Source of the DNA: Escherichia phage EcSzw_1
Reading direction: 5' to 3' (one strand)
Sequence record: MH791413.1
DNA: 64,000 nucleotides
The translations under genes were made by a program, and so were the position numbers. Below are positions 1 through 64,000 of the stretch, piece after piece. Under the pieces are notes generated by a model, which searched no databases, was not told where the DNA came from, and saw only the letters and a list, made by a program, of their open reading frames with translations. Numbering within the stretch: the first letter of the stretch is position 1; each line of letters starts with the position of its first letter.

Positions 1-1064
1 GTAGCCCTTAACAGCCTTGTAACATACCCTTTGCAAAATTTTAAAATATCATTAACAAATTCTTAACAACTCTATCAATCTCTTAACATCTCTTCAAAGG
101 TCTTAACAGATTCTTAACAGGACTAACAAGGGTGTAACAGTTATTTAACAAGTGCTACATAGTCTTTACAGAATCTTAACAGATGACTAACAAGAGCTAA
201 CAAGTTAATTTTAAAGGGTTATTTTGTTAAGATAATTAACAAGTTCCTAACAAGTGTTTAATCCTTTTAACAAGCTGTTAACATGGTCACTATCTCTTCT
301 CTTCTCGTTCCCTTAACTTCTCAGTGAATCTCTAAACATCCTCTTAAAAGCTCTGTATAGCTCTGTATAGCCTCTTTTAAGCCCCTTGTAAGGTAACTAT
401 AGCCCAAGTAACTGTAAAGGGCTTTACAGGGCTTTATAGGGGCTTTAAAGGGTATGCCAAGTTGACTAACAAGGATTTAACAAGGTCTTAACAATGATTT
501 AACATACCCCTAACAAGGGTAACTATGCAGGAGTTGTTAAGAATTTGTTAAGAAAATGTTAAGGGGGNTAGCATTTACGTAACTTTTAAGCCACTTTTAA
601 GCAACTTTATAGCCCCTATAACATACTTTTAAGACAATAACAAGCCCTTTTTAGTAGTTCACAAGGGACTAACGAGATGATAAAGCTTGATACCTTATAA
701 GATTCTTTTAAGGCCATAGAAAGCTCTATAAATGGCTTTTAAGAGTGGGTTAATATGATTGCTTAAGTTAGGTTGATAAGCTGTTATAGGGCTTTATAGA
801 GCGTTTTAGAGGGTTGCCCTCCCCTTTGGGTTATGGGCTTATATTTAAGTTGATTTGATAAGATGATATAGAGTAAGCTATAGAGTTATTATTTTTAAGG
901 TCTGGTAAGATTCTCTAAGAGTCTGCATAGGGATTGCATAGACGTAAAAAAGCCCCTATGAGATAGATTCTATGAAGGTAATTCATTACCTGAATCACTA
1001 TCGAATCCATAGAAAGGGGCTGTTAAGGTATCTGGGGCTATTTTAGCCCCGTTGCGGCGTCTCG
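1..1064. repeat. Non-coding repeat-dense region with a dense array of YTAACA(A/G)G-type motifs, CTTTTAAG motifs, short tandem repeats and fragments of the early promoter cassette
   Basis: No ORF of 60 aa or more in any frame. At least 25 copies of (C)TTAACAAG / CTAACAAGG in both orientations within 1-660 (18 in the first 290 bp). Tandem GCTCTGTATAG x2 (350-371) and GGGCTTTAnAGG x3 (418-449). CTTTTAAGCCCCTTGTAA at 377-394 matches the cassette seen upstream of genes at 2142-2222 and 6333-6415. Confidence 0.6.
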
Positions 1065-1313
1065 TTAGTTATGACCGTCCTTGTCATAGTAAAGAGAAAT
1101 GATTTTATCGTTCCAATAGTGCCAATGATTACCATCTTTCACCGCCTCTTGGATAGCTGCAATCCAAAAATCCGATTCAGGGTTATAATCCTTGACAATC
1201 TGGCTAACAAGGCTTTTCACCATATCAAAAGCACTATCTGTACTGATAATGTCAAATTTAACATCCAGTGAGTAAAAACCATATTCGTTAACAGTTGCGC
1301 GGATAGTTGCCAT
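1065..1313 (-). CDS. Hypothetical small early protein (82 aa)
   Basis: ORF in track; ATG at 1311-1313 directly preceded by conserved SD/leader cassette. Confidence 0.5.
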   Translation of the reverse strand: MATIRATVNEYGFYSLDVKFDIISTDSAFDMVKSLVSQIVKDYNPESDFWIAAIQEAVKDGNHWHYWNDKIISLYYDKDGHN

Positions 1314-1400
1314 CTTTGATTCTCCAGTTTAGGATTGATTTGGTAAAGCTCTTTATCTGGGGCTTATACTATCGAACTATAAACCCCTTGTAAAGCACTT
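1314..1400 (-). promoter_or_regulatory. Early promoter/leader cassette copy 1
   Basis: Plus-strand consensus CATTTTGAATCTCCAGTTTAGGATTGATTTGGTAAAGCTCTTTATCTGGGGCTTATACTATCGAACTATAAACCCCTTGTAAAGCAC. On the minus strand: -35 TTTACA (1389-1394), 17-nt spacer, -10 TAGTAT (1366-1371), SD GGAG, ATG. Confidence 0.5.
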
Positions 1401-1598
1401 TTAATACATTTTATCGAATAACTGGTTTATTGCAGCAACTGCATGATTTTTAAAGTTTAAGTTGTTAGTGTTATCAGAAAACACTACTTCAGTGTTGTAA
1501 GTGATTTCTAGTGATACAAACGAACCATTTACATTTAAAGAATAGGATACACCTTTTAAGCACCACAAGGTAGACAGCTTTTGCATTAAATCTTTCAT
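1401..1598 (-). CDS. Hypothetical small early protein (65 aa)
   Basis: ORF in track; ATG at 1596-1598 preceded by conserved leader AAACTGGAGATTCAAG. Confidence 0.5.
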   Translation of the reverse strand: MKDLMQKLSTLWCLKGVSYSLNVNGSFVSLEITYNTEVVFSDNTNNLNFKNHAVAAINQLFDKMY

Positions 1599-1799
1599 CT
1601 TGAATCTCCAGTTTAGGAAGTAAGCTTGATTGCTTGATAGATACTATAGGGCTTTTAGAAAGTGATTGCAAGCCCTTTTTAGTCTTATCTATAAAGAATC
1701 TTTTAAGTGATTCCTTTTAGATAAAACCCCCTCGAACAAATGTACTATTGTCAAGGGGTATCGTCAAGTAATTTTTGAAAGTTTTTTGTAAGTTGTTGA
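1599..1799 (-). promoter_or_regulatory. Early promoter/leader cassette copy 2 (variant, with hairpin)
   Basis: Conserved leader CTTGAATCTCCAGTTTAGGAAG. Minus strand -35 TTGCAA, 17 nt, -10 TATAGT. Hairpin AGGGCTT / AAGCCCT at 1648-1676 followed by T-tract on the plus strand. Confidence 0.4.
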
Positions 1800-2141
1800 T
1801 TAACTTATAAAGATTTTTTCAGGCTTGACGTAGTTCATTTTTTGGCCTTTAAGTAAATCACTCCAGATTAAAGCGGCAATGTGACCATAACCGGATTCAC
1901 GTAGCGCTTTCATCGTGTTGACTTTTGTTTCAAATCGTGTTGCGTAGTATTCACTGTTAAGGGTTGTTTTGTTCCCTTCATTGTCTGTATGAATGATTTG
2001 CATCACATGAAACGGGCTAACATCCTCTCCGAGATTCCATTGCTCAAAGTATTTTAAACACTGCATAGGCGACATATTATCACTGACTCGTGTAGACCAT
2101 GATGAATTTTCTTTATCGGTAATTACGGTTACATGTGCCAT
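1800..2141 (-). CDS. Hypothetical early protein (113 aa)
   Basis: ORF in track; ATG at 2139-2141 followed by cassette. Confidence 0.5.
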   Translation of the reverse strand: MAHVTVITDKENSSWSTRVSDNMSPMQCLKYFEQWNLGEDVSPFHVMQIIHTDNEGNKTTLNSEYYATRFETKVNTMKALRESGYGHIAALIWSDLLKGQKMNYVKPEKIFIS

Positions 2142-2222
2142 CTTTGAATCTCCAGTTTAGGAAAGCTCTTTATCTGGGGCTTATGGTATCAAGCTTTTAA
2201 GCCCCTTGTANTTGTAAATCTC
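2142..2222 (-). promoter_or_regulatory. Early promoter/leader cassette copy 3
   Basis: CTTTGAATCTCCAGTTTAGGAAAGCTCTTTATCTGGGGCTTATGGTATCAAGCTTTTAAGCCCCTTGTA; N at 2211. Confidence 0.45.
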
Positions 2223-2444
2223 TAAAAATTCATCTTCATTAACATTTTCGTAGTATTCTGCGTTTTCGTCTTCACCTTGTAAGACATAGCAGCCCATTCT
2301 AGACGATTTCGGGTATTCTTGTCTAGCAATATTGCAAGCTTCTACCGCGTTTTGTTTAGTTCCTTCAAAGGATTCTAAAACCCCATAATGGCAATTATTA
2401 GCCCCAGAGCATACAGCAAGCATGAGATAGATTGTAGTTAACAT
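2181..2444 (-). CDS. Hypothetical small secreted or lipoprotein-like protein (87 aa)
   Basis: Hydrophobic N-terminus MLTTIYLMLAVCSG. 3' end reads through the N at 2211 into the cassette (C-terminal YKGLKSLIP is cassette-encoded), so the true stop is uncertain. Confidence 0.4.
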   Translation of the reverse strand: MLTTIYLMLAVCSGANNCHYGVLESFEGTKQNAVEACNIARQEYPKSSRMGCYVLQGEDENAEYYENVNEDEFLEIYXYKGLKSLIP

Positions 2445-2507
2445 GATTTAAGCCCCTTGCAAGCCCCTATGCGGGGCTTTTTAATGTTGTTAGTGTGATT
2501 GTATGGT

Positions 2508-3065
2508 TTACGCTAAAACGTCGTTTACAGTGCTTTCTGTTAAGCTTTCCTGCATTGCGTCTAGCATGTTGCAATAGATAATTGAACTATCATCAGTATT
2601 TTGAATAAAGCTTGCAACTTCTTCAAGTTTTTCATCAACATAGCCTAAATTTGGATTTTTTAAGTTAGGTACAAAAAACGGTGAATACATAGAGTTAAAT
2701 TCTGTGATGTAAACCTTTTTAATCCAATCTTTATCAAAAGATTCTGTAAAGCTTGCGATATCACTCATATTTTCACAAGACCAATCATCTTGCAATTCAT
2801 ATTCTGGAATGTCAAGTTCTAAGATAACAATATTTTGGGTTTTCATCTGAAAAGCTGCTGTGATTGTAGCACTATCAAGAGCATTGCGTAAACCTTCATT
2901 AGTAATTTCTTCAGCATTCATAGAATCAAGGTCATAGAATTTATTAACAGGGTAAACGTAAAAACAACCATCACTATCAGAGCAATTCCAAGCGCCTGAT
3001 GGTTTATCACCGCCATTGATGAGGTTTACAAAGTTTTCTTGAGTAGTACCGTGAAAGCATTTCAT
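2508..3065 (-). CDS. Hypothetical early protein (185 aa)
   Basis: ORF in track; ATG at 3063-3065 followed by cassette. Confidence 0.55.
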   Translation of the reverse strand: MKCFHGTTQENFVNLINGGDKPSGAWNCSDSDGCFYVYPVNKFYDLDSMNAEEITNEGLRNALDSATITAAFQMKTQNIVILELDIPEYELQDDWSCENMSDIASFTESFDKDWIKKVYITEFNSMYSPFFVPNLKNPNLGYVDEKLEEVASFIQNTDDSSIIYCNMLDAMQESLTESTVNDVLA

Positions 3066-3117
3066 TTTGAATCTCCAGTTTAGGATTGATTTGGTAAATC
3101 TCTTTATCTGGGGCTAT
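3066..3117 (-). promoter_or_regulatory. Early promoter/leader cassette copy 4 (interrupted by N run 3118-3124)
   Basis: TTTGAATCTCCAGTTTAGGATTGATTTGGTAAATCTCTTTATCTGGGGCTAT then NNNNNNN. Confidence 0.4.
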
Positions 3118-3368
3118 NNNNNNNTAGTTTTCTTTGAGAAAATTAGTTTAACTGCAACCGTGGGAAGTTCTTCAATACTTGTAAAAAGCGTTACCTTTTG
3201 AGTAACAACCTTGTAACCATTTTTTGCAGCGTATGCCGTGAAACGATTAACCGTATAACTATAAGTTTTTGATGTGTTGTCTGACATATGGTACAAATAG
3301 GGCTTGCCTAAATTTTGAGATTGTGTTAACAGTCGGCAAGTATCAGGAACGTTTAAATAATTAAGCAT
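3114..3368 (-). CDS. Hypothetical small early protein (about 84 aa; 3' end obscured by N run)
   Basis: ORF in track; ATG at 3366-3368; C-terminal codons contain the N run. Confidence 0.4.
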   Translation of the reverse strand: MLNYLNVPDTCRLLTQSQNLGKPYLYHMSDNTSKTYSYTVNRFTAYAAKNGYKVVTQKVTLFTSIEELPTVAVKLIFSKKTXXX

Positions 3369-3453
3369 TTAGATTCTCCAGTTTAGGAAGTGGGATTGCT
3401 TGCCCGTCTGATAAGTAATTTAAGCTATTTAAAAACCAGTGTCAATAGATTTT
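3369..3453 (-). promoter_or_regulatory. Early promoter/leader cassette copy 5 (B-type)
   Basis: TTAGATTCTCCAGTTTAGGAAGTGGGATTGCTTGCCCGTCTGATAAGTAATTT; same B-type at 4211 and 6787. Confidence 0.4.
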
Positions 3454-3858
3454 TTAAAGTTCTGCGTAAATTGCATCACAGATATCACGAAAATCATAGC
3501 TTGTCAAGTTACGTTGTAACCATGTTGCGAAAAAATCAGCTATTGCAAAATTTGCATCATACTCAACAGATAACCACACTTTTACAGCAAATCGAAACAT
3601 TTTCAAGTCAAGTTCTTTATTCATTACTTTTGATTTGCCTAACATGTCAACCATTTCATATTGTGCGCCGTCAAGTGTAACACCTGATGCAACATTTGCA
3701 AGTGAATTTTTTACGCTTTCAACGTCTAAGATTGCACCTTGAATCTTTCCGATAATGTTATGCAGTGTTTCGTCTGGTGCTGCTGATGTAATTACGTTGA
3801 TGCGATTAACGGTCAAACGTGCTTTCAGGATTGCAGTGTCACGAGTATTCATAGCCAT
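3454..3858 (-). CDS. Hypothetical early protein (134 aa)
   Basis: ORF in track; ATG at 3856-3858 followed by cassette. Confidence 0.5.
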   Translation of the reverse strand: MAMNTRDTAILKARLTVNRINVITSAAPDETLHNIIGKIQGAILDVESVKNSLANVASGVTLDGAQYEMVDMLGKSKVMNKELDLKMFRFAVKVWLSVEYDANFAIADFFATWLQRNLTSYDFRDICDAIYAEL

Positions 3859-3945
3859 TTTTAAATCTCCAGTTTAGGGGTTATCGATAAAATCTCTTTA
3901 TCTGGGGCTATACTAGCAAACTTTATAACCCCATGTAANAGACTA
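3859..3945 (-). promoter_or_regulatory. Early promoter/leader cassette copy 6
   Basis: TTTTAAATCTCCAGTTTAGGGGTTATCGATAAAATCTCTTTATCTGGGGCTATACTAGCAAACTTTATAACCCCATGTAA; N at 3939. Confidence 0.45.
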
Positions 3946-4210
3946 AATACAACTTTTTCCCGTTAACAATGATGTAACTTACACCGCTATTGCTGTAAAC
4001 ATCTTGATAGATTCTGCGTAACTTGCCTGAATAGCGCACTTTCCAAGATGTAGGAATCTTTTTACCGTATCCGGTGGATGTTTTTTGTAAACCTGCTAAT
4101 TGCCAATCTAAAATGTGTTGTTCTGCTGTTAACTCTTCAAAGTTTAATACGCCGTCTACATAGTGCTTTAAAGTAACGTTTAAGGTGTGACCATTATTTG
4201 TAGTATACAT
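3923..4210 (-). CDS. Hypothetical small early protein (95 aa)
   Basis: ORF in track; 3' end overlaps cassette and contains N at 3939. Confidence 0.4.
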   Translation of the reverse strand: MYTTNNGHTLNVTLKHYVDGVLNFEELTAEQHILDWQLAGLQKTSTGYGKKIPTSWKVRYSGKLRRIYQDVYSNSGVSYIIVNGKKLYLVXYMGL

Positions 4211-4302
4211 TTTGAATCTCCAGTTTAGGAAGTGGGCTTGCTTGCCCGTCTGATAAGTAATTTACTTGTTTCCGTTACCAGTTGCAAGCCCTTTTTAGAA
4301 AT
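4211..4302 (-). promoter_or_regulatory. Early promoter/leader cassette copy 7 (B-type)
   Basis: TTTGAATCTCCAGTTTAGGAAGTGGGCTTGCTTGCCCGTCTGATAAGTAATTTA plus GTTGCAAGCCCTTTTTAG element shared with copy 2. Confidence 0.4.
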
Positions 4303-4626
4303 TTATTTCCGTTTGCTTATCTCGTGAACAATAACAGCGTGATAATCTTTCAAATTACTAATATTTAAAGCATTTAGTAAAGCATTATAATCATCAACTA
4401 ACTGAAAATCACCGCTTAGAATGTCACTAACCTGATATGTGTTAGCCTTGAATCTGAAGCCCATCTCTAAACGCTTTAATTGTTCTACGTTTAAACGCTC
4501 TAGAAAGGACGTCACAAGGTTATTATTGATTTGCCTTGTGATTGCATCACTTGCCGCCTGATGCGCTTTATAGGCTTTATACAGTGCTAAAATAGCAATA
4601 AATAAGGCAACTCCAGAAATTAGCAT
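4303..4626 (-). CDS. Hypothetical membrane protein (107 aa)
   Basis: N-terminal hydrophobic helix MLISGVALFIAILALY; start overlaps end of upstream gene. Confidence 0.5.
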   Translation of the reverse strand: MLISGVALFIAILALYKAYKAHQAASDAITRQINNNLVTSFLERLNVEQLKRLEMGFRFKANTYQVSDILSGDFQLVDDYNALLNALNISNLKDYHAVIVHEISKRK

Positions 4627-4916
4627 GATGATTTACCTTTATGAAATAGTTTACCAGTGTGACTAATCTCAAAAGAATCTATCATATCTTTTGTTGATTT
4701 AACAGAACTTTTATTTGCATTGTCATAGATATCTACCTGAAGCAATGGCTTTTTGTATTCTTTACAAAAGTTCCAAATACAGACAACAACTTCTTTACCA
4801 TTGATTTTTCCGTGATACCATTCTGTTACTTCATGAGTACGGCGCATAGATTCTACAAATTTGATATCTTGTAAAAGTTTGCTCAACTTGGAACGTACAT
4901 TTGCAGCAATAAACAT
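4620..4916 (-). CDS. Hypothetical early protein (98 aa)
   Basis: ORF in track; ATG at 4914-4916 followed by cassette. Confidence 0.5.
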   Translation of the reverse strand: MFIAANVRSKLSKLLQDIKFVESMRRTHEVTEWYHGKINGKEVVVCIWNFCKEYKKPLLQVDIYDNANKSSVKSTKDMIDSFEISHTGKLFHKGKSSC

Positions 4917-5006
4917 TTTAGAATCTCCAGTTTAGGATTGATTTGGTAAATCTCTTTATCTGGGGCTATNCTTATCAACCTGATAACCCCATGTAAAGCA
5001 ATTTAT
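4917..5006 (-). promoter_or_regulatory. Early promoter/leader cassette copy 8
   Basis: TTTAGAATCTCCAGTTTAGGATTGATTTGGTAAATCTCTTTATCTGGGGCTAT(N)CTTATCAACCTGATAACCCCATGTAAAGCAAT. Confidence 0.45.
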
Positions 5007-5519
5007 TTAGATATCAAAAATATTCATCATTAAATCTTTCAAGGCTTCTAAACGTTCCATGACTTCAGATTCTGCGTCTGCGTTGCTTACTTCCTCTTTT
5101 AGTCTATCCTCTAAATCGTCGCCGTCGCTATAGCACCAATCAAAGGCATATCCAAGATAAAAACTATCTAAAACCGTGTTTCCGTTTGCAGCTACAACTT
5201 TTGCAGATAGGCTATATTCTGAAGCCTCTAAATCCCTTTCTAGTTCTTTCTGTAAGCTGATGTAAGCCTCTCGTGATGGATTTTCCCGGCCTTGTTTTGC
5301 ATAGTCGCTAGAAAGCTGTTTAAGGCTATAGCGTAAAGGGATTGCATATTCAAATTCATTACGTTGATAGTTAGGATTCTTAATAGTTACCCCGCCTTGA
5401 TGGTTGTTTGTAAATTCCCAATCACTGATGTTATGGCTTGCTTCATAGCAGTTAACAGCTTCATATATGATAGAGAATTTCTCTTTTACAACTTCAAAGG
5501 TAGCGTCTACAGTTTTCAT
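5007..5519 (-). CDS. Hypothetical early protein (170 aa)
   Basis: ORF in track; ATG at 5517-5519 followed by cassette. Confidence 0.55.
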   Translation of the reverse strand: MKTVDATFEVVKEKFSIIYEAVNCYEASHNISDWEFTNNHQGGVTIKNPNYQRNEFEYAIPLRYSLKQLSSDYAKQGRENPSREAYISLQKELERDLEASEYSLSAKVVAANGNTVLDSFYLGYAFDWCYSDGDDLEDRLKEEVSNADAESEVMERLEALKDLMMNIFDI

Positions 5520-5604
5520 TTTGAATCTCCAGTTTAGGATTGATTGTAAAGCTCTTTATCTGGGGCTTATATTAGCAACTCATAAACCCCATGTAAAGCA
5601 CTTT
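5520..5604 (-). promoter_or_regulatory. Early promoter/leader cassette copy 9
   Basis: Minus strand -35 TTTACA, 17 nt, -10 TAATAT, SD GGAG; plus-strand TTGAATCTCCAGTTTAGGATTGATTGTAAAGCTCTTTATCTGGGGCTTATATTAGCAACTCATAAACCCCATGTAAAGCAC. Confidence 0.5.
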
Positions 5605-5862
5605 TTAGATTAAATTTGCAGTTAATGCCAAGTGCATTTTATAACCTTGTATAGTGTAAACATTGGTTTTACCAATAGTCTTTACACCTTTGAAAAGGTT
5701 GTAAGAGTTATGCTTTAAGTTTAATTGCTTGTCACACTTTACGCCCCATCTTACAGCAGAATCTTTCCCGTTGTCAATCACTTTTCCGTCTAAATCTTTT
5801 GCCAGTAAACGAGCGTTATCACGAGTTTTTGCATTAACTACTACGTTTTTGATGATAGCCAT
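5605..5862 (-). CDS. Hypothetical small early protein (85 aa)
   Basis: ORF in track; ATG at 5860-5862 followed by cassette. Confidence 0.5.
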   Translation of the reverse strand: MAIIKNVVVNAKTRDNARLLAKDLDGKVIDNGKDSAVRWGVKCDKQLNLKHNSYNLFKGVKTIGKTNVYTIQGYKMHLALTANLI

Positions 5863-5951
5863 TTTTGAATCTCCAGTTTAGGGGTTATTGATAAAATCTC
5901 TTTATCTGGGGCTTATACTATCGAACTATAAACCCCCTGTAAAGCACTTTA
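5863..5951 (-). promoter_or_regulatory. Early promoter/leader cassette copy 10
   Basis: Near-identical to copy 1 (GGGGCTTATACTATCGAACTATAAACCCCCTGTAAAGCAC); -35 TTTACA, 17 nt, -10 TAGTAT on the minus strand. Confidence 0.5.
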
Positions 5952-6332
5952 TTAGCTAATTTTAAAGATAGTCACATAGCCATCACTACCAATCATCTGA
6001 GAAACACCAGCTTTCTCGACATTGTAACCCATTTTATCAAGATGGTAAATTGCATCTTCATAGCCGTAGGCATCACCTTGATAACGTCTCTTCTCACATT
6101 TTATCAAGGTTTTACCACGTCCAGCAAGTGCATTAATGATAGCTTTATCACCTGATAAACTACCATCTAACATAGTTGCGCGATAATGGTTTATTTTGTT
6201 GCCATTTACATCATACTTAAAATTATATGCGTGAACAACAATTATTTTACCTTTGAATTTTTCATCAAGTGTTTTCTCCAGTACATCGCGGAAGTTTTCT
6301 TTATTGATGAATTTAGGCGCACGATATTTCAT
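5952..6332 (-). CDS. Hypothetical early protein (126 aa)
   Basis: ORF in track; ATG at 6330-6332 followed by cassette. Confidence 0.55.
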   Translation of the reverse strand: MKYRAPKFINKENFRDVLEKTLDEKFKGKIIVVHAYNFKYDVNGNKINHYRATMLDGSLSGDKAIINALAGRGKTLIKCEKRRYQGDAYGYEDAIYHLDKMGYNVEKAGVSQMIGSDGYVTIFKIS

Positions 6333-6415
6333 TTTGAATCTCCAGTTTAGGATTGATTATAAAGCTCTTTATCTGGGGCTTATGGTATCAAGCTTTTAAG
6401 CCCCTTGTANGCAAT
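6333..6415 (-). promoter_or_regulatory. Early promoter/leader cassette copy 11
   Basis: Near-identical to copy 3 (…GGGGCTTATGGTATCAAGCTTTTAAGCCCCTTGTA); N at 6410. Confidence 0.45.
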
Positions 6416-6568
6416 AATTTTTATAACTTCTTTTAGTGTGATGTTTTCGCCATTTGTCAAGGCTAAACATTTGTTACCAGTGCATGACAAGTAACTAAAC
6501 GAGACTTTACCAGTTTTAGAAAATCCGTCAAGCCCTTTGTAAGTGATGATAGAGTTTTCTTTTATCAT
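6380..6568 (-). CDS. Hypothetical small early protein (62 aa)
   Basis: ORF in track; 3' end reads through N at 6410 into cassette (same cassette-encoded C-terminus YKGLKSLIP as 2181..2444). Confidence 0.35.
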   Translation of the reverse strand: MIKENSIITYKGLDGFSKTGKVSFSYLSCTGNKCLALTNGENITLKEVIKIIXYKGLKSLIP

Positions 6569-6579
6569 TCATCAAGCCC

Positions 6580-6786
6580 TTAAACGTCATAATAGTAAAT
6601 TGCAGTATGTCTAATATGCTTTCTTGTGTGAGTTGTCAAGTAACAATCTGAATTAATTGACGTGTTTACATATGTATCATAATCTTTCTCTGATATACGT
6701 TGCCACACATCACAAATTAGCATATAAAAGCGACGATGTTTAGTCTCAGTATTATCTACAATCATTAACTCACGTTGATATAACAT
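6580..6786 (-). CDS. Hypothetical small early protein (68 aa; start moved to ATG at 6784-6786)
   Basis: Track ORF starts at a TTG at 6834 inside the cassette. The ATG at 6784-6786 sits at the same distance from the TCTCCAGTTTAGG leader as in all other copies. Confidence 0.5.
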   Translation of the reverse strand: MLYQRELMIVDNTETKHRRFYMLICDVWQRISEKDYDTYVNTSINSDCYLTTHTRKHIRHTAIYYYDV

Positions 6787-6870
6787 TTTGAATCTCCAGT
6801 TTAGGAAGTGGTCTTGTTTGCCCGTCTGATGCAAATACTAAATAACTTTGTTTTGCAGGTCAAGCAAATT
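6787..6870 (-). promoter_or_regulatory. Early promoter/leader cassette copy 12 (B-type)
   Basis: TTTGAATCTCCAGTTTAGGAAGTGGTCTTGTTTGCCCGTCTGATGCAAAT. Confidence 0.4.
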
Positions 6871-6983
6871 TTTAAAAATATTTTCAGGAATTGCCAGAGA
6901 TGAACGGGCGCACGACTACCACAAAACATAGCACAAATCAAGAATTATTTTTCAGTTCTCTACAGATTTTTCTCTTGACTTTT

Positions 6984-7019
6984 GGGGAGAGGGGGAGTAA
7001 GAGGGGGAGAGGGGCAGGG
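6984..7019. repeat. G-tract cluster (GGGG, GGGGG, GGGGG, GGGG, GGG), potential G-quadruplex; C-rich on the transcribed minus strand
   Basis: TTTGGGGAGAGGGGGAGTAAGAGGGGGAGAGGGGCAGGGC read directly; compositionally unusual against the AT-rich surroundings. Confidence 0.5.
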
Positions 7020-7036
7020 CTGGCACTATCTACCTA

Positions 7037-7219
7037 CCTGCACAATTCTAAAATGATTTTTCTTGCCCGACACTCGCCGGGTCTGCACGTTTTGAAAATG
7101 AAAAATCTCTTTGGAGTCCACCTGCACAAATTGAAAATGAATTTTCCCTTTGGAGTTCAAAATTTTCTCTACAGATTTCTGTCCAGACTTTTACCTGCAC
7201 AATTTTAAAATGAAAAAGC
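7037..7219. repeat. Four direct repeats of a ~26 bp unit CCTGCACAAWTTNAAAATGAWWWWNC (starts 7037, 7082, 7121, 7194) plus two copies each of CTCTACAGATTT (6959, 7167) and CTTTGGAGTYCA (7108, 7148)
   Basis: Read directly from sequence; the only ORF across it (6891..7208 +) translates repeats and the G-tract. Confidence 0.55.
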
Positions 7220-7286
7220 CCTCCTTACCTGAAAATTTTACCAGATAAGAAAGGCTTAGTCTATTGTGAATATGCTACAGAGTTTC

Positions 7287-8069
7287 TTAGTTCTTTGCAG
7301 CTAAGAACTTGATGTTAGAAATGTCTACAATTGCTTCAGCATCTTTCTCATTTGCTGCAAGAATGTACACATCAGGTTCACTTCCAAATGTCACTGCACG
7401 TTGCATACTACCTTTCAACGGCGGGGTAACTTGAGCGTTACTTAGAGACATTCTCTCAACCGGAGGGTTACTCTGATGTACCTTGTTCTTACGATGCCTG
7501 AAGAGGATAACTCCGTCTTCGTTGACAACGGCTACCCCTGCAAAGTATTGTGGTTCACTGTGATTACCCCATGTTGACAGAGTACTAAACATTGCCTCTT
7601 CAAATACGTAAAGGTAAACATCAACATCTTTCAAGATGTGATTCATAATTACCACAACAGCTTTCGGGTCAAGTCCACCAATACCTGCACCAATCATTGG
7701 GAGACCAACTTTCTTCAGTTGATTCACTTTGCAGTACTGGCTAAGACTCAACAAAGCACTCTCAAGAGCATTGTAACGAGCATCTTTACCAGTCTTCAAC
7801 TGAGTGTATAGGTTAGCAATACGGCCTTGTTTAAGACGTGATACAGAGAGTTTACCAAGCAGTTTCTGACAAGGTTTATGCTCTCTTCCTCCTGCTACAC
7901 GGTAGACTTCGGCATCAGTTTCATAGGCTTTTGGGTAACCTTTAGAAATCTTGTAAGCAATACCTGCACCCATCAGGTTCATACAGTTGCAACCGTGACC
8001 AATGATATCAAACTTACCTTTTTCAAAGTCTGCGAAGATATCACCTTTGATGACTTTTACAATACCCAT
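7287..8069 (-). CDS. Macrodomain protein (ADP-ribose binding or hydrolase; TARG1/DarG-like signature) with uncharacterised C-terminal extension
   Basis: N-terminal VIKGDIFADF…DIIGHGCNCMNLMGAGIAYKI matches the GDxF … H-x-C … MGAGIA pattern of TARG1/OARD1-type macrodomains (from memory); about 110 aa C-terminal region unassigned. Confidence 0.65.
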   Translation of the reverse strand: MGIVKVIKGDIFADFEKGKFDIIGHGCNCMNLMGAGIAYKISKGYPKAYETDAEVYRVAGGREHKPCQKLLGKLSVSRLKQGRIANLYTQLKTGKDARYNALESALLSLSQYCKVNQLKKVGLPMIGAGIGGLDPKAVVVIMNHILKDVDVYLYVFEEAMFSTLSTWGNHSEPQYFAGVAVVNEDGVILFRHRKNKVHQSNPPVERMSLSNAQVTPPLKGSMQRAVTFGSEPDVYILAANEKDAEAIVDISNIKFLAAKN

Positions 8070-8070
8070 C

Positions 8071-8271
8071 TTACCATTTCTCCCATGATTCTTTATCTTC
8101 AGAAGGTTTTACACGTTGACCTTCATGGTCTACCCAGATTCCACCACAACCTTCACAGAGTGTTGGCATAGCATAGCCAGCTTTGAACTCTTCTTCAGAG
8201 ATAAGACCTCTCAAGTCTCCTGTATCACGTCCAAACAGTTCGATGGAACAATCTTTGCAGAAATCAGCCAT
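8071..8271 (-). CDS. Small zinc-ribbon protein (66 aa)
   Basis: CKDC … CEGCGG cysteine pairs; ATG at 8269-8271. Confidence 0.45.
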   Translation of the reverse strand: MADFCKDCSIELFGRDTGDLRGLISEEEFKAGYAMPTLCEGCGGIWVDHEGQRVKPSEDKESWEKW

Positions 8272-8491
8272 TTGATATTACCTCTTGGAAGAATGTACCT
8301 TTCAAATTCCATTCAGCTTTATAATCAGTCAATGTGTTAGTATCGAACATTGTATAATATTTGTAATCACCATTCTTAAACTGGTCATGCAGTGATGGGT
8401 TGCAGAACGGAGCTACTGTATCCCTGTCCAAGAATACAGCACCAGATAACACTTTGCGTGTATTTTTACACCTTACTAATATTGCTTTCAT
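8264..8491 (-). CDS. Hypothetical protein (75 aa)
   Basis: ORF in track, compact minus-strand array. Confidence 0.4.
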   Translation of the reverse strand: MKAILVRCKNTRKVLSGAVFLDRDTVAPFCNPSLHDQFKNGDYKYYTMFDTNTLTDYKAEWNLKGTFFQEVISNG

Positions 8492-8792
8492 AAAGTACCT
8501 TCTCTGTTAACTCGTACAAGTCTACATGTTCAATGCCAGCAATGTCAATACCAAGTTTAGCATATCGCTCTTTGATGCCTTCTTTATTTTGAAATATGAG
8601 ACACCAATGATTTCTTAAAGACTCTTCCAGTTTATCTACACAATCATGAAAGGTTGGTGTGTCACCTCTTGTACCAACCATTGCCACAACACCATAAAGA
8701 AACTCACCATTACCATATGTGACTTGTGCTACACCAATATCTTTCTCACTATCTTGGATGACAGCTACAAAGGTTTTACCGTTCAATTCCAT
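8466..8792 (-). CDS. Hypothetical protein (108 aa)
   Basis: ORF in track; ATG at 8790-8792. Confidence 0.45.
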   Translation of the reverse strand: MELNGKTFVAVIQDSEKDIGVAQVTYGNGEFLYGVVAMVGTRGDTPTFHDCVDKLEESLRNHWCLIFQNKEGIKERYAKLGIDIAGIEHVDLYELTEKVLYESNISKV

Positions 8793-8949
8793 CAGAGACT
8801 ACCTCTTCAATTTGTTGTAGAATTGCTTCTGAAGTTTCTTCCCACATCGTCATACTGTCAATATCACCACAACAACTTTCTCCAGCAACGTTGTAACGTG
8901 CTTGACCATATTCTTTGATGAGTTCAATCAACTTCTCTTTGCTTGACAT
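8776..8949 (-). CDS. Hypothetical small protein (57 aa, MSSKEKLIELIKEYGQARYNVAGESCCGD…), not in ORF track
   Basis: Hand-translated; ATG at 8947-8949 preceded by SD GAGGAAG; fills an otherwise gene-free gap; stop overlaps start of downstream gene. Confidence 0.4.
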   Translation of the reverse strand: MSSKEKLIELIKEYGQARYNVAGESCCGDIDSMTMWEETSEAILQQIEEVVSDGIER

Positions 8950-8950
8950 G

Positions 8951-9220
8951 TTACTTCCTCGTTTTGAGAACTGCCATAATTTCTTTGGTATCTTCTAAGA
9001 ACCATGTGTAGTGATTTTCTTTGATTTCTGGATGAGTGTCAATCTTTAATTTGCAATCTCTTCCAGTATCTTTCAGTTGAGTTGTGATACCCTTCATAAA
9101 GATATGGCACATCACATCATCCATAACCATTGGCATGAAGTCAATGCGCATGTAAGTATCTTTTGGTCTTGGAAGAAGTAAATAACCTTCTGTATAGAAC
9201 AGTTCTGTCTCTTGACTCAT
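8951..9220 (-). CDS. Hypothetical protein (89 aa)
   Basis: ORF in track. Confidence 0.45.
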   Translation of the reverse strand: MSQETELFYTEGYLLLPRPKDTYMRIDFMPMVMDDVMCHIFMKGITTQLKDTGRDCKLKIDTHPEIKENHYTWFLEDTKEIMAVLKTRK

Positions 9221-9486
9221 TGCTGCTTATTCCCTAACAAAATCATATCAATCAAATTATTGGCTTTCATCGTACACTGATAGTACCCATCACGATAAAA
9301 TTCAAGGGCTTGTGACAGGTCTGTGCCTGTATTACCCTTGACAACGTAGCGTGATTCTTCTTGAGTATACTTATCACTTTCACTTACTTGGGAGTTTTTG
9401 AACGTAGAGTTCACTTTGTTCATTGAACACCCTGACATAAGTATCAGTAGCACAAATGTTATAAAACTCTGGCTTAGTCTTTTCAT
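9217..9486 (-). CDS. Putative lipoprotein (89 aa)
   Basis: Signal peptide with lipobox-like LILMSGC at the N-terminus. Confidence 0.45.
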   Translation of the reverse strand: MKRLSQSFITFVLLILMSGCSMNKVNSTFKNSQVSESDKYTQEESRYVVKGNTGTDLSQALEFYRDGYYQCTMKANNLIDMILLGNKQQ

Positions 9487-9727
9487 ATGTCAATACCTCT
9501 TTTGTGTGTTTGTTTTTAGCAAGCACGTCTTTCAAATCATTTTTGTAACTGGAGCTAAGATTTGCTAAACCTTCTTGGTAAGCATCCTTAGCAACACTTA
9601 CAAGTTTCTGGTTAGTTAACTCTGTTTGAGTGACTTGGTAATCCTTGTAAGAATAACCCCCCCAGACACCTACACCAATCAGAAAAACAACTATGAAAGC
9701 GGCTTGACAGAACTCTTTAAATTTCAT
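9380..9727 (-). CDS. Hypothetical membrane-anchored protein (115 aa)
   Basis: N-terminal hydrophobic segment AAFIVVFLIGVGVWGG; overlaps 9217..9486 in another frame (one of the two may be shorter). Confidence 0.4.
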   Translation of the reverse strand: MKFKEFCQAAFIVVFLIGVGVWGGYSYKDYQVTQTELTNQKLVSVAKDAYQEGLANLSSSYKNDLKDVLAKNKHTKEVLTYEKTKPEFYNICATDTYVRVFNEQSELYVQKLPSK

Positions 9728-9740
9728 TTGTCAATCTCCT

Positions 9741-9768
9741 AAAACGAAAAAGGCTCCCGAAGGAGCCT
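9741..9768 (-). terminator. Rho-independent terminator (UUCG tetraloop hairpin plus U-tract on minus-strand RNA)
   Basis: GGCTCC-CGAA-GGAGCC at 9752-9767 preceded on the plus strand by AAAACGAAAAA (U-tract on minus). Confidence 0.55.
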
Positions 9769-9779
9769 GTATCATAACC

Positions 9780-10244
9780 TTAACCGAGGACTTTAGCAAG
9801 GACATTTGCAGCCATCGTCGAAGCTTTTGCAGCAGCAGCTACGCCAGCTTTGATAGTGCTATCCTTAATGGCAGATACCGTTGCAGCATCAGTAAAGAGA
9901 TATGTGGTAGTTTGTGAACCACTTGTAAAGGAAAGCATAAGAGCAGTTTCCAGATTGAAAGAACGGTACGGAGCACCGGACTGTACAATTCCTTTAGCAC
10001 CCAACTCTGAAGCCATACCCATGTCATAGATGGTCATCAGATTTTCTTTATGTGCTGTAGTAGAACCGACACCTTTAACGTGTTTTGAAACGTTCAGCAG
10101 AGCACGATATTCACGGATATCACCATCAGCTTTTACGTTGACAGCACGAAAGATTTTGCCATCAAAGTTGCTTTTAATGATATCACGAACAACCTGTGAT
10201 TTGTTTGCTGATGCGTCGATAGCTACTGTAATAATGTTTTGCAT
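9780..10244 (-). CDS. Hypothetical protein (154 aa)
   Basis: ORF in track followed by terminator. Confidence 0.5.
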   Translation of the reverse strand: MQNIITVAIDASANKSQVVRDIIKSNFDGKIFRAVNVKADGDIREYRALLNVSKHVKGVGSTTAHKENLMTIYDMGMASELGAKGIVQSGAPYRSFNLETALMLSFTSGSQTTTYLFTDAATVSAIKDSTIKAGVAAAAKASTMAANVLAKVLG

Positions 10245-10256
10245 GATTTCTCTCTC

Positions 10257-10952
10257 TTAGTGTTTGATAAGCATTGTGTTAATTTCTGGAAGGATTCGTT
10301 TAACCTTCTCAACATTCCTTACTGTATCTTCTATAAAACATACTACATCATAGTACGGAAGAATGCAAGACTGAATCATACGAACTTTCAAACTTTCTGC
10401 ACTGATTCTATTTGAACCAAAACCACGCATAAAAAGCATGTAGTCAGTCACGATATGCTTGTCAATAAACAAATGGGTTGGTACACGTTGAGACTCACCA
10501 CGAGCAGTTAAAACACCGATTGCAGCACTTTTATGGATGCCTGAAATGATATTAAAGATGTACGTAGGTTGTGCATCAACTGACTCAATCAAGTTTGTAT
10601 ACTGTGACAGAGTGCCATCTTCCAGATATGTTGAGTTTGTTGGCTTATCAAACTTAGTGAGAACACCATCAATATCTGTTAAAACCATTGGCTTCTTCAT
10701 ATCAAGGTCTTTTGCAACCAAGATTAAGCTGTCACGTTTAACGGCTACTGACTTACCTGTTTGAAGGTCTGTACAGAGAACTGTTTCAGCAGATGAATGA
10801 AAGTCTTTGAAGTCACATTCAACAGCCCTTGCAGTATCTGCAAAGTCTTCTTTCATAAGGTCTGTCCAGCTTGCAGCACTGATATCTATAGCCAGAGGGT
10901 TGATATCGTAAGCGTGACAAAATACCTTATCCAATTGTTTTAATTCGCTCAT
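10257..10952 (-). CDS. HAD-superfamily hydrolase (putative nucleotidase or phosphatase)
   Basis: HAD motif I LTDIDGVLT; track start is a TTG at 10994; ATG at 10950-10952 with upstream AAGG chosen. Confidence 0.55.
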   Translation of the reverse strand: MSELKQLDKVFCHAYDINPLAIDISAASWTDLMKEDFADTARAVECDFKDFHSSAETVLCTDLQTGKSVAVKRDSLILVAKDLDMKKPMVLTDIDGVLTKFDKPTNSTYLEDGTLSQYTNLIESVDAQPTYIFNIISGIHKSAAIGVLTARGESQRVPTHLFIDKHIVTDYMLFMRGFGSNRISAESLKVRMIQSCILPYYDVVCFIEDTVRNVEKVKRILPEINTMLIKH

Positions 10953-11478
10953 GTTTAACCTTTTTGATGTTTGTTGCAAACTCACATTGAGCAAGCACCT
11001 TCATGTTATTGTACACATCTTGAGAGTATTGTCTAGCTTTCGGAATACGGTATGAATAACCTGCATTGTATGAAGCTAAGACACGCTGTAAAGAGTATTT
11101 CCCATTAGGATTACCATGAACCTTAGTCCAGAACTGAAGCTCTTTGTGTGTCTCCTTTGCAGCATAATCGAAGTCTCTGATAAGTTTCTTCTTAGCTACG
11201 TTTGGGTTAACTTTGTTACGCTTTACAACAGTCTTCAAGTGATTCTGGAACAAACCATAATCGTGAGTCTTTTTATTTTCAAGACGAAGACCTAACTCTG
11301 ACTCTTGTAAGGCTATAGCGGCTAAGGTTAATCCCCAACCTTTACCCATCTCTTTCTCACCGTAGTGATAAGCTTTAAGCATGTTTGTTTTCTGACTGAT
11401 GGATAACTCTGGACAGTCTGAAGCGACTGCCAAATGTGCTGTTAAGAATAAGCACAAACCTAAAATGAACTTCTTCAT
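10927..11478 (-). CDS. Lytic transglycosylase (SLT domain) with Sec signal peptide
   Basis: Signal peptide MKKFILGLCLFLTAHLAVA; SLT motifs QESELG, YGLFQ, SYNAGYS. Confidence 0.6.
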   Translation of the reverse strand: MKKFILGLCLFLTAHLAVASDCPELSISQKTNMLKAYHYGEKEMGKGWGLTLAAIALQESELGLRLENKKTHDYGLFQNHLKTVVKRNKVNPNVAKKKLIRDFDYAAKETHKELQFWTKVHGNPNGKYSLQRVLASYNAGYSYRIPKARQYSQDVYNNMKVLAQCEFATNIKKVKHERIKTIG

Positions 11479-11535
11479 TGGTTCTCCTGTTTAGTTCAAC
11501 ATACAAGCAATTATACACTACTCTGCACAAAACAC

Positions 11536-11565
11536 AAATAAAAAAGGCTGCCGAAGCAGCCCTTT
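11536..11565 (-). terminator. Rho-independent terminator downstream of rIIB
   Basis: GGCTGC-CGAA-GCAGCC at 11546-11561 with A-tract 11536-11545 on the plus strand (U-tract on minus). Confidence 0.6.
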
Positions 11566-11578
11566 AAGAATTTACTTA

Positions 11579-12688
11579 TCAGATTTCACGTTTACGCTGA
11601 GAAATAAGTTCACCAGCAGTGCCTACAACAACATGCAGTGCTTCAGATTTGCCATCCCACTCTTTGACAACCTGACGCTGACCATTCACGATTGCTGCAA
11701 CTTCATAACGGGAAGCTCGCATTTTCATATCTTGATAGTCAGTTGGTACAGATACAACGTCTCGTGGATGTACACGAACTTTCAGGATAGTATCACCAGA
11801 GAAGCTACGTACATAATCCCAAGCACCAACGTGCAGACCTTGAGAGCAAGTTACTGTACGGTCATTATCAACCATCCAGCGTGGCATCTCTACAACGTTA
11901 CCCAAATCATTAGGAACTTTGCATGTACGGGAGTCAAACAGCTTACCACCACGAGTTGTAACTTTCTTCCAACCGATGATATAACCTTCTTCATCAATCT
12001 CAACATCGAGGTGAGACACAAAACCCCAAAGTTGTTCTACAGAATCTTTGGATGGGTTTTCCATCAGTTTTTCGAAGAATGCTACCAGACGTTTAAAGCC
12101 ATCATCACCAACTTTCATCATGTCCAGAATACGGTCTACCAGAGTGGAGCGCATTTGAACAGCACCGTAGTACAGGTTATCACCTTTGATAGTGATTGCA
12201 CCCTGAGTGAAGTTCTCGATAGACTTACGAATGTTCATCAGTTCGAAAGCTTTCTTGTACTCACCACCTACAACAGCCATCACGATTTCTTTGTAGTTCG
12301 GATGGGTAGATTCAACGATTTCAGAATCTGCACCGAAAGTCATGATGACAGAATCACCAGTAATCATGTACTCAATCTGGTTGCCATTCTGCATCGCTTC
12401 ATGCAGTTGGTTAACAGGTTCCTTCTTCACTGCCTCTTTAACAGCCTTGGCAACTGGCTTAGTAGCCGTCTTCTTAGCAGACTTTGCAATCTGTTTCAGA
12501 GTCTGCTTAGCTGACTTAGAAGATGCTTTCTTAGCACCTTTCAGTGTTGCTTCGTGACGTTCTACAGCACGACCAACGGAACGAGTAGAAGTGTTATACT
12601 TCATTGCAATGGCAGTTTTGGTCAGTTTACCTTCCTGAACCAGTGCGTAGATTTCTGCGTCGATTTGTGCTTTAGTTTTAGTAGTCAT
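11579..12688 (-). CDS. rIIB: rIIB-like protein
   Basis: Immediately downstream of the rIIA-like GHKL ATPase gene, size about 370 aa; assignment by synteny and size, not by recognised motif. Confidence 0.45.
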   Translation of the reverse strand: MTTKTKAQIDAEIYALVQEGKLTKTAIAMKYNTSTRSVGRAVERHEATLKGAKKASSKSAKQTLKQIAKSAKKTATKPVAKAVKEAVKKEPVNQLHEAMQNGNQIEYMITGDSVIMTFGADSEIVESTHPNYKEIVMAVVGGEYKKAFELMNIRKSIENFTQGAITIKGDNLYYGAVQMRSTLVDRILDMMKVGDDGFKRLVAFFEKLMENPSKDSVEQLWGFVSHLDVEIDEEGYIIGWKKVTTRGGKLFDSRTCKVPNDLGNVVEMPRWMVDNDRTVTCSQGLHVGAWDYVRSFSGDTILKVRVHPRDVVSVPTDYQDMKMRASRYEVAAIVNGQRQVVKEWDGKSEALHVVVGTAGELISQRKREI

Positions 12689-12737
12689 CTTATTACTCTC
12701 TCTTGTTAGTTAATATTACTTAGTGGTTCGTATTCTA

Positions 12738-12755
12738 AGGGGCTTTTCAGCCCCT
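12738..12755 (-). other. Intergenic GNRA-tetraloop hairpin between rIIA and rIIB (no U-tract)
   Basis: AGGGGCT-TTTC-AGCCCCT on plus (GAAA loop on minus RNA). Confidence 0.4.
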
Positions 12756-12767
12756 GTCAAACTGTTT

Positions 12768-15134
12768 TTAATCGAAAGCCTGAGTTCCTTCAGGAATGCA
12801 CTTAACATCAAATCCTAAGAACTGACCAACTTCAACAGGACTTACTTTATTCCAGTCTAAGTTAGAAAGCAAGAAGTTTTCTGCTTTACGTGCTGTGAAG
12901 TACACATTCAACTTCTGCTTAATACGTTCTCTTGCATTGTAGATTGCAGAGTGTACCTTACTCTTAGCTCTTGTCAAGCGTTGTAAGTCATGCAGAACAC
13001 TTGTAACGTCCTTATAAGCAATCGGTGAAGCGACATAAGCCAGCTTACCAAACATTGCTTCTACAGCATCTTCATTCCCTTCCAAGAAGATACGTTTGCT
13101 GTAATCAGTACTGTAGACATAACCTCTTGAGCACTTCTTATCACCAAACTGGAACGTTCTTGCAATAACACCTTTATCAGTGATATCACAGTTTGAACTA
13201 CACCATTCACGAGTTACAAAGCGGTTAAACTCAATCCAGTGAATGTCAGTGATAGAATCTTTGAAGACTTGCTGATTCACCTCTAACCAGTCTTCAGGGA
13301 TTTTCTTCCAGTTTGCTTTACGGAACACATAAACTGACTGTCCAGTTAAACGTGCCATAACCTTTGCAGCAGACTCTGGAGTGCAACTAAAAATTCCACC
13401 AAGGACTTCATCACTCTGTGCTTTGATATAATACTGAGGTTCTTCAATATCATCAAAGTTTTCTTTCACTTCTGTATAAGATACACCGTGTTCATGTACA
13501 GAAGCTTTGTAGAGTTTTACAACACCACGAGTAACAGTACGCTTCACATAGTGGTGTTCTTTGTCAGACATTTTAACAATCGTCAACAGACTCTTATCAA
13601 GCATGTGAAGATTGATAAACTGGTCTAACTCTTGCTCATCAGAGAACATGTAAACAATGCCGTTGTAGCGACGGAAGTTTGGTTCTTCATTTTCACGGTC
13701 ACGGCAAGCACCACGAATAATCTGATTACGTCCTACAGTCTTTTCAGTACCATTTTTGTTTCGACGGTCATTGATAAGGAACAAATAGTTAGACATTTTG
13801 TTCTTACTCATTGCACCGAAGATACTGAAGTTTGCACCTTCCTGAGTGTACATCGCTGAAGTTGCACGAATCTTGTTTTCCAGTTGGTTATACTTGAAGT
13901 AAGCAACAGGCTCATAAAGATTCCCAATAACAGGAATGTGATTACCGCTCTTATCAACAAGTAAAGCCCCTGAGTCATCAGTTGCAAACTTTGGAGTACC
14001 ATCTGGGTTGCTCAAATGCCCTTGACGAATCTTTAAAAGTTTCTGTTCAAGGTCTGCTAAGTTCTGACCATTCCACTCAAGGCGAGTAAACACATGCTGG
14101 AAGATTTCACGAGAATTAGCTCGTAAGTCTGCATAAGCCTGTGCAGCGTCTGCCAAGGTTGGTTCGTTGTCAATGCGTTTTACCACATCTTCTACAATCG
14201 TTGCAGTAATCTTTTTAACTGCGTCTGTAATAGCTTGCTTAGTGGTTTCATTCATCTGCAATGCTTCACGAGATGCGGCAATAGCCACTGAACCAATAGG
14301 CATGTAGATATTAACAAGGTCTACAGCATTACGGAAGAATGTAGGAAGTACATTGGTGAACTCTGCACCAAGTAAGTCTCCTAAGTCAACCGGATAAGCA
14401 ATGTTACCCATGACAACGTTGAAGTTTGTCTGGTTATTACTTGAACGCCAGTTCTCTTTATACTTCATCGCATCGTAAACACCATCTTCACGTACAATGG
14501 TAGTCATCTCGCTAAGAATATCACGGTATTCTACGTTGCATTCTGGCTTCAATTTGAAGTAAGAGAATACATTGCTCGCTTCTTCATGAAACTTCTGAAT
14601 ACGGTGGTCAGCTACTGCAACACGAACTGCTAAACCATTTGGTTCGGTAGTCGGGTTGGTCGTCAGTTTAGTAACTTGAGGGATACCATTCTCAAGATAT
14701 ACAGAGTACTTGTTAACTACGCCGTCTACGTAGCTGGACACGGTGAATGACTGTGCAATTGCAAAAGGTGACTTTGAACCGATACCCATAGCACCGATGT
14801 AGTCATTTGAGTCATTCTTAGTAGAAGCTCCATAGTTCAGGTACAGAGACATAACCTTCTCATGGGTCAGACCAGTACCGAAGTCACGAACTTCAAAGTA
14901 TGGGTCAAAACGAGTTGGCAGGTGTACACGGAATGGTACATTCTCTTTTCCAGCTTCTTTGTGAGTATCTACAGCATTACAAGACAACTCACGAATTACA
15001 GCACGTTCTTTAAAAGTGTAAACACCTGAACTTAACAGGCTGAACATTTCAGGGGTCATCGTGATAGATGCCTGAGAAGTTTCTAATGAAGATGAACTCT
15101 TAATCACCTCTGCGTGGTCATTTACCATGCGCAT
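12768..15134 (-). CDS. rIIA: rIIA-like protein with N-terminal GHKL (histidine-kinase-like) ATPase domain
   Basis: GHKL motifs IRELSCNAVDTH (N box), VRDFGTGL (G1), GAMGIGSKSPF (G2); 788 aa; followed by rIIB-sized gene. Confidence 0.65.
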   Translation of the reverse strand: MRMVNDHAEVIKSSSSLETSQASITMTPEMFSLLSSGVYTFKERAVIRELSCNAVDTHKEAGKENVPFRVHLPTRFDPYFEVRDFGTGLTHEKVMSLYLNYGASTKNDSNDYIGAMGIGSKSPFAIAQSFTVSSYVDGVVNKYSVYLENGIPQVTKLTTNPTTEPNGLAVRVAVADHRIQKFHEEASNVFSYFKLKPECNVEYRDILSEMTTIVREDGVYDAMKYKENWRSSNNQTNFNVVMGNIAYPVDLGDLLGAEFTNVLPTFFRNAVDLVNIYMPIGSVAIAASREALQMNETTKQAITDAVKKITATIVEDVVKRIDNEPTLADAAQAYADLRANSREIFQHVFTRLEWNGQNLADLEQKLLKIRQGHLSNPDGTPKFATDDSGALLVDKSGNHIPVIGNLYEPVAYFKYNQLENKIRATSAMYTQEGANFSIFGAMSKNKMSNYLFLINDRRNKNGTEKTVGRNQIIRGACRDRENEEPNFRRYNGIVYMFSDEQELDQFINLHMLDKSLLTIVKMSDKEHHYVKRTVTRGVVKLYKASVHEHGVSYTEVKENFDDIEEPQYYIKAQSDEVLGGIFSCTPESAAKVMARLTGQSVYVFRKANWKKIPEDWLEVNQQVFKDSITDIHWIEFNRFVTREWCSSNCDITDKGVIARTFQFGDKKCSRGYVYSTDYSKRIFLEGNEDAVEAMFGKLAYVASPIAYKDVTSVLHDLQRLTRAKSKVHSAIYNARERIKQKLNVYFTARKAENFLLSNLDWNKVSPVEVGQFLGFDVKCIPEGTQAFD

Positions 15135-15192
15135 AATAACTTTCCTCTTGGGTTGTTTGATGCAGAGACTTTAAAGAACTCTGCACCGATTG

Positions 15193-15375
15193 TCAATTGT
15201 TTTCGTTATGTTTCTTTCCAGTTCCACCACAATAAGGGCAGCAACCATAACTTACCAGACCTGTACCGTCGCAATCTTCACACTCTTCTGCACCGAAGTA
15301 GTGTTTAGCCAGAAGGTATCCAATTACAATCAGGCCACCAAATGACAGGATTAACTCTAACCAATAACCTTGCAT
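15193..15375 (-). CDS. Small membrane protein with DnaJ-type zinc finger (2x CxxCxGxG), 60 aa
   Basis: N-terminal TM helix LELILSFGGLIVIGYLLA then CEDCDGTG … CPYCGGTG. Confidence 0.45.
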   Translation of the reverse strand: MQGYWLELILSFGGLIVIGYLLAKHYFGAEECEDCDGTGLVSYGCCPYCGGTGKKHNENN

Positions 15376-15692
15376 AACTTCTCTCCAACATGTTTGTACA
15401 GGATGAAACTACGGTCATGAACAATACTTGAGGCAACTGCAAAGTTCTCTTCCAGTATTGCTTTGTTCGGATTATAGAATCCGTCTAAGAATTGGTCAAG
15501 TGCTAATTGGTGATTTTGTGGAAGACCTTTAACATAAATCTTCATAGAAAGCGTGGCAACCACTTCACCTTGAAGTTCATCTCGTGCTGCTACCAAGATT
15601 TGGTTAATGAACTTGTGACCATCTTCAGGACGTTTAATGTCATCCCAATTCTCTTCCAAGACCATATTGATATTCATCTGTTTGATTTTCAT
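15357..15692 (-). CDS. Hypothetical protein (111 aa)
   Basis: ORF in track; ATG at 15690-15692. Confidence 0.45.
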   Translation of the reverse strand: MKIKQMNINMVLEENWDDIKRPEDGHKFINQILVAARDELQGEVVATLSMKIYVKGLPQNHQLALDQFLDGFYNPNKAILEENFAVASSIVHDRSFILYKHVGEKLCKVIG

Positions 15693-15705
15693 AACATTCT
15701 CCAGA

Positions 15706-15731
15706 AATTAAAAAGGCTCCCGTAGGAGCCT
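15706..15731 (-). terminator. Rho-independent terminator downstream of the NAMPT-like gene
   Basis: GGCTCC-CGTA-GGAGCC at 15715-15730 with A-tract on plus (U-tract on minus). Confidence 0.55.
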
Positions 15732-15745
15732 CTTATAATACTTAT

Positions 15746-17572
15746 TTAAAGCTGTCTGTCAATAACATTTCGTACATCACGAAGGTTAACGTAGCCATAT
15801 GGCTGAGAGTCGCAGAATACCAGCTTCAGAGCACACTGAGGGTTATCCAGTACACTTTCAAACTCTGCAAAACCAAAGCCATCCACAGCTTCCAGCTTAT
15901 CACCATCCCACATAGGGACTACACCACCAAAAGCAGACTTCTTAAGACCACTGTCAGTTTTAGGGTCTTTTGCCAGCATGATTTCTTCACCATCCATCTG
16001 TGCAAGAGTTGCTTTAACAGCAAATGCAAAGGTATCACGAGTCATGTACTGGTAAGTGTATGAACCAACACCGAAGACAACGTTAGAACTTGCAAAGCCC
16101 TTTTCAGCAAGACGGCTAAGAATCTCTTCAGCACGTTCCAGAGTGATAGAATCACCGTAGATTAAACCAATGTGTTCATCAAGAACTTTGTAGCCTTTAG
16201 AGTTTACAGCGCCACCAAAAATGTTGTACAGAGTCTTGATAGCACCATCAATTTCTGCTGTCAGCATTGGTTTAACAACAACTTGACCAGTCTTGTAAGT
16301 ATCTTTCAGGTTAACTGTATCAGCAACGTTAAAGTCTTCTGCATCAACAACCAACTCATAACCTTCAGAGATTAGCCAAGCAGAGAAGCCATAGCCCATA
16401 TCTGACATGTTGCAATTAAGGATTGCATCAAGCAGATAAGTATTGTTAGGAGAAATGGTTGACATGTGTTTGTAATACATGCTCTTAGCATTTTCCCATT
16501 CAATTGCACGATAGCCAGTAACAATGTGTACAGGGTCACCGGAATCTGGACGGATTACCAGTTTACCATCACGTTTCAGGATTACTTCACGGAGTTCTGG
16601 AAGAATCTCTGTAACTGTACGCCAGAAGTTGTAAGTATCGGACACAACACTTGCAATACCAGTTGGGTAAACATCTACCAGCAGGTGTTCAAATGTTTTA
16701 ACCTCACCACGCCAGCGTTTAGCATCCAGCAAACTATCAGACTGCATGATGTACTGTGAGTGAATGTCATCTTCTGTCAGGTCTTTCATATTCCATGAAA
16801 TGTTTGCACACATCACAGAGTGTTCAGTTGCTGGAACAGAGTTACCAATATCACTTACAGTCATGAACTGACCATATGCACGTTTAGCAGTATACACAGC
16901 AGGGAAGCTATCAGTACCTTTAAAGCTTGTCAGGTGACCTACAGCATTGAAAGCATCATCTGTGAATCCAGACATACCACGCATTGCAAAGTCGTGACAC
17001 TGCCAAGGAAGATGGAAGTCATTGTCACAGGTCTTATCAGACCAAGATTTACAGATACGTTTGTAATGCAGTGCAATAGTTGCAATGGTACAAGCTTTCC
17101 AGATTTCAGCAGAGAAAGCATCTTCCAGATAACCAGCTACCCAATGGAAGCCCTCAACGGTATTTTTGAAGATAATCATTGGAACACGCATAGGAACGAT
17201 TGTGCCTTCTTCAACAGAGTACACTGCAACTGGCAGATAGCCTAAGTCGTGAAGTTCTTCCCAATGATGACGCTTGATAGCATCTGCACCGAGAACACCA
17301 TTCATGATTTCCAAGATNTCATCAACAGCTTCTTTCTTATCACGTTCGAAGAAAGTTGCATTCCAATGGTCTACTAAGTAATCTTTAACGAAACGTTGGA
17401 TACCAAAAGCAACTACACCGTCAGTCTCCAAAGGAGTGTTAAACCACTTATTACCACGAGGTGTAAGGTTCAGCATCAGGTGCTGAGTTGTACTTGGGTA
17501 CTGGTAGATGTGACCAGCTTTGTAAGCATCTGCGTTAAGACCTGCTGGAACTGCATAGATTGATTTAGACAT
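15746..17572 (-). CDS. Nicotinamide phosphoribosyltransferase family protein (NadV/NAMPT-like; candidate Namat of NARP1)
   Basis: 608 aa; N-terminal NADAYKAGH resembles the NAMPT DSYK-x-x-H signature; adjacent to PRPP-synthetase-family gene; N at 17318 gives one X. Confidence 0.7.
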   Translation of the reverse strand: MSKSIYAVPAGLNADAYKAGHIYQYPSTTQHLMLNLTPRGNKWFNTPLETDGVVAFGIQRFVKDYLVDHWNATFFERDKKEAVDXILEIMNGVLGADAIKRHHWEELHDLGYLPVAVYSVEEGTIVPMRVPMIIFKNTVEGFHWVAGYLEDAFSAEIWKACTIATIALHYKRICKSWSDKTCDNDFHLPWQCHDFAMRGMSGFTDDAFNAVGHLTSFKGTDSFPAVYTAKRAYGQFMTVSDIGNSVPATEHSVMCANISWNMKDLTEDDIHSQYIMQSDSLLDAKRWRGEVKTFEHLLVDVYPTGIASVVSDTYNFWRTVTEILPELREVILKRDGKLVIRPDSGDPVHIVTGYRAIEWENAKSMYYKHMSTISPNNTYLLDAILNCNMSDMGYGFSAWLISEGYELVVDAEDFNVADTVNLKDTYKTGQVVVKPMLTAEIDGAIKTLYNIFGGAVNSKGYKVLDEHIGLIYGDSITLERAEEILSRLAEKGFASSNVVFGVGSYTYQYMTRDTFAFAVKATLAQMDGEEIMLAKDPKTDSGLKKSAFGGVVPMWDGDKLEAVDGFGFAEFESVLDNPQCALKLVFCDSQPYGYVNLRDVRNVIDRQL

Positions 17573-17592
17573 GTTTTAATCTCTCTCAAAGT

Positions 17593-17608
17593 GGGGCTTT
17601 GCAGCCCC
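17593..17608 (-). other. Intergenic GNRA-tetraloop hairpin between Prs-like and NAMPT-like genes
   Basis: GGGGCT-TTGC-AGCCCC; no U-tract on the minus strand, so not a clear terminator. Confidence 0.4.
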
Positions 17609-17617
17609 TGATTAATT

Positions 17618-18499
17618 TTAGTAAATGTTTGCTACAGTTACTTGACCGAAATGAGTCAGACCACGGTCTTTTGCACTACCTAAAGAGTCTGTAGTGTAGA
17701 TGTGTGAAATCCCATTGTCAAGCAGGTTTTCAACACCTTTTGAGAAAATACCATGTGTTACATACAGTTCAACTTTAGCTGCTCCAGCTTCACGAAGATA
17801 CTTGGCTGCTTCAATGAATGTACGACCACCATCACAGATATCATCAATGATGAGTACAGTTTTACCAGTCAGGTCTACATCATCCAGTAGACGCATACCT
17901 GTAATCTCACCAGTCTTCAGGTCTCGAACCTTAGCCATTGTAACGTAAGGCTTATCAACCTCTTTAGCCGTCTCTGCAATCTTCTTAGCTGCTCCTGCAT
18001 CTGGTGCTACCAAGAAATCAATGGTAGGCTCACTGGCATAGTGTGCTGCAACATCTTTTTGATGGATGTTCTGGAAGCATTTGAACAGGTTATCTGCAAC
18101 GTCACTGTGGGCGTCTAGAGCACATACTGCATCAAAACCCATTGCATTGACCAGATTAGCAAACACCTTTAGTGCTGCTGCATCACCTTTAAATATGTGA
18201 CGGTCATAGCGAGCATTTGGCAGATAAGCAAAGATGACAGTTTTCATAGTTGCTTGCTGAGGAATCATTTTGTCGATTGCCTCTTTTGCCAGAGCTAAAG
18301 CAAACAATGTGTCTTTGTCATAACCCTGTACAGTGAAGATGACGTTCTCAATCTGGGAAGCATTCTCTTCAGCATAGATTACTAAGTCTTCAGAGAAGTT
18401 ACCACCAATTTCTCCAGACGGGAACTGGATAATGTTGAACTCTTCTTGGTGAGCACCTTTTTTCTGTGAGTGCAACAGTACGCTAATAATAGTTTTCAT
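17618..18499 (-). CDS. Ribose-phosphate pyrophosphokinase family protein (Prs-like; candidate Adps of NARP1)
   Basis: PRPP-binding loop VLIIDDICDGGRT; 293 aa. Confidence 0.75.
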   Translation of the reverse strand: MKTIISVLLHSQKKGAHQEEFNIIQFPSGEIGGNFSEDLVIYAEENASQIENVIFTVQGYDKDTLFALALAKEAIDKMIPQQATMKTVIFAYLPNARYDRHIFKGDAAALKVFANLVNAMGFDAVCALDAHSDVADNLFKCFQNIHQKDVAAHYASEPTIDFLVAPDAGAAKKIAETAKEVDKPYVTMAKVRDLKTGEITGMRLLDDVDLTGKTVLIIDDICDGGRTFIEAAKYLREAGAAKVELYVTHGIFSKGVENLLDNGISHIYTTDSLGSAKDRGLTHFGQVTVANIY

Positions 18500-18511
18500 C
18501 TTTAATCTCTC

Positions 18512-18862
18512 TCAATCAAAAGTTACAAAGGTTACAGCCATAGCTGTTTTGCATTTTTGTGGATTCACAATGTGATAGATTACTGAACAGTTATCTGTTC
18601 CATCTGGGACTGGTTTTGTCCAAGTGCGTTCAACATTTGGTTCACCGAGTTCTTTGTAGAATCCATTTGTGTGATGGTCAATCATCTCAAGTGCTAATGA
18701 GTCTGGTACATGACCACGAATCATATACATCTCACAACCATTGCCAGCATCACTTACAAGGTCTTTTATTTCCCAATCTGCTCTAGCCACGATAAGTTGC
18801 CTTATAAACAGTTTCGAATTTCGACAAGAGAGATATTGCCAGAACTGCATATTCTCTGTCAA
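18512..18862 (-). CDS. Hypothetical protein (116 aa)
   Basis: ORF in track; overlaps 3' end of the HNH gene, start may be further downstream. Confidence 0.35.
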   Translation of the reverse strand: MTENMQFWQYLSCRNSKLFIRQLIVARADWEIKDLVSDAGNGCEMYMIRGHVPDSLALEMIDHHTNGFYKELGEPNVERTWTKPVPDGTDNCSVIYHIVNPQKCKTAMAVTFVTFD

Positions 18863-19298
18863 GCATTGGTGGCATATTATTTTTTAGATACTCTTTTTGT
18901 TCTTCGTAAGTCATCTTTGGAGTATCTAAAACCTTCTCACCTTGCTTCTGGTTATCAATCTTAGTTTGGATAAACCAGTTTGCACAGTGGTGTTCACCAC
19001 CTTTTGTGACTGGCTTGTGATGGCCTAATGTAAAGGCTTGCTTGCCAGAATAACGACAAAGCTTGTTAAGAGTTGCAATAGTGTTCTTGACAACACAGTA
19101 TTCATAAAGGTTGTCAATTGTATAGTGAGGGTAGTATGCAAAGAGGGAACTGTCACGGAACTTCCCACGATTCCAGAGAACCATGTGATTAGAGTTGGAA
19201 GGGTCATACTGATGGGAATCAATAAACTCTTGACGTTCATCAAAGTCAAGTCTAAGAACAGACATTGCAGCAGCACGTTTCAAGTTAGGTAAGTACAT
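18783..19298 (-). CDS. HNH endonuclease (putative homing endonuclease)
   Basis: HNH-like motif GHHKPVTKGGEHHCANW. Confidence 0.5.
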   Translation of the reverse strand: MYLPNLKRAAAMSVLRLDFDERQEFIDSHQYDPSNSNHMVLWNRGKFRDSSLFAYYPHYTIDNLYEYCVVKNTIATLNKLCRYSGKQAFTLGHHKPVTKGGEHHCANWFIQTKIDNQKQGEKVLDTPKMTYEEQKEYLKNNMPPMLDREYAVLAISLLSKFETVYKATYRG

Positions 19299-19350
19299 TT
19301 TCTCTCCAAAATAAAAAGGGAACCTTTTACAGTTCCCTAATCATAACGAA

Positions 19351-19662
19351 TTATTGAAGCTCTTTCAAGACTCTTACAAAATCTTCTTGGCTTACATCCG
19401 TCTTAAGTGATTCAGACGGTTTGACAAGGTTGTTTGTACACACAATCTTCTTGTGTTTTTTGTCATAAGTCAGCTTCAGTTGGTGCAATTCTTTATTGGA
19501 TTCACTCTGTGAGTTATACATCTCAACAGCCTTTTTGAATGGTGTATACTCACCACCAAAAGCTAAAAATCCTGTACCACAATAATGTGCGTTATGTTTG
19601 TCATACATGAACTGGCAAAGCATTAAAATCTGAAGCTTACGAGTGTTATAAATCTTGCTCAT
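19351..19662 (-). CDS. Hypothetical protein (103 aa)
   Basis: ORF in track. Confidence 0.45.
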   Translation of the reverse strand: MSKIYNTRKLQILMLCQFMYDKHNAHYCGTGFLAFGGEYTPFKKAVEMYNSQSESNKELHQLKLTYDKKHKKIVCTNNLVKPSESLKTDVSQEDFVRVLKELQ

Positions 19663-19673
19663 GACAATTTTCC

Positions 19674-19931
19674 TTATTTGTTACGTTTACGGTTACGTGC
19701 TTTCTTAGCTGCACGTTTAATAGCTGCTGCACCAGTCTGACGATGGGCTTGTTTCTTACCACCTTTGCCACGACCTACATAGATGTATGGCTGTGCAAGA
19801 GTCTGTGCATTGATGCTGTCAGTGACAGTTTTGATATCAATTCCTGCATCTTTACCAGTTGTTGCAATCACTGCTGCAACCTTTGCCAGAGCCGCTAACA
19901 TACGGCTTTTCATTCCACTAAAAATTCCCAT
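19674..19931 (-). CDS. Hypothetical basic protein (85 aa)
   Basis: Lys/Arg-rich C-terminus KRAAKKARNRKRNK. Confidence 0.4.
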   Translation of the reverse strand: MGIFSGMKSRMLAALAKVAAVIATTGKDAGIDIKTVTDSINAQTLAQPYIYVGRGKGGKKQAHRQTGAAAIKRAAKKARNRKRNK

Positions 19932-19946
19932 TTTAATCTCTCTCTT

Positions 19947-20264
19947 TTAAAGTTTGATGCAGAACTGTGTAAGTTCTTCTTCTGTAATTCCGACAACAGA
20001 ACCACCGACAACAAGGTTTGTAATGTAGAAATTGGAGTTGTGACCTTTGAATTTAACTTTAAAGGTTCCAGCTTTTTCAATTTCTGCCAGAGCACTAAGA
20101 CCTGTACTACCAAACAGAGACTGAGTGTAGTCTTTCCAGTCTTCCAGTTTGTCTTGATTAACTTTATATTGACCAAGAACAGACATGTTGCAACCAATTA
20201 CTAAAAACTCACCTCTGCGAAAGCCATTACTCAGCTCTCCATTGACAATCACCTTGCCACCCAT
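19947..20264 (-). CDS. Hypothetical protein (about 105 aa; start set to SD-preceded ATG)
   Basis: ATG at 20262-20264 preceded by GGAG; longer track ORF overlaps nrdG. Confidence 0.35.
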   Translation of the reverse strand: MGGKVIVNGELSNGFRRGEFLVIGCNMSVLGQYKVNQDKLEDWKDYTQSLFGSTGLSALAEIEKAGTFKVKFKGHNSNFYITNLVVGGSVVGITEEELTQFCIKL

Positions 20265-20712
20265 ATTCTTTTCTCCAAAGGTTTTGGTTATCAGAACCAC
20301 GATACGGTTTGTTCGTTGGTTTAGAAGCATCATACTTACCATCAATCACCACGTCAATATATTTCATCACTTCATGGTGAATTTTTTGGTGAAGCTGGAA
20401 ACCTGTCCAAAGCCAGATAGATTTCTCTGGGTAATGTTCTTTGACAGTTTTGCAGATATACGCTACAGTGTCAATGTTTCGTTCTTCTAAAGGTTCTCCA
20501 CCTAACACTGACAAACCTTCTATACCTTCATCTTTCAACATAGCTAAGATATCAGCCATATCAAAATCAGTAAACTCTTTACCTGCATTGAATTTCCAAG
20601 ATTCTTTGTTGAAGCAACCTTCACAGTGATGCTTGCAACCAGCCACAAAGATACTTACACGAGCACCTTCGCCATTAGCTGTATCAAATCCTCGAATTTC
20701 CATAAAATTCAT
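20227..20712 (-). CDS. nrdG: Anaerobic ribonucleotide reductase activating protein (radical SAM)
   Basis: Cys cluster GCKHHCEGCFN near the N-terminus; located next to nrdD. Confidence 0.7.
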   Translation of the reverse strand: MNFMEIRGFDTANGEGARVSIFVAGCKHHCEGCFNKESWKFNAGKEFTDFDMADILAMLKDEGIEGLSVLGGEPLEERNIDTVAYICKTVKEHYPEKSIWLWTGFQLHQKIHHEVMKYIDVVIDGKYDASKPTNKPYRGSDNQNLWRKEYGWQGDCQWRAE

Positions 20713-21107
20713 TCTCCTACCTCCACTTCAATCTTCTCGTAAGACATAACATATTCTGGACAGTGTTTATAAATGAAATCTTGCAAGATTTTACTATCTT
20801 GTGCAGCAGTCATCAAGGCCACGTACTTAGGATTCATCTTCTGGATGTAGCTGTAGAACGAGATATCACCAATCTCAGTTCCCCAATCATCAGTCCAAGT
20901 TCCTGTGATGATAATGATTTTATCAAGTAACCAATCAGGGACTACTAAGTTTTCATCCTCTTTGATTGAGTCAATGAGTTCTTGAGTGATGGTTAACTCA
21001 CTGGTGATGTAAAAGCTTGAACCACGACGATGCTCTTTCTCACACTTTCCATCATCTAACGTGCATTCTTTCAGCACTTCCATTAACGCTTTGGAGATTT
21101 TAAACAT
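20709..21107 (-). CDS. Hypothetical protein (132 aa)
   Basis: ORF in track. Confidence 0.45.
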   Translation of the reverse strand: MFKISKALMEVLKECTLDDGKCEKEHRRGSSFYITSELTITQELIDSIKEDENLVVPDWLLDKIIIITGTWTDDWGTEIGDISFYSYIQKMNPKYVALMTAAQDSKILQDFIYKHCPEYVMSYEKIEVEVGE

Positions 21108-21198
21108 TTTAACTTGCCTCTTAAGTCACAATAAAGGAGTCCTAGAAAGAACCCTAGTAAGACAGAACCAATGAACATACCTAGGATATTGATTAACA

Positions 21199-21552
21199 TC
21201 AGTTCCACCATATAGTTTTCTGATTATCACACTGATACAGATGTTCTGTACTTGTTTGTGGTACAAGAATTGTAGTATTCCCGCTTACCACGCTGATAAA
21301 GTACGTTACCTCACGAGTCTCCTGGGTCTTAACACAGTGATTCTCCTCCATCCATATAGATGTTTTATAAGAGAAGTACACAGCTAAAGATACTAACATA
21401 ACTATAACGAAAGCACCGAATCTGATAAAGAACTCAGGCCAGAAGTCATAGCTCCCAAAAGATGTATACAGGTGTGTAATGTAGAAGATAACAACTACTG
21501 CCAAAACGCAGACTAAAGCAAAAAGCCATATTGACATTTTGGTTTGCTCCAA
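21199..21552 (-). CDS. Hypothetical membrane protein (117 aa)
   Basis: Several hydrophobic helices (IWLFALVCVLAVVVIFYI; FGAFVIVMLVSLAVYF). Confidence 0.45.
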   Translation of the reverse strand: MEQTKMSIWLFALVCVLAVVVIFYITHLYTSFGSYDFWPEFFIRFGAFVIVMLVSLAVYFSYKTSIWMEENHCVKTQETREVTYFISVVSGNTTILVPQTSTEHLYQCDNQKTIWWN

Positions 21553-21602
21553 TAAAAAAGGTGATGCAAGCCTATCAAGACCTACACCACCTTGTCAACT
21601 AT

Positions 21603-23744
21603 TTACATAGATTTTCTGTCACGAATTTCAGCAATCTTCGCATCATTCATTCTTGAAGTTCCCTTGATTTTTGTCCACCCAAGGTAACCACAAACACGGT
21701 TAATGACTGAGATATCATGTGAATGGCACTTAGGACACTCTTCGACGTCTGCATTAGGACGATGACCACAATTCTCACAGATTGCTAAGTCAAAGTTAAC
21801 ACCTTGGTAGAATCCTTTCCCCATACCTCTTGAGACACAAGCCCTGATAGCTTTATGGTTCTCTGGGTTAGCCAGACGTACATACTGGATATGCCCACCA
21901 TTACAGCTATGGAACAGAGGTTCTTCCAAGTCTTGCTTCTGATACGGAGTAATATCTGCTGCAACGTTCATATGGAAGCTGTTAGTGAAGTATTCTTTAT
22001 CAGAAACATCTTTCACAACACCGAACATATTACGGAACTGCTTCAATTGCGTACCACAAAGGCTCTCAGCAGGTGTACCGTAAAGGGCATACAAGAAGCC
22101 ATCTTGCTCTTTAAAGTACGCCAGACGGTCATTCAGGTAGTCCAGAACTTGCTGTGCAATCACTTTCTGAGACTCATGCAGTCTACCTTCTCCAGCCAGC
22201 ACAGAGAGTTCATCAAGTGCAGTTACACCGAAAGAAGCTGTGAAGGATTTCACGGTATCCCAACCAATCTTGTCAGTTGGCTTCTTATCTCCTTTGTACA
22301 GGCCACCTTGTGTAAAGGCCAGAGGGTTTGAACTTGCTGGCATGTTAGCAATCATCTCATAGCGTTTTTTGTGGAAGCTACGAATCATTTCAAGGTATTT
22401 ATCAAGCTCTTTCCAGAAGTCTAAACCGTTCTCTTTAGCATACTGGTAAATCATTGGCAAGTTCAAAGATACTGCACCAATATTTGCACGACCAACGTAG
22501 AACTCTTCCCCATTTTCATCATAGTATGGAGATAGGAAAGCTCGACAACCCATCGGTGAAATCACCTTACCAGAACGTTCAAAAGCTTCTGCGACAGCAC
22601 CATGACCGGATACACTCAAGAAGTCTGGGTACATTGCTTTAGAGCAACACTCAATAGCTTTATTGTACAGTTGGCCTTGACAGATATCTTCGCTGTGTCT
22701 TGTATGGTCATGGATGTAAACCAGTTTAGGGAACACAACAGGTTTCTTGTTCTTACCTTGACCATTCATACGAACATCAAGAATAGTGTTTGCAATCATA
22801 TACTGAAGACGGTTATCTTCATCAGCCATATCTGAACCAAGTAAACCAAATGTTAGAGTTGTGAATGCAAAGTCACCACGGCTGCAAGGTACAGTATTCA
22901 GCTTCATCTCCAGTGACTGAAAACCTTGAGTTAGTTCAATCTGTAGCTGTTCCATTACATAATTGTAGTAATGTTCTTTTGGAATCCCATAAGAAGTTGC
23001 TTTCTCAGCATGGTAGCGTAAAGACTTCTTAGCATACGGTACGAGAACCTTATCAATCTCTGGGATTGTGAAGCCACCAAATTGCTGTGCAGTTGCTGAT
23101 AACACAACATCACCAATAACCTGTAAAGCTGACAGAACAGACTTAGGTTCACAGTATTCAATACCGGACATTTCAAAGCCACCTTTCAGGACTTTACCAA
23201 TGTCAAATAGGCAACAGTTAATACCACCAAATACCAAATCTCTCAGGTCGTGAATGTAGATGAAACCTGCTTCAATAGCTTCAAGTTCTTCTGGTGTCAA
23301 GTGATACTGCTTAAAGATTTCTTTAGTCAGGTATCCACGAATGATAGAACCTTTTGTAGAGATTAAGCTACTGTCAAAGTTAGCATTCTCACGGTCACCT
23401 AAGAAGAGGGTATCTTTGGTCTTCTGATAGAGTTCATCCCAATTCTGTGCAACCTCTTTACGATAGTTACGATAGGTTGAATAAGATTCATAAATCTCGT
23501 GATTAACTTCTGCTAAAGCCCCTTCAACAATGCTGTGAATGTCATCTACAGAAATCAGCAAAGCATTCTGGTTAGAAGCCTTTACAAGAATCCGCATAAA
23601 AGCTGACTCAAGAGCATGAACAACTTCTAATGGGAGTTCTTTATAGCCAACTCGGTTAGCTGACTTTGTAACTGCTGCTAGGACTTTCTTAATATCTGGT
23701 TCTTCAAGTGAGCCATTCTTTTTAATAATTTGTACTTTGACCAT
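21603..23744 (-). CDS. nrdD: Anaerobic ribonucleoside-triphosphate reductase (class III)
   Basis: C-terminal glycyl-radical motif RVCGYLG plus Cys-rich zinc site CENCGH … CPKCH; N-terminal ATP-cone; start moved from track to ATG at 23742-23744. Confidence 0.85.
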   Translation of the reverse strand: MVKVQIIKKNGSLEEPDIKKVLAAVTKSANRVGYKELPLEVVHALESAFMRILVKASNQNALLISVDDIHSIVEGALAEVNHEIYESYSTYRNYRKEVAQNWDELYQKTKDTLFLGDRENANFDSSLISTKGSIIRGYLTKEIFKQYHLTPEELEAIEAGFIYIHDLRDLVFGGINCCLFDIGKVLKGGFEMSGIEYCEPKSVLSALQVIGDVVLSATAQQFGGFTIPEIDKVLVPYAKKSLRYHAEKATSYGIPKEHYYNYVMEQLQIELTQGFQSLEMKLNTVPCSRGDFAFTTLTFGLLGSDMADEDNRLQYMIANTILDVRMNGQGKNKKPVVFPKLVYIHDHTRHSEDICQGQLYNKAIECCSKAMYPDFLSVSGHGAVAEAFERSGKVISPMGCRAFLSPYYDENGEEFYVGRANIGAVSLNLPMIYQYAKENGLDFWKELDKYLEMIRSFHKKRYEMIANMPASSNPLAFTQGGLYKGDKKPTDKIGWDTVKSFTASFGVTALDELSVLAGEGRLHESQKVIAQQVLDYLNDRLAYFKEQDGFLYALYGTPAESLCGTQLKQFRNMFGVVKDVSDKEYFTNSFHMNVAADITPYQKQDLEEPLFHSCNGGHIQYVRLANPENHKAIRACVSRGMGKGFYQGVNFDLAICENCGHRPNADVEECPKCHSHDISVINRVCGYLGWTKIKGTSRMNDAKIAEIRDRKSM

Positions 23745-23761
23745 TTGTGCTCCTTTATATA

Positions 23762-23785
23762 CGAAAAAGGTCTCCGAAGAGACCC
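23762..23785 (-). terminator. Rho-independent terminator upstream of nrdD
   Basis: GGTCTC-CGAA-GAGACC at 23769-23784 with A-tract on plus. Confidence 0.5.
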
Positions 23786-23790
23786 TTATA

Positions 23791-23997
23791 TTAATTCTTT
23801 TTGAAAATCTTCTCAACAAACTTTTTGAGTTTGCTGCTAATGTCAAGATGGATTTCTAGAATCTCAAAGATTACCCATACTAGCATAGCACCAAACAAAG
23901 CACCTTGTTTGATATCAATAAACAGGTTCACAAAGAAGAAACCTAAGACAATCATCGGTGCATCAACTGTGAAACCTTCCCACAAACGCTTAAGCAT
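23791..23997 (-). CDS. Small membrane protein (68 aa)
   Basis: Two hydrophobic segments (MIVLGFFFVNLFI; LFGAMLVWVIFEIL). Confidence 0.4.
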   Translation of the reverse strand: MLKRLWEGFTVDAPMIVLGFFFVNLFIDIKQGALFGAMLVWVIFEILEIHLDISSKLKKFVEKIFKKN

Positions 23998-24232
23998 TGT
24001 TCACCTCTGCCATAAAGTTTTGTAGTGTTCCAACCGGAGTCAGAACATTGCCATCAGTCTTCATGATGAATGGCATCTGACGAACTGGCATCTGTGCAAT
24101 ATCCATCAGTCCTGTCAGTTCATAGTCCTGTCCTAACATTCTTACAACGTGGTCAATACCACGAGCCTTTGCAAAGTTCTTTGCAGTTTCACACTGAGGG
24201 CAACCAGTTTTGGAGTAAATTACGTAAGTCAT
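23990..24232 (-). CDS. Glutaredoxin/NrdH-like redoxin
   Basis: CPQC active-site motif at residues 11-14; 80 aa; between nrdD and nrdB. Confidence 0.6.
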   Translation of the reverse strand: MTYVIYSKTGCPQCETAKNFAKARGIDHVVRMLGQDYELTGLMDIAQMPVRQMPFIMKTDGNVLTPVGTLQNFMAEVNNA

Positions 24233-25305
24233 TAAGGAACCTCTAAATATCCTGAGTTTAAATCATCTACAACGGTATTCAACAAGTACGCACCGTTTTG
24301 CTGTTCTTGGTTAGCATTCTGCTCTTTATCAATTTCCATCTTCTTAATCATGTATTTCAAAGGTGGTTCTTTAGGAGCTACGAAGTCTCTTGGAATACCA
24401 AACATATCATACAATGGTGCAGCGTTATAGTAAACCCACTCATGCAGAAGTTTTGTATTCAAACCAACTACGGCACGACCTTCAGAGAAAATATAATAAG
24501 ACCATTTCTCTTCACTTTCAACCACTTCATCAAGAATTACTTTGATTTCTGGAAGAACCTGACGGAAAGCTTCTTGCCACTCTTCATCTTTCAAAGTTTC
24601 TTTCAGTGCTTCAATGTCAATCTTCGTGTGAAGGATTTCATCAAGCATAATTTTCTGTACTGCCTGAGCAATACCTTGGAACTTATCTTGTGCATCAAGT
24701 GCAAAGGTACATGCAAAGGATGCCATAAAGGATACGCCTTCCAAGGCTGTTACTGCAAAGAGACCTTTCAAAATCACTTTGTGGAAGTGTAAAGGGTCTT
24801 TCTCAAGCAGTGAATCACGAACATAGCCTAAGCGATAGTTGATACCTTCGTCAAGTAGTTCTTCCAGTGCTCTGTTCACAGTCTTCAGACGGTCTTGCAC
24901 AGCAGCATTCTGGTTAATCTCATCAAGGATTGTTTCAGGATTCTTAATACACTGACGAACAATCTCTGAATAAGTCAAGGCATGAAGGTTCTCAATTTCA
25001 GATTGCTTCATAATTGCCGTTGCGTAGATATCATCAGAGATGAATGGTGCAAAAGCAAATGCCAAGCTCTTAGCAACCTGTGTATCAGCTTCCCACTGCC
25101 ACTTAAGAATCTCAAGCATTACACCAGACATGGATTCTGGAACACTTTCAAAGTCTAATCGTGACTGCTCAAATGGGAACTCATCTTCAGACCAGTCTTG
25201 TGCTTTCTGCTGTTTGTACAGTTCAAAGATTTTTGGATAGTGTTTGTTGAGTGAGTCAAAAGTTTTTCGCTCACCACCTAAAAAGATTGGATGTTGGTTA
25301 ATCAT
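24232..25305 (-). CDS. nrdB: Ribonucleotide reductase small (beta) subunit, class I
   Basis: 357 aa, immediately downstream of nrdA; assignment by size and synteny with limited motif confirmation. Confidence 0.65.
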   Translation of the reverse strand: MINQHPIFLGGERKTFDSLNKHYPKIFELYKQQKAQDWSEDEFPFEQSRLDFESVPESMSGVMLEILKWQWEADTQVAKSLAFAFAPFISDDIYATAIMKQSEIENLHALTYSEIVRQCIKNPETILDEINQNAAVQDRLKTVNRALEELLDEGINYRLGYVRDSLLEKDPLHFHKVILKGLFAVTALEGVSFMASFACTFALDAQDKFQGIAQAVQKIMLDEILHTKIDIEALKETLKDEEWQEAFRQVLPEIKVILDEVVESEEKWSYYIFSEGRAVVGLNTKLLHEWVYYNAAPLYDMFGIPRDFVAPKEPPLKYMIKKMEIDKEQNANQEQQNGAYLLNTVVDDLNSGYLEVP

Positions 25306-25577
25306 AATGGTAGGTTTCCTGTTTCATAAAATTCTCTGGCTTCTGATGCTGTTAAAACTTGCCAACGGTCAACTTTAAACATATCAAGAGACCTTGCATA
25401 AGTGTTGCTTGGGTTAAAGCAATCAATGTAACGAAGATGCTCTTTCCAAGAACCATCTGGCATTTTAACTTTCAAGTGATGGTCTGCAATATAATATAAA
25501 GACTCTCTTGGTATATAATACAGATACAAAGCACAGTTTGGTTCTCTGTTTCTTGCATCTTGAATGAGTTCTAACAT
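25302..25577 (-). CDS. Hypothetical protein (91 aa) between nrdA and nrdB
   Basis: ORF in track; overlaps nrdB start. Confidence 0.4.
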   Translation of the reverse strand: MLELIQDARNREPNCALYLYYIPRESLYYIADHHLKVKMPDGSWKEHLRYIDCFNPSNTYARSLDMFKVDRWQVLTASEAREFYETGNLPL

Positions 25578-25585
25578 GGTTTCTC

Positions 25586-25607
25586 CAAAAGGGGCTTTGC
25601 AGCCCCC
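25586..25607 (-). terminator. Hairpin/terminator downstream of nrdA
   Basis: GGGGCT-TTGC-AGCCCC at 25591-25606 with AAAA on plus (UUUU on minus). Confidence 0.45.
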
Positions 25608-25614
25608 TGTTTAG

Positions 25615-27849
25615 TTAAACTCCACAACCTTCACAGTAAGCATCTTGAAGTGCTGACTTACCAACACCAATACGACTGTTAAGGTAGTACATAGTTTTCA
25701 TACCAACTGAGTTAGCATAAATCATGTACTTCAAAGCTTGCTCTAATGATACCTTTTTCGATTTTGAATAGTCAACATAGAAATCTGAAGAGATAGCTTG
25801 ACCAGTGAATTTTTGAACAATTGCATAGCAATCAATCATGTCAAAGGTGTCAATATCCCAAGCAATTTCATAGACATACTTCAATTCTTCGTAATCTGGA
25901 ACGATGAACAGGACGTTACCAGTAGCTGACTTCTTGGTTAAGATGAAGTCACGAATTGGGTACAATCCGTTTGTCGTATTAGTTGCCAGTGAAGAACTCT
26001 CGTTAGGCATGTAAGCCTCAAGTACAGAGTTTCTAATACCACTGTTTGCTTTAATACGGTCTGCTAAGTCATCCCAATCATAACGAAGTTTTGCATCGTG
26101 TTTTGTATCAATCTTCCTGTTAGCTGTCTTCGGAGGAACCCAACCTTCAGGATACTTGGTGAACTTCATATATTCAGGTACACCACGTTCTTTTGCAAGT
26201 CTTAATGAAGCCTCATGCAGATAGTAAGAGTGCATCTCTGCGAGTTCATGTAGCTTCGTTTTACCTGCTCTTGAAGAGTAGTTCACGTAGTTCTTCGCAA
26301 GGTAATGAGCCACATTCGTAAGACCAATCCCAACAGAACGACGTTTCTGAACGTGGTTACGCATTGACGGATACGGATAGTCCATAAGGTCAATAACGGA
26401 GTCAACCATTGCAAGAGCATAATAAGCAACGTCAGCGTATTCATCTTCTGTGATTCTCCCTGCTACCAGACTAGCCAAGAAGCAAAGAGCAACTTCACCA
26501 TCTTCTTTAGGTGCTGTGTAACTGTAAAGGTCACGTTCATCTTCGAATCCGTGAACTGGCAATACAATTTCCATACACAAGTTAGACATTTTCAAAGGTT
26601 CTTTAAACGGCGTGTGAGTGTTAGCATTGTTCGTAAAGAACGGGTACACACGGCCTGTAGCATAACGTTGCTGGATGAACAGCTTGGCAACTTCACGAGC
26701 CTTAACACGTTTATGCTTAACACCTGAATGAACTGCGTGACCAACTGCCATAGCAAACTCATCAGCAGATGCTGTGTAGAACATGTCATAAAGTTTTGGA
26801 GCGTCCTTGTAAGAGAACAGCAACCAATCTGTATCGTACTGCACACACTGCCAGAAATAGTCATTTGCACCAAATGAATAATCCATCTCATTAATACGCT
26901 TAGAAGGAACCGTTGTAGGGTGCTTCAAACGCAGTAAATCTTCAATCTGCGGGTCTATGGCAGTGTAGAAGTTGTTAGCTGAACCACCACGACTCTTCTG
27001 CTTATTGGCCTCTACAGCAGCACGTACAAGCTTGTAATAAGGTAGTTTACCCATGTGTTCAATGGTGTTTTGACGAATACCATCACCAATTGTACGGGTC
27101 TCCATCAGCATACCAATGCCAGCTTGCTTCGTGGTCATATCATAAGCTACCTTAGTAGCAATGCCAAGAGACTCAGCAGTATCATTAGCTTTGATTAAGC
27201 AGCATGACGCATAACCTGACTTAGTAGCACGTAAACCATTCAGATAAGGCGTAGGAGCGTTAATCTTCAGGTCAGACAGGTAAGTGTACAGTTTGATAAC
27301 ATCTTCCAGTCTACGGTGCTTAGGTTGTCTCTCAAAGGCTTTCATAGCCATACCCATAAACATAAATTGTGGAGACTCAAACAGACGACCTGACTTGATA
27401 TCTCGGATACCGTATTTGTCACGGAACTGTTTCAGTACTGCATAACCGTAAGAGATATCTTTTGAGTGAACAATGTGACCTTGTAAATAGTCAATCTCTT
27501 GTTCAGTGTAATCCATGTGTTCCCACAAACCCATCTGCTCCATTTTCATAACGAAGTTAAACAGTTGAGGAACTTTTGTGAAACCACCAAAGGCTTCTTT
27601 GTAGATGATGCCAAGAAGTAATCGACCAGCCATATCAGAGTATTCTTGAGTCTGCTTATCAATACAAACGTCAATCATAGCTTGGTGCATCTCTTTGGTA
27701 GAGCAACCTTCATAGACACGCTTCATAGCTTCCATAGTTACTTCTGACCAAATGATTCCTCGTTTGTCAGCCCATGAAGCCCATTTGTTTAAACGTTCTG
27801 GTTCGAATGGTACGATTGTACCGTCAGATTTGCGAATGGTCTTAATCAT
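25615..27849 (-). CDS. nrdA: Ribonucleotide reductase large (alpha) subunit, class I
   Basis: 744 aa; N-terminal ATP-cone-like MIKTIRKSDGTIVPFEPERL; C-terminal Cys pair CEGCG. Confidence 0.8.
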   Translation of the reverse strand: MIKTIRKSDGTIVPFEPERLNKWASWADKRGIIWSEVTMEAMKRVYEGCSTKEMHQAMIDVCIDKQTQEYSDMAGRLLLGIIYKEAFGGFTKVPQLFNFVMKMEQMGLWEHMDYTEQEIDYLQGHIVHSKDISYGYAVLKQFRDKYGIRDIKSGRLFESPQFMFMGMAMKAFERQPKHRRLEDVIKLYTYLSDLKINAPTPYLNGLRATKSGYASCCLIKANDTAESLGIATKVAYDMTTKQAGIGMLMETRTIGDGIRQNTIEHMGKLPYYKLVRAAVEANKQKSRGGSANNFYTAIDPQIEDLLRLKHPTTVPSKRINEMDYSFGANDYFWQCVQYDTDWLLFSYKDAPKLYDMFYTASADEFAMAVGHAVHSGVKHKRVKAREVAKLFIQQRYATGRVYPFFTNNANTHTPFKEPLKMSNLCMEIVLPVHGFEDERDLYSYTAPKEDGEVALCFLASLVAGRITEDEYADVAYYALAMVDSVIDLMDYPYPSMRNHVQKRRSVGIGLTNVAHYLAKNYVNYSSRAGKTKLHELAEMHSYYLHEASLRLAKERGVPEYMKFTKYPEGWVPPKTANRKIDTKHDAKLRYDWDDLADRIKANSGIRNSVLEAYMPNESSSLATNTTNGLYPIRDFILTKKSATGNVLFIVPDYEELKYVYEIAWDIDTFDMIDCYAIVQKFTGQAISSDFYVDYSKSKKVSLEQALKYMIYANSVGMKTMYYLNSRIGVGKSALQDAYCEGCGV

Positions 27850-27869
27850 TATTTTAGAGTCCTACAGGT

Positions 27870-27894
27870 GAAAAAGGGTCTCCGAAGAGACCCC
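27870..27894 (-). terminator. Rho-independent terminator upstream of nrdA
   Basis: GGGTCTC-CGAA-GAGACCC at 27876-27893 with A-tract on plus. Confidence 0.55.
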
Positions 27895-27901
27895 TTAGAG
27901 A

Positions 27902-28237
27902 TTAAATGCTAAAGATTTGTTTATTTTGCCAAAGTTCATAGAACTTGTTAGAAACCTTAGTCAGTGAAGCTTTTGACATTGCGTTGCAGTACCACCAACG
28001 TTTAGTTTCATCAAACAGTTTTTCAAGGTCTTCGTGCAGGTTGTCTTCCATTCGTGAAATAACAAAGTTACCACGCTTCTTACCAGTAACACGACCAAAC
28101 TTGATATCACTTCGTCCTTTACAATCTTCTGTGTACATCACTATGTCACCGAACCGTAAAGGTTTGCCAAACTTATCTACTCCAAGTTCAACGCCAGCTT
28201 TTACATCTTCAATTGTAAGCTTGTTTGCTTTAGACAT
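27902..28237 (-). CDS. Hypothetical protein (111 aa)
   Basis: ORF in track. Confidence 0.45.
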   Translation of the reverse strand: MSKANKLTIEDVKAGVELGVDKFGKPLRFGDIVMYTEDCKGRSDIKFGRVTGKKRGNFVISRMEDNLHEDLEKLFDETKRWWYCNAMSKASLTKVSNKFYELWQNKQIFSI

Positions 28238-28562
28238 GATATTTATCCAAGTTTCGTTTCAGGTAAAGCCACCCATCATCAGTGCGTTCAACACCCATGA
28301 ACAGTGGAGCCGTTACAACCTTTCCAAACGTATTACGATGCTGACAAATCTCATAAGAATACGTTTTCTCAATGTCCAGGCCATATTTGAAAAGAACTGC
28401 TTTCAAGACCTGTTCATTATCCAGTAAAGTTTCTGGTGTCTCTCCATATTTTGCTAACAGTGAATCACTCATAAACACTGTCATAGAGAGATTATAGTTT
28501 GAGAAATGGCTCTTTGGAGCCACCTCTTCAGTATTAATGTTCTGTGAATCCATTATAACCAA
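28230..28562 (-). CDS. Hypothetical protein (110 aa)
   Basis: ORF in track. Confidence 0.45.
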   Translation of the reverse strand: MVIMDSQNINTEEVAPKSHFSNYNLSMTVFMSDSLLAKYGETPETLLDNEQVLKAVLFKYGLDIEKTYSYEICQHRNTFGKVVTAPLFMGVERTDDGWLYLKRNLDKYHV

Positions 28563-29289
28563 CCCCTTTTAACCAATTCTTCAGGTTATTTGCATCATAG
28601 TTCAGTTTCGGGTATGAGGTCACATGGAACTTCTCACCGTCATAGTAAACAATATCTGCAAGCCATAATCCGTTTTCTCGGCAGAAGTCTTTGTCTGCTT
28701 TTGAACTGATTGGTCGAACTTCTGTGAAGTCACTCAATCCAAGGTCTTTCAAACTTCCTACAAGACCTTTACAGATAACGCATGTGTCAGATGTTACCAC
28801 GAATAATTCTTTGCTTTCAAGTTCCGCAATGAACTCTGCAAGCTGTACTTTAGGAAGATTAGACTGCTTCATAACCTTCTTATCAGACTCACGGATAATG
28901 GCGTACCATTCTTTTCCATCAATCATTGAGGCACGTACATGACATTCATCACCAGTATACTTCTCGATATCTGCAAGACGCTTCAAAGCTTCTTCGTAGT
29001 TATCGGTATACTTCAGGTTGTTATTCTCACAGACTGCTTTCATAGCTCCGTCATGGTCATGCTGTGAAAGGTAAATCAGTCCATCAAGAACATACTGTAA
29101 ATCCGCCTGAGCATCAAGAGCCTCAATAGGGTCTTTTTCATCAACAGCTTTTAAAAGCTCTTTGGCCTCTTCTAACATACAAAGTGCTTGGCTACGCATT
29201 GAAGACCAGTACTCAGGTGTATAAGGAGTCAACGGGGTTTTACCACAACGCTGATTCCAAGTTAAAACGGATTCTCTGGAATTAAACAT
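28534..29289 (-). CDS. Two-domain protein: possible MazG-like NTP pyrophosphohydrolase N-domain and CxxC-containing C-domain
   Basis: EEAKELLKA … EALDAQADLQYVLDGL resembles the MazG EExxE…D motif pattern; CVICKG later; tentative. Confidence 0.3.
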   Translation of the reverse strand: MFNSRESVLTWNQRCGKTPLTPYTPEYWSSMRSQALCMLEEAKELLKAVDEKDPIEALDAQADLQYVLDGLIYLSQHDHDGAMKAVCENNNLKYTDNYEEALKRLADIEKYTGDECHVRASMIDGKEWYAIIRESDKKVMKQSNLPKVQLAEFIAELESKELFVVTSDTCVICKGLVGSLKDLGLSDFTEVRPISSKADKDFCRENGLWLADIVYYDGEKFHVTSYPKLNYDANNLKNWLKGVGYNGFTEH

Positions 29290-29516
29290 TAAACCTCCTG
29301 AAACAGTTTCTGCTGAGACTCAATATAATCCAGTCGGCCTTTCAGTTCAACACGTTTGTTAATCAGGTGCTGAATCTGGGACTCAAGAGCCTCCATTTCG
29401 GACTCCGTAGCTTCTTTAGCTTTGACAATTGCATCTTTCAGTGCTGCAATGTGACTGTCAATCTTAGCTACGTGGTCATTATTAATTTTGTTAAATATCA
29501 TCTTATTCTCTCTCAT
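29289..29516 (-). CDS. Small coiled-coil protein (75 aa)
   Basis: Heptad-like charged sequence; ORF in track. Confidence 0.4.
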   Translation of the reverse strand: MRENKMIFNKINNDHVAKIDSHIAALKDAIVKAKEATESEMEALESQIQHLINKRVELKGRLDYIESQQKLFQEV

Positions 29517-30003
29517 TAAGTTTCATGATTTTATGGATTCTCTTCTCAGCATCTTCATAAGTCTCTTTAGTCAGAAACTTGATTGCTGCAATGTTTGCAT
29601 TGTAGAAGAGTCGAAGCTTGGAGTCAATCCTTTTTGTCATGACGTCAAACTTATGTTGAAGGTTAGCTTCTCCGTAGACCAACCCACCTCGCGTATAATA
29701 AGTTTGCACAATATAGAAGTCAAACTCTTTTTCACCGAAAGTTTCAATATCTTTCTTAATGTACTCAGAAGAGGTCTGGTAAACCTTCCAGTCACTCTCT
29801 TTTGTCACAATCTTACGTCTGGTCTTTCCAGCTACTTTCTTCTTGGTGACATTGTTAAACTGCTTCTTACCCAAATAGTACTGTCCAGTCTTTTTGCAGT
29901 ACACTAAGTAGACAAACCCAAAGTATTTAGTTGGGTCAATTTCTCCACAAAGTGAAATCCAATGTCCATATTCAGGGCAATTACCAAAACCTTTAATCTT
30001 CAT
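29503..30003 (-). CDS. Putative GIY-YIG-like endonuclease
   Basis: FGFVYLVYCKKTGQYYLGKK fits the GIY-(10-11 aa)-YIG spacing; basic region follows; tentative. Confidence 0.3.
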   Translation of the reverse strand: MKIKGFGNCPEYGHWISLCGEIDPTKYFGFVYLVYCKKTGQYYLGKKQFNNVTKKKVAGKTRRKIVTKESDWKVYQTSSEYIKKDIETFGEKEFDFYIVQTYYTRGGLVYGEANLQHKFDVMTKRIDSKLRLFYNANIAAIKFLTKETYEDAEKRIHKIMKLNERE

Positions 30004-30500
30004 TCATAAGTTTCTCCATGATTTGTGAACTCTCTATGAAGTTCTTCTCTTTTCTTTCTGACTGCTTCTGCTGCATCAGTAATATTTTCAAAGACCCCTA
30101 AATGATAGCACACCTTTAGGTGTTTGACTTGAGCAACCCACTTTCCAGTATGCTTGTGGAAATAGACACCCTTAATCCCAGATTTATTATCTTTCCTTTT
30201 TGCAGCATTACAATTATTTTGTGACCTGCTGCAAGCCCTGAGATTGCCAAACCAGTTTTCATCCCTTACACCATTACGATGGTCAACATATTTAGGGATG
30301 TAACCAAGCATATACAAGAAAGCAAGCCTGTGTGCTGCATAACACTTACTAAATAACTTTATGTACACATATCCAGAGTGGTGTTTTACCCCAGCTACAG
30401 AGCCAGCCTTTACTTTGCTTGACCTATCCACAATCCAAGTAAAGACCCCTGTTTCGGGGTCATAGTTTAGATATTCTTTAAGAGTTTGCTGAGTCAACAT
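30000..30500 (-). CDS. HNH homing endonuclease with AP2 DNA-binding domain
   Basis: HNH motif AHRLAFLYMLGYIPKYVDHRNGVRDENWFGNLR; AP2-like SGIKGVYFHKHTGKWVAQV; track start is upstream, a later ATG chosen to limit overlap with rnh. Confidence 0.65.
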   Translation of the reverse strand: MLTQQTLKEYLNYDPETGVFTWIVDRSSKVKAGSVAGVKHHSGYVYIKLFSKCYAAHRLAFLYMLGYIPKYVDHRNGVRDENWFGNLRACSRSQNNCNAAKRKDNKSGIKGVYFHKHTGKWVAQVKHLKVCYHLGVFENITDAAEAVRKKREELHREFTNHGETYE

Positions 30501-31524
30501 TTGGAGTCCACCCATACTTCTCAAACGTAAAGTCGTCTTTCTTATTTCTTTCTTGATAAGCTAAGAAGAAATGCTGCTTCATCAACTCTAAAGGTGTTCT
30601 GGTGATTGTTTGACCATCCCATGATACATATGTATATGAATCTTTCTTAGCATACAACTCGTATATTGCATCAAGACACTCTTTGTATGTTGTCTTACCC
30701 TCTAAGGCTTTCATGACAGCAACTTTGCCAACACCCTTTAGTCCAAAGTAGTTGTCTGCTACATCACCTGCTACAGCTTGATAGCAGAGAAATTTAAAAC
30801 CTACTCCAACAGTCTTTTTAGCTTTCGGCTTAGACTTGATAGGGCAATCCCAAATATCACCTACGTTACCGTCTGCAATGAAAATCAGAGGGGCTTTCTC
30901 GTAAGTCATATCAATACAGTAAGTTCCTTCCGCTTGGCGAAGGTCTTTATCAATGCTCATAAGAGCAGCCTTCTTACCCATCTTCTCAGCTTTTGCAATA
31001 ACGATTGAGTCAGCTTCAAACCCATTAAGTAAGAGCTTAAACTCAGGTCGTGACAGAAGATACTCACGACAAGCAACTAAATGTGTAGGGGTTACTGATT
31101 CTTTACGGTTACCTTGATACTGGTGTTCAAGACCTTTAATGTCTTTGTGTTTGTGTACACCTTTCTCTGTGAGGTATCCCATCCAAGTTCGTTCTTTACC
31201 AACAACCTTCAACCATTCCTGAAGAACTTGTTGAGTTGCCATAATAGCTTCTTTTTCACTCTTGGCTTCTTTCCAAGATTGTCTTTCCCATTCATCTTCA
31301 TCGAATGCAAGGCCAAGTTCCTCTGTCAGAACTCTCTGGTCAGATAACCATTGATTAGCATCTTTAGCACTCTCAAAAGCATCAGACTCTTCAGCAGTGA
31401 GTTTATTCACATACTTGTACTTTGCTTTCTCAACGACACAGGCTCCCTTGTAAGCGATACTGTCAGAGTCAATAAAGACATGTGTCACAGTATCTGGGAG
31501 TTTTGTTAATGTGTACTTTTCCAT
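30478..31524 (-). CDS. rnh: RNase H / 5'-3' flap exonuclease (T4 rnh-like)
   Basis: N-terminal VFIDSDSIAYKGACV and GFEADSIVIAKAEKMG … SIDKDLRQ resemble T4 RNase H acidic-cluster motifs; track start is a TTG at 31536; ATG at 31522-31524 with SD GGAG chosen. Confidence 0.6.
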   Translation of the reverse strand: MEKYTLTKLPDTVTHVFIDSDSIAYKGACVVEKAKYKYVNKLTAEESDAFESAKDANQWLSDQRVLTEELGLAFDEDEWERQSWKEAKSEKEAIMATQQVLQEWLKVVGKERTWMGYLTEKGVHKHKDIKGLEHQYQGNRKESVTPTHLVACREYLLSRPEFKLLLNGFEADSIVIAKAEKMGKKAALMSIDKDLRQAEGTYCIDMTYEKAPLIFIADGNVGDIWDCPIKSKPKAKKTVGVGFKFLCYQAVAGDVADNYFGLKGVGKVAVMKALEGKTTYKECLDAIYELYAKKDSYTYVSWDGQTITRTPLELMKQHFFLAYQERNKKDDFTFEKYGWTPNVDSANS

Positions 31525-31537
31525 TTGTATCTCCAAT

Positions 31538-31569
31538 ACGAAAAAGCCCCATACTAAGTACAGGGCTTT
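31538..31569 (-). terminator. Terminator-like hairpin between SSB-like gene and rnh
   Basis: AAGCCC / GGGCTT arms around a 13-nt loop, preceded on plus by ACGAAAAAG (U-tract on minus). Confidence 0.4.
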
Positions 31570-31586
31570 GTAGTAACTACTGAGAA

Positions 31587-32438
31587 TTAATCTTCAGTAT
31601 CGAAATCTTCTTCGTCGTCGTCATCTGGGTCTGGCATATCATCGTCGTCATCGTCAGAGTTTGTATCTTCAGAATCCTTCGCATCTTCTTCGGTGATTTC
31701 ACCGTTATCTTCAACGCCATCCAGACCAAGCAGAGCCAGTTCATCTTCATCAAGTTCAGGCTCACCGTTACCACCTGTACCACCAGTGTACGGAACCAGA
31801 GTATCAATGATAAACTGTTCCTGAATCGGCTTAGTCAGAACGTTGCTTTCAAAAGTGTAGAAGTGAGTTGCAAGAATCACACTACCAAATGAACCGTTAC
31901 CGACTGCGATATCTGGGTGAATAACATCATAAGTTTTGTCGTCATCGTGTTTGTCAGAATGTTGAGCCTTGATTTTCTTCATCGGCTGTTTAACTGCAAC
32001 ACGCTTACCGTTAACTTCTTCAATCAGCATAACAGGGAATGACTGTTTCGCTGTCCAGACTGCACCATCTTTATAAGCAGCAGCACGACTTACTTTCAGA
32101 ATGTGATAAGTGTCTGCTTCGAATGGTGGTTTGCAACCAAACTTCTCTTCGAAGTCATCTGCATCAACTGCTTCAGTTGTAACCTTATCCCAACCGTCAG
32201 GATTCTTTTTAGACTTGGTGAACTCTTTGAAGAGTTTGTTACCGTCTTTTGCCAGAATCGAAACGCTGTAGTTGCAGTCCTTGCCTGGGAATTTCTTATC
32301 AACTGACTTACCTTTTCCCGGACGTGGGATAGTATTCAGGTAGTAGAACCAAACATCTTTCAGCAAATAACGCAGAGTCTGACGTTCAGTACCGTTGTAT
32401 TTTTCTACCGGAGATTTCATTTTAACAACTTTAGACAT
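31587..32438 (-). CDS. Single-stranded DNA-binding protein-like (acidic C-terminal tail)
   Basis: Highly acidic C-terminus DDDDDDMPDPDDDDEEDFDTED; position beside primase-helicase and rnh; start set to ATG 32436-32438 with SD AGAGGA. Confidence 0.45.
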   Translation of the reverse strand: MSKVVKMKSPVEKYNGTERQTLRYLLKDVWFYYLNTIPRPGKGKSVDKKFPGKDCNYSVSILAKDGNKLFKEFTKSKKNPDGWDKVTTEAVDADDFEEKFGCKPPFEADTYHILKVSRAAAYKDGAVWTAKQSFPVMLIEEVNGKRVAVKQPMKKIKAQHSDKHDDDKTYDVIHPDIAVGNGSFGSVILATHFYTFESNVLTKPIQEQFIIDTLVPYTGGTGGNGEPELDEDELALLGLDGVEDNGEITEEDAKDSEDTNSDDDDDDMPDPDDDDEEDFDTED

Positions 32439-32488
32439 TCTTAAATCCTCTTTCTCAAAATTATTTCTTTCAAACTTGAAGGAGTACA

Positions 32489-32517
32489 ATCTTACAGACT
32501 TCATACTCCCTTGTCAA
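32489..32517 (-). promoter_or_regulatory. Sigma70-like promoter upstream of the SSB-like gene
   Basis: Minus strand TTGACA (plus 32512-32517), 17-nt spacer, TAAGAT (plus 32489-32494). Confidence 0.5.
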
Positions 32518-32523
32518 ACACTT

Positions 32524-32661
32524 TTAAGCAGATTTTTTAGCTGCTTTACGTGCTGTCTTACCAGTGCGAACACGTTTTGCTTCGTAGTGTGCAGCAGATT
32601 TACCAGCAGTTGCTTTCAGTGAATCGCCAAATACTTTTTCAAACGCTTTAGAATGTTTCAT
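32524..32661 (-). CDS. Small basic Lys/Ala-rich protein (45 aa), not in ORF track
   Basis: Hand-translated MKHSKAFEKVFGDSLKATAGKSAAHYEAKRVRTGKTARKAAKKSA; ATG 32659-32661 overlaps stop of upstream gene (ATGA); SD GGAGAG. Confidence 0.4.
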   Translation of the reverse strand: MKHSKAFEKVFGDSLKATAGKSAAHYEAKRVRTGKTARKAAKKSA

Positions 32662-32939
32662 ACAACTCTCCGATAAATTTCGTATTCAAATGTTTTGTCA
32701 GTCAACTTAAACATATATCCAGTATCATTGTCAACAGAAACTAAGATTCCATCAAGGCCAATCTCAAGCTCTCTGTGCTCTAACTCAACCGTATGCCCTT
32801 CGTTGATGAGTACTTTACAGAAATCGTCTATACGAGTCAAGCACTCTTTTTTAAATTCTACTGAATTTGTTTCTTCATAGAAGGGCGTAAAGCCCTCCTT
32901 AAGATACGCATCAGTCAGTTTCAAAAGGGCAGTCATCAT
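32658..32939 (-). CDS. Hypothetical protein (93 aa)
   Basis: ORF in track. Confidence 0.45.
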   Translation of the reverse strand: MMTALLKLTDAYLKEGFTPFYEETNSVEFKKECLTRIDDFCKVLINEGHTVELEHRELEIGLDGILVSVDNDTGYMFKLTDKTFEYEIYRRVV

Positions 32940-34908
32940 CTTCTCCGTCTTCGTTTAATACTGGTGGAATAGTAGAACTTTGACGTTGCTCTTGAGTGTA
33001 AATCTCTCCAGTATCACGGTCAAAGACTTCATCATCATAATGCGGCATAGAGTCATCGTAGTGGTCATCGGCTTCACCAATACCAAACTGCTGACGAATA
33101 TTCTCTGCTGCACCATCAATATCAACACCACTGCCAGCAGCCTTGATAAGACGGCCTGTATCTGGATTATACCAAGTGTGACCAGCAATACCAGTTGACT
33201 TACCATGACGACGACATTTCGTTAACTTGATTTTGGTCAAGTTTTTCTTAACAGGGTCTGGGTCAACCTTGTTACGCATTAACAGAATGTTGTTCATGGA
33301 AATCTGGAAGTATGCACCAGAACCCTTGATATCCTCTTCAGAAATATCACCACCTTCAGAGTTAGCTTTCTGACCACCTGCACTCTTACGAACGTGACAG
33401 ACGTTTACCTGTGCATATTGGTAACGCTTGCAACGACGCAACAGTTCAGACAATACTTCTTCTTCATCCGTATCAGAACGTGACAGAGCCAGTGTGATAG
33501 GGTCAAGAATAATAATCTTACAGTCTAAGCTGTTAACCAGATAGTCAACAAACTCTAACAGGTTATCTTGGTCGATTGCCCCTTGGTGGTCAACGATATG
33601 AATACGACGACCAGCAGACAACTCAGCATGTGCAACCTTGATTTCATCCCAATTACGTTCATCGTAAGGAATCTCTGAAATCTGTTTGCTAAGGTGAATT
33701 GCACAGAGCATCTCCATTAACTCTTCATAAGTATCTTCTACAGGAATTACACCGATATTGTAATCAGTTTCCTTCCAAGCAGTATAAATCATTTCACGAG
33801 TGTAAGCTGATTTACCTACTGAAGATGGTGCTGCCAGAGTTGTAATCTCACCTAAACCATAACCGCCATAAGTTAGTCTATTCAAGTCTCCGAAGGATTC
33901 TGGGAATGGAATCAGTGGAATCTGACCACGATTCTTCATTGCCTCAAAACCATCTGCGAAGTTCTTGATACCAGCAGGGCAGTAACGAGGTGCATTATAG
34001 ATACGCTGTTTAAATCCTTCCAGCACTGTATCTTTCTCTTTATAAAACTTAGTCCACCATTCGTTAAGGTCTTTGACACCTTCTGGATACTGGAATAAGC
34101 GAACCTTCTCAATCGGAAGGATACCAGCAGCCTCTTTAGTGGCTTTTGCACCTGCTTCATCATTATCAAAGCACAGGTAAATCTCATCAAACGATGTGAT
34201 GTACTGGTAGTTATCCTTGATAGACTTAATGTTTGCACCTGATGGAACAGATACGTGACAGTAATTCTTACGGCGAGACTTGTCTTTAATTGCAAGAGAA
34301 GTCATGTAGATTGCTGTAGCACATTCCATCTCACCTTCCCAGATGAATAGACGGTTACCACCTTCTGGAGCAATCCATGAACCGAACATTGCCAGTTCAC
34401 CTTTGATATCACCTACGCCACCAGAGAAGTCTTTCAGCTTGCCACGAAGATGTTCTTTCGGATGGTCTTCTGGGTAACGGTGACGAACACGGTAGCCTAC
34501 ATGCTCAAGCTTTCCATTTTCATCTTTCTTGTAAGTTGGGTAAAAGTGCGCATCAATCTCACCTTCACCATCTACATCAACCTTAATACCAAGACGGTCA
34601 AGCACCTTTGCAGGAATCTTACGGTCTTTCAAATCCATTGCTTCAAGGTTGTCTTTTACATCGTCTAAATCCATACCACGGAAGGTACGATTTTTGTTGT
34701 CTGAACCTGTAGAATAAGTACTCACAATTTGCCCTTTATCAAAATCCCACTCTGGAAAACCTTTGTTGCAACTAAAGCAAGTCATCGAATAAGAATCATC
34801 GTCATGATGATAGATTGAACCAGCATCTGATGAACCACACTTAGGGCAAGCACAATGACCAACAAACTGACCAGCTTCCTTCAATTTACGACCTTTAGAC
34901 ATTAGCAC
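32911..34908 (-). CDS. Bifunctional DNA primase-helicase (zinc finger + TOPRIM + DnaB-like helicase; T7 gp4-like)
   Basis: N-terminal zinc finger CACPKCGS … CFSC; Walker A AAPSSVGKS; 665 aa. Confidence 0.7.
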   Translation of the reverse strand: MLMSKGRKLKEAGQFVGHCACPKCGSSDAGSIYHHDDDSYSMTCFSCNKGFPEWDFDKGQIVSTYSTGSDNKNRTFRGMDLDDVKDNLEAMDLKDRKIPAKVLDRLGIKVDVDGEGEIDAHFYPTYKKDENGKLEHVGYRVRHRYPEDHPKEHLRGKLKDFSGGVGDIKGELAMFGSWIAPEGGNRLFIWEGEMECATAIYMTSLAIKDKSRRKNYCHVSVPSGANIKSIKDNYQYITSFDEIYLCFDNDEAGAKATKEAAGILPIEKVRLFQYPEGVKDLNEWWTKFYKEKDTVLEGFKQRIYNAPRYCPAGIKNFADGFEAMKNRGQIPLIPFPESFGDLNRLTYGGYGLGEITTLAAPSSVGKSAYTREMIYTAWKETDYNIGVIPVEDTYEELMEMLCAIHLSKQISEIPYDERNWDEIKVAHAELSAGRRIHIVDHQGAIDQDNLLEFVDYLVNSLDCKIIILDPITLALSRSDTDEEEVLSELLRRCKRYQYAQVNVCHVRKSAGGQKANSEGGDISEEDIKGSGAYFQISMNNILLMRNKVDPDPVKKNLTKIKLTKCRRHGKSTGIAGHTWYNPDTGRLIKAAGSGVDIDGAAENIRQQFGIGEADDHYDDSMPHYDDEVFDRDTGEIYTQEQRQSSTIPPVLNEDGEDDDCPFETD

Positions 34909-35092
34909 CTCTGCGTTTTAGTTCTGCTTTCAAGCCATTTTCAATCTTGTCTAGCTCGTGAATCTCTTCTGCAATCTCTTTCCGTCTTGAAGCGACCCTT
35001 TCAAGTCGCTCCATCATAACTTCTTTGGAAAGAGATGAGAGTTCCACCGAACGATGGTCAACGACTTCTAAATTATTTACTCTCATCTTCAT
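34895..35092 (-). CDS. Small coiled-coil protein (65 aa)
   Basis: ORF in track. Confidence 0.4.
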   Translation of the reverse strand: MKMRVNNLEVVDHRSVELSSLSKEVMMERLERVASRRKEIAEEIHELDKIENGLKAELKRRGANV

Positions 35093-35097
35093 CTCTC

Positions 35098-35841
35098 TTA
35101 TTTAATGATAATAGCTTTCAGCTTATTTTCGAGGTCTTCAAGACTACCATTGTTTTGAATAATGTCACGTTCAAATTTGGTAGAAATCCCATTTTCTGAT
35201 TTATGTGATGAAACCTTAACCAGATTGTCTCTTTTTACCTCAATGATTTGGCTGTCAAAAGACTTTAAGAACTCTGCTTCGTGGTCAAATCGCAAGTCAC
35301 TAATCAGTGCAATACCATACTGGTTAGCTTTTGAGCATGATTCAAAGAACCTTTCCATTCTCTCTGCAAGGTCACGAATCCAGAACTTCTCTCCAAGAAC
35401 CTTCCTGACAACTTCAGTTCCCCAGATTTGTTGAATCTGACGTGAAGAGAACTTATAGGTTTTACTAAGCCCCATTCTGGTTAGCAGAGTAGGTTTAGCA
35501 ACCTTCTTTAGTTCCATGATTAATCGTCCAGTTAGTTCACCACATAACTTAACGTCAAGGTGTAAGTTTTTGTGTGGGAATACCTGTTCAAGTGACCATT
35601 GAACTGCAAAGTACAGGTCAGAGAATCTTAAGTTGAACTTTTGAGGTGTCTCTTTAGTTTCACCATACAAATCATTCCAGTCAAGCCCAAAAATGTATGC
35701 AGCAGATTCTTTTAAACTATCTGCAAAAGCAAAGATGTGAACGTTGTAACCTTCCTCTTCTTGAAGGAAGTTCTTTGTCAACATGCAGGAAGTGTCCTTA
35801 CCAGAACGAGCCTTTCCAGTAAATGCAATAATACTTTTCAT
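35098..35841 (-). CDS. Deoxynucleoside monophosphate kinase (T4 gene 1-like)
   Basis: P-loop FTGKARSGKDT and C-terminal NNGSLEDLENKLK resemble T4 dNMP kinase (GVKRSGKDT … NDGSLEELFSKIK), recalled from memory. Confidence 0.6.
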   Translation of the reverse strand: MKSIIAFTGKARSGKDTSCMLTKNFLQEEEGYNVHIFAFADSLKESAAYIFGLDWNDLYGETKETPQKFNLRFSDLYFAVQWSLEQVFPHKNLHLDVKLCGELTGRLIMELKKVAKPTLLTRMGLSKTYKFSSRQIQQIWGTEVVRKVLGEKFWIRDLAERMERFFESCSKANQYGIALISDLRFDHEAEFLKSFDSQIIEVKRDNLVKVSSHKSENGISTKFERDIIQNNGSLEDLENKLKAIIIK

Positions 35842-35901
35842 ATAACATTATCTCCATACGAAAAAGCCCCCAATTAAGGAGGCTTTGGGAAAACAATTCT
35901 A

Positions 35902-36705
35902 TTAGTGAATCTGCGTAGAATCAAGCTTTTCTTTATCAGACAGAGCCTGAATAGTTGCTACAAACTCATCACCGAAGTGGATAGCAATCTTATCTTGAAG
36001 AACTGCTGCACCAGTTTGCATAATCACTTCACGAAGTGCTTCACCACTTACGTTACCAGCAATCTGCTCTACAAACTCAATAGGTGCATCAATCAAACCT
36101 GCAACTTCAAACAGAGCGTGAATGCTCATAACAGTGATGATTGAAGGAACCAGAGCAGTCAGTTTGACCTGAATCTCATCAAGGCCACGTTCAGCTTCGT
36201 TGTCAACAACCTCTTGGAGTTGCTCTTTAGTCAGCTTCACCATTTCCTGTGAACGTTCAAAGATATCTGCAAAGCCCCAATCCAGTTTTTCATAACGTGG
36301 AAGTTTCTCTTGAATACGCTTCTCAAGTACAGCCATCACACTAGCAATGGAGTTGATAATCAGGTTGAACGTATCATCTTCAGTGAAGTCAAGCAGTGAT
36401 TCTTTCTCTTCTTCAGAGAGAACCTTGTAGTCACCAGTTTGCATCTTATCAAAGATGTAGCCTGTAAAGGCATCTACACCAACAGCTACTGAAGCCAGAG
36501 CCAGTTGACGGTTATTCAGAAGCAGTTCAACCTGTGAGCGAAATGCTGTCTCATCAGAGATTTCTGCATTAGCCTGATAGGATTCAGGAGTTGCTTGTGA
36601 ACTGAAGGTATTACTACGCATAACAATAGCAAGGCTTTCAACAGTGTTCAGCATAAAGTTGCTATCAATACCTTTAGCTGCCAGCATTTCATTTACAGTA
36701 GTCAT
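35902..36705 (-). CDS. Hypothetical protein (267 aa)
   Basis: ORF in track. Confidence 0.5.
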   Translation of the reverse strand: MTTVNEMLAAKGIDSNFMLNTVESLAIVMRSNTFSSQATPESYQANAEISDETAFRSQVELLLNNRQLALASVAVGVDAFTGYIFDKMQTGDYKVLSEEEKESLLDFTEDDTFNLIINSIASVMAVLEKRIQEKLPRYEKLDWGFADIFERSQEMVKLTKEQLQEVVDNEAERGLDEIQVKLTALVPSIITVMSIHALFEVAGLIDAPIEFVEQIAGNVSGEALREVIMQTGAAVLQDKIAIHFGDEFVATIQALSDKEKLDSTQIH

Positions 36706-36706
36706 A

Positions 36707-37129
36707 TTAATTCTCTCTCATTTTGTTAAGTGTTTGTCGTGATAACTTTAAGCTTTCTGTAGAGGAAAAGTCAAGAACTTTTTCAGACCTTGGGAAGTAA
36801 TGTCTATCCCATGAACTTTCTACATCGCTAATCAGTGTTGCTAGGTTATCTAAGTCTGTTCCGTTTTGCAACTTCTTTTTTAAAGAATCTATCAAGAAGA
36901 GTGTATCTTTAGCTTTACGCCTCTCAGCCGATATCTCCTTCATATGCTCAAAGACTGAACATTTCATTCTTTCGTCGTAACCTTCGGAGAGTTCAATCTC
37001 ATGTTGAACATCAACCATTCGACGATGATGGTAAGCGTATTCTTTTTGAGCAGCAATGTCAAGTTCTTCCAACTTTTTTAAAGCTCTCATGAAGTCAGCT
37101 ATGTCTGGGTGAACAAACATTCTCTGCAT
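36707..37129 (-). CDS. Hypothetical protein (140 aa)
   Basis: ORF in track; first gene of the minus-strand replication block. Confidence 0.5.
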   Translation of the reverse strand: MQRMFVHPDIADFMRALKKLEELDIAAQKEYAYHHRRMVDVQHEIELSEGYDERMKCSVFEHMKEISAERRKAKDTLFLIDSLKKKLQNGTDLDNLATLISDVESSWDRHYFPRSEKVLDFSSTESLKLSRQTLNKMREN

Positions 37130-37386
37130 AATGCCCTCTTTTAAGTACCTATTAAACTTAATCTGTTTTCTTTACGTATTCTATACGTATAACTTTAAAG
37201 CTTCTTAAAAGCTATTAAAAATCTTTTAAGGGTTTTAAAGAAACTGTATAGTTAATCTGTAAAGGGAGTCTTTTAAGTTAAAACCCACTTCGCAAAGATT
37301 AACACCTTGTCAAGTGAATTGTCAACTTGCTTTTTGAAACTTTTTGCAGTAATGTATTGAGTCAATGATTTTGAGAGGGAGTAAAA
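37130..37386. promoter_or_regulatory. Divergent AT-rich control region between minus-strand block and DNA polymerase gene
   Basis: Tandem palindromes TTACGTAT (37162-37169) and TATACGTATA (37172-37181); three CTTTTAAG motifs; TTGTCAA direct repeat; SD GAGGGAG before ATG 37387. Confidence 0.5.
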
Positions 37387-40086
37387 ATGGAAAACGTAGA
37401 TTTTGAAAACTTGCACTTGGTAGGTGATACCGAAACTGATGGGTTACTCCTTGAGTTCACAAAAGCACACGTAATGGCATTTGCAGATTACAAAGATGAC
37501 AGTGACGAACCTGCTGTGTGGGTCTTCACCGATGAACCTATTCTTGGTCACAAATGCACTAAGTATATTAAAGGTGGTCTTCGTGAAGGTGTAGAGTTTG
37601 CTCTTAAGGCAAAGCGTCTCTGCATTCATAACGGTCTTGGCTATGACTGGTGGGTGTTCAATCACATTGCACCGGACTTATGGAACTTTGACAATCCAAA
37701 GTGTAAACCTTGGGGAGACTTCTTTCAGGATTCTCTTATCCAGTCTCGTGTTCAGTGGATGGATAGACCTACACCGAAAGGTTATAAAGGTGCTCATGGT
37801 TTGGCTGCGTGGGGTGCTCGTGTTGGTGTTCGTAAACCAGAGATTGAAGAATGGGGTGTTTGGAATGCTGATATTCTGAACCGTGTTGTTGAGGATATTC
37901 GAATCAACGCCAAAACTAAACGTGCTCTTGATAACGAATACCTGAAGTTGAAGAAGTGTGGTGTAGATACTTACGAAACCTACATGCGAGCTAAAGAAAC
38001 ATCTTTCTGGATGAGTCAGCAAGCTATCAACGGTTGGAAAGCTGATATTGAACTTATGCAGTTCCATGTCAAAGAACTTGACAGAATGACTGATGAGTTA
38101 GCTGCTGAAGTTGAGCCTCATCTGCCACCGACTATCAAGACGAAAGGTAAAGTCACTGGTGAAGAGTTTGCAAAAGCTTGGAACGAGTATGTTGAGACAT
38201 TTGGTAAAGCAGATGGTCTGAAGCGCATCACTAAGTATCCAAAAACTAAGTTCCGTCAGCAGGTTCGTAATGGTGAGATGCAGACTTACGCTATCAAACC
38301 TTTTGGTAAACCAACTACCAAGATTTTCAACATTGAGAAGCGTAACTGCTACACTCCAACTAACACGGTTACTGGAGAAGAGTACAAAGAAGGCTTCGTG
38401 GCAATGAAAGATGCTCGTGCAGTTTGTAACAAGTTGAATGCTGCGATTGATAAGAAGTGCAAAGACTGGAAACCAGTTAAGACCGTGAAGACTGTGAAGT
38501 ACTACAATAATCACGTAGTAAATCACTTTGAACTTGAGTCAAGTCGTTACACAGGTTTGATTGATGCACCTTATACACCAATTGAGTTCGAAGTTTCACG
38601 CATGACTCAGGTTGCGGTTGTGAAGGATTATCTGAAAACTCTTGGCTGGATTCCTGATGACTGGAACTACAAGAAAGATTCTGATGGTCGTCCGGTGAAG
38701 GTTTGTCGCTTCAAAGATAACAAGAAGATGATTCGTAAACATCCGAAATGGCAAGAGATGGTAGACCGTTGCGGATTGAATTACGTTGAGCATGAAGGTG
38801 TACAGTACATCGAACACAACTGGTCTGTGAAGAAGTACACAGATTTGCTTGAACCTTGCTTGATTCGTACTTCACCGAAACTGACTGAATCTTCTTACGA
38901 TACGATTGAAGGTGAACTTGGACAGAAGATTGCGAAGTACTATACTTTGATGCACCGACGCAGAACTATCGAGAACTCAAAGGATGATGAAAAGGGTTGG
39001 TTAAACCAGATTCGTCCAGATGGTCGTTTGAGTGCTGGTGCAATGGTGTTTGGTACTTCAACTGGACGTATGACACAATACGGAATTGTGAACGTACCTT
39101 CTGGGGCTGCTGTTTACGGTGAACCAATGAGGGCAGTCTGGATTTGTGAAGAAGGAGCCAACGTAGTCTCCGTTGATATGAACTCTGCACAGCTTGTTCT
39201 ACTGTGTAACTTTATGGGTGATAAAGAGTTCACAAAAGCGGTAACTCAGGGTAAAGAAGAGATTGAGTTTATCCGTCAGGAAGATGGCAGATACTACTGC
39301 AAACACTTTGACGAATACCTGAATCCAGAAGTTGATAAGTATCTGCGTTATGACTCTGAAAACGACTTGTACGTAGTTTACTCAGGTACTGATGCGCATA
39401 CACTGAACAGTATCTACTTCAGCTTGAACGAAGAACAAGATATCCTGACTTGTCGTATGACTCAGGATGAGAATCTTCTTCACGAAATCAGTAAAGGCCG
39501 TAAGAAAGCTAAGAACGGTATCTATGCGTTACTGTTCGGTGCTGGCGATGAGAAGTTTGCTAAGACGATTAAAGCTGCGACTACTCAGGAAGGTGCATTG
39601 ACTAAACAGACTTACTTTGTTCGCTTGCCGAAGATTAAGAAACTGTTAGATGACTTGGAAGCTGACTTTAAAGCGACTAAGAAAGCACTTGAAGAGGTGT
39701 TTGGTAAGACTGCTGCAATTGCTAAAGGTGGTTTTGTCAAGGTTGCTGGAGCATGGTTGTGGTGTAAGTCTCCACACAAACTGTTGAACTACTTGCTGAT
39801 GGGTTCAGAAGCACAAGTTCAGAATGAAGCAATCAACCTTGCATGTCGTCGTATGATTGATGAAGGTTTGATGAAGTTGAATGGTCGTAAGCCAGCTATC
39901 GGTGCTCGTTTACTTTGTGCATATCACGATGAAACAAGTTGGGAATGTCCAGAGAGCATGACAGCAGAAGTTAAGGCTGTAACTGACTGGTACTACGGAC
40001 AAGCTTCTAAGAACTTAGGGCTTCGTAAAGAAACTCTGGTAACAGGGACTGGTAAAGTTGGTAAGTCTTGGTTGGAAGTTCACTAA
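37387..40086 (+). CDS. DNA polymerase, family A, with 3'-5' exonuclease domain
   Basis: Exo I GDTETDGL; motif A-like VSVDMNSAQL; motif B-like KKAKNGIYALLFGAG; motif C AYHDET; 899 aa. Confidence 0.8.
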   Translation: MENVDFENLHLVGDTETDGLLLEFTKAHVMAFADYKDDSDEPAVWVFTDEPILGHKCTKYIKGGLREGVEFALKAKRLCIHNGLGYDWWVFNHIAPDLWNFDNPKCKPWGDFFQDSLIQSRVQWMDRPTPKGYKGAHGLAAWGARVGVRKPEIEEWGVWNADILNRVVEDIRINAKTKRALDNEYLKLKKCGVDTYETYMRAKETSFWMSQQAINGWKADIELMQFHVKELDRMTDELAAEVEPHLPPTIKTKGKVTGEEFAKAWNEYVETFGKADGLKRITKYPKTKFRQQVRNGEMQTYAIKPFGKPTTKIFNIEKRNCYTPTNTVTGEEYKEGFVAMKDARAVCNKLNAAIDKKCKDWKPVKTVKTVKYYNNHVVNHFELESSRYTGLIDAPYTPIEFEVSRMTQVAVVKDYLKTLGWIPDDWNYKKDSDGRPVKVCRFKDNKKMIRKHPKWQEMVDRCGLNYVEHEGVQYIEHNWSVKKYTDLLEPCLIRTSPKLTESSYDTIEGELGQKIAKYYTLMHRRRTIENSKDDEKGWLNQIRPDGRLSAGAMVFGTSTGRMTQYGIVNVPSGAAVYGEPMRAVWICEEGANVVSVDMNSAQLVLLCNFMGDKEFTKAVTQGKEEIEFIRQEDGRYYCKHFDEYLNPEVDKYLRYDSENDLYVVYSGTDAHTLNSIYFSLNEEQDILTCRMTQDENLLHEISKGRKKAKNGIYALLFGAGDEKFAKTIKAATTQEGALTKQTYFVRLPKIKKLLDDLEADFKATKKALEEVFGKTAAIAKGGFVKVAGAWLWCKSPHKLLNYLLMGSEAQVQNEAINLACRRMIDEGLMKLNGRKPAIGARLLCAYHDETSWECPESMTAEVKAVTDWYYGQASKNLGLRKETLVTGTGKVGKSWLEVH

Positions 40087-40092
40087 TTAATG

Positions 40093-40121
40093 TTGACAGG
40101 GTGCTCATGGAAGAGTACCTT
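40093..40121 (+). promoter_or_regulatory. Possible sigma70-like promoter downstream of DNA polymerase gene
   Basis: TTGACA (40093-40098), 17 nt, TACCTT (weak -10). Confidence 0.3.
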
Positions 40122-40148
40122 ATGCAACATATCGTATAGGAGAACTCT

Positions 40149-40358
40149 ATGAGCCATCGTGGTCGGACTCACCTTGCAATGATGAAAGGTGCTTCAAAGG
40201 AGACTATCAAGAACCGTAAGCAGAAGTTGTTTGAGAGAATGAACAGACTCATTGACAACACTTCTCTTTCTGGTAGTGAGAAGGTTTTCTTGAAAGGAAA
40301 TCTGAAGAGTATTGCACAGGAACTTATGGATATTGAATTTTGGAGAAACCAAAAATGA
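40149..40358 (+). CDS. Hypothetical protein (69 aa)
   Basis: ORF in track; SD TAGGAG upstream. Confidence 0.45.
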   Translation: MSHRGRTHLAMMKGASKETIKNRKQKLFERMNRLIDNTSLSGSEKVFLKGNLKSIAQELMDIEFWRNQK

Positions 40359-40567
40359 CTTATGAAGAAGCTGTTGAAGCAATGAAGCAAGGTAAGAAAG
40401 TTCGTAACGAGAACTTCACATCTGATGAGTTCTTTGAAATGAAAGATGGAAAGATTGTCTGTGAAATGGGTTACCCGATGGCTTCATGGTATCGTGGCCT
40501 TGATTGGCAGAAATCTGGGTGGAGTATTGTGCAAGATTCTCCAAAAGCATCTGACTTATTCTTTTAA
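40340..40567 (+). CDS. Hypothetical protein (75 aa)
   Basis: ORF in track. Confidence 0.45.
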   Translation: MEKPKMTYEEAVEAMKQGKKVRNENFTSDEFFEMKDGKIVCEMGYPMASWYRGLDWQKSGWSIVQDSPKASDLFF

Positions 40568-40577
40568 GGAAAACCCT

Positions 40578-40784
40578 ATGCAAGTTTTAGTAAACTATAT
40601 CTACCGTTATGATGTTGTTCACTCCACTACAACGGTAGCTCAACGTAATCCAATTGTGCCACGAGAAGGTGAATGGGTTCGTATTGAAGGTTGGACTTAC
40701 ACTGTAGAGAACATCATTCACAAGTTTGATGTTGCTGGTGATGTTCAGGTTATTGATGTAGAAATTGGTGGGAAGAGAAAATGA
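40578..40784 (+). CDS. Hypothetical protein (68 aa; start set to ATG 40578)
   Basis: ATG preceded by AAGGA; longer track ORF overlaps upstream gene. Confidence 0.4.
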   Translation: MQVLVNYIYRYDVVHSTTTVAQRNPIVPREGEWVRIEGWTYTVENIIHKFDVAGDVQVIDVEIGGKRK

Positions 40785-40972
40785 GTAAAGAAGATAAATT
40801 CAAGAATGCTGTAAGAACTGAAGATGGAAAAGTTGAGTCTTTCACTCTTAAAGTTGGTGGCAAACCATTCCATTGCCGTTGTGGAGCAAACTGTTTCCAT
40901 AAACCTAACAAAGATGATTTAGAACTTTACACATGTAACTCATGTGACACTTGGTATCATTCTGGAGATTGA
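40781..40972 (+). CDS. Small zinc-finger protein (63 aa)
   Basis: CRCGANCFHK … CNSCD cysteine pairs. Confidence 0.45.
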   Translation: MSKEDKFKNAVRTEDGKVESFTLKVGGKPFHCRCGANCFHKPNKDDLELYTCNSCDTWYHSGD

Positions 40973-40974
40973 GG

Positions 40975-42075
40975 ATGACAATTCTGTACAAACAAAACAA
41001 AGATGGCTCTTTTAACGTCTGGTCATGCGTTGCCGTAGGTGACAAAGTTGTTACCACGTATGGTAAAGAAAATGGCAAGATGATGTTTGAAGAGTACACA
41101 GCAGAACCGAAAAACATCGGTAAAAAGAATGAGCGTAATGCTGAACAGCAAGCTCTCTTTGAAGTTGCTGCTAAGTATAAGAAGCAGGTTGACCGTAAAG
41201 GTTATGCTTACACAAAATCTGAAGCAGAGAACACTGAAAAGGTTGGTGTACAACTCGCACAAGATGCTGCAAAGGTAAGTCATGCAAAGTATTTGAAGTT
41301 CCCTGCTGATGCTCAACCTAAGCTTGATGGTGTTCGTTGCCGTATATCAAGAGACACGGACTCAGTGAACTTCACAGCTTATTCCCGTGAAAATACTGTG
41401 TACAACGTACCTGAAGAGTTGATTCCAGACTTGCTGCTGATGATTAAATGCCACCCACAAGTTCAAGATTTTGATGGTGAAATCTATGCTCACGGATGGG
41501 ATTTAGAAGATATTGTATCTATGATTAAGAATGCTGACAATCCAGACCGTCACCTACTTAAATTCTACTGGTATGATATCTGCGACAAAACTAAAACTTG
41601 GCCTGAGCGTCGTGAAATCATTGATAACTCGCCAATTGTTGAACTCGGTGATGCTTGCAGGGTTGTACCTGTTCAAACTATCCGTGTTAACTCTTGGGAA
41701 GAGTTTGACAAAGCCCATGATAATTGGGTTAAGCTGAAGTTTGAAGGGGCAATGTACCGTTCCATCTCAGCAGATTCTTTCTATGAGTGTGGTCACCGTT
41801 CATACTTCCTGATTAAGCATAAGAAGATGCACACGGAAGAATTTAAAGTAACTGGTGTGAAAACTGATAAGCGTGGTCATGGTAAATTCGTTGTAGAGAC
41901 ACTCCCTAACGTCTTTGTGGATGTTTCATGGAAAACTACCCATGAGAAGAAACAGTATCTTGCTGAACACCCTGAAGAGTTTATCGGGAAACCTTTGACG
42001 GTTCAGTTCCAGAAGATGACTCGTAAGGGGTCTTTGCAGTTCCCTGTTGGTCTCGTTATACGAGATTATGAATAA
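40975..42075 (+). CDS. ATP-dependent DNA ligase
   Basis: Nucleotidyltransferase motifs I KLDGVRC, III FDGEIYA, IV FEGAMYR, V FLIKHKK; start set to ATG 40975 with SD GGAG. Confidence 0.8.
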   Translation: MTILYKQNKDGSFNVWSCVAVGDKVVTTYGKENGKMMFEEYTAEPKNIGKKNERNAEQQALFEVAAKYKKQVDRKGYAYTKSEAENTEKVGVQLAQDAAKVSHAKYLKFPADAQPKLDGVRCRISRDTDSVNFTAYSRENTVYNVPEELIPDLLLMIKCHPQVQDFDGEIYAHGWDLEDIVSMIKNADNPDRHLLKFYWYDICDKTKTWPERREIIDNSPIVELGDACRVVPVQTIRVNSWEEFDKAHDNWVKLKFEGAMYRSISADSFYECGHRSYFLIKHKKMHTEEFKVTGVKTDKRGHGKFVVETLPNVFVDVSWKTTHEKKQYLAEHPEEFIGKPLTVQFQKMTRKGSLQFPVGLVIRDYE

Positions 42076-42081
42076 AAGTTG

Positions 42082-42109
42082 TTGACATACACTCTCCGGT
42101 AGTTATACT
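42082..42109 (+). promoter_or_regulatory. Strong sigma70-like promoter with flanking 9-bp inverted repeat
   Basis: TTGACA (42082-42087), 16 nt, TATACT (42104-42109); inverted repeat CCGGTAGTT (42097-42105) / AACTACCGG (42133-42141). Confidence 0.55.
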
Positions 42110-42159
42110 AGCAATATAAAATTTGATATAGGAACTACCGGATGAGTTAGGAGAAGAAA

Positions 42160-42540
42160 ATGAAAAAGGTTATGGTAAGTGTCATTCTGGCAACTCTGAG
42201 TTTTGGTGCATCAGCTATGACGATGCCTGAAGCAGACTTTAGTAAGGTCTCTATAGAGGCTTGTCAGATTGTTCGTAAAGTCGTAACAGATGCTGGAGAG
42301 TTGACTAAACCGTTATCTTCTCCAACCGTCATGGAAATGTCTGACCGTATCACTGACTACAATTATCGTGTGATGGCAGATTACTACGAAGCTGTTTCTG
42401 ATGCTATGGTCACTCAAGACATTGACTTGCTTGATGACAAAGACATTGAGAAGGTTGAAGATACCAAACGTGGAATGATGGATGAAACTTTCAAAGGTGT
42501 TCATTATTTTGTTGAAAAGCGTACTTGTGTAGGTCTATGA
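42160..42540 (+). CDS. Secreted protein with signal peptide (126 aa)
   Basis: N-terminal MKKVMVSVILATLSFGASA signal peptide; SD GGAGAAG. Confidence 0.5.
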   Translation: MKKVMVSVILATLSFGASAMTMPEADFSKVSIEACQIVRKVVTDAGELTKPLSSPTVMEMSDRITDYNYRVMADYYEAVSDAMVTQDIDLLDDKDIEKVEDTKRGMMDETFKGVHYFVEKRTCVGL

Positions 42541-42541
42541 T

Positions 42542-42745
42542 ATGAAGAAGAATCATTGCAAGAAGAACTATGGAGAAGTGCTTGACGACGAAGGTCATGT
42601 CATCTTCCGAGTTTACTGTGCAGATGACTCTGAAGTAGGTAAAGCACTTGATGACTATATCAATGGTACTCGTGAAAACGTCAGAGCAACAAACATAGAT
42701 TCATTGATTGACACTTCCAGAAAACGGAGGAAGAAGGATGAATGA
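42542..42745 (+). CDS. Hypothetical protein (67 aa)
   Basis: ORF in track. Confidence 0.4.
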   Translation: MKKNHCKKNYGEVLDDEGHVIFRVYCADDSEVGKALDDYINGTRENVRATNIDSLIDTSRKRRKKDE

Positions 42746-43037
42746 AGTCTTTGACCCTTACGCCCCACAAGATAAGTGGGAAGCTGATAGAGAGTATGAG
42801 ATGGAAAGTTATATCTGTCCAATGGATGTAGACGAAATGAGAGAGTTCGTTGCATTCCGTTTTGAAAAAGAAATTGAGAAAAGAAAACTTTCTCAGGCAC
42901 AAGTTGCAAAAATTTGTGATATCTCTCAAAGTCGTGTTTCCAACATTGTCAATGGTACTGGAAAGATTACCCTTGAATACATGTTGAAAGCTTGTGAAAA
43001 ACTTGGTGTTAACTTCAACTTAAGGCTGTCAGATTAA
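42738..43037 (+). CDS. XRE-family helix-turn-helix DNA-binding protein
   Basis: C-terminal HTH LSQAQVAKICDISQSRVSNIVNG; start set to ATG 42738 after SD GGAGGAAG. Confidence 0.55.
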   Translation: MNEVFDPYAPQDKWEADREYEMESYICPMDVDEMREFVAFRFEKEIEKRKLSQAQVAKICDISQSRVSNIVNGTGKITLEYMLKACEKLGVNFNLRLSD

Positions 43038-43038
43038 T

Positions 43039-43398
43039 ATGAAACGTGAAAATGCAATCATCAAAGGTAACTTCGCAATTGGCTTCTATGGTAAACCTAC
43101 TGAAGCTGAAAAGGTGTGGGGTCATGAGATTCTTGAAGAGATGATTCCAAAACTCCAAAAAGGAGAAATTAAGCATTCTGAAAAGAATCGTGTGAAAGGC
43201 TATATGGCAATTGGTTCAGCTATATCCAACATCAAACTTGAGACGACATGTGCAAAAGATGTTCGTAACTCGTTTATCAAGGAACTCTTCAACAACCTTG
43301 ATGGTGTAGATGCTACCGCTATCTGGCTTGATGTTGATGGTGCTAAGTATACAACTTTCGTATTTAAAAATGAGGATATCAAATGTCTCTTCCCGTAA
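43039..43398 (+). CDS. Hypothetical protein (119 aa)
   Basis: ORF in track. Confidence 0.45.
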   Translation: MKRENAIIKGNFAIGFYGKPTEAEKVWGHEILEEMIPKLQKGEIKHSEKNRVKGYMAIGSAISNIKLETTCAKDVRNSFIKELFNNLDGVDATAIWLDVDGAKYTTFVFKNEDIKCLFP

Positions 43399-43883
43399 AA
43401 ATTGACTTGTTCTTTGGATACAATCTGATGACAGGGTGTATGCTTAGTCTTCCAAAGTCTCCTTATCGTACTGAGAAGGGTGCTGTGAAACGTGCTGCAC
43501 ACTACAATAATGACTTAGGTCGTTTGCAGACGATTTACAAGTGGCTTGAAGAAGATGGTCGAGTAAATGAGTACTTCCATCAGCTTCGTATGGCTAACGA
43601 AGAAAATAAGATGGGCTATGAACTGTTCCCACGTCTTTACAAAGTGACTTCACCAACTTCTCAAACTTGGAATGAGAAATCTATTGAGGGTTACAAAAAG
43701 GTCACAATGTCTCCGTTTAGTAGTGGTGCAGAGTTTGAGAAGCTACGTGAGATAATTTATCAGACTGTTGCAAAGCGTGTTGCAAAGGGTCTTTCTTATA
43801 ATGAAAAGATTGACTGGAACACTCAAAAGGTTATACAATTCTTTGCATACGATAATGACAAACAAACTTTTGTAGAGGTTTAA
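43383..43883 (+). CDS. Hypothetical protein (166 aa)
   Basis: ORF in track. Confidence 0.45.
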   Translation: MSLPVKIDLFFGYNLMTGCMLSLPKSPYRTEKGAVKRAAHYNNDLGRLQTIYKWLEEDGRVNEYFHQLRMANEENKMGYELFPRLYKVTSPTSQTWNEKSIEGYKKVTMSPFSSGAEFEKLREIIYQTVAKRVAKGLSYNEKIDWNTQKVIQFFAYDNDKQTFVEV

Positions 43884-43884
43884 C

Positions 43885-44403
43885 ATGAAGATTGGAAACA
43901 GCTTAACAGAGCCAGAAGCAATTCTGCTTAAGGGTGTTATCAAAGAACATCTTAAAAATCGTAGACTTCAAGAGGGCACAATCCTTATTGAGACAAACTA
44001 CGAAGCTGGAACGATTGAGTTTCTTGACGAAGATACTGGTGATGCACTTTGCCTTTTGCCAACTCACCTCTTCACTACTGAGTTTCGAGATTCTAAATCA
44101 ATCTCTGTGAAGCTGGTTCCAAGCATTGAGTTGTATGAAGGTATGCAATACCCACGTAGCTTCAAAGCTTTACTTAACATCTTCATAGATGATATTGTAG
44201 ATTTAGTAAGGCCAGAAGCTGGTGAGTATGTAATCACTGCTGAGTGTCAGAATAGCAGCTACATCACTCTTGCTGGCAATCTTTCAACGATGAACTTCTT
44301 AGATTTCATTCCGAAACACTTTGAAGACTTCCTTTCATCGTGTGGTGATGACCTTGATTTCATTGTAAAATTGGAACAAGAATATAAGGTGAATAAGAAA
44401 TGA
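43885..44403 (+). CDS. Hypothetical protein (172 aa)
   Basis: ORF in track. Confidence 0.45.
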   Translation: MKIGNSLTEPEAILLKGVIKEHLKNRRLQEGTILIETNYEAGTIEFLDEDTGDALCLLPTHLFTTEFRDSKSISVKLVPSIELYEGMQYPRSFKALLNIFIDDIVDLVRPEAGEYVITAECQNSSYITLAGNLSTMNFLDFIPKHFEDFLSSCGDDLDFIVKLEQEYKVNKK

Positions 44404-44669
44404 AAATCTTTAAAGTTGAACACTGTTACATGCAGAGTGGTGAGCCAATTCGTTGTCCTCATTGTGGTTGTACAGATTTTCAAGGTGAGGTTACAGATAT
44501 CGTCTCTGGTCATGTAGCAGAAGAGTATACTCGTTGCCGTGGATGTATGAAGATTGTTTCATTTTGGGCTTACGGAAGTTATGAGCCACATCCACATGTT
44601 ATTTATCATCCAGTAAAAGTTGTTAAGAATATCATCAACTGGCTTATTATTAAAGGGTTTTTCAAATGA
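44400..44669 (+). CDS. Small zinc-ribbon protein (89 aa)
   Basis: CPHCGC … CRGC cysteine pairs. Confidence 0.45.
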   Translation: MKIFKVEHCYMQSGEPIRCPHCGCTDFQGEVTDIVSGHVAEEYTRCRGCMKIVSFWAYGSYEPHPHVIYHPVKVVKNIINWLIIKGFFK

Positions 44670-45211
44670 TTCGTTTAGTGTTTGCAAGTGGTCGTAAAGG
44701 TGAGTTTGGCACTCCTGATGGGATGCCTTGGGAACGTAACCGTGAAGACATGAAAGAGTTTAAAAAGCTGACTCAAAACCAGCTTGTAATCATGGGTAAT
44801 GAGACTTTCAAGACTCTTGGACGTAAACCTTTACCAAATCGTGAGAACATGATTCTGTCAAACAACCTCCCATATTACGGGATAGACTTTGATAATGACG
44901 GTTTTGTTATTGCGAAAGCTGACCCAGATTCTTTCGGTGCATTCTTGAAGAAAATTGACAGCCAGATTGATGAAAATGTCTGTGTGATTGGTGGTGCAAA
45001 CATCTTAAAAGCAGCTTTACCATTTGCTGATGAAGTTTACCACACAGTTATCTATGAAATTACTAAAGAGCCAACTGTGTATCTTCCTGAAGAGGGTTTC
45101 TTTGAGTATTTACATGAGCCTGAACTCTTTGCTAGAATACAAGCTAAACCTCTGGATGATAAATCTGGAGTGGTAAACTTCTATGTTCCACAAGTAAGAG
45201 GACGATTCTGA
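44666..45211 (+). CDS. frd: Dihydrofolate reductase
   Basis: DHFR motifs GMPW, VIMGNETFKTLG, LPNRENMILS; located immediately upstream of thymidylate synthase as in T4 frd-td. Confidence 0.7.
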   Translation: MIRLVFASGRKGEFGTPDGMPWERNREDMKEFKKLTQNQLVIMGNETFKTLGRKPLPNRENMILSNNLPYYGIDFDNDGFVIAKADPDSFGAFLKKIDSQIDENVCVIGGANILKAALPFADEVYHTVIYEITKEPTVYLPEEGFFEYLHEPELFARIQAKPLDDKSGVVNFYVPQVRGRF

Positions 45212-45212
45212 T

Positions 45213-46109
45213 ATGTCACAAGCAGATGTAAGTTATAAAAATATCCTGAACCACGTTTTGACAGTTGGTGAGCAGCGTAAAACCCGAACTGGTTCTGTAA
45301 TTTCAACGTTCTCGCCTCCAGAGTTTCGTTTTGATATGCGTACTGGTTTCCCTTTACTGACGTCTAAACAGGTTCTGACCAGACAAGTTATAGGGGAAGC
45401 TTTATGGTTCTTGAATGGTGAGAATAAACTTGGTCATCTTCGCTATCGTACTTGGGGAGAAAACGATGGGGAGCGTTGGACAATCTGGACAAATGATTTT
45501 GAACGTTGGCTTAAAACAACATATGCAAGCGAGCAAGATTGGCTAGATGATGCAGGTGGACGTATCTACGGTGTACAGTGGAGAGCCTCAGAAGGTCATG
45601 GTGGCGTTACAGTTGACCAGCTAGACAATCTGATTACCAAGATGAAAAAGTCTCCTACAGACCGTTACATGCTGGTTAATGCTTGGAATGCTGCTGATAT
45701 CTCAGCTAATGCAATGGCTTTACCACCTTGTCATGTGCTTTTCCAGATTTACATCTCAAATACTGGTGAAGTTGATTTAAAATGGTATCAACGTTCTGTA
45801 GACAGCTTCTTAGGTTTACCGTTTAACATTGCGTCTTATGGTTTTATCTTGGAAGTGCTTTGTAAGATGACTGGATACACGCCTCGTTATCTGATTGGTA
45901 CTTTGGGTGATACTCAGATTTATCAGAACCATATGAATCAGGTATTCCAGCTTTTAGGTAATGAAGAGTTTCCTGCACCAAAGTTTGAGATTGTTCAAGA
46001 TTTGAAATGTCTGGATGACCTCAAACATATGACTGCAAGTGACTTTATCGGCGGTTTCAAAGACTATCGACATGCAGGGAAGATTGAAGCTCCCTTGTCA
46101 GTAGGTTGA
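45213..46109 (+). CDS. thyA: Thymidylate synthase
   Basis: RTGTGSVISTFSPPEFRFDMRTGFPLLTSKQV and catalytic-Cys region LPPCHVLFQIY. Confidence 0.85.
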   Translation: MSQADVSYKNILNHVLTVGEQRKTRTGSVISTFSPPEFRFDMRTGFPLLTSKQVLTRQVIGEALWFLNGENKLGHLRYRTWGENDGERWTIWTNDFERWLKTTYASEQDWLDDAGGRIYGVQWRASEGHGGVTVDQLDNLITKMKKSPTDRYMLVNAWNAADISANAMALPPCHVLFQIYISNTGEVDLKWYQRSVDSFLGLPFNIASYGFILEVLCKMTGYTPRYLIGTLGDTQIYQNHMNQVFQLLGNEEFPAPKFEIVQDLKCLDDLKHMTASDFIGGFKDYRHAGKIEAPLSVG

Positions 46110-46112
46110 TAG

Positions 46113-46150
46113 ATACAAAAAAGGCTCCTTTTTACGGGAGCCTTAAACTT
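46113..46150. terminator. Bidirectional terminator at convergent gene junction
   Basis: AGGCTCC / GGAGCCT arms (46122-46128 / 46137-46143) with A-run upstream and T-containing tract downstream on plus. Confidence 0.5.
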
Positions 46151-46523
46151 ATTTCTTCTTAGCATTTTGAGTGTTCTGTTCAGTGATTGCTTGCAAAGCC
46201 GATACAGACTGTGCTAGGTTATTAACACTGTCAGAGAATTTATCAAGGGTCTTGGTCAACTTGGCGTTTTCACCCTTTACGTTCTCTAGCTGAACCTTCT
46301 GGTTCTCCATGCCTAATTGCAGGAGTTTCATGTCAGACTGTAAGTCACGAATAGCTGAGTAGTTGCTTTTGTTGTAACTATCAAGCTGTTGTAACTTTGT
46401 CGAAACGGAAACTTCCTGCTTCCCATCAGACACCTGCATTGTAGTGTACATACCAATTACACTGAAGATACCCACAACAATTGCACCAATGTTATTTTTG
46501 AAAGCATCCTCTAACCACTTCAT
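46149..46523 (-). CDS. Membrane-anchored coiled-coil protein (possible i-spanin-like or lysis-associated)
   Basis: N-terminal TM NIGAIVVGIFSVIGMYTT followed by Q/L-rich coiled coil; function inferred only from topology. Confidence 0.3.
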   Translation of the reverse strand: MKWLEDAFKNNIGAIVVGIFSVIGMYTTMQVSDGKQEVSVSTKLQQLDSYNKSNYSAIRDLQSDMKLLQLGMENQKVQLENVKGENAKLTKTLDKFSDSVNNLAQSVSALQAITEQNTQNAKKK

Positions 46524-46717
46524 TCTTTCTCCCCTTTAAAGGCTTTTTCCAAGTTATTAACAAATTCATCATCAATAGGCGTATCTGTCTTGCTCGCAAG
46601 GTATCTTGCAAGTCTGAAGAAGGCTTTCTCAATCATGTATTCACTCAGAAGGGAAAGTAAGAGTTTCCAGAGGAAGCTACCCAAGTTTTTTAAGAGGATT
46701 GCTAGGATAGTCGGCAT
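46520..46717 (-). CDS. Small membrane protein (65 aa; possible holin-like)
   Basis: Single hydrophobic helix LGSFLWKLLLSLL; function speculative. Confidence 0.3.
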   Translation of the reverse strand: MPTILAILLKNLGSFLWKLLLSLLSEYMIEKAFFRLARYLASKTDTPIDDEFVNNLEKAFKGEKE

Positions 46718-46796
46718 TATATCACCTCATCAGCCAAGATGGTGAGAATACCTATGAAAATATTAACACCATCTTAACAATTAGTCAACAAATTGA

Positions 46797-49181
46797 TTAC
46801 GCCGTTCTAACCCATGCCATCAATCTAATAAACAGGTTTACAACACTGAATGCTGAACCAGAACCTGTACCACCAGTGTTACCACTAACTGTGTGGGTGT
46901 GAGCACCGATACCTACTGTGTGGGCATGGTTACCAGCAGAGGCAGCAGTACCAGAGATTGTGTGGGTGTGAGCACCACCTGCATCAGTATAACCTGGCCC
47001 TGTACCAATCTTACCACCACCACCACCAGAATAGTGTGTAGAGTTCTGACCAATCCACGAGATTGCATGGTTATGGCTACCAGCAGATGCAGCAGAACCA
47101 CTCACAGAGTGAGTATGAGCACCCGTTGTGTTAGATGTTTTAGTACCGTAGTCAAAGCTTGATGTTGTAGCTGAGAAGCTGTGAGTGTGTGAAGGGATAT
47201 GCCCTACAGATAACGTCACAGTATCCGCACCACCAACTGATTTAACATCTGAACCGTTTGCTGCACCAATCCTAACTGTTCTTCCAACACCCTCATTCAG
47301 ATACGTCCAAGTCATACCTGCAAGAGTCGTGTTAGGGTTCTGGTTAGTTGCAAACCATGTTACAATCCCCACTGGATAGACTTTCTTAAGGTCTGTTGAG
47401 TCAGTTACAGCAGATGCAATTTTCTGGTCAACTTCAGCTTTAGTGTACGCACCAAGTTCTGAAGGGGTTGGCTTAGTACCGTCTGTGTAAATCTTCTCAA
47501 AAGTTACTGTGTCAGTTTCTGTCAAGTTTCTTGCAAGCCAGATACCTTTTGCTGAGTAGTTAGCTAAGAAAGCCAACTGACCAACACCTGTATCTCTCTT
47601 CGCAAAAACATGAAGATATGCTGCTGAATCTGCTGGATAGCTTGGGATAACACTTGCAGCAGGTGTCTGTAGCATTGCTGAGTAGCCTTGAGGCTTGTTC
47701 CAGTCTGCTCTTGTAGCAATAGAGATAATTCTACCAACTGTTGCACCATGACCTGTAGAACTAATCACCAAGTCTGTCGCTGTGCTTCCACTCACTTTCA
47801 AGAATCTTGCATCTAAGTTGCCCCAATCAGAAGGTTTTACCTGTCCAGTAATCTGTAGAGATTTAGACAAAAGGACTTCATCAGACAAATCAATTCTTGC
47901 ACCAGTCAAGTAGTTGTGGAAAGATGCAACACCAGAACCATTTGTACCACAACCAATATACCACTTGTTAGAGTTATCAGTATTCTTCCCAACGATGTAA
48001 GAAGCATTATTCTGAACTTTGCTGTAGATTCTTAGTGCTTCGCCATCTGATTGAATGTTTTGTTGAAGAGTGAACGTGTTAGCTTCATTCTTCTTAGCAA
48101 GATTAGCATATGTACCAATCAAAACATAGCGAGAGTCAATATTAGTCCAATCGGTAGGCTGAACCTGTCCAGTGATTGCAAGACTCTTGTTCACCCTAAC
48201 CATGTTGTCAAGCAACACATAGGTATCATTTGAGATGTTTGTCAAGACAACTGAGCTACTACCATCTGCATAGTTACCTACAGCCCACTTCATAGAAGCA
48301 TCTGTGTTCTGACCTTCGATGTAAAGTGCCTTACCACTTGTCAAGTTCTTCAGAGTTAATCTTGCACCATCACCAAGTAACGTTGTAGTACCTCTGAAGG
48401 TGTTGTTTCCAGTAATCGTGTTAGCCGCTGCCAACTGAACAAATCTTTGGTCTGCTGCATCACGAGTGTAGAATCTTGCATCAAAGTTACCAAAATCTGA
48501 AGGAACAACCTGTCCAGTTACCTGAAGAGACTTGTTAATACCTACAGCACCAGCACCAAGAACGATATTAGTGTTCTGCCTTGTATTAGCCAAAGTCACA
48601 TCTGTTCCAGCACCAAGGTTACCAAGGGTGAATCTGACGTTATTTGCTACATCTCTTCCCTCATAATACAACGCAGACTCTGTAGTGTTTTTTAAAGTTA
48701 AACCTGCGTTATTGGTCTGGAAAATTTGACTTGCCGTGAAGGTGTTTTGAGTACCTTTGATAGCAAATCTTGCATCATTCTCATCATTAGTTCTCATCCC
48801 AAGTTCGTTAGGAGATGGCTTATTCAGAGTGTGATAAACTGTTGCACTTCTCGAAGCATCTGCAATAGTTAGTTTAAGACCATTTGCATTAAGTTTGAAA
48901 GTTTTTGCAGTGTCGCCAAAGACAATTTCAGAATTACCTGTTGGGTCAAGTAAGTCTTTTCCTCCATAGGTAAGTTTAACAATTCCTAAATTACCTGTCA
49001 TGGTTCCACCAACTAATTGCAGAAATCTTTCCAATCTAAATGATGCAAGGAAATCTGCATAAGTCATTCTACGGTCTTCATCACCTAGCATCTCAGTTCT
49101 TTTCTTTACTCTGACATGCAATAGGTCATCAGAACGAATCTCACTAATCGAGTTTAATTCACTCAATTTAAATTCTGCCAT
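46797..49181 (-). CDS. Long tail fibre protein with C-terminal His-x-His repeat tip
   Basis: 794 aa; C-terminal GAHTHSVSG … GSHNHAISW … GAHTHTISG … NHAHTVGIGAHTHTVSG repeats. Confidence 0.7.
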   Translation of the reverse strand: MAEFKLSELNSISEIRSDDLLHVRVKKRTEMLGDEDRRMTYADFLASFRLERFLQLVGGTMTGNLGIVKLTYGGKDLLDPTGNSEIVFGDTAKTFKLNANGLKLTIADASRSATVYHTLNKPSPNELGMRTNDENDARFAIKGTQNTFTASQIFQTNNAGLTLKNTTESALYYEGRDVANNVRFTLGNLGAGTDVTLANTRQNTNIVLGAGAVGINKSLQVTGQVVPSDFGNFDARFYTRDAADQRFVQLAAANTITGNNTFRGTTTLLGDGARLTLKNLTSGKALYIEGQNTDASMKWAVGNYADGSSSVVLTNISNDTYVLLDNMVRVNKSLAITGQVQPTDWTNIDSRYVLIGTYANLAKKNEANTFTLQQNIQSDGEALRIYSKVQNNASYIVGKNTDNSNKWYIGCGTNGSGVASFHNYLTGARIDLSDEVLLSKSLQITGQVKPSDWGNLDARFLKVSGSTATDLVISSTGHGATVGRIISIATRADWNKPQGYSAMLQTPAASVIPSYPADSAAYLHVFAKRDTGVGQLAFLANYSAKGIWLARNLTETDTVTFEKIYTDGTKPTPSELGAYTKAEVDQKIASAVTDSTDLKKVYPVGIVTWFATNQNPNTTLAGMTWTYLNEGVGRTVRIGAANGSDVKSVGGADTVTLSVGHIPSHTHSFSATTSSFDYGTKTSNTTGAHTHSVSGSAASAGSHNHAISWIGQNSTHYSGGGGGKIGTGPGYTDAGGAHTHTISGTAASAGNHAHTVGIGAHTHTVSGNTGGTGSGSAFSVVNLFIRLMAWVRTA

Positions 49182-49194
49182 TATACAATCCTCT

Positions 49195-49216
49195 TAAAAG
49201 GGGCTACAAAGCCCCT
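49195..49216 (-). terminator. Hairpin/terminator between the two tail-fibre genes
   Basis: GGGGCT-ACAA-AGCCCC at 49200-49215 with AAAA on plus. Confidence 0.45.
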
Positions 49217-49223
49217 ATTATAA

Positions 49224-50372
49224 TTAAGCAGTTCTCTGCCATACATATAGAACAAATGATGGCTGTTCAATGTTAAATGCCTGACCAGAACCAGTTGAGC
49301 CAGTTGTACCAGAGTGGGAATGCTCACCTGCACCAGTAACCGTCACCGTAGCCGTATGTGAGTGACTACCAATAGCAACGGAGTGGCTGTGAGCACCAAT
49401 ACCAACTGTGTGGCTGTGAGCACCAATTGCTACAGTGTGAGTATGGTTGTTAGCAGTTGTCAGAGTGGCTCTTGGGTCATAGTCTGCACCAACTACTGAA
49501 AGTCCCGGCAAACTACCGTTATCATAACCACGGTTAATCCACGTTGTCTGGGTGAATCCAGCAGAACTCGTAGTTTTATTACCATAATTGAATGATGATG
49601 TTGTCTTAGTACCATAATCAAATGTGGTAGTTCCTTTAGTACCATAATCAAATGAACTAACTGAAGCAGTTGCACCGTGTGAGTGACCGCCACCAGTTAC
49701 ATACACTGAGTGGGTGTGTGCAGGAATATTATTAGCAGATAGTGAAGCAGTTTGAGAACCAAACGTTGAACCCGCTGGTCTGGATGTGCTATCAAAACCT
49801 ACTAAAGCTCTACCTCTGGATACTAACACCCAAGTACCACCACAAATTAGATATGTAGATGGGTTAGCAGCATTCATAGACAGATGGATAGTACCTACTG
49901 GATAAGAAGCCTGTACAGCCCTATACAAGCTGTTTACTGCCCTTGCTGTAGCATACTTATCAGCGTCTTCATTATATGCGTTGGAAGCTAACCAGTTCTG
50001 AACATTCCCCAAACCAACTTGTGATTTAGTTGTATTGTGAGGGTTATTCTTGTCATTAATGTGGTTCTGGATAAGTTGATTAACTTCATCAGAAGACATA
50101 ATCTGTAAGTTTGCTCTTGCTTCAGCTACGTCAACGATATCTGATAAGTTGTTTGCAGCGACAAGCTGTAAAGCATTTAACACGTTGCCTAGCTCAACCT
50201 GAACTTTTGTAACACCGTGAGGGTTATTCCTCAAGGATGCGTGAGGGTCAAGTAATTGTTCAAGTGTACATCTCTTATCCTCAATACCTTGTTTAAGGTG
50301 GAAGATATCACTTAACTCAATTGGTAACGACGCTTGAGGCAAGGCACTAATTTGAATTTCACCTACTGCCAT
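49224..50372 (-). CDS. Tail fibre protein with phage-fibre repeats and C-terminal His-x-His repeat tip
   Basis: NNPHGVTKVQVELGNV and NNPHNTTKSQVGLGNV repeats; C-terminal HTHTVAIGAHSHTVGIGAHSHSVAIGSHSHTATV. Confidence 0.7.
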   Translation of the reverse strand: MAVGEIQISALPQASLPIELSDIFHLKQGIEDKRCTLEQLLDPHASLRNNPHGVTKVQVELGNVLNALQLVAANNLSDIVDVAEARANLQIMSSDEVNQLIQNHINDKNNPHNTTKSQVGLGNVQNWLASNAYNEDADKYATARAVNSLYRAVQASYPVGTIHLSMNAANPSTYLICGGTWVLVSRGRALVGFDSTSRPAGSTFGSQTASLSANNIPAHTHSVYVTGGGHSHGATASVSSFDYGTKGTTTFDYGTKTTSSFNYGNKTTSSAGFTQTTWINRGYDNGSLPGLSVVGADYDPRATLTTANNHTHTVAIGAHSHTVGIGAHSHSVAIGSHSHTATVTVTGAGEHSHSGTTGSTGSGQAFNIEQPSFVLYVWQRTA

Positions 50373-50374
50373 TA

Positions 50375-50689
50375 TTAGCCTCCGATAAATTCATAAGTGT
50401 ACTGATTAGTTGTGCTTGTTGGAGCAGTACCTGTCACGGTATTAATAAGGTTCCATCCAGCCGATACTAAATCAGGTTGCTCGGTAGCAAAGCTTCTGAC
50501 TTCACCAACAATAGCTGTTGTCCCATTTGCTCTTTCCAGCAAATAGTTTAAAATATAGTTATACCACTGACGACCCATTGGTTCGCCACGAAGTAACCCT
50601 GTTGCCTGAATCTCAGGAGGTGGTAACACTTTTAACTGGTTACCATCAGCGTCTACATCATCTGTAGCCCATCTTACTGCATCTGCCAT
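50375..50689 (-). CDS. Tail fibre-associated protein (104 aa)
   Basis: Position between baseplate genes and fibre; no motif recognised. Confidence 0.35.
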
Positions 50690-51546
50690 TATGAACTTCC
50701 TTCCTGTTGAGATTTATCTTTTCTGCCTTTGATGATTTGTGCAACTTCAGCCATTACACCATATTCACCACCTGCAACCGTTTCTTTACCGACAATAAAG
50801 TTGTCGTTACTGTTATTCGTTCTGCTCACATTCATATAATCTTTTGAAGTGCTTCCAGCAGTTCTATCAATTCTGAAATATCCGTCTCTTACACCTGCAT
50901 CTGCTAAACTACCCAACAAGTTAGCCTCAAGAGAACCACCTGTGTTATTCGTTACAAGACCTCTGTTATTATCTGTTACAAACCAGTTGTCTTTGTCGTC
51001 AACGATGGCTAAGGCTGAGTCAGCAACCTCTACAGGTGTCCAAGCAGTACCATTCAAAGTCACATCCCTTAAGATGACTGCTGAACCAATTGTTGTTGCA
51101 GCAATCTTTGAAAGTGTGTATGCTGTATCTAGAACGTTATTTCTCGTATTAACACGAATAACAATACCACCAGTCATCGGTGTAATATGCTCAAACACCT
51201 GTGAAAATGTAGCATTGTAAAGTGTCATTACAGCATTTTGAAGAAACGCTGGAGTTGTGTCAGAACGTCTTAGGAAAATTTGGATATACAGCATTGCACG
51301 ATATGAATCGTCATCAGCACCAAGAGGTCTAGGGACTTTAATCAAAGCCCCGATATTATCTAGTTGCTGACCAATAGCTGTACGGATATTACGTTCTGTG
51401 TGCATCTGCCAAGTAATATCCTCTAACAATTGTAACTCATCTGTAATAGATTTCAATAGACTAGTGTAAATAAACTTTTCTTTGAATTGAGTTACAGTTC
51501 TTTCATCCAATGTTTTGTAATAGACGTCTTCAATCTTTTCAAACAT
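50689..51546 (-). CDS. Baseplate protein (Mu gp48 / P2 gpI-like by position)
   Basis: 285 aa; synteny within Mu-like baseplate cluster. Confidence 0.4.
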
Positions 51547-51548
51547 TG

Positions 51549-53017
51549 TTACTCCTTAGTGATAGTGTACTGGCTGCTTTCCCATACCGTATACTGGTCA
51601 CCATCAACTGTGATTCTTGAAGTAGTGTACTGGTCATCCGAAGGTGGAACTGCTTGGTTATTTGAAAGAGCAACTTTAATTTCGTTGATTTCAATACCCT
51701 GAATAACGTCATAGATGTATCCATAGATTCTGTTAGGAATCACGTCATTACCAACTTTCAGAGTTCTACCATAATCGTTAATACCCTGTACAATACTGTC
51801 ATGGATATCTTCTTCAGGAATTGTCAAGCTTTCTTCATCATACAACTCGTAAGTTACCTTAACAAAGACATACTTAGGTGTTGGTCTGCTGAAGTAAACG
51901 TTATGAGCCAAACCTCCAAGGTCGTATGCAGTACCAAAGATGGAACCATAAGCCCTGATACCAGCAGGTTTAGTATCCCAAATAGCTTGAGCAACGTTAT
52001 CGTTCTGACCACCTACAACGACAATCTTGAAAGATTTCGGAGGAATACCGTCAGGGGTTGTTGTCTCAGTATCATTCTCCACACCTGAAGCATCTGACAC
52101 ACCCTGAACCCTCTTGACAGCAGCAACGATAGCATCTAAAGTACCTACACCGGTAACGGTTAAAGACTCTAGGTAACGCTGGCGAAGTTCTGTATCAGTT
52201 TCTTCATCACGTCCTGTTGTCAGGTCGTATCTGTTGAATACACTATCAAGGCCGTCTACAGTTGTTTCAATTTCAATCAGTGTTCCTGCCAAAGCTGGAA
52301 TAGCACCAACCTGTTCAGCAACCACATCGTGAATTGTAGTAATCTTCGTAAAGCTTAAGAAGGTCGTTGCAGTAACAACCATAGGGTTTGTTCTGGCAAT
52401 GATATCTCCTTCATCTTTGTAGATTCTTAGAGATGAGCCATCGTTAATAACTTCAGCTTTAGCAACAATACCACCATTGATAGCATCTGCAAGTTCGTTT
52501 AGCAGAGTTGTGATAGTGTCTGAAGAAGTTGGCTGATAAGAGAAAACAACGTTATCAATAATGATAACATAGTTTGCATCAGTACGTAAAGAGTTAACTT
52601 CTAAAACTGCTTCAACACAATAAGATGGTGTCAATGTGAATGTAGAAACTGGATAGAAAATATTACCAGCAGTACTTCTCAGTCTTGTTGTTGCAGGAAT
52701 TGAAGCACCAGTTGTACCAGTAAATTCAGCCTGTCCTCTTGTAGCCTGAGCAACATATCTGTAGATTGCGTTTAAGGCTGTGATATCATCTAGGTTGAAT
52801 CCTTCAGCTTTATCAATGGTGTTGCCATCATAAATCTCAGACAGAACTTCATGGGTATCTGCCAAGGCTCTTGCTACTGATGCTAAGAACAGACCTAACT
52901 GGCTGTCTTCAGATACGTCAAGGTTTGGGGAGATATCTCTTAAAAGTCTTGCTTTGATATTATCAAAGATTTCTTGATATCTCAGTGTTTGTAATCCTGT
53001 TGCGGTTAATCCAGCCA

Positions 53018-53018
<1 letters not shown>
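51549..53018 (-). CDS. Baseplate J-like protein (Mu gp47 / P2 gpJ-like by position and size)
   Basis: 489 aa; synteny. Confidence 0.45.
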
Positions 53019-56174
<3,156 letters not shown>

Positions 56175-56175
<1 letters not shown>

Positions 56176-58415
56176 TATTCTTCCTCTGGGTAACTTGAGT
56201 TAAGAAGGATATCTTCTTGGTTCTTGTCCATGATATCAACCGTCTTATTAGCAATCTGCTTACCATCCAGATTGAATGAAACATTCAGGGTCTGTCTAGT
56301 CTGCATAGGGAAACCAGAAGGTGTCATCATCATTGGGGTTTGGTTGAACTTAGTTGCAAAGTTATTTAAAGACTCTGACAAGTTGTTCATGATAATATCC
56401 CAATTGGACATTCCATTATCAACAAAGCTACGATTACCTTGAGCATCTACAGAATATTGTGCAAACTGTAGCTGTCCATTCTGGTCAAAGAACATTGGAC
56501 GTTTTGGGTTGGTAATGCTTGATACGGCATCTTCGAAAGGTTTTGGAAGATTTACTTCACTATATCTTCCGTTATTCTTTCTGTCTGTAGAACCGGATAA
56601 CATCAATGATGAACCAACTGTACCAAGAGCCATTCTTGTTGCTGTGACTCCTGCAACACCTGCTGCTTCAGATGCGGCTGCTGCACCACCTAAACCAAAT
56701 CTCTGCATGATTTTTGCAAAGATACCTTCTTCAAAGATACTCTTAACGAATGCTACAGTCCCACCAAAGATTTTTGCAACCTTCGTGATAGCGGCAATTG
56801 CAACACCAATCATAGCAAAGGTTGAGACCAGTTCAGCAGAATCCTTGATAAGTTTCTGTTGACTTGCATCCAAATCCTTGTACCATGCCATTGCAGAGTA
56901 GTACAGTGAAGATGTTCTATACATGATATCTGTTACGAAGTCAAGTAAGTTACCAGCACCTTTTAACAGGTAACCAATCACTGTACCGAGTGCTTCAGCA
57001 GTACCCATAGAACCTTGTAAGAACATTGCAATGGATTGTGAAAGCTGTGAAATACCGTCGCTAGAGTTGTTAAACAATGCAACTAACATGTTATCCCACA
57101 TAGACTTTGCTTGACCCATTGAGGTAGCTGTCTGCTTAGATACGGCATTCATACCACCTGCTGCCTGTACCAACTCAGCCATCTTTTCAGATACCTTTGG
57201 AAGTACATCTTCAGCAAGGAGTTTACCGTCCTTCATCATCTTATCAAGTTCTTGTGGTGTCTTACCGATAGCGTCAGCAAACAGCTGTACAGCACCTGCC
57301 AAACGGTCACCTAACTGACCACGGAGTTCTTCAGCCTGAATCTTACCCTTAGAAGCCATCTGCTGGAAAGCAACCATGATACCTTTCAGGTCTTCGTCTG
57401 TTGCACCCCTGATACGGGAGAACATCGCAGCGTTCTTATAGAACTCCTGAGTTCCTTGGAATCCAAGAGCAGGTTGAGCACCAGCAGCAAAGTTTGCGTA
57501 TTGCTTCATGGTCGCTGTGTAGTTCTGTCCAATCTGATGAGCGAACGATGCAGCGAACATTCTGGCTTGCTGTGTATCTGCTCCGAAGATAGCTGTTGAG
57601 GCTAACTGTGCAGATTGTCTTTTAACACCTGCATCAATTGTTTTCTGAGCCAATTCTAAGGCTGCATAAGCTGAAACAAAACCACCAATCATCTGACGTA
57701 GAGATGAGTTAGCTCTTTCCTGAAGCCAAGCTGATTCTCTGACTGACTTGAGTCTAGCATTTTCTGCAATAACCCAACGCTTGGTAACGTCAATGAGCTT
57801 TTTGACTTCCATCTCATATTCACCGACTTTACCAGTTCCCTTATATTTGTTATAAAGACTTTGCAAGTTCCCTCTGAAGGAAGCTGCCATTTGATTACCT
57901 TGTCCACCAATAGTTTCAAGGCGACGTGTCAGACCAGAATAGAAGTTGTTGTTAAACATTCTTTCCATCTGTCTCTGAGCAATATCGGGTCTTGGAGGTC
58001 TTGGGTTGCCACTTCCACCAGTAGGAGGGAAGCCAGTACCACCTTTTCTACCACCACGAACAGTGACTTTTCCATCAACTTTCATAGCGTCTCTTAAAGC
58101 CTTGTTAATTTCCTTGGCAGTTTTTCTACCTTGCGTCTCCAGTCTTTTAAGAGATTTAACACCTTGTGAATCAAGGTTAAGGGAGTTGTTGAGTGCTTTA
58201 TTGATTCTGCCCGAAGCAGTCTGAGCGTTTTTTACAATTCTGTTTAATGCTTCCTGTGAAGACTTATTAGGTTTCACGTCAAAGGCTTTGTTAATATTAC
58301 GTTCAATTCGTTGAGCAGACTGCATAGCCATCTTTTCAACTCTCTGCAAACCTTTAACAACCTTTTCACTGAAACCCAACTCCACAATAAAGCTATCAAC
58401 TGTATATTGTGCCAT
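56175..58415 (-). CDS. Tail tape measure protein
   Basis: 746 aa; long helical/coiled N-terminal region; Gly-rich [23 protein letters not shown]; downstream of tail chaperones. Confidence 0.75.
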
Positions 58416-58654
58416 TAAATTTTACCTGCCCTTCTAAGTTCGTTATAAGCAATTTCTTCTTTGTATGACCTCTGGATTTCTAAATACTGTCGCAGAGATA
58501 ATAAATCAGAGAAAGTCATTGAGAAGAGTTGGTCGAGTGTTTCTTTACACCCTTCCATACCGTAAATAGCAAGCACAAATTTCATCTCATCTGCTTCTTC
58601 ATAAGTTGCTGCTACAGCCCCATCAGTCAATGGGGTCTGCATAGCACTACTCAT
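58415..58654 (-). CDS. Tail assembly chaperone frameshift extension ORF (T-like)
   Basis: 79-aa ORF in the -1 frame relative to the upstream chaperone; start 2 nt after its stop; stop overlaps tape-measure start. Confidence 0.55.
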   Translation of the reverse strand: MSSAMQTPLTDGAVAATYEEADEMKFVLAIYGMEGCKETLDQLFSMTFSDLLSLRQYLEIQRSYKEEIAYNELRRAGKI

Positions 58655-58656
58655 GC

Positions 58657-59067
58657 TTACTGAGAAGTTAGGCTTTTGAAAATGCTTGCTTCGAAAAAAC
58701 TTCCGAAATTAGCCTCCAGAGCAAATGCCAAGAAGTCAATAAATTCACCGTAGTTTGCTTGGAAGTATTTATCTACGTTTAGAGGGAAGTCATCTACAGT
58801 TGCACCTTGGAATAACAGAGCAGCCATTGAGTCAATATCGAGTTCATCAATACGGTCAAAGCAAGCTTCAACTAATTCTTTGAAAGGTACTGCTGTTACA
58901 CTTTCTTCACCTTCTTTCTGCTCTTTCCCAGATAAACTTGAAAACATCTGAGCAATTGTCGGTACAACAACTTTACCAAGTTTCATCGACATTTTAATAC
59001 CATCTCTTGCACCTAGCAGGACAATATTCACTTTCTTACCATTAATAATTTTAGATTCTGTCTTCAT
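58657..59067 (-). CDS. Tail assembly chaperone (G-like)
   Basis: 136 aa; between tail tube and tape measure; slippery site near 3' end. Confidence 0.6.
   Translation of the reverse strand: MKTESKIINGKKVNIVLLGARDGIKMSMKLGKVVVPTIAQMFSSLSGKEQKEGEESVTAVPFKELVEACFDRIDELDIDSMAALLFQGATVDDFPLNVDKYFQANYGEFIDFLAFALEANFGSFFEASIFKSLTSQ
58693..58699 (-). promoter_or_regulatory. Putative -1 programmed ribosomal frameshift slippery heptamer T_TTT_TTC
   Basis: Minus-strand GTTTTTTCGAAGC about 12 codons before the chaperone stop; hand translation shows the -1 frame runs stop-free into the 58415..58654 ORF. Confidence 0.5.
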
Positions 59068-59146
59068 TGTGATTCCTTAAATTTCTTAGGTTCTATAAAC
59101 GAAAAAAGGGAAGACCTTTTACAGTCTCCCCCTTATTAGGATGTTC

Positions 59147-59593
59147 TTAAACACTTGACGCAGGAATCGTAGAAGTGTAGTCTAGCTTCTCACAACCAAA
59201 AATCCAAGTTTTAGAGTTCTGGTCACGACCAAGTTCAATCTGTGGCAGTTCCTGCAACCATGCGTTAATACCAGTTGCCAGAACAGAACCAGATGGGTCG
59301 TAGATTACGAAGTTAGAAGAGATATCTACTTCAAGTTCCATGTCATCTTGTTTAGCTTGAATCGCAGAAAGCATCTGATTAGAGAGTGAAGTCTGCATTA
59401 ACTCAATCTCAATAGTACCTGTCTTATCTGCGTTTCTTGTCAGAGCTACCTGACCACCTGCACCAACAACTGGTGTAACAAGTGGAGAAGTTCTCTGTAG
59501 ACGTAAGAATGAATCTGGAGCAAAGCCTTCAATGGCAATACCATTCCAGCTACATACAACGTCTTTAGGGGAATATTGCTGATACATAGCCAT
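59147..59593 (-). CDS. Tail tube protein
   Basis: 148 aa; immediately downstream of sheath gene. Confidence 0.55.
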   Translation of the reverse strand: MAMYQQYSPKDVVCSWNGIAIEGFAPDSFLRLQRTSPLVTPVVGAGGQVALTRNADKTGTIEIELMQTSLSNQMLSAIQAKQDDMELEVDISSNFVIYDPSGSVLATGINAWLQELPQIELGRDQNSKTWIFGCEKLDYTSTIPASSV

Positions 59594-59608
59594 TCCAATT
59601 TACCTCTA

Positions 59609-60961
59609 TTATTCGTAAGCCACTGTACCTTTCAAGTCAACATCCAAGATAGCACCTGCTAAGATACCTGCGAAGGTAACATCTTTCAGGATACGAGCTT
59701 TCTTGTCTGCTAAAGCAACTTGAGAGGCTTTAGGAACATTAACTGTGTAAGATGACAGGAAGTTTCTGTTAACTGCTCTTTGCAGAGAGGTTTCAATGAC
59801 CTGACGAATACGGGTAATACCAGTATCATCATAAGTAATCTTACCACCCTTCTGATTAATTAGCAAGTCTCTAAGAGAAGTTTTCAAGTCAGATTCTAAC
59901 CAGTCAACACCACGGATGATATCAATCCATTCACCACCAGAAGTGATACCTCTACGTACAACTGGAACACCGCCATCAAGGTCGATGAAGTTGCAGTGAC
60001 GTACATCCAAAGCGGATTTCTGAATGCTTGTCAGAGGTCTCTGGTTAGCTGGCTGAAGAGATGCTTCAACACCAGTCAACTGAGCGTTACCCCAAGCAAT
60101 GGAACCTGCGTCATATGGAGCACCATAAGCGATGTAAGCCATTTCTGGGTAGTCATAACTTGCAGTGTGATGCCATAGGCAAACAGTACGTGTGTACATG
60201 CTCTTAGCAAGTTGTGCAGGAACATCAGAAGCTGATGCCAATTCAGTACCTTGCAGGGCAGCTACATCAGAGTTAGCTGTGAAGAAAATCTTCTTACGAG
60301 CCTGAATCTCAGAAGCCATTGCCAAGACGAACTGTGTAGTTCTGTCTTCAGCAGAAATGAAGTACCAGTCAGTTGAGTACGTTTCAATTGCAGCCAGAGC
60401 ACTTGCAGCAGTATCAGCAGTTGTACCAGCGATTGACACAGAACTTGTTGTTGATGTAACTTTTACGAAGTCATTGTCACCAGCTTTTGTAACAATCATG
60501 GTTGCAGAGCTACCAGTACCTGTTACGTTGATAGTAACATCATCTTTGATTGTTGGGTCAGCTTCAATCTGCTCTTTAAACTGCGTCAGTACAATCAGAG
60601 CGGTGTCATCAGCTTGAGCAGTGTATTGGTATGGCTGAGAAACCCCACCACCTACAGCAACCGTCAGAGAGTAATCTGTGCTTTCAGTTACTTCATCGGG
60701 GATTGAAACTGTATACTGCATAGCACGTCTACCAATATATAGCTGAGTTACTTTTGGAGTCTGACTCCATAGTTGTTTTGCAGCTTTATAAGCAGCAGTA
60801 CTTTCACCGAAATCTTCAGCAACTTCAGTCAGAGAAGTATAGCCACGAACCCTTTCTTCAAAGTTGTCTGTTGACGCTAAGAATAATGGTAGACCAAAAC
60901 CTTCTCTCGTAGTTCCTGCGGTGTTCAATGTAATATCTACATTAACAATTGGATTCCACAT
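59609..60961 (-). CDS. Tail sheath protein
   Basis: 450 aa; position upstream of tube, chaperones and tape measure. Confidence 0.6.
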   Translation of the reverse strand: MWNPIVNVDITLNTAGTTREGFGLPLFLASTDNFEERVRGYTSLTEVAEDFGESTAAYKAAKQLWSQTPKVTQLYIGRRAMQYTVSIPDEVTESTDYSLTVAVGGGVSQPYQYTAQADDTALIVLTQFKEQIEADPTIKDDVTINVTGTGSSATMIVTKAGDNDFVKVTSTTSSVSIAGTTADTAASALAAIETYSTDWYFISAEDRTTQFVLAMASEIQARKKIFFTANSDVAALQGTELASASDVPAQLAKSMYTRTVCLWHHTASYDYPEMAYIAYGAPYDAGSIAWGNAQLTGVEASLQPANQRPLTSIQKSALDVRHCNFIDLDGGVPVVRRGITSGGEWIDIIRGVDWLESDLKTSLRDLLINQKGGKITYDDTGITRIRQVIETSLQRAVNRNFLSSYTVNVPKASQVALADKKARILKDVTFAGILAGAILDVDLKGTVAYE

Positions 60962-61561
60962 TTATTTTACCCCTTTGGAGTCTACATCTAGATGGATAGT
61001 ATATTCTGGTGGCTCCTGTCCTTCCTCATAAACCAACTCACCATCAACGATAACGCACTCAATAATACCGCCACGTTCATCTTTCAAGACTGAGTTCATT
61101 ACAAGGGTTACAACAAGAGGTGCAGAATTTTCGAAATCTGTATTAAGATAAGTGTAATCATTCGGGATAGCTCCAGTATCAAGTACCGTAGCACCTGTCT
61201 GTTCAAGCAAGAAATCCCTTGTGGAACTCATCTCTAACCTTTGTTTTAGCTCCAGCATAATACTGTGAGCACCTTTACCATTTACAGTAATTAGTACGGG
61301 AATCTGAAAAGCAATTCGATAACAAACTACATCATCTTCCACGAATTTATCAAGTAGCCAACCATAAGGTGTTGTAGCATCTTGGCAGTATACTGTAATG
61401 AATGGCTGGTCAGGTTTTAAACCTTTATCGTTAGAGTTGTCAGAGGGGTAAGCCCTAATAACGTTTGGTCTGTTATTCTTATCACGCGCTAATCGGTGAC
61501 CAATAACATCTACCAAAGTTCTGACAATCCCTTTCTCAAGTTCTGCTGTTTCTAACTGCAT
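60962..61561 (-). CDS. Head-tail joining / tail completion protein
   Basis: 199 aa; synteny between capsid and sheath. Confidence 0.4.
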   Translation of the reverse strand: MQLETAELEKGIVRTLVDVIGHRLARDKNNRPNVIRAYPSDNSNDKGLKPDQPFITVYCQDATTPYGWLLDKFVEDDVVCYRIAFQIPVLITVNGKGAHSIMLELKQRLEMSSTRDFLLEQTGATVLDTGAIPNDYTYLNTDFENSAPLVVTLVMNSVLKDERGGIIECVIVDGELVYEEGQEPPEYTIHLDVDSKGVK

Positions 61562-61937
61562 TCATTTTATCCCTTCTAATAATGATATATTCATAATGGG
61601 ATGTGTAAGCTAATTGATTTGACCAGTCCATTGTCATAAATACTTCGTACTCGTGACCATCAATCATCACAATATCAGATTCAGTCCAATCAACATCATC
61701 AGATGTTCTCAACTTAGCTACAGTATAAAGGATTCTGGTATCAGTCAGTCGAATACCTTCAGGTAAAACAATCTGTGTACCATTCTTCACAGAACCCTTA
61801 ATATATGGCTGGATATTACCTTTGCAGTTAATCTCTACAATATCTTCTGAAGCTACCCAATCACCATCGTTATTGTAATAACCATCTTCAGATACTTTGC
61901 GCTTAACTACAAAGCGGTGTCTGTTTAAGAGTCTCAT
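61536..61937 (-). CDS. Head-tail joining protein
   Basis: 133 aa; synteny. Confidence 0.4.
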   Translation of the reverse strand: MRLLNRHRFVVKRKVSEDGYYNNDGDWVASEDIVEINCKGNIQPYIKGSVKNGTQIVLPEGIRLTDTRILYTVAKLRTSDDVDWTESDIVMIDGHEYEVFMTMDWSNQLAYTSHYEYIIIRRDKMNAVRNSRT

Positions 61938-62416
61938 TTCTTAATACCTTTTTTAGTAGAAATTTTATAAGCAAGCTTGTCTCTCAAATCACCTGTCTCT
62001 ACAAGAGGTGCGTTAAAACCTTTTTTCTTGACTGTGGAAGGTGCGTTAGGAGGAAGGATAGCAGTATTACCGAAGCCTCTTTTAATTGACTTTTGAGCAC
62101 TCTTTGCAAATGCTTCCAAAGTGTTTGTAGGGTCTACGTTAAGACTGTTAAGTTGCTTATAGAGATTCTTCTTAGTCTGCTCTAACAAGGTCTGTCTGTT
62201 TAGCATCATAGTGATTTCAAACAACCTACGATATACTTTACCAGAAGCTGAGGGAACCCCAATAACTTCGTGTAAATACATTAAAGCAGGATAAGAAAAA
62301 CCAGAGCTATGTTGACCTTGTTCTTGAAAATACCCAACTTGAGCATTAGCCGTATGCAAGTTCTTCATAGCCCCGACTAATTTAGCTCTCGCGGGGTGAA
62401 TAACCCTTTTAACCAT
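61934..62416 (-). CDS. Head-tail joining protein
   Basis: 160 aa; synteny. Confidence 0.4.
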   Translation of the reverse strand: MVKRVIHPARAKLVGAMKNLHTANAQVGYFQEQGQHSSGFSYPALMYLHEVIGVPSASGKVYRRLFEITMMLNRQTLLEQTKKNLYKQLNSLNVDPTNTLEAFAKSAQKSIKRGFGNTAILPPNAPSTVKKKGFNAPLVETGDLRDKLAYKISTKKGIKK

Positions 62417-62868
62417 TATTCATCTCGCTCGATAATAAATACGCCATTGACATTAGGGCAGAAGTCTCTACCATGATATCTAGCAGCATCGCCATATTCA
62501 GTATATTTCTTGACAGAGCAAGGATTCTGTTGACGCCTGATATCAATATCACACTGACTAATCCCACCCGCATAAGGTAGACCAGACACTGAACTTTTAA
62601 TCAGGTCGTCGTAGACAGCTTTTAGAGACTTGAATCTGGAAGAGTTACGTAAGTAAACACCACCAACTTTCTCATCTCCCATCTTGGCTACTTGAAAGAG
62701 TAAATATTTAAGAGCTTTGATGGCTGCTTTCTTTTCGTCTTTACCAGATTCCACATAGAACCACTCTAGCACCGACTGCTCAATAAGAATTTCATCATTA
62801 TTAGTGTCGGTGCAGAGGATTCTAACTCTATCAAGAGGGTTATTGGCTGGGTCGCCTGTATAACACAT
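62416..62868 (-). CDS. Head completion / connector protein
   Basis: 150 aa; synteny. Confidence 0.4.
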   Translation of the reverse strand: MCYTGDPANNPLDRVRILCTDTNNDEILIEQSVLEWFYVESGKDEKKAAIKALKYLLFQVAKMGDEKVGGVYLRNSSRFKSLKAVYDDLIKSSVSGLPYAGGISQCDIDIRRQQNPCSVKKYTEYGDAARYHGRDFCPNVNGVFIIERDE

Positions 62869-62889
62869 TTATAACCCTCCTTTCAAGTA

Positions 62890-64000
62890 TTAGCCTTGTG
62901 GTGCAGCGTCAGAACGTACATCTACCAGCAACTGAGGACGTGTGCAGTATGGCAGCATGTAAGAGTGAGCTTCGAAGTCAATACCTTCGTCACGGTCTTT
63001 TTCGTATTCGAATACGTACAGTTCCTGACCAAGAGTATTCGCGTAACCCATCTTAGGACATGGGCCATATGCAACTTCGAAGATGTTGTTAGCTTCACCT
63101 AACATAGCGACGTTAGGGAACGCATGACCAACACCTACAGTGTTTGCTACGCCGTCGATGCTTACCAGAACGTGAGTCTTACCACGCTTATCTTGGAACT
63201 TACCATTGTACTGAACAAACTTCACACCACCGTAGTAGAATGTGTTCATGTGAGCCTGAACTCCATCAGTACCACCAGTTCTCAGAGAGCCAGTAATCTG
63301 CTGCCAAGCCAGCGGAGTCTGCTGTGCAAGGTATGCGTCACGAATCTTCGGATGCTTGATAAGCTTGCTGAAGAACAGACGGTCAACAACAATGTGAATT
63401 TCTTCACCGTTGATTACAGTACCAACTTTAGCTTCATCTTCCATGTGCATACGAAGTTCTTCGATAGCAGCGTCGATATCAGCGTTTGGATTGTCAAGGT
63501 CGAAGTAAACAGTCTTCTTCTCAACGTCGAACTGCTTGAACAGGTCAGCGTACAGAACACCGTTAGCGTCGATTACTTTACCCTTCAGAGCTTGCATGAA
63601 CAAGAACTCACGAGTAATATCGAACTTGGTACGAATCTTCATCAGCTTACGAGCACGAACGATAGCTTCAGTAGTCAGTTCGTTTGCAGTGCCTGGCTGA
63701 CGTACACCCTGAATCTCATCAGGAGTAATGCTTTCCACTTCCTTGAAGTACATCATTGGGAAGCTAATCTGCTTAACTCTTTCTGGAGCACTCGTCTCAG
63801 CTTTACGGCTGGTACGGTCTACTGCATCCAGTAAGCTAATGTCAGACTCAGTTAAATCCATCAGAAAAGTAGTCTGAGTAATTGGGGCAGAACGGAAAAG
63901 ACCCAAACCGGAAATATAACCGTAAGTATTTGGGATAGACTGGACTTCACCAGTCAGGTCAGCAAGGAAAAATCTGCTTTTTTCAGAATTAGTTAATGCC
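62890..64000 (-). CDS. Major capsid protein (lambda gpE-like family), 5' end runs off the window
   Basis: Overall resemblance to lambda E-type capsid proteins, recalled from memory. Track start 63906 is a TTG; the frame stays open with no stop up to position 64000, so the true start is either an internal ATG or beyond the window. Confidence 0.6.
   Translation of the reverse strand, partial: ALTNSEKSRFFLADLTGEVQSIPNTYGYISGLGLFRSAPITQTTFLMDLTESDISLLDAVDRTSRKAETSAPERVKQISFPMMYFKEVESITPDEIQGVRQPGTANELTTEAIVRARKLMKIRTKFDITREFLFMQALKGKVIDANGVLYADLFKQFDVEKKTVYFDLDNPNADIDAAIEELRMHMEDEAKVGTVINGEEIHIVVDRLFFSKLIKHPKIRDAYLAQQTPLAWQQITGSLRTGGTDGVQAHMNTFYYGGVKFVQYNGKFQDKRGKTHVLVSIDGVANTVGVGHAFPNVAMLGEANNIFEVAYGPCPKMGYANTLGQELYVFEYEKDRDEGIDFEAHSYMLPYCTRPQLLVDVRSDAAPQG

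Follow-up and report, generated by a model that had tools for sequence, protein, structure and literature searches.

What does a macrodomain do in the early region of a virulent phage when it is fused to a C-terminal domain lacking recognisable relatives, and which ADP-ribose derivative is it likely to act on? The question is raised by the gene at 7287..8069 in a stretch of 64,000 nucleotides from Escherichia phage EcSzw_1, referred to below as the window. The phage Tk.4/Adpp macrodomain family, in which we place the gene product, has long been annotated; what it does began to come to light in 2025. Moreover, the Ounavirinae, or Felix O1-like phages, which carry the fused form, are widely employed to type Salmonella and E. 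coli and in biocontrol and therapy directed at them.

The Gene and Its Phage

The gene is an open reading frame extending from ATG to stop on the minus strand, with 260 codons followed by a TAA stop codon, and it encodes a protein of 260 amino acids that we term here the macro-CTD protein. The protein starts with MGIVKVIKGDIFADFEKGKFDIIGHGCNCMNLMGAGIA, exactly as quoted in the preliminary description, and the GDIF and DIIGHGCNCMNLMGAGIA motifs cited there are both present in the N-terminal sequence MGIVKVIKGDIFADFEKGKFDIIGHGCNCMNLMGAGIAYKIS. With 34.2 bits (E 2.7e-8), the match of residues 25-142 to Pfam Macro (PF01661) exceeds the threshold of 22, and PHROG 335, labelled 'phosphatase', spans residues 1-259 (E 1.3e-96). 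In the phage collection, 264 records carry the gene with at least 80% protein coverage, and metagenomic homologues were detected down to E 1e-164. Such conservation, far past chance, confirms that the gene is genuine.

The 2.5 kb of the window that were tested show 100% identity to Escherichia phage EcSzw-2 (MH791400; Ounavirinae, Suspvirus), and the phage is a virulent, Felix O1-like myovirus. The gene was found in every Ounavirinae member sampled, Kolesnikvirus included; it is annotated as 'putative phosphatase' in MH791400 (EcSzw2_17) and as 'phosphatase' or 'macro domain protein' in relatives. Its parts, all on the minus strand, are as follows.

7287..8069, minus strand: complete gene, macrodomain plus lineage-specific C-terminal domain (ORF, annotation in MH791400)
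7599..8069, minus strand: macrodomain, residues 1-157 (Pfam Macro, AF2, Foldseek, alignments)
7986..7988, minus strand: codon of Asn28, invariant and in the column of PhiKZ AdfM Asn23 (alignments)
7800..7802, minus strand: codon of Gln90, in the column of the catalytic Lys of TARG1 (K84), TaqDarG (K80) and PhiKZ gp104 (alignments)
7575..7598, minus strand: linker helix, residues 158-165 (DSSP on the AF2 model)
7290..7574, minus strand: orphan C-terminal domain (CTD), residues 166-260 (structure model and negative searches)

Macrodomain Fold and Affiliation

The full-length AF2 model, based on 21 homologues, is confident throughout, with a mean pLDDT of 87 and a pTM of 0.86. It contains the three-layer alpha/beta/alpha macro fold, and Foldseek matched it to 239 PDB macrodomain chains at E<=0.001, with TM values of up to 0.83. 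The best 13 PDB matches are all to TARG1 (TM 0.83 on target), DarG from T. aquaticus and M. tuberculosis, and Poa1p, and PDB sequence and profile searches return the same set. The macrodomain read earlier from the motifs is thus borne out by structure prediction, with both TARG1 and DarG among the best PDB matches. Given the Pfam score above threshold, the pLDDT of 87 and these structural matches, residues 1 to about 157 can be assigned to a macrodomain with confidence.

Characteristic motifs of this domain are H25-G-C-N28-C, G34-A-G36, N86-L-Y-T-Q90 and P124-x-I-G-A-G-I-G-G-L-D134. Across 21 homologues no variation was seen in the two glycine-rich loops that hold the phosphates of ADP-ribose, G34-A-G36 and G127-A-G-I-G-G132. 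Asn28, likewise invariant, aligns with the catalytic Asn23 of the PhiKZ gp104 AdfM. The column of TARG1 D125, the partner of the catalytic lysine in that enzyme, holds G131, in the HMM alignment only, and the invariant D134 lies three residues on. At the position of the catalytic Lys after beta-strand 5 (TARG1 K84, TaqDarG K80) the alignment shows Gln90, and Gln occupies this column in all of the 11 macro-CTD proteins and 22 single-domain Tk.4/Adpp relatives that were aligned (33/33).

These results bear on the preliminary description, in which the domain was considered to be of the TARG1/DarG type. Its placement in the TARG1/DarG/Poa1p branch, rather than with MacroD or PARG, holds for Foldseek, PADLOC and NCBIfam, the best models in the latter two being those of DarG (E about 1e-13). 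The closer equation with TARG1 or DarG does not hold, because the Lys84/Lys80 position carries an invariant Gln, and the DarG equivalog NF048014 yields only 47.7 bits against a cut-off of 250. Moreover, only the macro part of the DarG models is matched (profile positions 3-149 of 338 for NF048014 and 17-145 of 329 for PADLOC), with no match to the C-terminal DarT-binding domain of DarG in either. The macro-CTD protein is therefore not an orthologue of DarG or TARG1; it sits in the phage Tk.4/Adpp/Poa1p-like clade. There is also no darT gene beside it, the neighbours being small phage early genes, none of them annotated as an ADP-ribosyltransferase (ART).

Relationship to Characterised Macrodomains

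The macrodomain itself is unexceptional within a phage family of wide occurrence, with 2,754 matching records in the phage collection. For T4, both transposon insertions in tk.4 and its clean deletion sensitise the phage to DarTG2 in E. coli, a genetic phenotype, and the protein was named AdfM (anti-DarT factor Macrodomain) in a 2025 preprint (bioRxiv 10.1101/2025.11.20.689424). Adpp of Vibrio phage Gary (KNV71_gp137) converts ADPR-1''-phosphate to ADPR in vitro, and the three-gene NARP1-AP operon depends on it to defeat aRES, a defence based on a RES-domain NAD+ phosphorylase (bioRxiv 10.64898/2026.01.28.702374). PhiKZ gp104, a DarG2-like AdfM, strips DarT2-derived ADP-ribose from DNA in vitro, and this activity is reduced in the N23A mutant (PMC13309987). 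Pairwise comparisons with these proteins gave the following values.

Macro-CTD protein and T4 Tk.4: 40% identity over residues 3-131, 79.7 bits, E 2e-23
Macro-CTD protein and the macrodomain of the PN09 NARP1 operon: 33% identity, E 4e-19
Macro-CTD protein and Gary Adpp: 30% identity, E 2e-17
Macro-CTD protein and PhiKZ gp104: 20% identity, E 4e-4
T4 Tk.4 and Gary Adpp: 35% identity, E 2e-23

Among homologues with experimental data, T4 Tk.4 thus comes nearest by pairwise score. Neighbour-joining with 200 bootstraps gave a tree that showed the macro-CTD proteins to be monophyletic (97.5%) and separated DarG and gp104, at 92%, from a group comprising the Tk.4/Adpp radiation, including the macro-CTD clade, together with TARG1 and BT1257. 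Branching within the radiation is weak (10-46% bootstrap), such that the tree does not determine whether Tk.4 or Adpp is nearer to the macro-CTD clade, and NARP1-associated macrodomains are dispersed across it. Sequence and tree cannot, therefore, separate an AdfM from an Adpp role. Moreover, DNA de-ADP-ribosylation and ADPR-1''-P dephosphorylation both cut at the 1'' carbon of ADP-ribose and one enzyme may do both.

The macro-CTD protein shares with T4 Tk.4 the macrodomain clade, the HGCNC, NLYTQ (with Gln, not Lys) and IGAGIG motifs, and an origin as an early gene of a virulent E. coli myovirus. In contrast to Tk.4, a single domain of 155 amino acids, it carries in addition the linker helix and the 95-residue orphan domain; its loop 2 reads GGLD-x where Tk.4 has GKGNW; and its phage encodes NARP1, whereas T4 does not. 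With Gary Adpp and the PN09 protein it has in common 30-33% identity, the Asn and Gln positions, and a phage genome that also encodes Adps and Namat. However, Adpp is a single domain encoded inside the NARP1 operon, and the macro-CTD gene, with its extra domain, stands some 7.7 kb from the NARP1 genes of its phage and belongs to a different transcription unit.

DarG (PDB 5M31, 5M3E, 5M3I) and gp104 resemble it in the macro fold, as the best defence-system HMM and in the GGLD motif of loop 2, and DarG also in its layout of a macrodomain plus a second domain. They differ in showing only 19-21% identity and a catalytic Lys in place of Gln, and in DarG's unmatched DarT-binding domain and adjoining DarT. 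Human TARG1/OARD1 (PDB 4J5Q/R/S) leads the structural comparison, at a Foldseek E of 3e-10, and has a profile E of 4e-11, but it is 23-24% identical, has K84 where the phage protein has Q90, and lacks an extra domain. Yeast Poa1p (PDB 6LFQ), an ADP-ribose 1''-phosphate phosphatase and the origin of the database label 'phosphatase', is the best single-sequence PDB match, through the N-terminal H-x-C-N-C...G-G-G-I-A region. It too lacks the catalytic Lys, with Ser in that column. Nevertheless, confident alignment is limited to the first 60 or so residues, and Poa1p is a eukaryotic housekeeping enzyme of tRNA splicing without a CTD.

Genomic Context and the NARP1 Genes

In the early region the macro-CTD gene shares its strand with rIIA and rIIB, one gene each of SLT-like and of PNKP-like HAD type, and a run of small ORFs. 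Features that bear on its expression and possible partners are listed below in the direction of transcription.

17618..18499, minus strand: Adps (PRPP-synthetase-like), first NARP1 enzyme, which might use up ADPR that the macrodomain produces
15746..17572, minus strand: Namat (NAMPT-like), second NARP1 enzyme
15734-15711, minus strand: strong terminator-like hairpin after Namat
12768..15134, minus strand, as the macro-CTD gene: rIIA
11579..12688, minus strand, as the macro-CTD gene: rIIB
11565-11542, minus strand: strong terminator-like hairpin after rIIB
9751..9768, minus strand: terminator-like hairpin closing the preceding unit, after a 154-amino-acid gene (hairpin search)
8071..8271, minus strand: gene for a 66-amino-acid, zinc-ribbon-like CxxC...CxxC protein, with its stop 1 nt ahead of the macro ATG
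7216..7257, minus strand: intrinsic-terminator-like hairpin with a 17-pair stem and then a T run, 30 nt past the macro-CTD stop codon

The last of these hairpins indicates that the macro-CTD gene is the final gene of its transcription unit, and the one at 9768-9751 that this unit spans about 9750 to 7216. The order rIIA, rIIB, HAD-PNKP, small genes, 4-Cys mini-gene and macro-CTD gene is conserved in distant metagenomic relatives with macrodomain identities of 43-45%, and a small 4-Cys gene is present there at the equivalent position. Gene neighbourhoods of the closest single-domain relatives contain no NARP1 and show rIIA/rIIB-like genes instead.

NARP1 was discovered and validated in Felixounavirus Bas63. 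In the window more than 10 genes, over about 7.7 kb, lie between it and the macro-CTD gene downstream, and co-transcription was rejected on account of the three intervening hairpins (15734-15711, 11565-11542 and 9768-9751). The gene falls outside the published operational definition for NARP1-AP, which has Adpp encoded within two genes of Adps/Namat (bioRxiv 10.64898/2026.01.28.702374). Adps homologues were found in all Ounavirinae sampled, amounting to about 250 records and including Kolesnikvirus, and their spread parallels that of the macro-CTD gene. This co-occurrence is consistent with an Adpp-like role, although it derives from one lineage.

A literature search for Ounavirinae homologues yielded no experimental reports, and nothing published on the Bas63 orthologue was found in the HIDEN-SEQ, PhageMaP, NARP1 or aRES papers. 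MH791400 also carries an annotated plus-strand ORF at 6891..7208, which is probably not a genuine gene, the sequence there being non-coding and rich in repeats.

The C-Terminal Domain

About 110 C-terminal residues had been set aside earlier as unassigned. The region is real and lacks a recognisable relative, although it comprises some 95 residues (166-260), given that the macrodomain ends near residue 157 and is followed by the helix at 158-165. Six beta strands and one helix were assigned to it by DSSP on the AF2 model, and residues 160-260 predicted alone adopt the same secondary structure with a pLDDT of 83. The high pTM of the full-length model suggests that the two domains are packed in a fixed arrangement.

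Foldseek comparison of the CTD with BFVD returned the SUSP2 orthologue alone, Pfam searches with 17 CTDs gave no recurrent match, and a PHROGs search gave phrog_335 itself and nothing else. A CTD profile run against 1.84 billion representative proteins yielded 11 matches, the real ones being macro fusions of 246-269 amino acids or their fragments. Four large repeat proteins (P0035, P0037, P0039 and P0040) were considered as relatives and rejected, their many short matching stretches being judged coincidences of strand pattern; the P0037 and P0040 sequences carry propeller-like repeats of the type 'AVSFSPDGSLLATAS'. In the phage collection the CTD occurs in 242 records, all Felix O1-like; that of Kolesnikvirus is too diverged for the CTD profile, but its first half still aligns. 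An HMM search of loci, including those of T4 and three metagenomic single-domain proteins, detected no free-standing CTD-like gene beside single-domain macrodomains. Models and searches point to a compact, confidently predicted domain without a known structural relative.

The CTD evolves at about twice the rate of the macrodomain. Within Felixounavirus and Suspvirus its identity is 50-59% as against 74-79% for the macrodomain, and in distant relatives 15-25% as against 42-49%. Such fast divergence fits an interface under arms-race pressure. Only P173, G178 and Y235 are near-invariant and there are almost no conserved polar residues, while the pI ranges from 4.7 to 9.6 and the net charge from -4 to +4 among homologues. 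A generic nucleic-acid-binding domain is not supported in view of these swings from acidic to basic, and no homology to the DarT-binding domain of DarG was seen with PADLOC or NCBIfam. The few conserved residues, variable charge and fast divergence together argue against a second catalytic site as well as a generic DNA-binding module, and they fit a structural or binding module.

Gain of the CTD coincides with remodelling of a loop adjoining the active site. In single-domain relatives loop 2 reads G-G-[DN]-W; Trp stands in 21 of the 22, as it does in TARG1, BT1257 and the two DarG proteins. The 11 macro-CTD proteins, without exception, have G-G-L-D and then a small or aliphatic residue. Since the loop change tracks CTD gain, we infer that the CTD packs at loop 2 or alters access of the substrate. 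More broadly, it may be a lineage-specific module, packed against the macrodomain, that tailors the enzyme to a macromolecular partner or substrate. Neither the Ounavirinae-wide fusion to an orphan domain nor the change in the active-site loop is described in the literature searched, and both therefore appear to be new. Single-domain forms (Tk.4, Adpp) and fused forms provide a natural contrast for the effect of an accessory domain on a viral macrodomain.

A Proposed Reversal of DarT2-Type Damage

The explanation that we rank first, by a small margin, and to which we assign a probability of about 40%, is that the macro-CTD protein reverses the damage caused by a DarT2-type toxin. It would constitute an early, non-structural anti-defence enzyme whose macrodomain binds ADP-ribose and, to counter a defence, hydrolyses whatever is linked to it at C1'' of the distal ribose. 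As is proposed for T4 Tk.4, the macrodomain would clear ADP-ribose from thymidines in single-stranded phage DNA, thereby protecting against the toxin, and replication of the phage could continue on the cleared DNA. The CTD would dock, for example, on a host defence protein, in the way that DarG uses its second domain to bind DarT. Dephosphorylation of ADPR-1''-phosphate could take place in the same active site, such that the two roles need not be exclusive.

This ranking rests on the top similarity to T4 Tk.4, the E. coli host genus common to both phages, the phenotype of Tk.4 in its native phage, and the DarG-like loop 2 and two-domain logic. An anti-defence role had been suggested earlier and gains support from experiments on homologues, since Tk.4, which is 40% identical, is required against DarTG2 (bioRxiv 10.1101/2025.11.20.689424). 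We also counted in its favour that DarG provides the best defence-system model, that the invariant N28 aligns with the catalytic Asn of gp104, that loop 2 reads GGLD as in DarG and GGDW in the single-domain Tk.4/Adpp relatives, and that the gene, with a terminator behind it, belongs to the early region of rIIA and rIIB. The second domain of DarG2 is known to bind DarT, and the layout of a macrodomain plus an extra domain parallels this.

Counted against it are Gln90 in place of the Lys needed for catalysis by DarG and TARG1, the fact that Tk.4 likewise carries Gln and is a putative DNA glycohydrolase by its genetic phenotype only, and the bootstrap values of 10-46% at the nodes between Tk.4 and Adpp. 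Moreover, the CTD is unlike the C-terminal domain of DarG and is not consistently basic, and its sequence therefore indicates neither DNA binding nor DarT binding.

A Possible Unlinked Adpp Supplying NARP1

Ranked second, close behind and likewise rather less likely than not, is an ADPR-1''-phosphate phosphatase that supplies ADPR to the phage's own NARP1; it may coexist with DarT2 reversal. The aRES defence splits NAD+ into nicotinamide and ADPR-1''-P, which NARP1 cannot use; removal of the phosphate would yield ADPR, from which NAD+ would be rebuilt by Adps and Namat. The preliminary description omitted such an activity (bioRxiv 10.64898/2026.01.28.702374) from its candidate targets, although NARP1 is encoded in the window.

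Gary Adpp, a member of the same radiation, catalyses this reaction in vitro and is needed against aRES; it and the PN09 macrodomain align significantly with the macro-CTD protein. The motifs H-x-x-N-C and N-[LV]-Y-x-Q are common to all three, Gln taking the place of the Lys of TARG1 and DarG. Poa1p, the founding ADPR-1''-P phosphatase, also manages with a residue other than Lys. The scatter of NARP1-associated macrodomains over the tree suggests that phosphatase activity may be general in the radiation, and the match in spread between Adps homologues and the macro-CTD gene, in a subfamily where NARP1 was discovered, points in the same direction. However, macrodomains occur in about 41% of myoviruses regardless, which renders co-occurrence with NARP1 in one lineage weak evidence. 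In addition, the gene lies outside the NARP1 operon, behind three strong terminator-like hairpins, the operon-encoded Adpp proteins are single-domain, an Adpp role provides no reason for a fast-evolving extra domain, and Tk.4, from a phage without NARP1, is somewhat more similar than either Gary Adpp or the PN09 protein.

Were ADPR supply to be confirmed, Adpp-type helpers need not be located in the NARP1 operon, and the published figure of 15% of NARP1 phages with Adpp would be an underestimate. If the macro-CTD protein reverses DarT2 damage, supplies ADPR to NARP1, or does both, it would help to set the host range on strains defended through NAD+ or ADP-ribose.

A more elaborate, and in our estimate unlikely, possibility is that both halves are active in anti-defence. 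The macrodomain would erase the product of the defence, either ADP-ribosylated DNA or ADPR-1''-P, while the fast-evolving CTD, as a new fold, would directly bind and block the defence enzyme itself, DarT2 or the RES NADase. The two-pronged logic of DarG would then have been reinvented independently from unrelated sequence.

Other Candidate Activities

It is improbable that the protein acts as a degrader or sponge of soluble ADPR-derived immune signals such as the Thoeris products gcADPR and His-ADPR, or of other 1''/2''-linked ADPR derivatives. From comparative genomics, ADPR derivatives of low molecular weight have been argued to be the targets of most Macro, NADAR and Nudix domains in phages, His-ADPR is bound by macrodomains in ThsA of Thoeris II, and the ligand-binding loops are intact; but action on Thoeris signals is not reported for any Tk.4/Adpp member and nothing in the locus points to it.

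Macrodomains of the TARG1 branch often de-MARylate proteins. An eraser of protein ADP-ribosylation, which would reverse host toxin ARTs or tune a phage ART as T4 might with Alt, ModA and ModB, would accord with TARG1 as the best structural match, but we regard it as more improbable still, given that the catalytic Lys of TARG1 is missing and that the annotation of SUSP2, a closely related RefSeq genome, lists no ART.

Least probable of all is a catalytically dead reader of ADP-ribose, with the macrodomain as sensor only and the CTD as effector, for although the canonical Lys is lost, together with the conserved loop-2 Trp in the macro-CTD clade, the CTD is nearly devoid of conserved polar residues. 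In addition, neither the two glycine loops nor Gln90, N28 and D134 vary, in agreement with Adpp, for which catalysis is proven.

Divergence of the Second Glycine Loop

The fusion proteins, in which the macrodomain is joined to the orphan C-terminal domain (CTD), differ from the single-domain phage Tk.4/Adpp macrodomains at a short segment of the second glycine loop.

7665-7673, residues 133-135 of the macrodomain-CTD protein, clade-specific loop change

Here leucine replaces the glycine of the single-domain relatives, and the tryptophan following the loop, present in 21 of the 22 aligned single-domain relatives and also in TARG1/DarG, has been lost. Both the tryptophan loss and the glycine-to-leucine difference are specific to the macrodomain-CTD clade and coincide with gain of the CTD.

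Genomic Context of the Macrodomain Gene

The macrodomain-CTD gene is immediately preceded, in the window and in two distant metagenomic relatives (L003 and L004), by a small gene encoding a protein of 63-68 aa with four cysteines in two CxxC pairs, the stop and start codons either overlapping or lying 1 nt apart.

8071-8271, minus strand, zinc-ribbon-like small gene with two CxxC pairs
L003:7810-8001, counterpart in the first relative
L004:7792-7998, counterpart in the second relative

Although homology of the L003 protein to its counterparts is not obvious, it nonetheless carries the four cysteines. This zinc-ribbon-like protein is a possible partner of the macrodomain-CTD protein.

Two overlapping genes located upstream from the macrodomain gene are also kept in that position in distant relatives.

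10257-11478, minus strand, HAD/PNKP-phosphatase-like gene and SLT-like transglycosylase gene

The former, annotated as a polynucleotide kinase, yields a weak Pfam match, and the product of the latter has a signal-peptide-like N-terminus.

Single-domain homologues of the macrodomain occur on three phage contigs from metagenomes, each 87-97 kb long. There, large genes resembling rIIA (HATPase_c_3, about 860 aa) and rIIB either adjoin the macrodomain gene or lie at most two genes away.

L009:6001-10820, macrodomain-rII locus
L010:6001-9126, macrodomain-rII locus
L011:2186-6492, macrodomain-rII locus

The Ounavirinae show the same arrangement; the macrodomain-rII neighbourhood is recurrent. No NARP1 genes were found within 6 kb of the single-domain homologues on these three contigs. 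The window itself carries a complete NARP1 NAD+ reconstitution pair, with a strong terminator-like hairpin 3' of it at 15734-15711.

15746-18499, minus strand, Adps (PRPS-like, 293 aa) and Namat (NAMPT-like, 608 aa)

Intergenic Repeats and Sequence Records

Between the genes of the region 1300-6400, a cassette roughly 90 nt long occurs eight times.

1349, 2166, 3100, 3894, 4952, 5552, 5898 and 6365, copies of the cassette core motif

The core, CTCTTTATCTGGGGCT, has eight exact matches in the window against 0.03 expected. Read on the minus strand, the cassette comprises a promoter-like TTTACA...TATAAG pair, a GGGG...CCCC hairpin, a GGAG Shine-Dalgarno sequence and the ATG, and a small early gene lies directly downstream of every copy on that strand. 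Plus-strand "ORFs" with ...FESPV ends are wrong-strand readings of the cassette.

Several copies contain N bases (about 3117-3124, 3939, 4970 and 6410) and ORF 6380..6568 has an X in its translation, consistent with the UNVERIFIED flag on the GenBank record; the macrodomain gene has no ambiguous bases.

Beyond the terminator of the macrodomain gene lies a non-coding stretch of about 450 nt, with repeats at 6927-7239. It carries four copies of ACCTGCACAAWTYKAAAATGA, spaced 73-109 nt apart, and a second repeat beginning TTCTCTACAGATTT. EcSzw2_16, a plus-strand CDS annotated within this repeat-bearing segment in MH791400, is probably spurious.

GU169904.1, named "Staphylococcus phage SA1" (147 kb), contains Felix O1-like DNA with 80% identity to the macrodomain gene region and is probably a contaminated or chimeric assembly.

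Follow-up and report, generated by a model that had tools for sequence, protein, structure and literature searches.

The NARP1 pathway was discovered in phage Bas63 (Osterman 2024, bioRxiv 10.1101/2024.02.11.579819), in which deletion of Bas63_0079 and 0080 abolishes NAD+ reconstitution (bioRxiv 10.1101/2024.02.11.579819). An extended form, NARP1-AP, is composed of Adps-Adpp-Namat in Vibrio phage Gary and counters aRES (Osterman 2026, bioRxiv 10.64898/2026.01.28.702374). Its Adpp is an ADPR-1''-phosphate phosphatase acting on the ADPR-1''-phosphate produced by RES-type NAD+ phosphorylases, and the passage of free ADPR from a macrodomain to NARP1 has been shown by experiment in other phages (bioRxiv 10.64898/2026.01.28.702374). 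The survey in the same preprint counted macro genes lying no more than two genes from the NARP1 pair, and Table S1 of the preprint contains zero Escherichia, Salmonella, Shigella or Erwinia phages (bioRxiv 10.64898/2026.01.28.702374). In phage T4, Tk.4 encodes the anti-DarT factor Macrodomain (AdfM), knockout of which sensitises T4 to DarTG2; the enzymatic mechanism of AdfM is inferred only, in the HIDEN-SEQ preprint (bioRxiv 10.1101/2025.11.20.689424). A single protein family is thus credited by two 2025-26 preprints with two kinds of counter-defence, aRES being the target in the case of Adpp and DarTG2 in that of AdfM.

The window analysed here is a 64,000-nucleotide stretch of Escherichia phage EcSzw_1 (MH791413.1) and matches Escherichia phage EcSzw-2 (MH791400) at 100% identity; the phage is Felix O1-like and belongs to Suspvirus, Ounavirinae. 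We favour, with a probability of about 0.5, the reading that a conserved early-gene array in this window encodes NARP1 and, at a distance, a Poa1p-like macro enzyme, which together form a dispersed, in-trans version of NARP1-AP. The first-pass annotation had grouped macrodomain, HAD phosphatase, rIIA/rIIB and Prs-like/NAMPT-like genes as a counter-defence island, and all of these genes are indeed found on the minus strand within 11 kb, as listed below from the NARP1 pair leftward.

17618..18499, minus strand: predicted Adps (ADP-ribose pyrophosphate synthetase, PRPS-like), first NARP1 enzyme; Pfam Pribosyltran and Pribosyl_synth
15746..17572, minus strand: predicted Namat (nicotinamide ADPR-transferase, NAMPT-like), second NARP1 enzyme; Pfam NAPRTase and NAMPT_N
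15711..15734, minus strand: terminator-like hairpin and T-run directly after the Namat stop, bounding the NARP1 unit; identical hairpin at the same place in Bas63
12768..15134, minus strand: rIIA; phrog_612, E 7e-181, annotated as such in relatives
11579..12688, minus strand: rIIB; phrog_609, E 9e-86
11542..11565, minus strand: terminator-like hairpin after rIIB; position kept in Bas63
10927..11478, minus strand: SLT-like protein; Pfam SLT E 3.8e-4, just under the curated cut-off; phrog_600
10257..10952, minus strand: putative kinase-less PNKP-type HAD phosphatase; weak HAD_PNKP match, E 0.003 (Pfam)
9751..9768, minus strand: terminator-like hairpin upstream of the spanin genes; kept in Bas63
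9380..9727, minus strand: i-spanin (Rz-like); phrog_1152, E 6e-38, annotated in mistaenkt and Bas63
9217..9486, minus strand: o-spanin (Rz1-like), overlapping the i-spanin gene; weak phrog_456, annotated in mistaenkt and Bas63
7287-8069, minus strand: macro gene, two-domain protein of 260 aa; Pfam PF01661 Macro, E 2.7e-8
7599..8069, minus strand: Poa1p-like macro domain, residues 1-157, candidate Adpp/AdfM-type enzyme; Pfam Macro
7290..7601, minus strand: orphan C-terminal domain, residues 157-260, beta-strand-rich
7216..7257, minus strand: long terminator-like hairpin after the macro gene, at the leftward unit end; near-identical at the same place in Bas63

Adps and Namat are neighbouring minus-strand genes 45 bp apart, and their products are 78% identical to Bas63_0079 and 74% identical to Bas63_0080, respectively. 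Orthology to these experimentally studied Bas63 genes shows the predicted pair to be the already known NARP1 operon, upholding its first-pass identification as NARP1, and the pair is also listed in the Osterman 2024 supplement, with MH791400_00033 as Adps and MH791400_00032 as Adps-associated (bioRxiv 10.1101/2024.02.11.579819). Adps matches PRPS structures (E 8e-20) and contains AKVRDLKTGE and IIDDICDGGRT, stretches that may correspond to the catalytic hairpin Lys185 and the acceptor-site Asp212/213/216 described for Adps. The second protein, 608 aa long and carrying two insertions that SpBetaL1 Namat lacks, matches PDB 9w5w, which is cited in the SpBetaL1 Namat structure paper, with an E value of 2.6e-122, compared with about 1e-39 for human/mammalian NAMPT, and by these matches is assigned as Namat-type rather than NAMPT-type. 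Adps would convert ADP-ribose to ADPR-PP by pyrophosphorylation, and Namat would then combine ADPR-PP with nicotinamide to yield NAD+ after host NADases have depleted it. Two other candidates were set aside: NARP3 (PnuC/NadR) is unrelated to the genes in the window, and the "putative NAD synthetase" encoded at 29503-30003 proved to be a GIY-YIG endonuclease, SegE, irrelevant to NAD+.

The macro gene lies 7.7 kb and 15 genes from Namat, separated from it by a rIIA/rIIB unit, a unit encoding the SLT-like protein and HAD phosphatase, the spanin genes and three conserved terminator-like hairpins, and is well outside the "within two genes" distance, so the published survey would miss it. The order Adps-Namat...rII...HAD...Macro is shared by Bas63, whose macro gene is Bas63_0095, and by four metagenomic relatives, the macro proteins of the latter being only 33-40% identical; the retention of this order around diverged macro genes points to conserved core synteny rather than to an acquired island. 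The GC content of 0.38-0.42 resembles that of the flanks, leaving the proposed island with no compositional signature. The region is part of a long, conserved leftward early/middle gene array of an Ounavirinae phage, not a dedicated island, and the description of one island serving one route was overstated given this synteny, at least four predicted transcription units, and HAD, rII and spanin genes that no evidence ties to NAD+. The small genes described as unassigned at 8071-10244 are present, however the Rz/Rz1 spanin pair is among them. A literature search for Felixounavirus transcriptomes returned nothing usable.

The HAD protein is best described as a putative PNKP-type phosphatase. All six orthologues compared have its motifs I-IV (DIDGV, LTARG, K189 and ED209) unchanged; their N-terminal ~90 residues are poorly conserved, and no Walker A / GxxxxGK[ST] P-loop kinase motif was found in the protein. 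Searching the PDB with the single sequence yielded no useful match; a profile search reached one match, the Pnkp1 phosphatase domain (4xrp, E 3.5e-4). By tblastn, the gene is confined to Ounavirinae-like phages (301 records), a lineage restriction that precludes any independent co-occurrence test. This distribution and fold provide no tie to NAD+, and rIIA/B, like the spanins, have established roles of their own; no evidence assigns any of these proteins, the HAD phosphatase included, to the proposed NAD+ route.

The macro domain is shown by homology to belong to a Poa1p-like phage family. Its best PDB sequence match is Poa1p, an ADPR-1''-phosphatase, and it aligns over the full length of Gary Adpp with 30% identity (E 2e-17). 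The putative catalytic histidine H25 corresponds to Gary H24 and Poa1p H23 and is conserved along with N28 and Q90, the latter two being common to all family members. Foldseek returned TARG1, DarG and Poa1p as fold matches (E 1e-9 to 2e-8). The positions of TARG1 K84, which we take to be equivalent to DarG K80, and D125 are occupied by Q90 and G131 in the macro protein. The C-terminal domain appears to be specific to these proteins: searched alone in a word-indexed search it gave zero matches, a full HMMER scan of 1.84 billion representatives recovered only these proteins, three long HMMER matches being compositional artefacts, and a search for structural relatives found none.

An AdfM-type role by itself, in which the macro protein would remove or neutralise DarT2 marks on phage DNA and would share mere synteny with NARP1, is a real possibility, though on the unlikely side. 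T4 Tk.4, whose loss exposes T4 to DarTG2, is the characterised relative with the top pairwise score (40% identity over 134 aa, E 2e-24), DarG models match the macro domain (NCBIfam E 1.3e-12, PADLOC E 1.3e-13), the leading fold matches include macrodomain structures of DarG, and the macro gene sits in a predicted transcription unit separate from NARP1. However, Gary Adpp, whose ADPR-1''-phosphate phosphatase activity is proven, shares 35% identity (E 2e-23) with Tk.4, making the Adpp and AdfM assignments inseparable by sequence, which cannot choose between the two roles for the macro protein, and the AdfM mechanism is an inferred one in its preprint. The DarG model is matched only at positions 3-149 of 338, the macro part, and the C-terminal DarT-binding domain of DarG is absent from the macro protein by both this match and the structural search of its C-terminal domain. 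The macro family also lacks the catalytic Lys and Asp of TARG1/DarG; the missing Lys was rejected as an argument against an anti-DarT role, as T4 AdfM lacks it too. In the tree, Ounavirinae macro proteins form their own clade (99% support) outside the Tk.4 clade.

The distribution of the two genes bears on both roles. Among 50,697 phage records, counted irrespective of kinship, the macro family occurs in 2793 and Adps in 1563 (union 3437), with both in about 919 records against 86 expected, an odds ratio of about 36; the control gene NrdG gave about 13.5. The co-occurrence check suggested in the first-pass annotation therefore comes out far above chance and above the control, although the NrdG value indicates that common lineage and genome type account for much of the association. 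The macro family is present in about 59% of the records that encode Adps, including 175 of 177 for Escherichia phages and 74 of 75 for Klebsiella phages, and such near-complete carriage among enterobacterial and Klebsiella NARP1 phages, in excess of the control gene, argues against an AdfM role alone. In the other direction, about 67% of macro-carrying records lack Adps, and T4-like phages have the macro gene without NARP1 (995 macro records against 177 Adps records for Escherichia phages), which speaks for an AdfM role alone. Both macro and NARP1 are near-universal within Ounavirinae, leaving no natural loss with which to test covariation; KKP_3262, an apparent 84-kb relative with macro and without NARP1, is a partial T4-like record and not a member of Ounavirinae.

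A coupling of the macro enzyme to NARP1, as the favoured in-trans NARP1-AP supposes, is plausible from these comparisons. The idea that macrodomain-derived ADPR feeds NARP1 is in keeping with the pathway demonstrated in other phages and with the catalytic His kept in the window homologue; the published substrate, however, is ADPR-1''-phosphate and not ADP-ribosylated proteins. The macro enzyme would most likely hydrolyse ADP-ribose bearing a C1'' substituent, the main candidate substrate being ADPR-1''-phosphate from RES-type NAD+ phosphorylases (aRES), with thymidine-linked ADP-ribose placed on DNA by DarT2 as a possible second. Either reaction would yield free ADPR, and since metabolites diffuse, this would reach NARP1 without operon linkage, giving the phage a dispersed, in-trans NARP1-AP. 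Genomes listed as having aRES homologues include those of Escherichia, Shigella and Salmonella, which these phages infect. A broader proposal, unlikely as a whole, is that the Poa1p-like phage macro protein is a dual-purpose "ADPR-1''-X hydrolase" that would act on both ADPR-1''P and DarT2 DNA marks and pass ADPR to NARP1, with most NARP1 phages running NARP1-AP in trans; it might also salvage breakdown products of labile ADPR-PP, and its C-terminal domain might tune the choice of substrate or target.

It is quite improbable that the macro protein has no coupling to defence and clears ADPR-1''-phosphate or RNA-metabolism by-products in the manner of Poa1p, maybe with the HAD protein in RNA end-healing, within ordinary early synteny. 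Poa1p is the nearest solved relative by sequence, the HAD protein has a single structural relative, the phosphatase domain of Pnkp1, an enzyme of RNA repair, and the macro and HAD genes are kept together in the lineage, however the window annotations include no RNA ligase, Tpt1 or cyclic phosphodiesterase, the HAD protein has no kinase domain, and both experimentally studied members of the phage macro family have a counter-defence phenotype. The literal first-pass model, in which the macro protein strips ADP-ribosylated proteins and joins HAD and rIIA/B in one metabolic island returning ADPR to NAD+, is hardly credible: macro hydrolysis does free ADPR, NARP1 consumes it and all genes lie on one strand within 11 kb, but the family lacks the TARG1-type residues for de-MARylation, the HAD protein is lineage-restricted and PNKP-like, the roles established for rII and the spanins are different ones, the genes fall into at least four predicted transcription units, and ADPR from modified proteins would amount to little beside NADase output, its release not bringing the matching nicotinamide pool problem to which NARP1 is the answer.

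If the distant macro enzyme does serve NARP1, resistance to RES-type NAD+ phosphorylases would be ~4x commoner among NARP1 phages than the operon-based count indicates, and the model phage Bas63 would also be resistant. Should the dual-purpose proposal hold, in-trans NARP1-AP would be present in ~59% of NARP1 records, including Bas63 and all Ounavirinae, rather than in the 15% given by operon proximity. A practical caution is that, in large virulent phages whose conserved early arrays are long, partners of a pathway escape surveys limited to "within N genes".

Set against known systems, the HAD protein shares its phosphatase motifs and a profile match with T4 polynucleotide kinase-phosphatase / Pnkp1, and differs from them in having neither a P-loop kinase domain nor an annotated RNA ligase partner. 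The macro domain resembles Poa1p, TARG1 and DarG in fold, and Poa1p in its aligned histidine, and departs from TARG1 and DarG at the two substituted catalytic positions and in the missing DarT-binding domain. Like T4 Tk.4/AdfM, the macro gene stands alone in an early region away from NAD+ genes and its product has the same conserved H/N/Q; unlike the window, T4 has no NARP1, and Tk.4 is a single-domain protein of 155 aa in a separate clade. The NARP1 pair is orthologous to that of Bas63 and SpBetaL1, alike in order and orientation and with no material difference, while the Namat proteins of the window and Bas63 have ~100 residues more than SpBetaL1 Namat. Compared with NARP1-AP of Gary, the window macro gene is predicted to belong to a transcription unit other than that of Namat, which is 15 genes (7.7 kb) away, and the 260-aa macro protein carries an extra C-terminal domain relative to the single-domain published Adpp proteins of 150-165 aa; the two systems have in common a Poa1p-like macro domain with a catalytic His and NARP1 encoded by the same phage.

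By megablast, the 11.2-kb region at 7287-18499 matches EcSzw-2 (MH791400) at 100% identity, the Suspvirus phages EP1, mistaenkt and SUSP2 at 95-96%, and many Felix O1-like phages at approximately 79%; the phage belongs to the genus Suspvirus, subfamily Ounavirinae. Every gene in this region is encoded on the minus strand, and the gene content listed by the first-pass annotation was confirmed by family scans:

7287-8069, minus strand, Macro domain protein (E 2.7e-8)
10257-10994, minus strand, weak match to HAD_PNKP
within 7287-18499, minus strand, rIIB and rIIA
15746-17572, minus strand, NAPRTase/NAMPT_N protein
17618-18499, minus strand, PRPP-synthetase-like protein

The description of 8071-10244 as small unassigned genes fails for the i-/o-spanin pair, which falls there. 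The block had also been proposed as a possible island; no island marker was found, the GC content equals that of the flanks, and the genes are embedded in a co-directional run of approximately 37 kb encoding replication and nucleotide metabolism functions. Within this window, nrdD (21603-23744) is uninterrupted, unlike that of phage Bas63 (L009:6631-9517), which is annotated as two joined pieces around a homing endonuclease gene. EcSzw2_52 (29503-30003, minus strand), a "putative NAD synthetase" in GenBank, is instead a GIY-YIG homing endonuclease of SegE type (Pfam E 3e-27) that adjoins an HNH endonuclease gene at 30000-30524; this misannotation could mislead searches for NAD+-related genes.

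NARP1 was discovered as genes 79-80 of Felixounavirus Bas63, the deletion of which causes sensitivity to SIR2-HerA and abolishes ADPR-PP formation (Osterman et al. 2024, bioRxiv 10.1101/2024.02.11.579819). The supplement of the same study names MH791400_00033 as Adps and MH791400_00032 as the Adps-associated Namat. The window Adps and Namat share 78% and 74% identity with the Bas63 proteins, and Namat matches 9w5w, an entry cited in a paper on the SpBetaL1 Namat structure, at E 2.6e-122, versus approximately 1e-39 for mammalian NAMPT. The Prs-like/NAMPT-like pair is thus established by orthology as the already known NARP1. At 608 aa, the window Namat exceeds the solved 496-aa SpBetaL1 protein by two insertions, residues 258-289 (16706-16801) and 355-441 (16250-16510), both also present in Bas63 Namat with a 15-residue gap within the first. 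The GenBank record carries an UNVERIFIED flag, and position 17318 is an ambiguous base (N) in Namat codon 85 (GAN).

The macro gene lies outside the NARP1 unit, separated from Namat by 15 genes and 7.7 kb. Consensus predictions identified the following canonical hairpins, GC-rich stems followed by a T-run that lie between genes and on the coding strand; they argue for at least four predicted transcription units:

15734-15711, minus strand, predicted terminator directly after Namat
11565-11542, minus strand, predicted terminator after rIIB
9768-9751, minus strand, predicted terminator before the spanins
7257-7216, minus strand, predicted terminator after the macro gene

Matching hairpins occur at equivalent positions in Bas63. 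The stems at 15711-15734, 11542-11565 and 9751-9768 are near-identical (AGGCTCC-NNCG-GGAGCCT type) and look like a reused terminator module; the post-Namat hairpin is identical in sequence in Bas63, while the other two differ slightly. The 7216-7257 hairpin (17-bp stem) could be a bidirectional terminator. Across it, the macro gene converges with the sole opposite-strand ORF in the area (6900-7208, plus strand), the single match of which is a weak one to a PHROG family of unknown function. The order Adps-Namat...rIIA-rIIB-(SLT-like)-HAD...Macro is kept in four metagenomic contigs, with macro proteins of only 33-40% identity, and likewise in Bas63, where the macro gene is bas63_0095 (69% protein identity to that of the window); this gene order is ancient.

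The single metabolic route proposed earlier is not supported for the HAD, rIIA/B and spanin genes, since rIIA and rIIB are classical T4-type assignments, the spanins are lysis genes, and the HAD protein is PNKP-like and lineage-bound. In the latter, the four HAD motifs are all conserved across six orthologues, and the profile matches nothing but the phosphatase domain of Pnkp1, an RNA-repair enzyme (E 3.5e-4). The protein lacks a kinase P-loop and is restricted to Ounavirinae-like phages (301 records). Motif, profile and distribution analyses found no tie of this protein to ADPR or NAD+.

Co-occurrence of the macro and NARP1 genes above chance, suggested earlier as a check on their linkage, was found by inclusion-exclusion on tblastn counts across 50,697 phage records, with the union counted using a chimeric macro+Adps query. 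The macro domain matched 2793 records, Adps 1563 and the chimeric query 3437, giving approximately 919 records with both genes against 86 expected if independent (59% of the records with Adps and 33% of those with the macro domain; odds ratio approximately 36). An evenly spaced sample of chimeric-query rows gave the same fraction, with a macro match in 16 of 27 Adps-bearing rows. Adps records with a macro gene, by host of the phage, were distributed as follows:

Escherichia, 175/177
Klebsiella, 74/75
Pseudomonas, 177/195
Vibrio, 85/164
Salmonella, apparently 122/122 (arithmetic gives 126; counts approximate)
Staphylococcus and Mycobacterium, essentially none

As a control, the unrelated and comparably prevalent accessory gene NrdG (2264 records) co-occurred with Adps in approximately 520 records (33%; odds ratio approximately 13.5), so that shared genome type alone gives a large background. 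All of these counts are from records that were not dereplicated. The control accompanied Adps in 3/75 Klebsiella phage records versus 74/75 for macro; the macro-Adps association thus exceeds both chance and the control across several lineages. These include Ounavirinae, 92-99-kb Pseudomonas phages, 134-147-kb myoviruses (e.g. Escherichia phage alia), and other large enterobacterial phages. Of the macro-bearing records, two thirds lack NARP1, and these are mostly from T4-like phages.

The 260-residue macro protein comprises a Poa1p-like macro domain (residues 1-157) and a confidently predicted beta-rich domain (residues 157-260). Its top PDB sequence match is the yeast ADPR-1''-phosphatase Poa1p; TARG1, DarG and Poa1p are equally close to its AF2 model (pLDDT 87.6) by Foldseek, and the TARG1 catalytic residues K84 and D125 are replaced by Q90 and G131. 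For the C-terminal domain, a BFVD search returned the SUSP2 orthologue alone, and HMMER, run in full over 1.84 billion representatives, found it in no protein other than the two-domain ones, a form present in approximately 264 phage records. The homologue alia_66 of the 147-kb phage alia (L012:2752-3468), approximately 81 kb from the alia Adps gene, is extended by about 83 residues at its N-terminus and not at its C-terminus.

Hydrolysis of the DarT2 modification by DarG/TARG1-type enzymes releases free ADPR. The reaction on ADPR-1''-phosphate likewise yields free ADPR and, by analogy, removal of the DarT2 adduct here would do so. A January 2026 preprint (bioRxiv 10.64898/2026.01.28.702374) describes RES-domain defence proteins (aRES), with homologues in Escherichia, Shigella and Salmonella genomes, that convert NAD+ to nicotinamide and ADPR-1''-phosphate, a product unusable by NARP1. 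Adpp, encoded by a macro gene in 15% of NARP1 operons, dephosphorylates this product to ADPR, and the pathway, then named NARP1-AP, is thereby restored; the experiments were done with Vibrio phage Gary and included an H24A mutant and purified enzyme. That survey reached at most two genes from NARP1, and no phage of Escherichia, Salmonella, Shigella or Erwinia is listed in its table (bioRxiv 10.64898/2026.01.28.702374). The most likely reading of the window, with a probability of about 0.5, is a dispersed NARP1-AP: where hosts use RES-type NAD+ phosphorylases, NARP1 would receive ADPR from the stand-alone Poa1p-like macro enzyme, which may additionally act against DarT2. The finding suggests that NARP1-AP prevalence is underestimated, and for the model phage Bas63 it gives a prediction that is both sharp and cheap.

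The main rival, a less probable one, gives the macro protein an AdfM-like role against DarTG2, unconnected with NARP1. T4 requires tk.4, renamed adfM, for growth on DarTG2 hosts (November 2025 preprint, bioRxiv 10.1101/2025.11.20.689424); the gene lies at 4923-5390 of the T4 stretch (L013). The texts consulted of the Adpp and AdfM preprints contain no mention of each other's protein. T4 Tk.4 and Gary Adpp share 35% identity (E 2e-23; 39% for the orthologue of T4-like slur02) and all conserved residues, and H25, N28 and Q90 are common to all family members in a neighbour-joining tree. In this tree, the deep nodes of which are all without support, the two-domain proteins of Ounavirinae group in one clade with 99% bootstrap, the Tk.4 proteins in another with 100%, and the operon-linked Adpp proteins are scattered over several separate clades. 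Judged from these pairwise identities, shared residues and the tree, Adpp and AdfM belong to the same protein family, a membership that is part of the value of the finding, and sequence does not separate the two roles for the window protein. An end-to-end alignment of the window macro domain with Gary Adpp gives 30% identity (E 2e-17), with the His retained, and the window macro protein is 40% identical to T4 Tk.4 (E 2e-24).

Follow-up and report, generated by a model that had tools for sequence, protein, structure and literature searches.

An intact copy of the NARP1 gene pair in a Felix O1-like coliphage

Two neighboring genes in a coliphage genome, one encoding a ribose-phosphate pyrophosphokinase homolog and the other a nicotinamide phosphoribosyltransferase homolog, raise the question of whether they form the NARP1 pathway, in which NAD+ is made from ADP-ribose (ADPR) and nicotinamide, or a classical Prs/NadV salvage pair. 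The initial annotation had proposed NARP1 (Adps plus Namat) and left the choice between the two undecided. The window, the whole stretch of 64,000 nucleotides analyzed here, is ~100% identical to Escherichia phage EcSzw-2 (MH791400.1; Ounavirinae, Suspvirus), with 100% identity over 3401 nt.

The gene pair is an intact copy of the published NARP1 pathway, and the proposal was correct but not new. The finding was already known because the genome appears in the homolog tables published with the definition of NARP1: Osterman et al. enter MH791400_00033 among the Adps homologs (Supplementary Table 1; 'Namat within 10 genes: Yes') and MH791400_00032 as an 'Adps-associated' Namat homolog (Supplementary Table 2). 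That definition dates from 2024 and was based on a member of the same subfamily, and both types of enzyme have known structures; the pair adds nothing further. In the public record the two genes are labeled 'nicotinate phosphoribosyltransferase' and 'ribose-phosphate pyrophosphokinase'.

The gene pair and its transcription unit

Both minus-strand ORFs are intact, and the boundaries initially given for them (15746-17572, 608 aa; 17618-18499, 293 aa) were exact. The adps gene lies 5' of namat and adjacent to it, separated by a 45 nt spacer that contains a hairpin (Table 1). The flanks are arranged as in Bas63 (Escherichia phage JohannRWettstein, bas63_0079/0080), the pair being bordered by nrdG plus small ORFs at one end and by rIIA, rIIB and pnk at the other. 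The module is a constant feature of more than 100 Ounavirinae genomes, regardless of host. Among 80 IMG/VR loci retrieved with the 293-aa Adps, a Namat homolog was found within 3 kb in 69 and downstream on the same strand in 65.

Table 1. Positions of the features discussed, numbered from the first nucleotide of the window
Feature	Position	Strand	Remarks
Macro-domain protein, 260 aa, EcSzw2_17	7287-8069		annotated 'putative phosphatase'; ortholog of Bas63_0095; 7.7 kb from the NARP1 pair
Intrinsic terminator ending the unit	15711..15734	-	10-bp stem then UUUUU; z -3.9; identical hairpin after Bas63_0080
namat, nicotinamide ADP-ribose transferase (Nampt fold), 608 aa, EcSzw2_32 / MH791400_00032	15746..17572	-	ORF, PHROG, PDB, orthology
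Selectivity-clamp helix (SCH) motif GSYTYQYMTRD, residues 503-513	16034..16066	-	identical to the Bas63 motif
~80-aa insertion relative to SPbetaL1 Namat, residues ~355-441	16250..16510	-	between the RPDSGD strand and the FGG segment
His251 codon, catalytic histidine in ATEHSV	16820..16822	-	aligns with SPbetaL1 H245; invariant in 6/6 aligned sequences
Selectivity-clamp loop (SCL) G40-N41-K42-W43	17444..17455	-	Lys third, then aromatic, as in Bas63 Namat S40-D41-K42-W43
Intergenic stem-loop GGGGCU-GCAA-AGCCCC	17593..17608	-	~20 nt upstream of the namat start, right before the GAGAGAG RBS stretch
adps, ADP-ribose pyrophosphokinase (PRPS fold), 293 aa, EcSzw2_33 / MH791400_00033	17618..18499	-	ORF, Pfam, PHROG, orthology
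PP loop region VLIIDDICDGGRT, residues 215-227	17819..17857	-	alignment with ICP1 Adps
Lys190 codon, catalytic beta-hairpin lysine	17930..17932	-	aligns with ICP1 Adps K185 and SPbetaL1 Adps K162
Small gene, 92 aa, PHROG 4726	18512-18790	-	GTG start inferred; order as Bas63_0077/0078
Small gene, 171 aa, PHROG 3500	18783-19298	-	weak HNH-like match; order as Bas63_0077/0078
Terminator-like hairpin, upstream limit of the presumed four-gene unit	19317..19338	-	equivalent before Bas63_0077

Bas63 resembles the present phage in subfamily, gene order, spacing, hairpin stem and terminator, and its Namat shares the identical SCH motif, the K-W clamp loop and the large insertions. The two phages differ in genus (Felixounavirus for Bas63, Suspvirus here), in the loop of the intergenic hairpin (UGAA in Bas63, GCAA here) and in the first Namat insertion, which has 15 additional residues here.

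The hairpin previously placed between the two genes at 17593-17608 is present, with a fold z-score of -2.7. Its stem is invariant in Bas63, L013 and L014, and the loops vary (GCAA here, then UGAA, GAAA and GAAA). We rejected this hairpin as a canonical intrinsic terminator because the coding strand then reads ACUUUG, with no U-run. No Rfam match was obtained for it, and no covariation was seen in the stem across the four relatives compared; because the stem is invariant and lacks covariation, no RNA-level function can be claimed. The terminator following the pair is also present, at 15734-15711, and the 15706-15731 interval reported earlier is essentially the same feature. A sigma-70-like site at 15762-15735 (11/12) abuts it in this phage and in Bas63. 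The promoter scan gave no excess of sigma-70-like sites over shuffled sequence (12 vs 10.4), and promoter assignments are therefore suggestions, supported only by positional conservation in Bas63. As judged from terminator positions only, adps and namat are probably co-transcribed with the two small upstream genes, and the pair would be expressed as part of a four-gene minus-strand unit between the hairpins at 19338-19317 and 15734-15711.

Profile and residue comparison of the two enzymes

The assignment of the 293-aa protein to the ribose-phosphate pyrophosphokinase family was borne out by matches to Pribosyltran (PF00156, E 3e-14), Pribosyl_synth (PF14572, E 3.4e-10) and, over its full length, PHROG 619 (E 1.1e-97, 328 bits); Pfam Pribosyltran_N fell below the gathering score (17.5 vs 25). 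The protein is 78% identical to Bas63_0079 over 292 aa. It missed all of the NCBIfam Prs equivalog cut-offs, the best being NF002095 with 114.5 bits vs a cut-off of 296, and the only NCBIfam Prs model that it passed was the broad subfamily model TIGR01251 (140 bits vs a cut-off of 113). From its sequence, the protein appears to belong to the phage Adps clade, apart from cellular Prs. Pairwise scores were 125 bits with ICP1 Adps, 100 with SPbetaL1 Adps, 70 with FADO Adps and 67 with Prs of the host, E. coli; since FADO Adps (70 bits) scored effectively no higher than E. coli Prs (67 bits), the pairwise score alone cannot place Adps. A search of a PDB copy that apparently lacked ICP1 Adps had Prs of archaeal and cellular origin as its only matches (best E 8e-20).

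Apo, substrate and product structures are available for Adps of Vibrio phage ICP1 (PMC13586617), which is 33-37% identical to the present protein and shares with it the catalytic lysine (K185, K190 here) and the DDICDG core. Residue numbers for ICP1 were taken from that work and placed on the ICP1 sequence from GenBank. Alanine substitution of ICP1 K185 or SPbetaL1 K162 abolishes ADPR-PP or NAD+ formation. The PRPP-binding loop initially described, VLIIDDICDGGRT, was found at residues 215-227 (17857-17819); the PP loop has a role in binding the ATP donor (PMC13586617). In the alignment, D219, D220, I221, C222, D223, G224, T227 and F228 of this loop correspond to ICP1 D212, D213, I214, C215, D216, G217, S220 and F221. 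Of 15 catalytic or ligand-contact residues named for ICP1 Adps and checked here, 11 are conserved: F26, R97, H131, D167, K190, D219, D220, C222, D223, T227 and F228 here, equivalent to ICP1 F18, R87, H121, D161, K185, D212, D213, C215, D216, S220 and F221. Against the NARP1 reading, the other four ligand contacts are altered (F92 to I102, A218 to G225, A219 to R226 and F223 to E230). E. coli Prs has the same fold, RxDR and DxHS motifs, DD-x-x-D-x-G-x-T loop and catalytic Lys, but is only 23-27% identical, and Adps lies below every Prs equivalog cut-off.

The 608-aa protein is, as proposed, a member of the nicotinamide phosphoribosyltransferase family (Pfam NAPRTase PF04095, E 4.7e-31; NAMPT_N PF18127; PHROG 448, E 7.6e-194), and the DAYKAGH signature reported for it occupies residues 15-21 (17530-17510). 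It is 74% identical to Bas63_0080. Its best PDB matches were SPbetaL1 Namat (9W5W/9W5X, E 2.6e-122), with human NAMPT at ~1e-38. The Nampt-type catalytic core is retained, including the catalytic His and the Arg equivalent of SPbetaL1 R306, together with D15, Y17, F195, R198, D221, R341, D343, G473 and D474. A single X at residue 85 results from an N at 17318, where MH791400.1 has T, giving GAA (Glu) as in Bas63.

The fold and catalytic core (D, Y, F, R, D, H, RPDSG) are common to Namat and Nampt/NadV, and the two differ at the adenine clamp. In the published Namat signature, the SCH motif GS-X-phi-X-phi-X-phi-TRD carries aromatics at positions 3 and 7 and is accompanied by a stacking residue in the SCL. 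Both elements of this adenine clamp are found here, as GSYTYQYMTRD and K42-W43. In contrast, the two phage Nampts without an Adps neighbor that were compared, from Vibrio phage D527 and Klebsiella phage KP1LMA, are 28-30% identical to the present protein and have GGGLLQQSDRD or GGGLLQEVTRD in place of the aromatic SCH motif.

Bacillus phage SPbetaL1 provides a more distant comparison (~40-45% identity for Namat, 31-35% for Adps). Every contact of its Namat to nicotinamide, the NMN phosphate and adenine is either kept here or conservatively substituted (F392 to Y505), and K162 of its Adps is equivalent to K190. Its clamp loop carries R40 where K-W is found here, its PP loop reads DDLSSFGGT rather than DDICDGGRT, and its Namat is 491 aa long, compared with 608 aa. 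Besides the insertion listed in Table 1, the present Namat has a second insertion of ~30 aa (residues 258-289); the insertions are shared with Bas63 and amount to ~110 extra residues relative to the crystallized SPbetaL1 enzyme. The distance from RPDSG to the SCH is 162 residues here and ranges from 83 to 165 across 51 Adps-linked Namat homologs from IMG/VR.

Proposed NAD+ reconstitution and other readings of the locus

Taken with the published tables, the integrity of both genes, their orthology and synteny with the Bas63 pair, the adenine-clamp signature, the catalytic residues of both enzymes and the failed Prs equivalogs argue that this Felix O1-like coliphage (Ounavirinae) very probably carries a core NARP1 module of two genes, converting ADPR to ADPR-PP and then to NAD+ after depletion by a defense. 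A defense of the SIR2, TIR or SEFIR type would split NAD+ into ADPR and nicotinamide. The 293-aa Adps would then move ATP's beta-gamma pyrophosphate onto the terminal ribose of ADPR, yielding ADPR-PP, and the 608-aa Namat would exchange the pyrophosphate for nicotinamide, yielding NAD+ directly and without host NMN salvage. This chemistry is proposed by analogy with the enzymes of SPbetaL1, ICP1, DyoEdafos and P. foliorum, for which both reactions (ADPR to ADPR-PP, and ADPR-PP plus nicotinamide to NAD+) were shown in vitro; they were shown in vivo for Bas63, whose enzyme purified poorly. An anti-defense phenotype would likewise be expected from the behavior of Bas63, FADO and engineered SBSphiJ. 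Bas63 lacking genes 79-80 suffers a ~20-fold loss of plating on SIR2-HerA (Osterman et al., bioRxiv 10.1101/2024.02.11.579819). By the same reasoning, EcSzw-2 should surmount the NAD+ depletion caused by SIR2-HerA, DSR, Thoeris type I and SEFIR-type defenses.

A classical salvage pair would work differently, with the Prs homolog making PRPP from ribose 5-phosphate, the Nampt homolog making NMN, and host NadR or PncC completing NAD+. Generic annotation fits such a pair, given that TIGR01251 (ribose-phosphate diphosphokinase) is passed and that NF006629 (nicotinate/nicotinamide phosphoribosyltransferase) scores 461 vs 405 bits. Namat enzymes also form NMN from PRPP in vitro, and a minor contribution to salvage is therefore possible. 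However, the 608-aa protein has the Namat clamp and lacks the Nampt-type GGGLLQ, no product was obtained with SPbetaL1 Adps in a PRPP-synthesis assay, and Bas63 NARP1 remains functional in a pncC nadR double-deletion host. In addition, a crude motif scan of window ORFs of at least 60 aa found no Nudix box or (H/T)xGH NMNAT motif that would mark a Nudix or NatV-like NMNAT partner (the window leaves out the final 22 kb of the genome). Given the clamp motif, the failed equivalogs and the genetics of Bas63, we rejected the Prs/NadV reading, which we consider very improbable. The evidence as a whole resolves in favor of NARP1 the choice that had been left undecided. For annotation, the Namat clamp motif combined with failed Prs equivalogs offers a quick sequence rule for relabeling such pairs.

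It could also be that the NARP1 chemistry operates and serves mainly the general upkeep of NAD+ for phage metabolism rather than counter-defense. Genes of nucleotide metabolism surround the pair (nrdA/B/D/G, pnk, thymidylate synthase and DHFR), and the fixation of the module whatever the host would suit this role. Nevertheless, free ADPR, which NARP1 requires, is abundant only after NAD+ cleavage. In Bas63, ADPR-PP (m/z 720.010) was seen only when the wild-type phage met a defense system and was abolished by deletion of genes 79-80, and the deletion had a phenotype only on the defense strain. A mainly metabolic role therefore seems hardly credible. Least probable of all is a decayed or inactive copy kept by descent: the GenBank record is flagged UNVERIFIED and an N falls inside namat in the window, but neither ORF is shortened or frameshifted compared with Bas63, all catalytic residues are retained, and the N is resolved to Glu85 by the T in the record.

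Other NAD+ reconstitution systems were compared with the NARP1 pair. NARP2 was rejected because the SCH motif is of the Namat type and the crude scan of the window gave no NatV-like motif, and NARP3, which comprises a PnuC-like transporter and a NadR-like enzyme, was rejected because the genes have PRPS and Nampt folds. RyDEP-containing NARP1 loci (phage DyoEdafos) have the same two core enzymes; no RyR domain (PF02026) was detected in the ORFs flanking the present pair. A 'putative NAD synthetase' at 29503-30003 was considered as a third NAD gene and rejected: its match to SegE-type GIY-YIG endonucleases (PF19835, E 3e-27) indicates a misannotation with no NAD role.

A distal Macro-domain protein

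Some NARP1 operons also contain Adpp, a Macro-domain ADPR-1''-phosphate phosphatase (NARP1-AP: Adps, Adpp and Namat, as in Vibrio phage Gary), and share their two core enzymes with the present locus. Here, the four ORFs flanking the pair, two on each side, gave no Macro match at E <= 0.01, and the published NARP1-AP table has no entry for an Escherichia or Salmonella phage. Elsewhere in the window, the N-terminal Macro domain of EcSzw2_17 is a full-length homolog of Adpp. Its identity to Gary Adpp is 30%, and it retrieves the same 17 operon-embedded Macro genes as Gary Adpp does; its closest solved relative is yeast Poa1p. The published survey would miss this gene because its scan extended no further than two genes either side of NARP1, and in the literature consulted we found no mention of a distal Adpp homolog in a NARP1 phage.

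It is conceivable, though doubtful, that Felix O1-like phages run a dispersed NARP1-AP through EcSzw2_17. Against this, the GGDW motif that is invariant in 14/14 aligned operon-embedded Adpps is replaced by GLDP, the protein has an extra C-terminal domain of ~100 aa, and the same Macro family occurs in phage T4. To our knowledge, T4 carries no NARP1. If EcSzw2_17 does dephosphorylate ADPR-1''-P, its activity would supply NARP1 and make these phages resistant to aRES-type defense; EcSzw-2 is predicted to stay aRES-sensitive unless the distal Macro protein provides Adpp activity.

Identity of the gene pair

The initial annotation read two neighboring minus-strand genes as a candidate NARP1 pathway, with a classical Prs/NadV salvage pair as the alternative. 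ORF calling returned both genes with exactly the coordinates proposed, separated by a 45-nt spacer, and the peptides on which the reading was based are present: VLIIDDICDGGRT in the Prs-like protein and DAYKAGH in the NAMPT-like protein. The former matches Pfam Pribosyltran and Pribosyl_synth and PHROG 619 (E 1.1e-97); the latter matches Pfam NAPRTase and NAMPT_N and PHROG 448 (E 7.6e-194). Escherichia phage EcSzw-2 (MH791400.1; Ounavirinae, Suspvirus) matches window 15500-18900 at 100% identity, and its record labels the genes EcSzw2_33, 'putative ribose-phosphate pyrophosphokinase', and EcSzw2_32, 'putative nicotinate phosphoribosyltransferase'. This block is found in 249 phage records, nearly all of them Felix O1-like (Escherichia, Salmonella, Shigella, Citrobacter). 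The sole X in the NAMPT-like protein reflects an N at window 17318; MH791400.1 has T here, giving Glu at residue 85, as in the homolog of Escherichia phage JohannRWettstein (Bas63).

The case is already known, as the paper defining NARP1 (Osterman et al., bioRxiv 10.1101/2024.02.11.579819) lists both MH791400 genes: MH791400_00033 among the Adps homologs of Supplementary Table 1 ('Namat within 10 genes: Yes') and MH791400_00032 among the Namat homologs of Supplementary Table 2 ('Adps-associated'). The in vivo work in that study used Bas63, a member of the Ounavirinae like EcSzw-2. The window Adps and Namat share 78% and 74% identity with the products of Bas63 genes 79 and 80, respectively, and the neighborhoods are alike (upstream, nrdG and small ORFs; downstream, two small ORFs, rIIA, rIIB and pnk). 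Bas63 without genes 79-80 lost plating about 20-fold on SIR2-HerA and showed deeper NAD+ depletion, wild type Bas63 still overcame the defense in a pncC- nadR- host, and ADPR-PP was seen only with wild type Bas63 together with the defense system (Osterman et al.). Because the catalog, the tested orthologs, the Namat signature and the Adps residues agree, the choice between NARP1 and classical salvage is decided, and the initial interpretation as NARP1 was right. Searching IMG/VR with the window Adps retrieved 80 loci (31-96% identity); a Namat homolog lay within 3 kb in 69 of these, downstream on the same strand in 65, and most of these homologs contain the aromatic clamp motif.

The published NARP1 route is very probably the best explanation of the pair. 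SIR2, TIR or SEFIR NADases would release ADPR, Adps would use ATP to pyrophosphorylate its terminal ribose, and Namat would then exchange the pyrophosphate for nicotinamide to yield NAD+. The window genes are intact, orthologous to the tested Bas63 pair and conserved at their active sites; by analogy with characterized relatives, they would share the NARP1 chemistry and phenotype. The Bas63 protein was reported to purify poorly.

Features of the NARP1 region and of a distal Macro-domain gene (fold z relative to shuffled sequence)
Feature	Window position	Strand	Basis or remark
adps ORF, 293 aa	17618-18499	minus	ORF call
namat ORF, 608 aa	15746-17572	minus	ORF call
namat insertion, ~30 aa (residues 258-289)	about 16706-16801	minus	relative to SPbetaL1 Namat
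namat insertion, ~80 aa (residues 355-441)	16250-16510	minus	relative to SPbetaL1 Namat
Intergenic hairpin, GGGGCU-GCAA-AGCCCC	17593-17608	minus (coding strand)	fold z -2.7
Terminator, 10-bp stem then U5	15734-15711	minus	fold z -3.9
Terminator-like hairpin, upstream edge	19338-19317	minus	hairpin scan
Sigma-70-like site, 11/12 consensus	15735-15762	minus	in last codons of namat; abuts 15711-15734 hairpin
Sigma-70-like site, 10/12 consensus	19340-19368	minus	abuts 19317-19338 hairpin
Small gene, PHROG 4726	18512-18790	minus	GenBank: misc_feature 'similar to hypothetical protein', no CDS
EcSzw2_17, 'putative phosphatase', 260 aa	7287-8069	minus	7.7 kb downstream of NARP1, same strand

Diagnostic residues of Namat and Adps

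Namat can be told from Nampt by a sequence signature published with the crystal structure of SPbetaL1 Namat. One part is a helix motif, GS-X-phi-X-phi-X-phi-TRD, in which aromatics at positions 3 and 7 stack on adenine; the other is a stacking residue in the beta1-beta2 loop. In the window Namat, residues 503-513 read GSYTYQYMTRD and the loop contains K42-W43; Bas63 Namat has the same helix motif and K-W loop. The corresponding helix residues are GGGLLQ in two phage Nampts without an Adps neighbor, those of Vibrio phage D527 and Klebsiella phage KP1LMA. All catalytic-core residues named for SPbetaL1 Namat are kept in the alignment, and the closest solved structures are the Namat entries 9W5W and 9W5X (E 2.6e-122, compared with ~1e-38 for human NAMPT).

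The crystallized SPbetaL1 protein has 491 aa, whereas the longer window Namat contains two insertions, both of which are also found in Bas63 Namat. The segment with the larger insertion is 83 to 165 residues long among 51 Adps-linked Namats, which makes it a variable hotspot and not a quirk of the EcSzw phage; a search for 'insertion' in the Namat structure paper turned up nothing about it. In Vibrio phage ICP1 isolate 2017_Dha_Y (locus L011, 2639-3958), the Namat motif reads GSYTYQYVTCD, with Cys replacing the Arg that corresponds to SPbetaL1 R399, a contact of the NMN phosphate. The annotated ORF of this Namat (439 aa) lacks about 50 N-terminal residues, among them the clamp loop and the D/Y pair that stacks on nicotinamide. 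This may mean an impaired copy or a miscalled gene start.

For Adps, acceptor, donor and catalytic residues have been named from ICP1 structures (PMC13586617). The window Adps keeps 11 of the 15 residues checked, including the DDICDG core of the PP loop, and departs from ICP1 Adps at I102, G225, R226 and E230; its catalytic lysine, K190, aligns with ICP1 K185 and SPbetaL1 K162. In NCBIfam, the window Adps scored below the cut-offs of all Prs equivalog models (at best 114.5 bits versus 296) and passed only a broad subfamily model. Pairwise scores were 125 bits with ICP1 Adps, 100 with SPbetaL1 Adps and 67 with E. coli Prs, but these are not decisive alone because FADO Adps scores just 70 bits.

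One Adps entry of Osterman Supplementary Table 1, FJ373894_00125 from Shigella phage Ag3, starts as an Adps and switches, right past the DDICDGGRTFVE loop, to Namat sequence from the middle and C-terminal regions (…AATEHAVMCMG…RPDSGDP…). Either this Adps-Namat fusion or deletion is natural, or the entry is an artifact of assembly or frameshift.

Putative transcription unit and a distal Macro protein

Both the intergenic hairpin and the downstream terminator of the initial annotation are real. The intergenic hairpin has one and the same stem in the window, in two relatives from IMG/VR and in Bas63, with loops of GCAA, GAAA, GAAA and UGAA, respectively; these four sequences show no covariation, and the hairpin has no Rfam match. 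It has no U-tract on the coding strand, and might act in transcript stability, attenuation or processing.

The terminator and a terminator-like hairpin flank four genes, which encode a 171-aa protein with weak HNH-like similarity, a 92-aa protein, Adps and Namat; the layout between hairpins is equal in Bas63. A sigma-70-like site directly precedes each bracketing hairpin, at a position kept in Bas63. The arrangement suggests that the ends of the unit are back-to-back terminator and promoter modules, in which a hairpin could end the upstream transcript and also serve as the 5' end of the following one. We infer rather than assign these modules because promoter-like sites are not more frequent in the window than in shuffled sequence. 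Because the PHROG 4726 match starts at residue 26 of a longer TTG-started ORF, the start of this small gene is likely the Val codon at 18790-18788, taken as GTG. With this start the gene overlaps the upstream gene by 8 nt, the same kind of overlap as in Bas63_0077/0078, and it is probably intact.

In NARP1-AP, a Macro-domain phosphatase, Adpp, is embedded in the operon and counters aRES defense; other NARP1 operons embed a RyR-domain glycosidase, RyDEP. A domain search of the four ORFs flanking adps-namat found neither a Macro nor a RyR domain, so the window pair is the core two-gene form by the published definition. The distal EcSzw2_17 carries a Macro domain at its N-terminus (PF01661, E 2.7e-8), and its closest solved relative is the ADPR-1''-phosphate phosphatase Poa1p of yeast. 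A dispersed NARP1-AP in Ounavirinae, with EcSzw2_17 as Adpp, is rather unlikely. In its favor, besides the domain and Poa1p, EcSzw2_17 can be aligned over its entire length with Gary Adpp (30% identity, E 2e-17) and with a Macro protein linked to NARP1 in Pseudomonas phage PN09 (33% identity); it finds the identical 17 operon-embedded Macro genes of IMG/VR loci as Gary Adpp, often with higher scores; Bas63 has an ortholog (bas63_0095, 69% identity); and the aRES survey covered only two genes either side of NARP1, with no Escherichia or Salmonella phage in its table. Against this, GLDP replaces the GGDW that is invariant in 14 aligned operon-embedded Macro proteins, an extra C-terminal domain of ~100 aa has no family match, and the Macro family is present in phage T4, which is not known to carry NARP1. 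The HxCNC, MGxGIA, NxYTQ and PxIGxG motifs are kept.

Other features of the window

EcSzw2_52 (29503-30003, minus strand), a GenBank 'putative NAD synthetase', was rejected as a third NAD gene, as it is a misannotated SegE-type GIY-YIG homing endonuclease (PF19835, E 3e-27); it adjoins an HNH endonuclease gene. Across the 64-kb window, ARAGORN found no tRNA genes and Rfam no family at gathering score.

Between 1300 and 6850, a module of ~60-100 nt precedes at least 10 small early genes on the minus strand, with copies at 1302, 2162, 3060, 3847, 4905, 5505, 5851, 6327 and others. Read on the plus strand it is CAT-TTTGAATCTCCAGTTTAGG...TCTGGGGCT...CCCC-TGTAAAG; on the minus strand it comprises a TTTACA-type -35 box, a GGGG/CCCC pair, a GGAG ribosome-binding site and ATG, and is probably a repeated early promoter and leader. 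Several N bases of the window sit in these copies.

The window is collinear with MH791400.1, a record flagged UNVERIFIED, from 3125 onward. Positions 1-383 correspond to MH791400.1 3308-3690 and 899-3117 to 568-2772 (99.3%), 384-898 have no match within the MH791400.1 stretch compared, and a run of seven N occupies 3118-3124. Such a non-collinear start points to a difference in assembly or to rearrangement of the terminus.

Follow-up and report, generated by a model that had tools for sequence, protein, structure and literature searches.

The window analyzed here, a stretch of 64,000 nucleotides, comes from a Felix O1-like myophage of E. coli (Suspvirus, Ounavirinae, Andersonviridae). The open reading frame (ORF) map and the family assignments give the minus-strand gene order sheath, tube, ORF1, ORF2 and tape measure (TMP), and the coordinates of all features are collected in Table 1. 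The presence of a tail sheath gene indicates a contractile-tail phage. The RefSeq records of SUSP2 and FelixO1 label the tail tube gene 'virion structural protein'. The original prediction had placed a 136-aa ORF and a 79-aa ORF in the -1 frame between the tube and tape-measure genes, and both were found there. ORF2 is offset from ORF1 by 413 nt (3n+2), which puts it in the -1 frame. ORF1 stops at a TAA (58659..58657), and the TAA that ends ORF2 (58417..58415) shares bases with the tape-measure ATG (58415..58413) in the sequence TAATG, an overlap that had also been predicted.

Table 1. Features of the chaperone locus and its neighboring tail genes
Feature	Position	Strand	Basis or remark
Tail sheath gene (context)	59609..60961	(-)	Pfam DUF3383; phrog_205 'tail sheath', E=3e-120
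Tail tube gene (context), directly upstream of ORF1	59147..59593	(-)	PF11681 KPP10_Orf10; phrog_280
ORF1, tail assembly (tape-measure) chaperone, short form (G / TAC-N), 136 aa, standard decoding	58657..59067	(-)	Pfam and PHROG
SD-like GGAGG, candidate upstream stimulator, 13 nt 5' of the heptamer	58713..58717	(-)	Leu-Glu-Ala codons CTG GAG GCT
Overlap (shift) window, 0 and -1 frames both open, 49 nt	58660..58708	(-)	ORF reading
Locus conservation peak, invariant runs of 12 and 16 nt split by one variable base	58674..58702	(-)	Heptamer and the 19 nt after it
Slippery heptamer T_TTT_TTC, proposed tandem -1 tRNA(Phe) slippage site	58693..58699	(-)	X_XXY_YYZ in ORF1 phase
T segment, 92 codons in the -1 frame, re-read C (58693) to TAA (58417..58415)	58415..58693	(-)	Conceptual fusion; phrog_4963
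ORF2, 79 aa, -1 frame relative to ORF1	58415..58654	(-)	ORF map; inside the T segment
Tape measure protein gene (context)	56175..58415	(-)	Pfam TMP_3, E=3e-17; phrog_4036

Both halves of the pair belong to chaperone families. ORF1 matches Pfam PF21822 (Phage_TAC_15) over residues 9-128 (E=1e-21, 78.2 bits against a gathering cutoff of 22) and phrog_1613, 'tail assembly chaperone' (E=2.5e-46). The T segment, which contains ORF2, matches phrog_4963, also 'tail assembly chaperone' (E=4e-53), and T segments are homologous proteins across Ounavirinae and beyond, with E from 1e-55 to 2e-6. With a TMP_3 protein encoded by the next gene, these assignments bear out the proposal of a tail-assembly chaperone pair. 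An AF2 model of ORF1 had a mean pLDDT of 81. A Foldseek search of this model against the PDB returned no match at E<=0.001 (best 5ir0_A, E=1.1), and a sequence search of the PDB was also empty. In the BFVD fold search, the named matches were phage chaperones: that of Citrobacter phage Moogle at E=1e-12, followed by weaker matches (E 1e-3 to 0.5) to myophage 'tail assembly chaperone' entries. When the conceptual fusion was used as the query against a large protein database, the best 100 matches spanned the ORF1 part only and included no deposited fusion; the Moogle fusion surfaced solely through the BFVD fold search.

The predicted slippery heptamer, T_TTT_TTC on the minus strand, was confirmed in position and phase. 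The ORF1 frame around it reads AGT TTT TTC GAA, and the heptamer lies 11 codons before the stop (about 12 in the original prediction). No other in-phase X_XXY_YYZ sequence exists in ORF1. Following a TAA at 58711..58709, the -1 frame is open from 58708 and, as predicted, runs without a stop from the heptamer into ORF2; read from the re-read C, it gives RSKHFQKPNFSVSMSSAMQ... and has its first stop at the TAA that overlaps the tape-measure start. The conceptual GT (TAC-NC) fusion, made of ORF1 residues 1-125 and the T segment, is 217 aa long, with a predicted mass of about 24 kDa. For a shift at the heptamer, the predicted tryptic junction peptide is YFQANYGEFIDFLAFALEANFGSFFR, in the context ...GSFFR/SK..., and its 0-frame counterpart across the heptamer is ...GSFFEASIFK. 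A shift into the +1 frame was considered and rejected, as that frame is open for 6 codons only at this locus and for at most 42 codons, usually far fewer, in relatives.

In-phase heptamers occur at a rate of 0.33% per codon in the ORFs of the window, which gives a chance of about 5% of finding one in a 16-codon overlap. Two further junctions between genes of the window look alike by accident, each with an in-phase heptamer close to a stop and a long -1 ORF beyond it. Seen in one genome only, the arrangement is therefore suggestive at most. It goes well beyond chance because the heptamer is conserved and because the conservation peak of the whole locus lies exactly on it.

Related loci were compared, 80 of them supplied by a viral collection. 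Of the 85 loci, 83 have T_TTT_TTN in phase and a -1 frame that extends far past it, and this holds at protein identities as low as 21%. All 35 close loci carry the heptamer, including those at 43-47% identity, and so do Felix O1, Arno18, the Vequintavirinae phage FENT2 (28%) and the Alteromonas phage PT11-V22 (29%). Among the analyzable metagenomic relatives (21-50% identity), it is present in 43 of 45. The two exceptions, L053 and L056, have lost the T-run and carry G_GGA_AAA three codons downstream. Elsewhere, the run consists of T6, or of T7 in some relatives, always in X_XXY_YYZ phase. The FF dipeptide encoded at the heptamer is described as invariant at the protein level; the last base of the heptamer varies among C, T, A and G, so that the second codon specifies Phe or Leu. 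Since this base is free and yet the T-run is kept, the constraint acts on the nucleotides and not on the protein alone. At every locus with a readable end, the -1 frame runs 37-91 codons beyond the 0-frame stop, and in the annotated loci that were checked it ends at the TMP start or within 54 nt of it.

The conservation peak consists of the heptamer region and the 19 nt after it; among 32 distinct ORF1-ORF2 sequences of Ounavirinae, no further invariant run of at least 8 nt was found. The 19-nt block is not conserved beyond the Suspvirus/Felixounavirus/Mooglevirus/Kolesnikvirus group. An RNA signal in these 19 invariant nucleotides is thus disfavored, because the block is kept only within the subfamily, and dual coding (EASIFK in frame 0, RSKHFQK in frame -1) is the likelier explanation of the block.

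Upstream of the heptamer, the candidate stimulator GGAGG would form a duplex of -9.3 kcal/mol with the anti-SD, which is in the lowest 0.2% of the in-phase background at the locus. Stimulatory SD-like sequences are GAGG, GGAG, AGGA or GGNGG located 6-17 nt upstream of the heptamer (PMC4066793), and GGAGG at 13 nt has both the sequence and the spacing of a dnaX/IS911-type signal. The Glu codon used at this site is GAG, which makes up only 18% of the Glu codons in the locus. Over 26 lineage clusters, which are not fully independent, the ratio of GAG to GAA was 21:5 compared with an expectation of 39% (P about 1e-5). Pairing with the anti-SD fell within the lowest 5% of the background in 19 of the 26 clusters; the element is missing in five, namely Kolesnikvirus-like relatives and a few others. 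Its conservation is explained in part by the conserved Leu-Glu-Ala/Val peptide. The synonymous retention of GGAGG suggests a dnaX-like stimulation of the shift.

No conserved downstream RNA stimulator was found. Folding gave no stable structure at the canonical spacing of 5-9 nt from the heptamer, where a dnaX-type hairpin or pseudoknot would be expected. The sole stable hairpin begins about 37 nt after the heptamer (z=-2.3 in single-sequence folds) and is specific to Suspvirus. A fold that included the heptamer was no better than its shuffles (z=-0.08), a consensus fold of eight diverged sequences reached -1.07 kcal/mol with zero compensatory changes, and a search of Rfam gave no match at E<=1. 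A conserved downstream stimulator was therefore rejected, since the hairpin is too distant and genus-specific, the consensus fold is weak and Rfam was empty. Because there is no stimulatory structure at the canonical spacing, the efficiency of the frameshift may be low.

The explanation that best accounts for these observations is that ORF1 and ORF2 very probably form one recoded gene, read through a -1 ribosomal shift at U_UUU_UUC. One alternative is that two separate proteins are made and no fusion exists, with ORF2 translated alone from the ATG at 58654 or 58642, perhaps by termination-reinitiation after the ORF1 stop (TAAGCATG). An ATG does lie 2 nt past the ORF1 stop, here and in most close relatives, so that a degree of independent or reinitiated translation of ORF2 may occur in this phage, and the EcSzw-2, SUSP2, mistaenkt, CHB7 and Felix O1 records annotate separate CDSs. 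However, no SD-like motif was found before either ATG, and the annotators differ on the start of ORF2 (a 228-nt or a 240-nt CDS). The start codon itself is not conserved: it is ATA in L021, it has moved in the Moogle-like L017/19/29-31, and L033-35 lack it, their first in-frame ATG being 110-170 nt inside the T segment. Distant relatives have the 0-frame stop 9-44 codons after the heptamer, and the -1 frame is still open from the heptamer on. Separate translation would also leave the nucleotide conservation of the heptamer and its replacement by G_GGA_AAA unexplained, and we consider it improbable. The heptamer might instead be a coincidence, the product of a conserved Phe-Phe in an AT-rich genome, with the -1 relation due to tight gene packing. 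The look-alike junctions and the invariance of FF in the protein would fit this explanation, but one of the two control heptamers is lost even in Moogle despite its amino acids being kept. At the site itself, T6 is kept over 26 clusters by constraint on both Phe/Leu codons and on the last base of the codon before them; the second residue may become Leu with the run intact, and another canonical heptamer arises where the run is lost. Coincidence is thus the least credible of the explanations, with a probability that is close to negligible.

Two further possibilities accept a fusion and place its origin elsewhere. In transcriptional slippage, RNA polymerase would add one U on the T6, and a fraction of the mRNA would encode the same GT fusion with the ribosome unshifted. 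The conserved feature is indeed a homopolymeric T-run with a free last base, and the protein would be identical (...GSFFRSK...), so the sequence cannot separate the two mechanisms. Runs of about 8-9 or more give efficient transcriptional slippage in bacteria, and T6 is shorter than this. Programmed transcriptional slippage calls for a long run whose phase is irrelevant, but the run found here is T6 or T7 and is always in X_XXY_YYZ phase, which matters for tRNA re-pairing and not for the polymerase. Moreover, the two lineages with G_GGA_AAA have exchanged the run for a classic tandem-slippage site with four A's only, and the conserved motif 11-13 nt upstream that is complementary to the anti-SD points to a ribosomal event. 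Slippage by the polymerase is therefore judged very unlikely. Alternatively, the ribosome could shift mainly elsewhere in the overlap, through slippage of a single tRNA on the U_UUC tetramer at 58681-58678 or 58708-58705, with a junction such as ...FFEASIFQKPN.... Only one tetramer is more shift-prone in E. coli than U_UU.C (PMC4066793), two in-phase copies are present in the overlap, and the one at 58681-58678 lies within the invariant block. Tetramers are, however, about 10-fold less efficient than the best heptamers, and H_HH.U_UU.Y heptamers rank among the most efficient shift motifs in E. coli (PMC4066793). The tetramers are also unconserved outside the close subfamily, where the heptamer is conserved, and it is highly unlikely that they are the main site. 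Programmed -1 ribosomal frameshifting at the heptamer is well supported by these sequence comparisons.

Under -1 frameshifting at the heptamer, most ribosomes would terminate at the ORF1 stop, yielding the 136-aa chaperone (G, TAC-N). A minority would slip back by one base while two tRNA(Phe) occupy UUU-UUC within U_UUU_UUC; both tRNAs would re-pair on UUU-UUU, and the -1 frame would then be read for 92 more codons. The predicted product is the fusion (GT, TAC-NC) ending at the start codon of the tape-measure gene. While the ribosome elongates, GGAGG would probably help the heptamer through base pairing to the 16S rRNA 3' end, much as happens in E. coli dnaX and IS911. If the two products work like lambda gpG and gpGT, the N-terminal part common to both would coat the tape-measure protein, the rare T domain would bring in the tube protein, and both products would be missing from the virion. 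No experimental demonstration of the fusion protein was found in the literature searched for this phage or its Ounavirinae relatives.

The original prediction had called the locus a conserved 'G/GT-type' programmed frameshift of tailed phages. The locus does have the sequence attributes of such a system, with an ORF pair between the tube and tape-measure genes, a shifted overlap, an in-phase slippery site, conservation and an unconserved ORF2 start. Mechanism type, genome position and conservation agree with that description, and no similarity in sequence or fold to lambda gpG or to solved chaperones was detected. In lambda, an abundant short chaperone and a rare fusion, at roughly 30:1, have been shown experimentally (Levin, Hendrix & Casjens 1993; Xu, Hendrix & Duda 2004, 2013, 2014, as summarised in PMC5009743). 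Both phages have an overlapping ORF pair between the major tail and tape-measure genes with a -1 heptamer near the end of the first ORF, and a shared role in tail-length assembly is presumed. Lambda differs in its non-contractile tail and its G_GGA_AAG heptamer, compared with the contractile tail and U_UUU_UUC here, and ORF1 belongs to Phage_TAC_15, with products that are predicted. Phage P2 reportedly offers a contractile-tail case in E/E+E', a chaperone pair flanked by its tube gene (FII) and its tape-measure gene (T); the P2 -1 shift is said to occur on a T-rich run, TTTTTTG, and the P2 chaperones are said to be of a different protein family from ORF1.

The chaperone frameshift has already been described for this phage family and is not new. 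The GenBank record of Moogle has a joined chaperone CDS, AIW03804.1 (PMC4319497), phage Mijalis provides another precedent (PMC5543628), and a 2025 paper reported a conserved GTTTTT motif in 231 Andersonviridae genomes and also in Vandenendeviridae (PMC12846349). The Moogle genes are homologous to those studied here (ORF1 is 76% identical), with the same position, T_TTT_TTC site and -1 direction, and the length of the 212-aa UniProt product fits a shift in the homologous overlap. Nothing essential differs from Moogle and the Andersonviridae, except that the EcSzw-2, SUSP2 and Felix O1 records are without a joined CDS. The in-phase definition of the heptamer, the G_GGA_AAA replacements and the upstream SD-like element were not found in PMC4319497, PMC5543628 or PMC12846349.

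With regard to the signal, there is about an even chance that the chaperone frameshift uses two parts, a U6N heptamer and an SD-like element kept 11-13 nt upstream through synonymous codon choice, without a downstream RNA structure, in a dnaX/IS911-like manner stimulated by pairing with rRNA. The group meant is Andersonviridae, Vequintavirinae, and Myoalterovirus-like and metagenomic relatives that share Phage_TAC_15. As in E. coli dnaX and IS911/IS3 (Larsen et al. 1994; Sharma et al. 2014, PMC4066793), a heptamer would be combined with an internal SD-like sequence at a spacing within 6-17 nt. dnaX and the IS elements add a downstream hairpin or pseudoknot, whereas none is conserved here; their heptamer is A_AAA_AAG, read by tRNA(Lys), in place of U_UUU_UUC, and the SD effect proposed here is inferred from codon-choice statistics.

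The mechanism is a textbook case that would not surprise a specialist, and the main value of this finding lies in annotation: the two ORFs probably yield one joined 217-aa chaperone through a -1 shift at 58699-58693. The records of EcSzw-2, SUSP1/SUSP2 and Felix O1 (RefSeq), and at least most of 257 related Ounavirinae records, show two separate small genes. The names given in those records are often 'hypothetical' and sometimes mislabel the genes as 'head closure protein' or 'tape-measure protein'. Felix O1-like phages serve in the typing and biocontrol of Salmonella and E. coli, so correct models of their structural genes are of some practical value. A modest addition is the statistical evidence for a conserved upstream SD-like stimulator, a candidate for which no prior description was found and which offers a simple handle on how the ratio of short to long chaperone may be set without RNA structure. 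If the two-part signal is real, it would have persisted through very deep divergence, and the choice between GAG and GAA at one Glu codon would tune the G:GT ratio.

The tail genes lie on the minus strand in the order sheath, tube, 136-aa ORF (ORF1), 79-aa ORF (ORF2) and tape measure. Both this order and the family matches agree with the original prediction of two ORFs between the tail tube and the tape measure. ORF1 matches Pfam family PF21822 (E=1e-21, 78 bits, cutoff 22) and ORF2 matches its PHROG with E=4e-53; both PHROGs are named 'tail assembly chaperone'. The ORF2 start is 413 nt (3n+2) from the ORF1 start and ORF2 is therefore in the -1 frame, as had been proposed. The ORF1-frame codons at the proposed shift site read GGA AGT TTT TTC GAA and, therefore, T_TTT_TTC (58699-58693) is in the X_XXY_YYZ phase of a slippery heptamer. 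A scan of the whole of ORF1 found no other in-phase heptamer of this pattern. The predicted location was correct, at 11 codons before the ORF1 TAA stop (about 12 in the prediction). From the re-read C, the -1 frame (RSKHFQKPNFSVSMSSAMQ...) is open for 92 codons and its stop overlaps the tape-measure ATG as TAATG, so the predicted stop-free run into ORF2 and the overlap with the tape-measure start both held. The -1 frame is closed upstream of 58708, which leaves an overlap of 49 nt in which neither frame has a stop. The conceptual fusion of ORF1 and the -1-frame segment (T segment) is 217 aa.

Features of the chaperone locus, control junctions and replacement loci
Feature	Position	Strand	Match or description
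Tail sheath gene	59609-60961	minus	DUF3383 / phrog_205 match
Tail tube gene	59147-59593	minus	KPP10_Orf10 / phrog_280 match
ORF1, 136 aa	58657-59067	minus	PF21822 Phage_TAC_15 and PHROG 1613
ORF2, 79 aa	58415-58654	minus	PHROG 4963
Tape-measure gene, 746 aa	56175-58415	minus	TMP_3 / phrog_4036 match
C_CCA_AAC, five codons before stop	end of gene 56175..55378, 55378-55400	minus	next gene is the -1 ORF
T_TTA_AAC, seven codons before stop	end of gene 25305..24232, 24232-24260	minus	next gene is the -1 ORF
L053, related chaperone locus	IMGVR_UViG_3300004097_002019, about 1800-1830		G_GGA_AAA replacement locus
L056, related chaperone locus	viral metagenome contig 3300009129_000436		G_GGA_AAA replacement locus

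Escherichia phage EcSzw-2 (MH791400.1, a record flagged UNVERIFIED) matches the window at 100% identity, SUSP1, SUSP2, CHB7 and mistaenkt at 98-99%, and Felix O1-like phages at about 88%. EcSzw-2 is a member of Suspvirus, a genus of Ounavirinae in the family Andersonviridae. ORF1 homologues are named 'hypothetical protein', 'head closure protein / Hc1', 'tape-measure protein' or 'tape measure chaperone' in public records. The best solved-structure match of the ORF1 model (mb3d781aab32a) was non-significant (5ir0_A, E=1.1, prob 0.77, TMq 0.50). This entry is ORF19 of a Vibrio cholerae PICI-like element, a satellite protein of unknown function, and the model match is a weak hint that it may be chaperone-like. 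The 79-nt gap between the tube and chaperone genes contains a terminator-like hairpin and T-tract (AAGGGGGAGACTGTAAAAGGTCTTCCCTTT TTTCGTTTAT, 59105-59134, minus strand), a consensus match only, which could be a partial terminator that keeps expression of the chaperone and the tape measure below that of the tube protein.

The first comparison set consisted of 35 loci, four from phage records and 31 from a viral collection. All 35 have an in-phase TTTTTTC within the overlap window, including Erwinia phage phiEa104 and its relatives (43-47% ORF1 identity). When 32 distinct ORF1-ORF2 sequences were aligned, the only invariant runs of at least 8 nt were 12 and 16 nt long, at 58702-58674, and they take in the heptamer plus the 19 nt that follow. 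T_TTT_TTC was also found in Pectobacterium phage Arno18 (46%) and Enterobacter phage FENT2 (Vequintavirinae, 28%), and Alteromonas phage PT11-V22 (29%) carries T_TTT_TTT. In these three phages the (S/C)-F-F codons at the site are homologous, and the open -1 frame ends at or no more than 54 nt from the tape-measure start. Searching viral contigs with a profile gave another 46 loci (21-50% identity). Among the 45 of these that were analysable, 43 carried T_TTT_TTN in phase, with C, T, A or G as the last base. Their -1 frame runs 37-91 codons beyond the 0-frame stop wherever its end is within the fetched DNA; in L060 it leaves the contig after 25 codons. The proteins encoded by the -1-frame segments are homologous within Ounavirinae and also outside it (E 1e-55 to 2e-6). 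The T-run persists where the last base varies and, in some lineages, where the second codon turns to Leu; the constraint is, therefore, on nucleotides and not just on the invariant Phe-Phe.

The distant relatives L053 and L056 have lost the T-run (codons ...ATC TTT CAG / CTT TTT ACG) and carry a lambda-type G_GGA_AAA in phase three codons downstream, an exchange of one canonical tandem-slippage site for another. Their kin L050-52 contain T_TTT_TTT together with G_GGA_AAC, as if one shift site had taken over from the other during evolution.

In E. coli, U_UU.Y is second among A-site motifs in shift-proneness, H_HH.U_UU.Y heptamers are among the most efficient, and U_UU.U_UU.C shifts at >0.1% even without stimulators (Sharma et al. 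2014, PMC4066793). No stimulatory RNA structure was found at canonical spacing from the heptamer; the consensus fold at the site was -1.07 kcal/mol with zero compensatory pairs, and the site had no Rfam match. The sole stable hairpin starts about 37 nt 3' of the heptamer, is Suspvirus-specific and was rejected as a classical stimulator because it is too far away. At 58600-58655 (minus strand), this hairpin belongs to a -29.9 kcal/mol fold (z=-2.3) and spans the annotated start codons of ORF2; Felixounavirus lacks its CCCC/GGGG stem. The 19 nt 3' of the heptamer (58674-58692, minus strand, GAAGCAAGCATTTTCAAAA) are invariant bar one base across genera with only 43-47% ORF1 identity, and this invariance is absent in more distant relatives. 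It is likely due to dual coding (EASIFK / RSKHFQK), and an RNA-level role is possible.

Upstream, a Shine-Dalgarno (SD)-like GGAGG (58717-58713, minus strand) lies 13 nt 5' of the heptamer in Leu-Glu-Ala codons (CTG GAG GCT). The related loci were grouped into 26 clusters, with at least 60% identity within each, and most have an SD-like core, (G)GAGG or A(A/G)GGAG, 11-13 nt 5' of the heptamer. For the Glu, 21 clusters use GAG and five use GAA, compared to a GAG mean of 39% across these loci (P about 1e-5), and the predicted duplex with the 16S rRNA 3' end ranks within the lowest 5% of the in-phase background in 19/26, with the caveats that the peptide L-E-(A/V) is conserved too, the clusters share ancestry and five lack the motif. 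GAG makes up only 18% of Glu codons in the window's locus. The core is kept by synonymous choice of GAG over GAA. SD-like motifs 6-17 nt upstream have been shown experimentally to stimulate -1 shifting (PMC4066793). We regard a real stimulatory role for this element as evenly balanced. No mention of it was found in the papers cited here on the Andersonviridae chaperone frameshift.

Judged from one genome, the heptamer arrangement would be only suggestive: in-phase heptamers occur in the window's ORFs at 0.33% per codon, or about 5% per 16-codon overlap, and at two other junctions in the window one lies a few codons before a stop and is followed by a long -1 ORF. Conservation is, therefore, what separates a real site from chance. 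C_CCA_AAC is absent from Citrobacter phage Moogle (CCCTAAC) though the Asn-Pro-Asn residues are kept, and this junction is probably due to chance since it is not conserved there. Against that control, the conservation of T_TTT_TTC in relatives makes pure coincidence unlikely. Another explanation is that ORF2 is translated separately, without a fusion, from the ATG 2 nt past the ORF1 stop. However, no SD-like motif precedes this ATG in the window, and the codon varies: L021 has ATA, Moogle-like phages have the ATG at a shifted position, and L033-35 have no in-frame ATG until 110-170 nt into the T segment. The ORF2 start is also annotated two ways (228-nt or 240-nt CDS). In distant relatives the heptamer is 9-44 codons ahead of the 0-frame stop, yet the -1 frame stays open from there on. 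Because the motif is absent, the start unstable and the frame open from the heptamer, independent initiation is not the conserved route, and separate translation is unlikely.

Transcriptional slippage in the T6 run would encode an identical protein, but the run is short and strictly in phase, G_GGA_AAA replaces it in two lineages and an anti-SD motif lies upstream, all of which disfavour this route. The in-phase U_UUC tetramers (58681-58678 and 58708-58705) could allow single-tRNA slippage as a minor route, but outside the subfamily they are not conserved. On comparative grounds, a programmed -1 ribosomal frameshift at the heptamer very probably makes the 217-aa GT fusion.

The EcSzw-2 pair is an instance of the G/GT paradigm (Xu, Hendrix and Duda 2004, as summarised in PMC5009743), and the comparison supports the conserved frameshift originally predicted. 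No sequence or fold similarity of the chaperone to lambda gpG or solved chaperone structures was detectable and, therefore, the likeness to lambda is one of mechanism and genome position. The frameshift is already known for this lineage: the Moogle and Mijalis genome announcements mention it (PMC4319497, PMC5543628) and a 2025 paper describes a conserved GTTTTT motif in 231 Andersonviridae genomes (PMC12846349), in each case without experimental proof. The Moogle record (KM236239, L030) annotates the homologous site with a 'tape measure chaperone' CDS joined from two pieces, and its 212-aa product was the top BFVD fold match to the predicted ORF1 model. In contrast, EcSzw-2 and many Ounavirinae records have no joined CDS, and for these the finding provides a corrected gene model. 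The upstream SD-like element as part of the shift signal is a modest, testable proposal.
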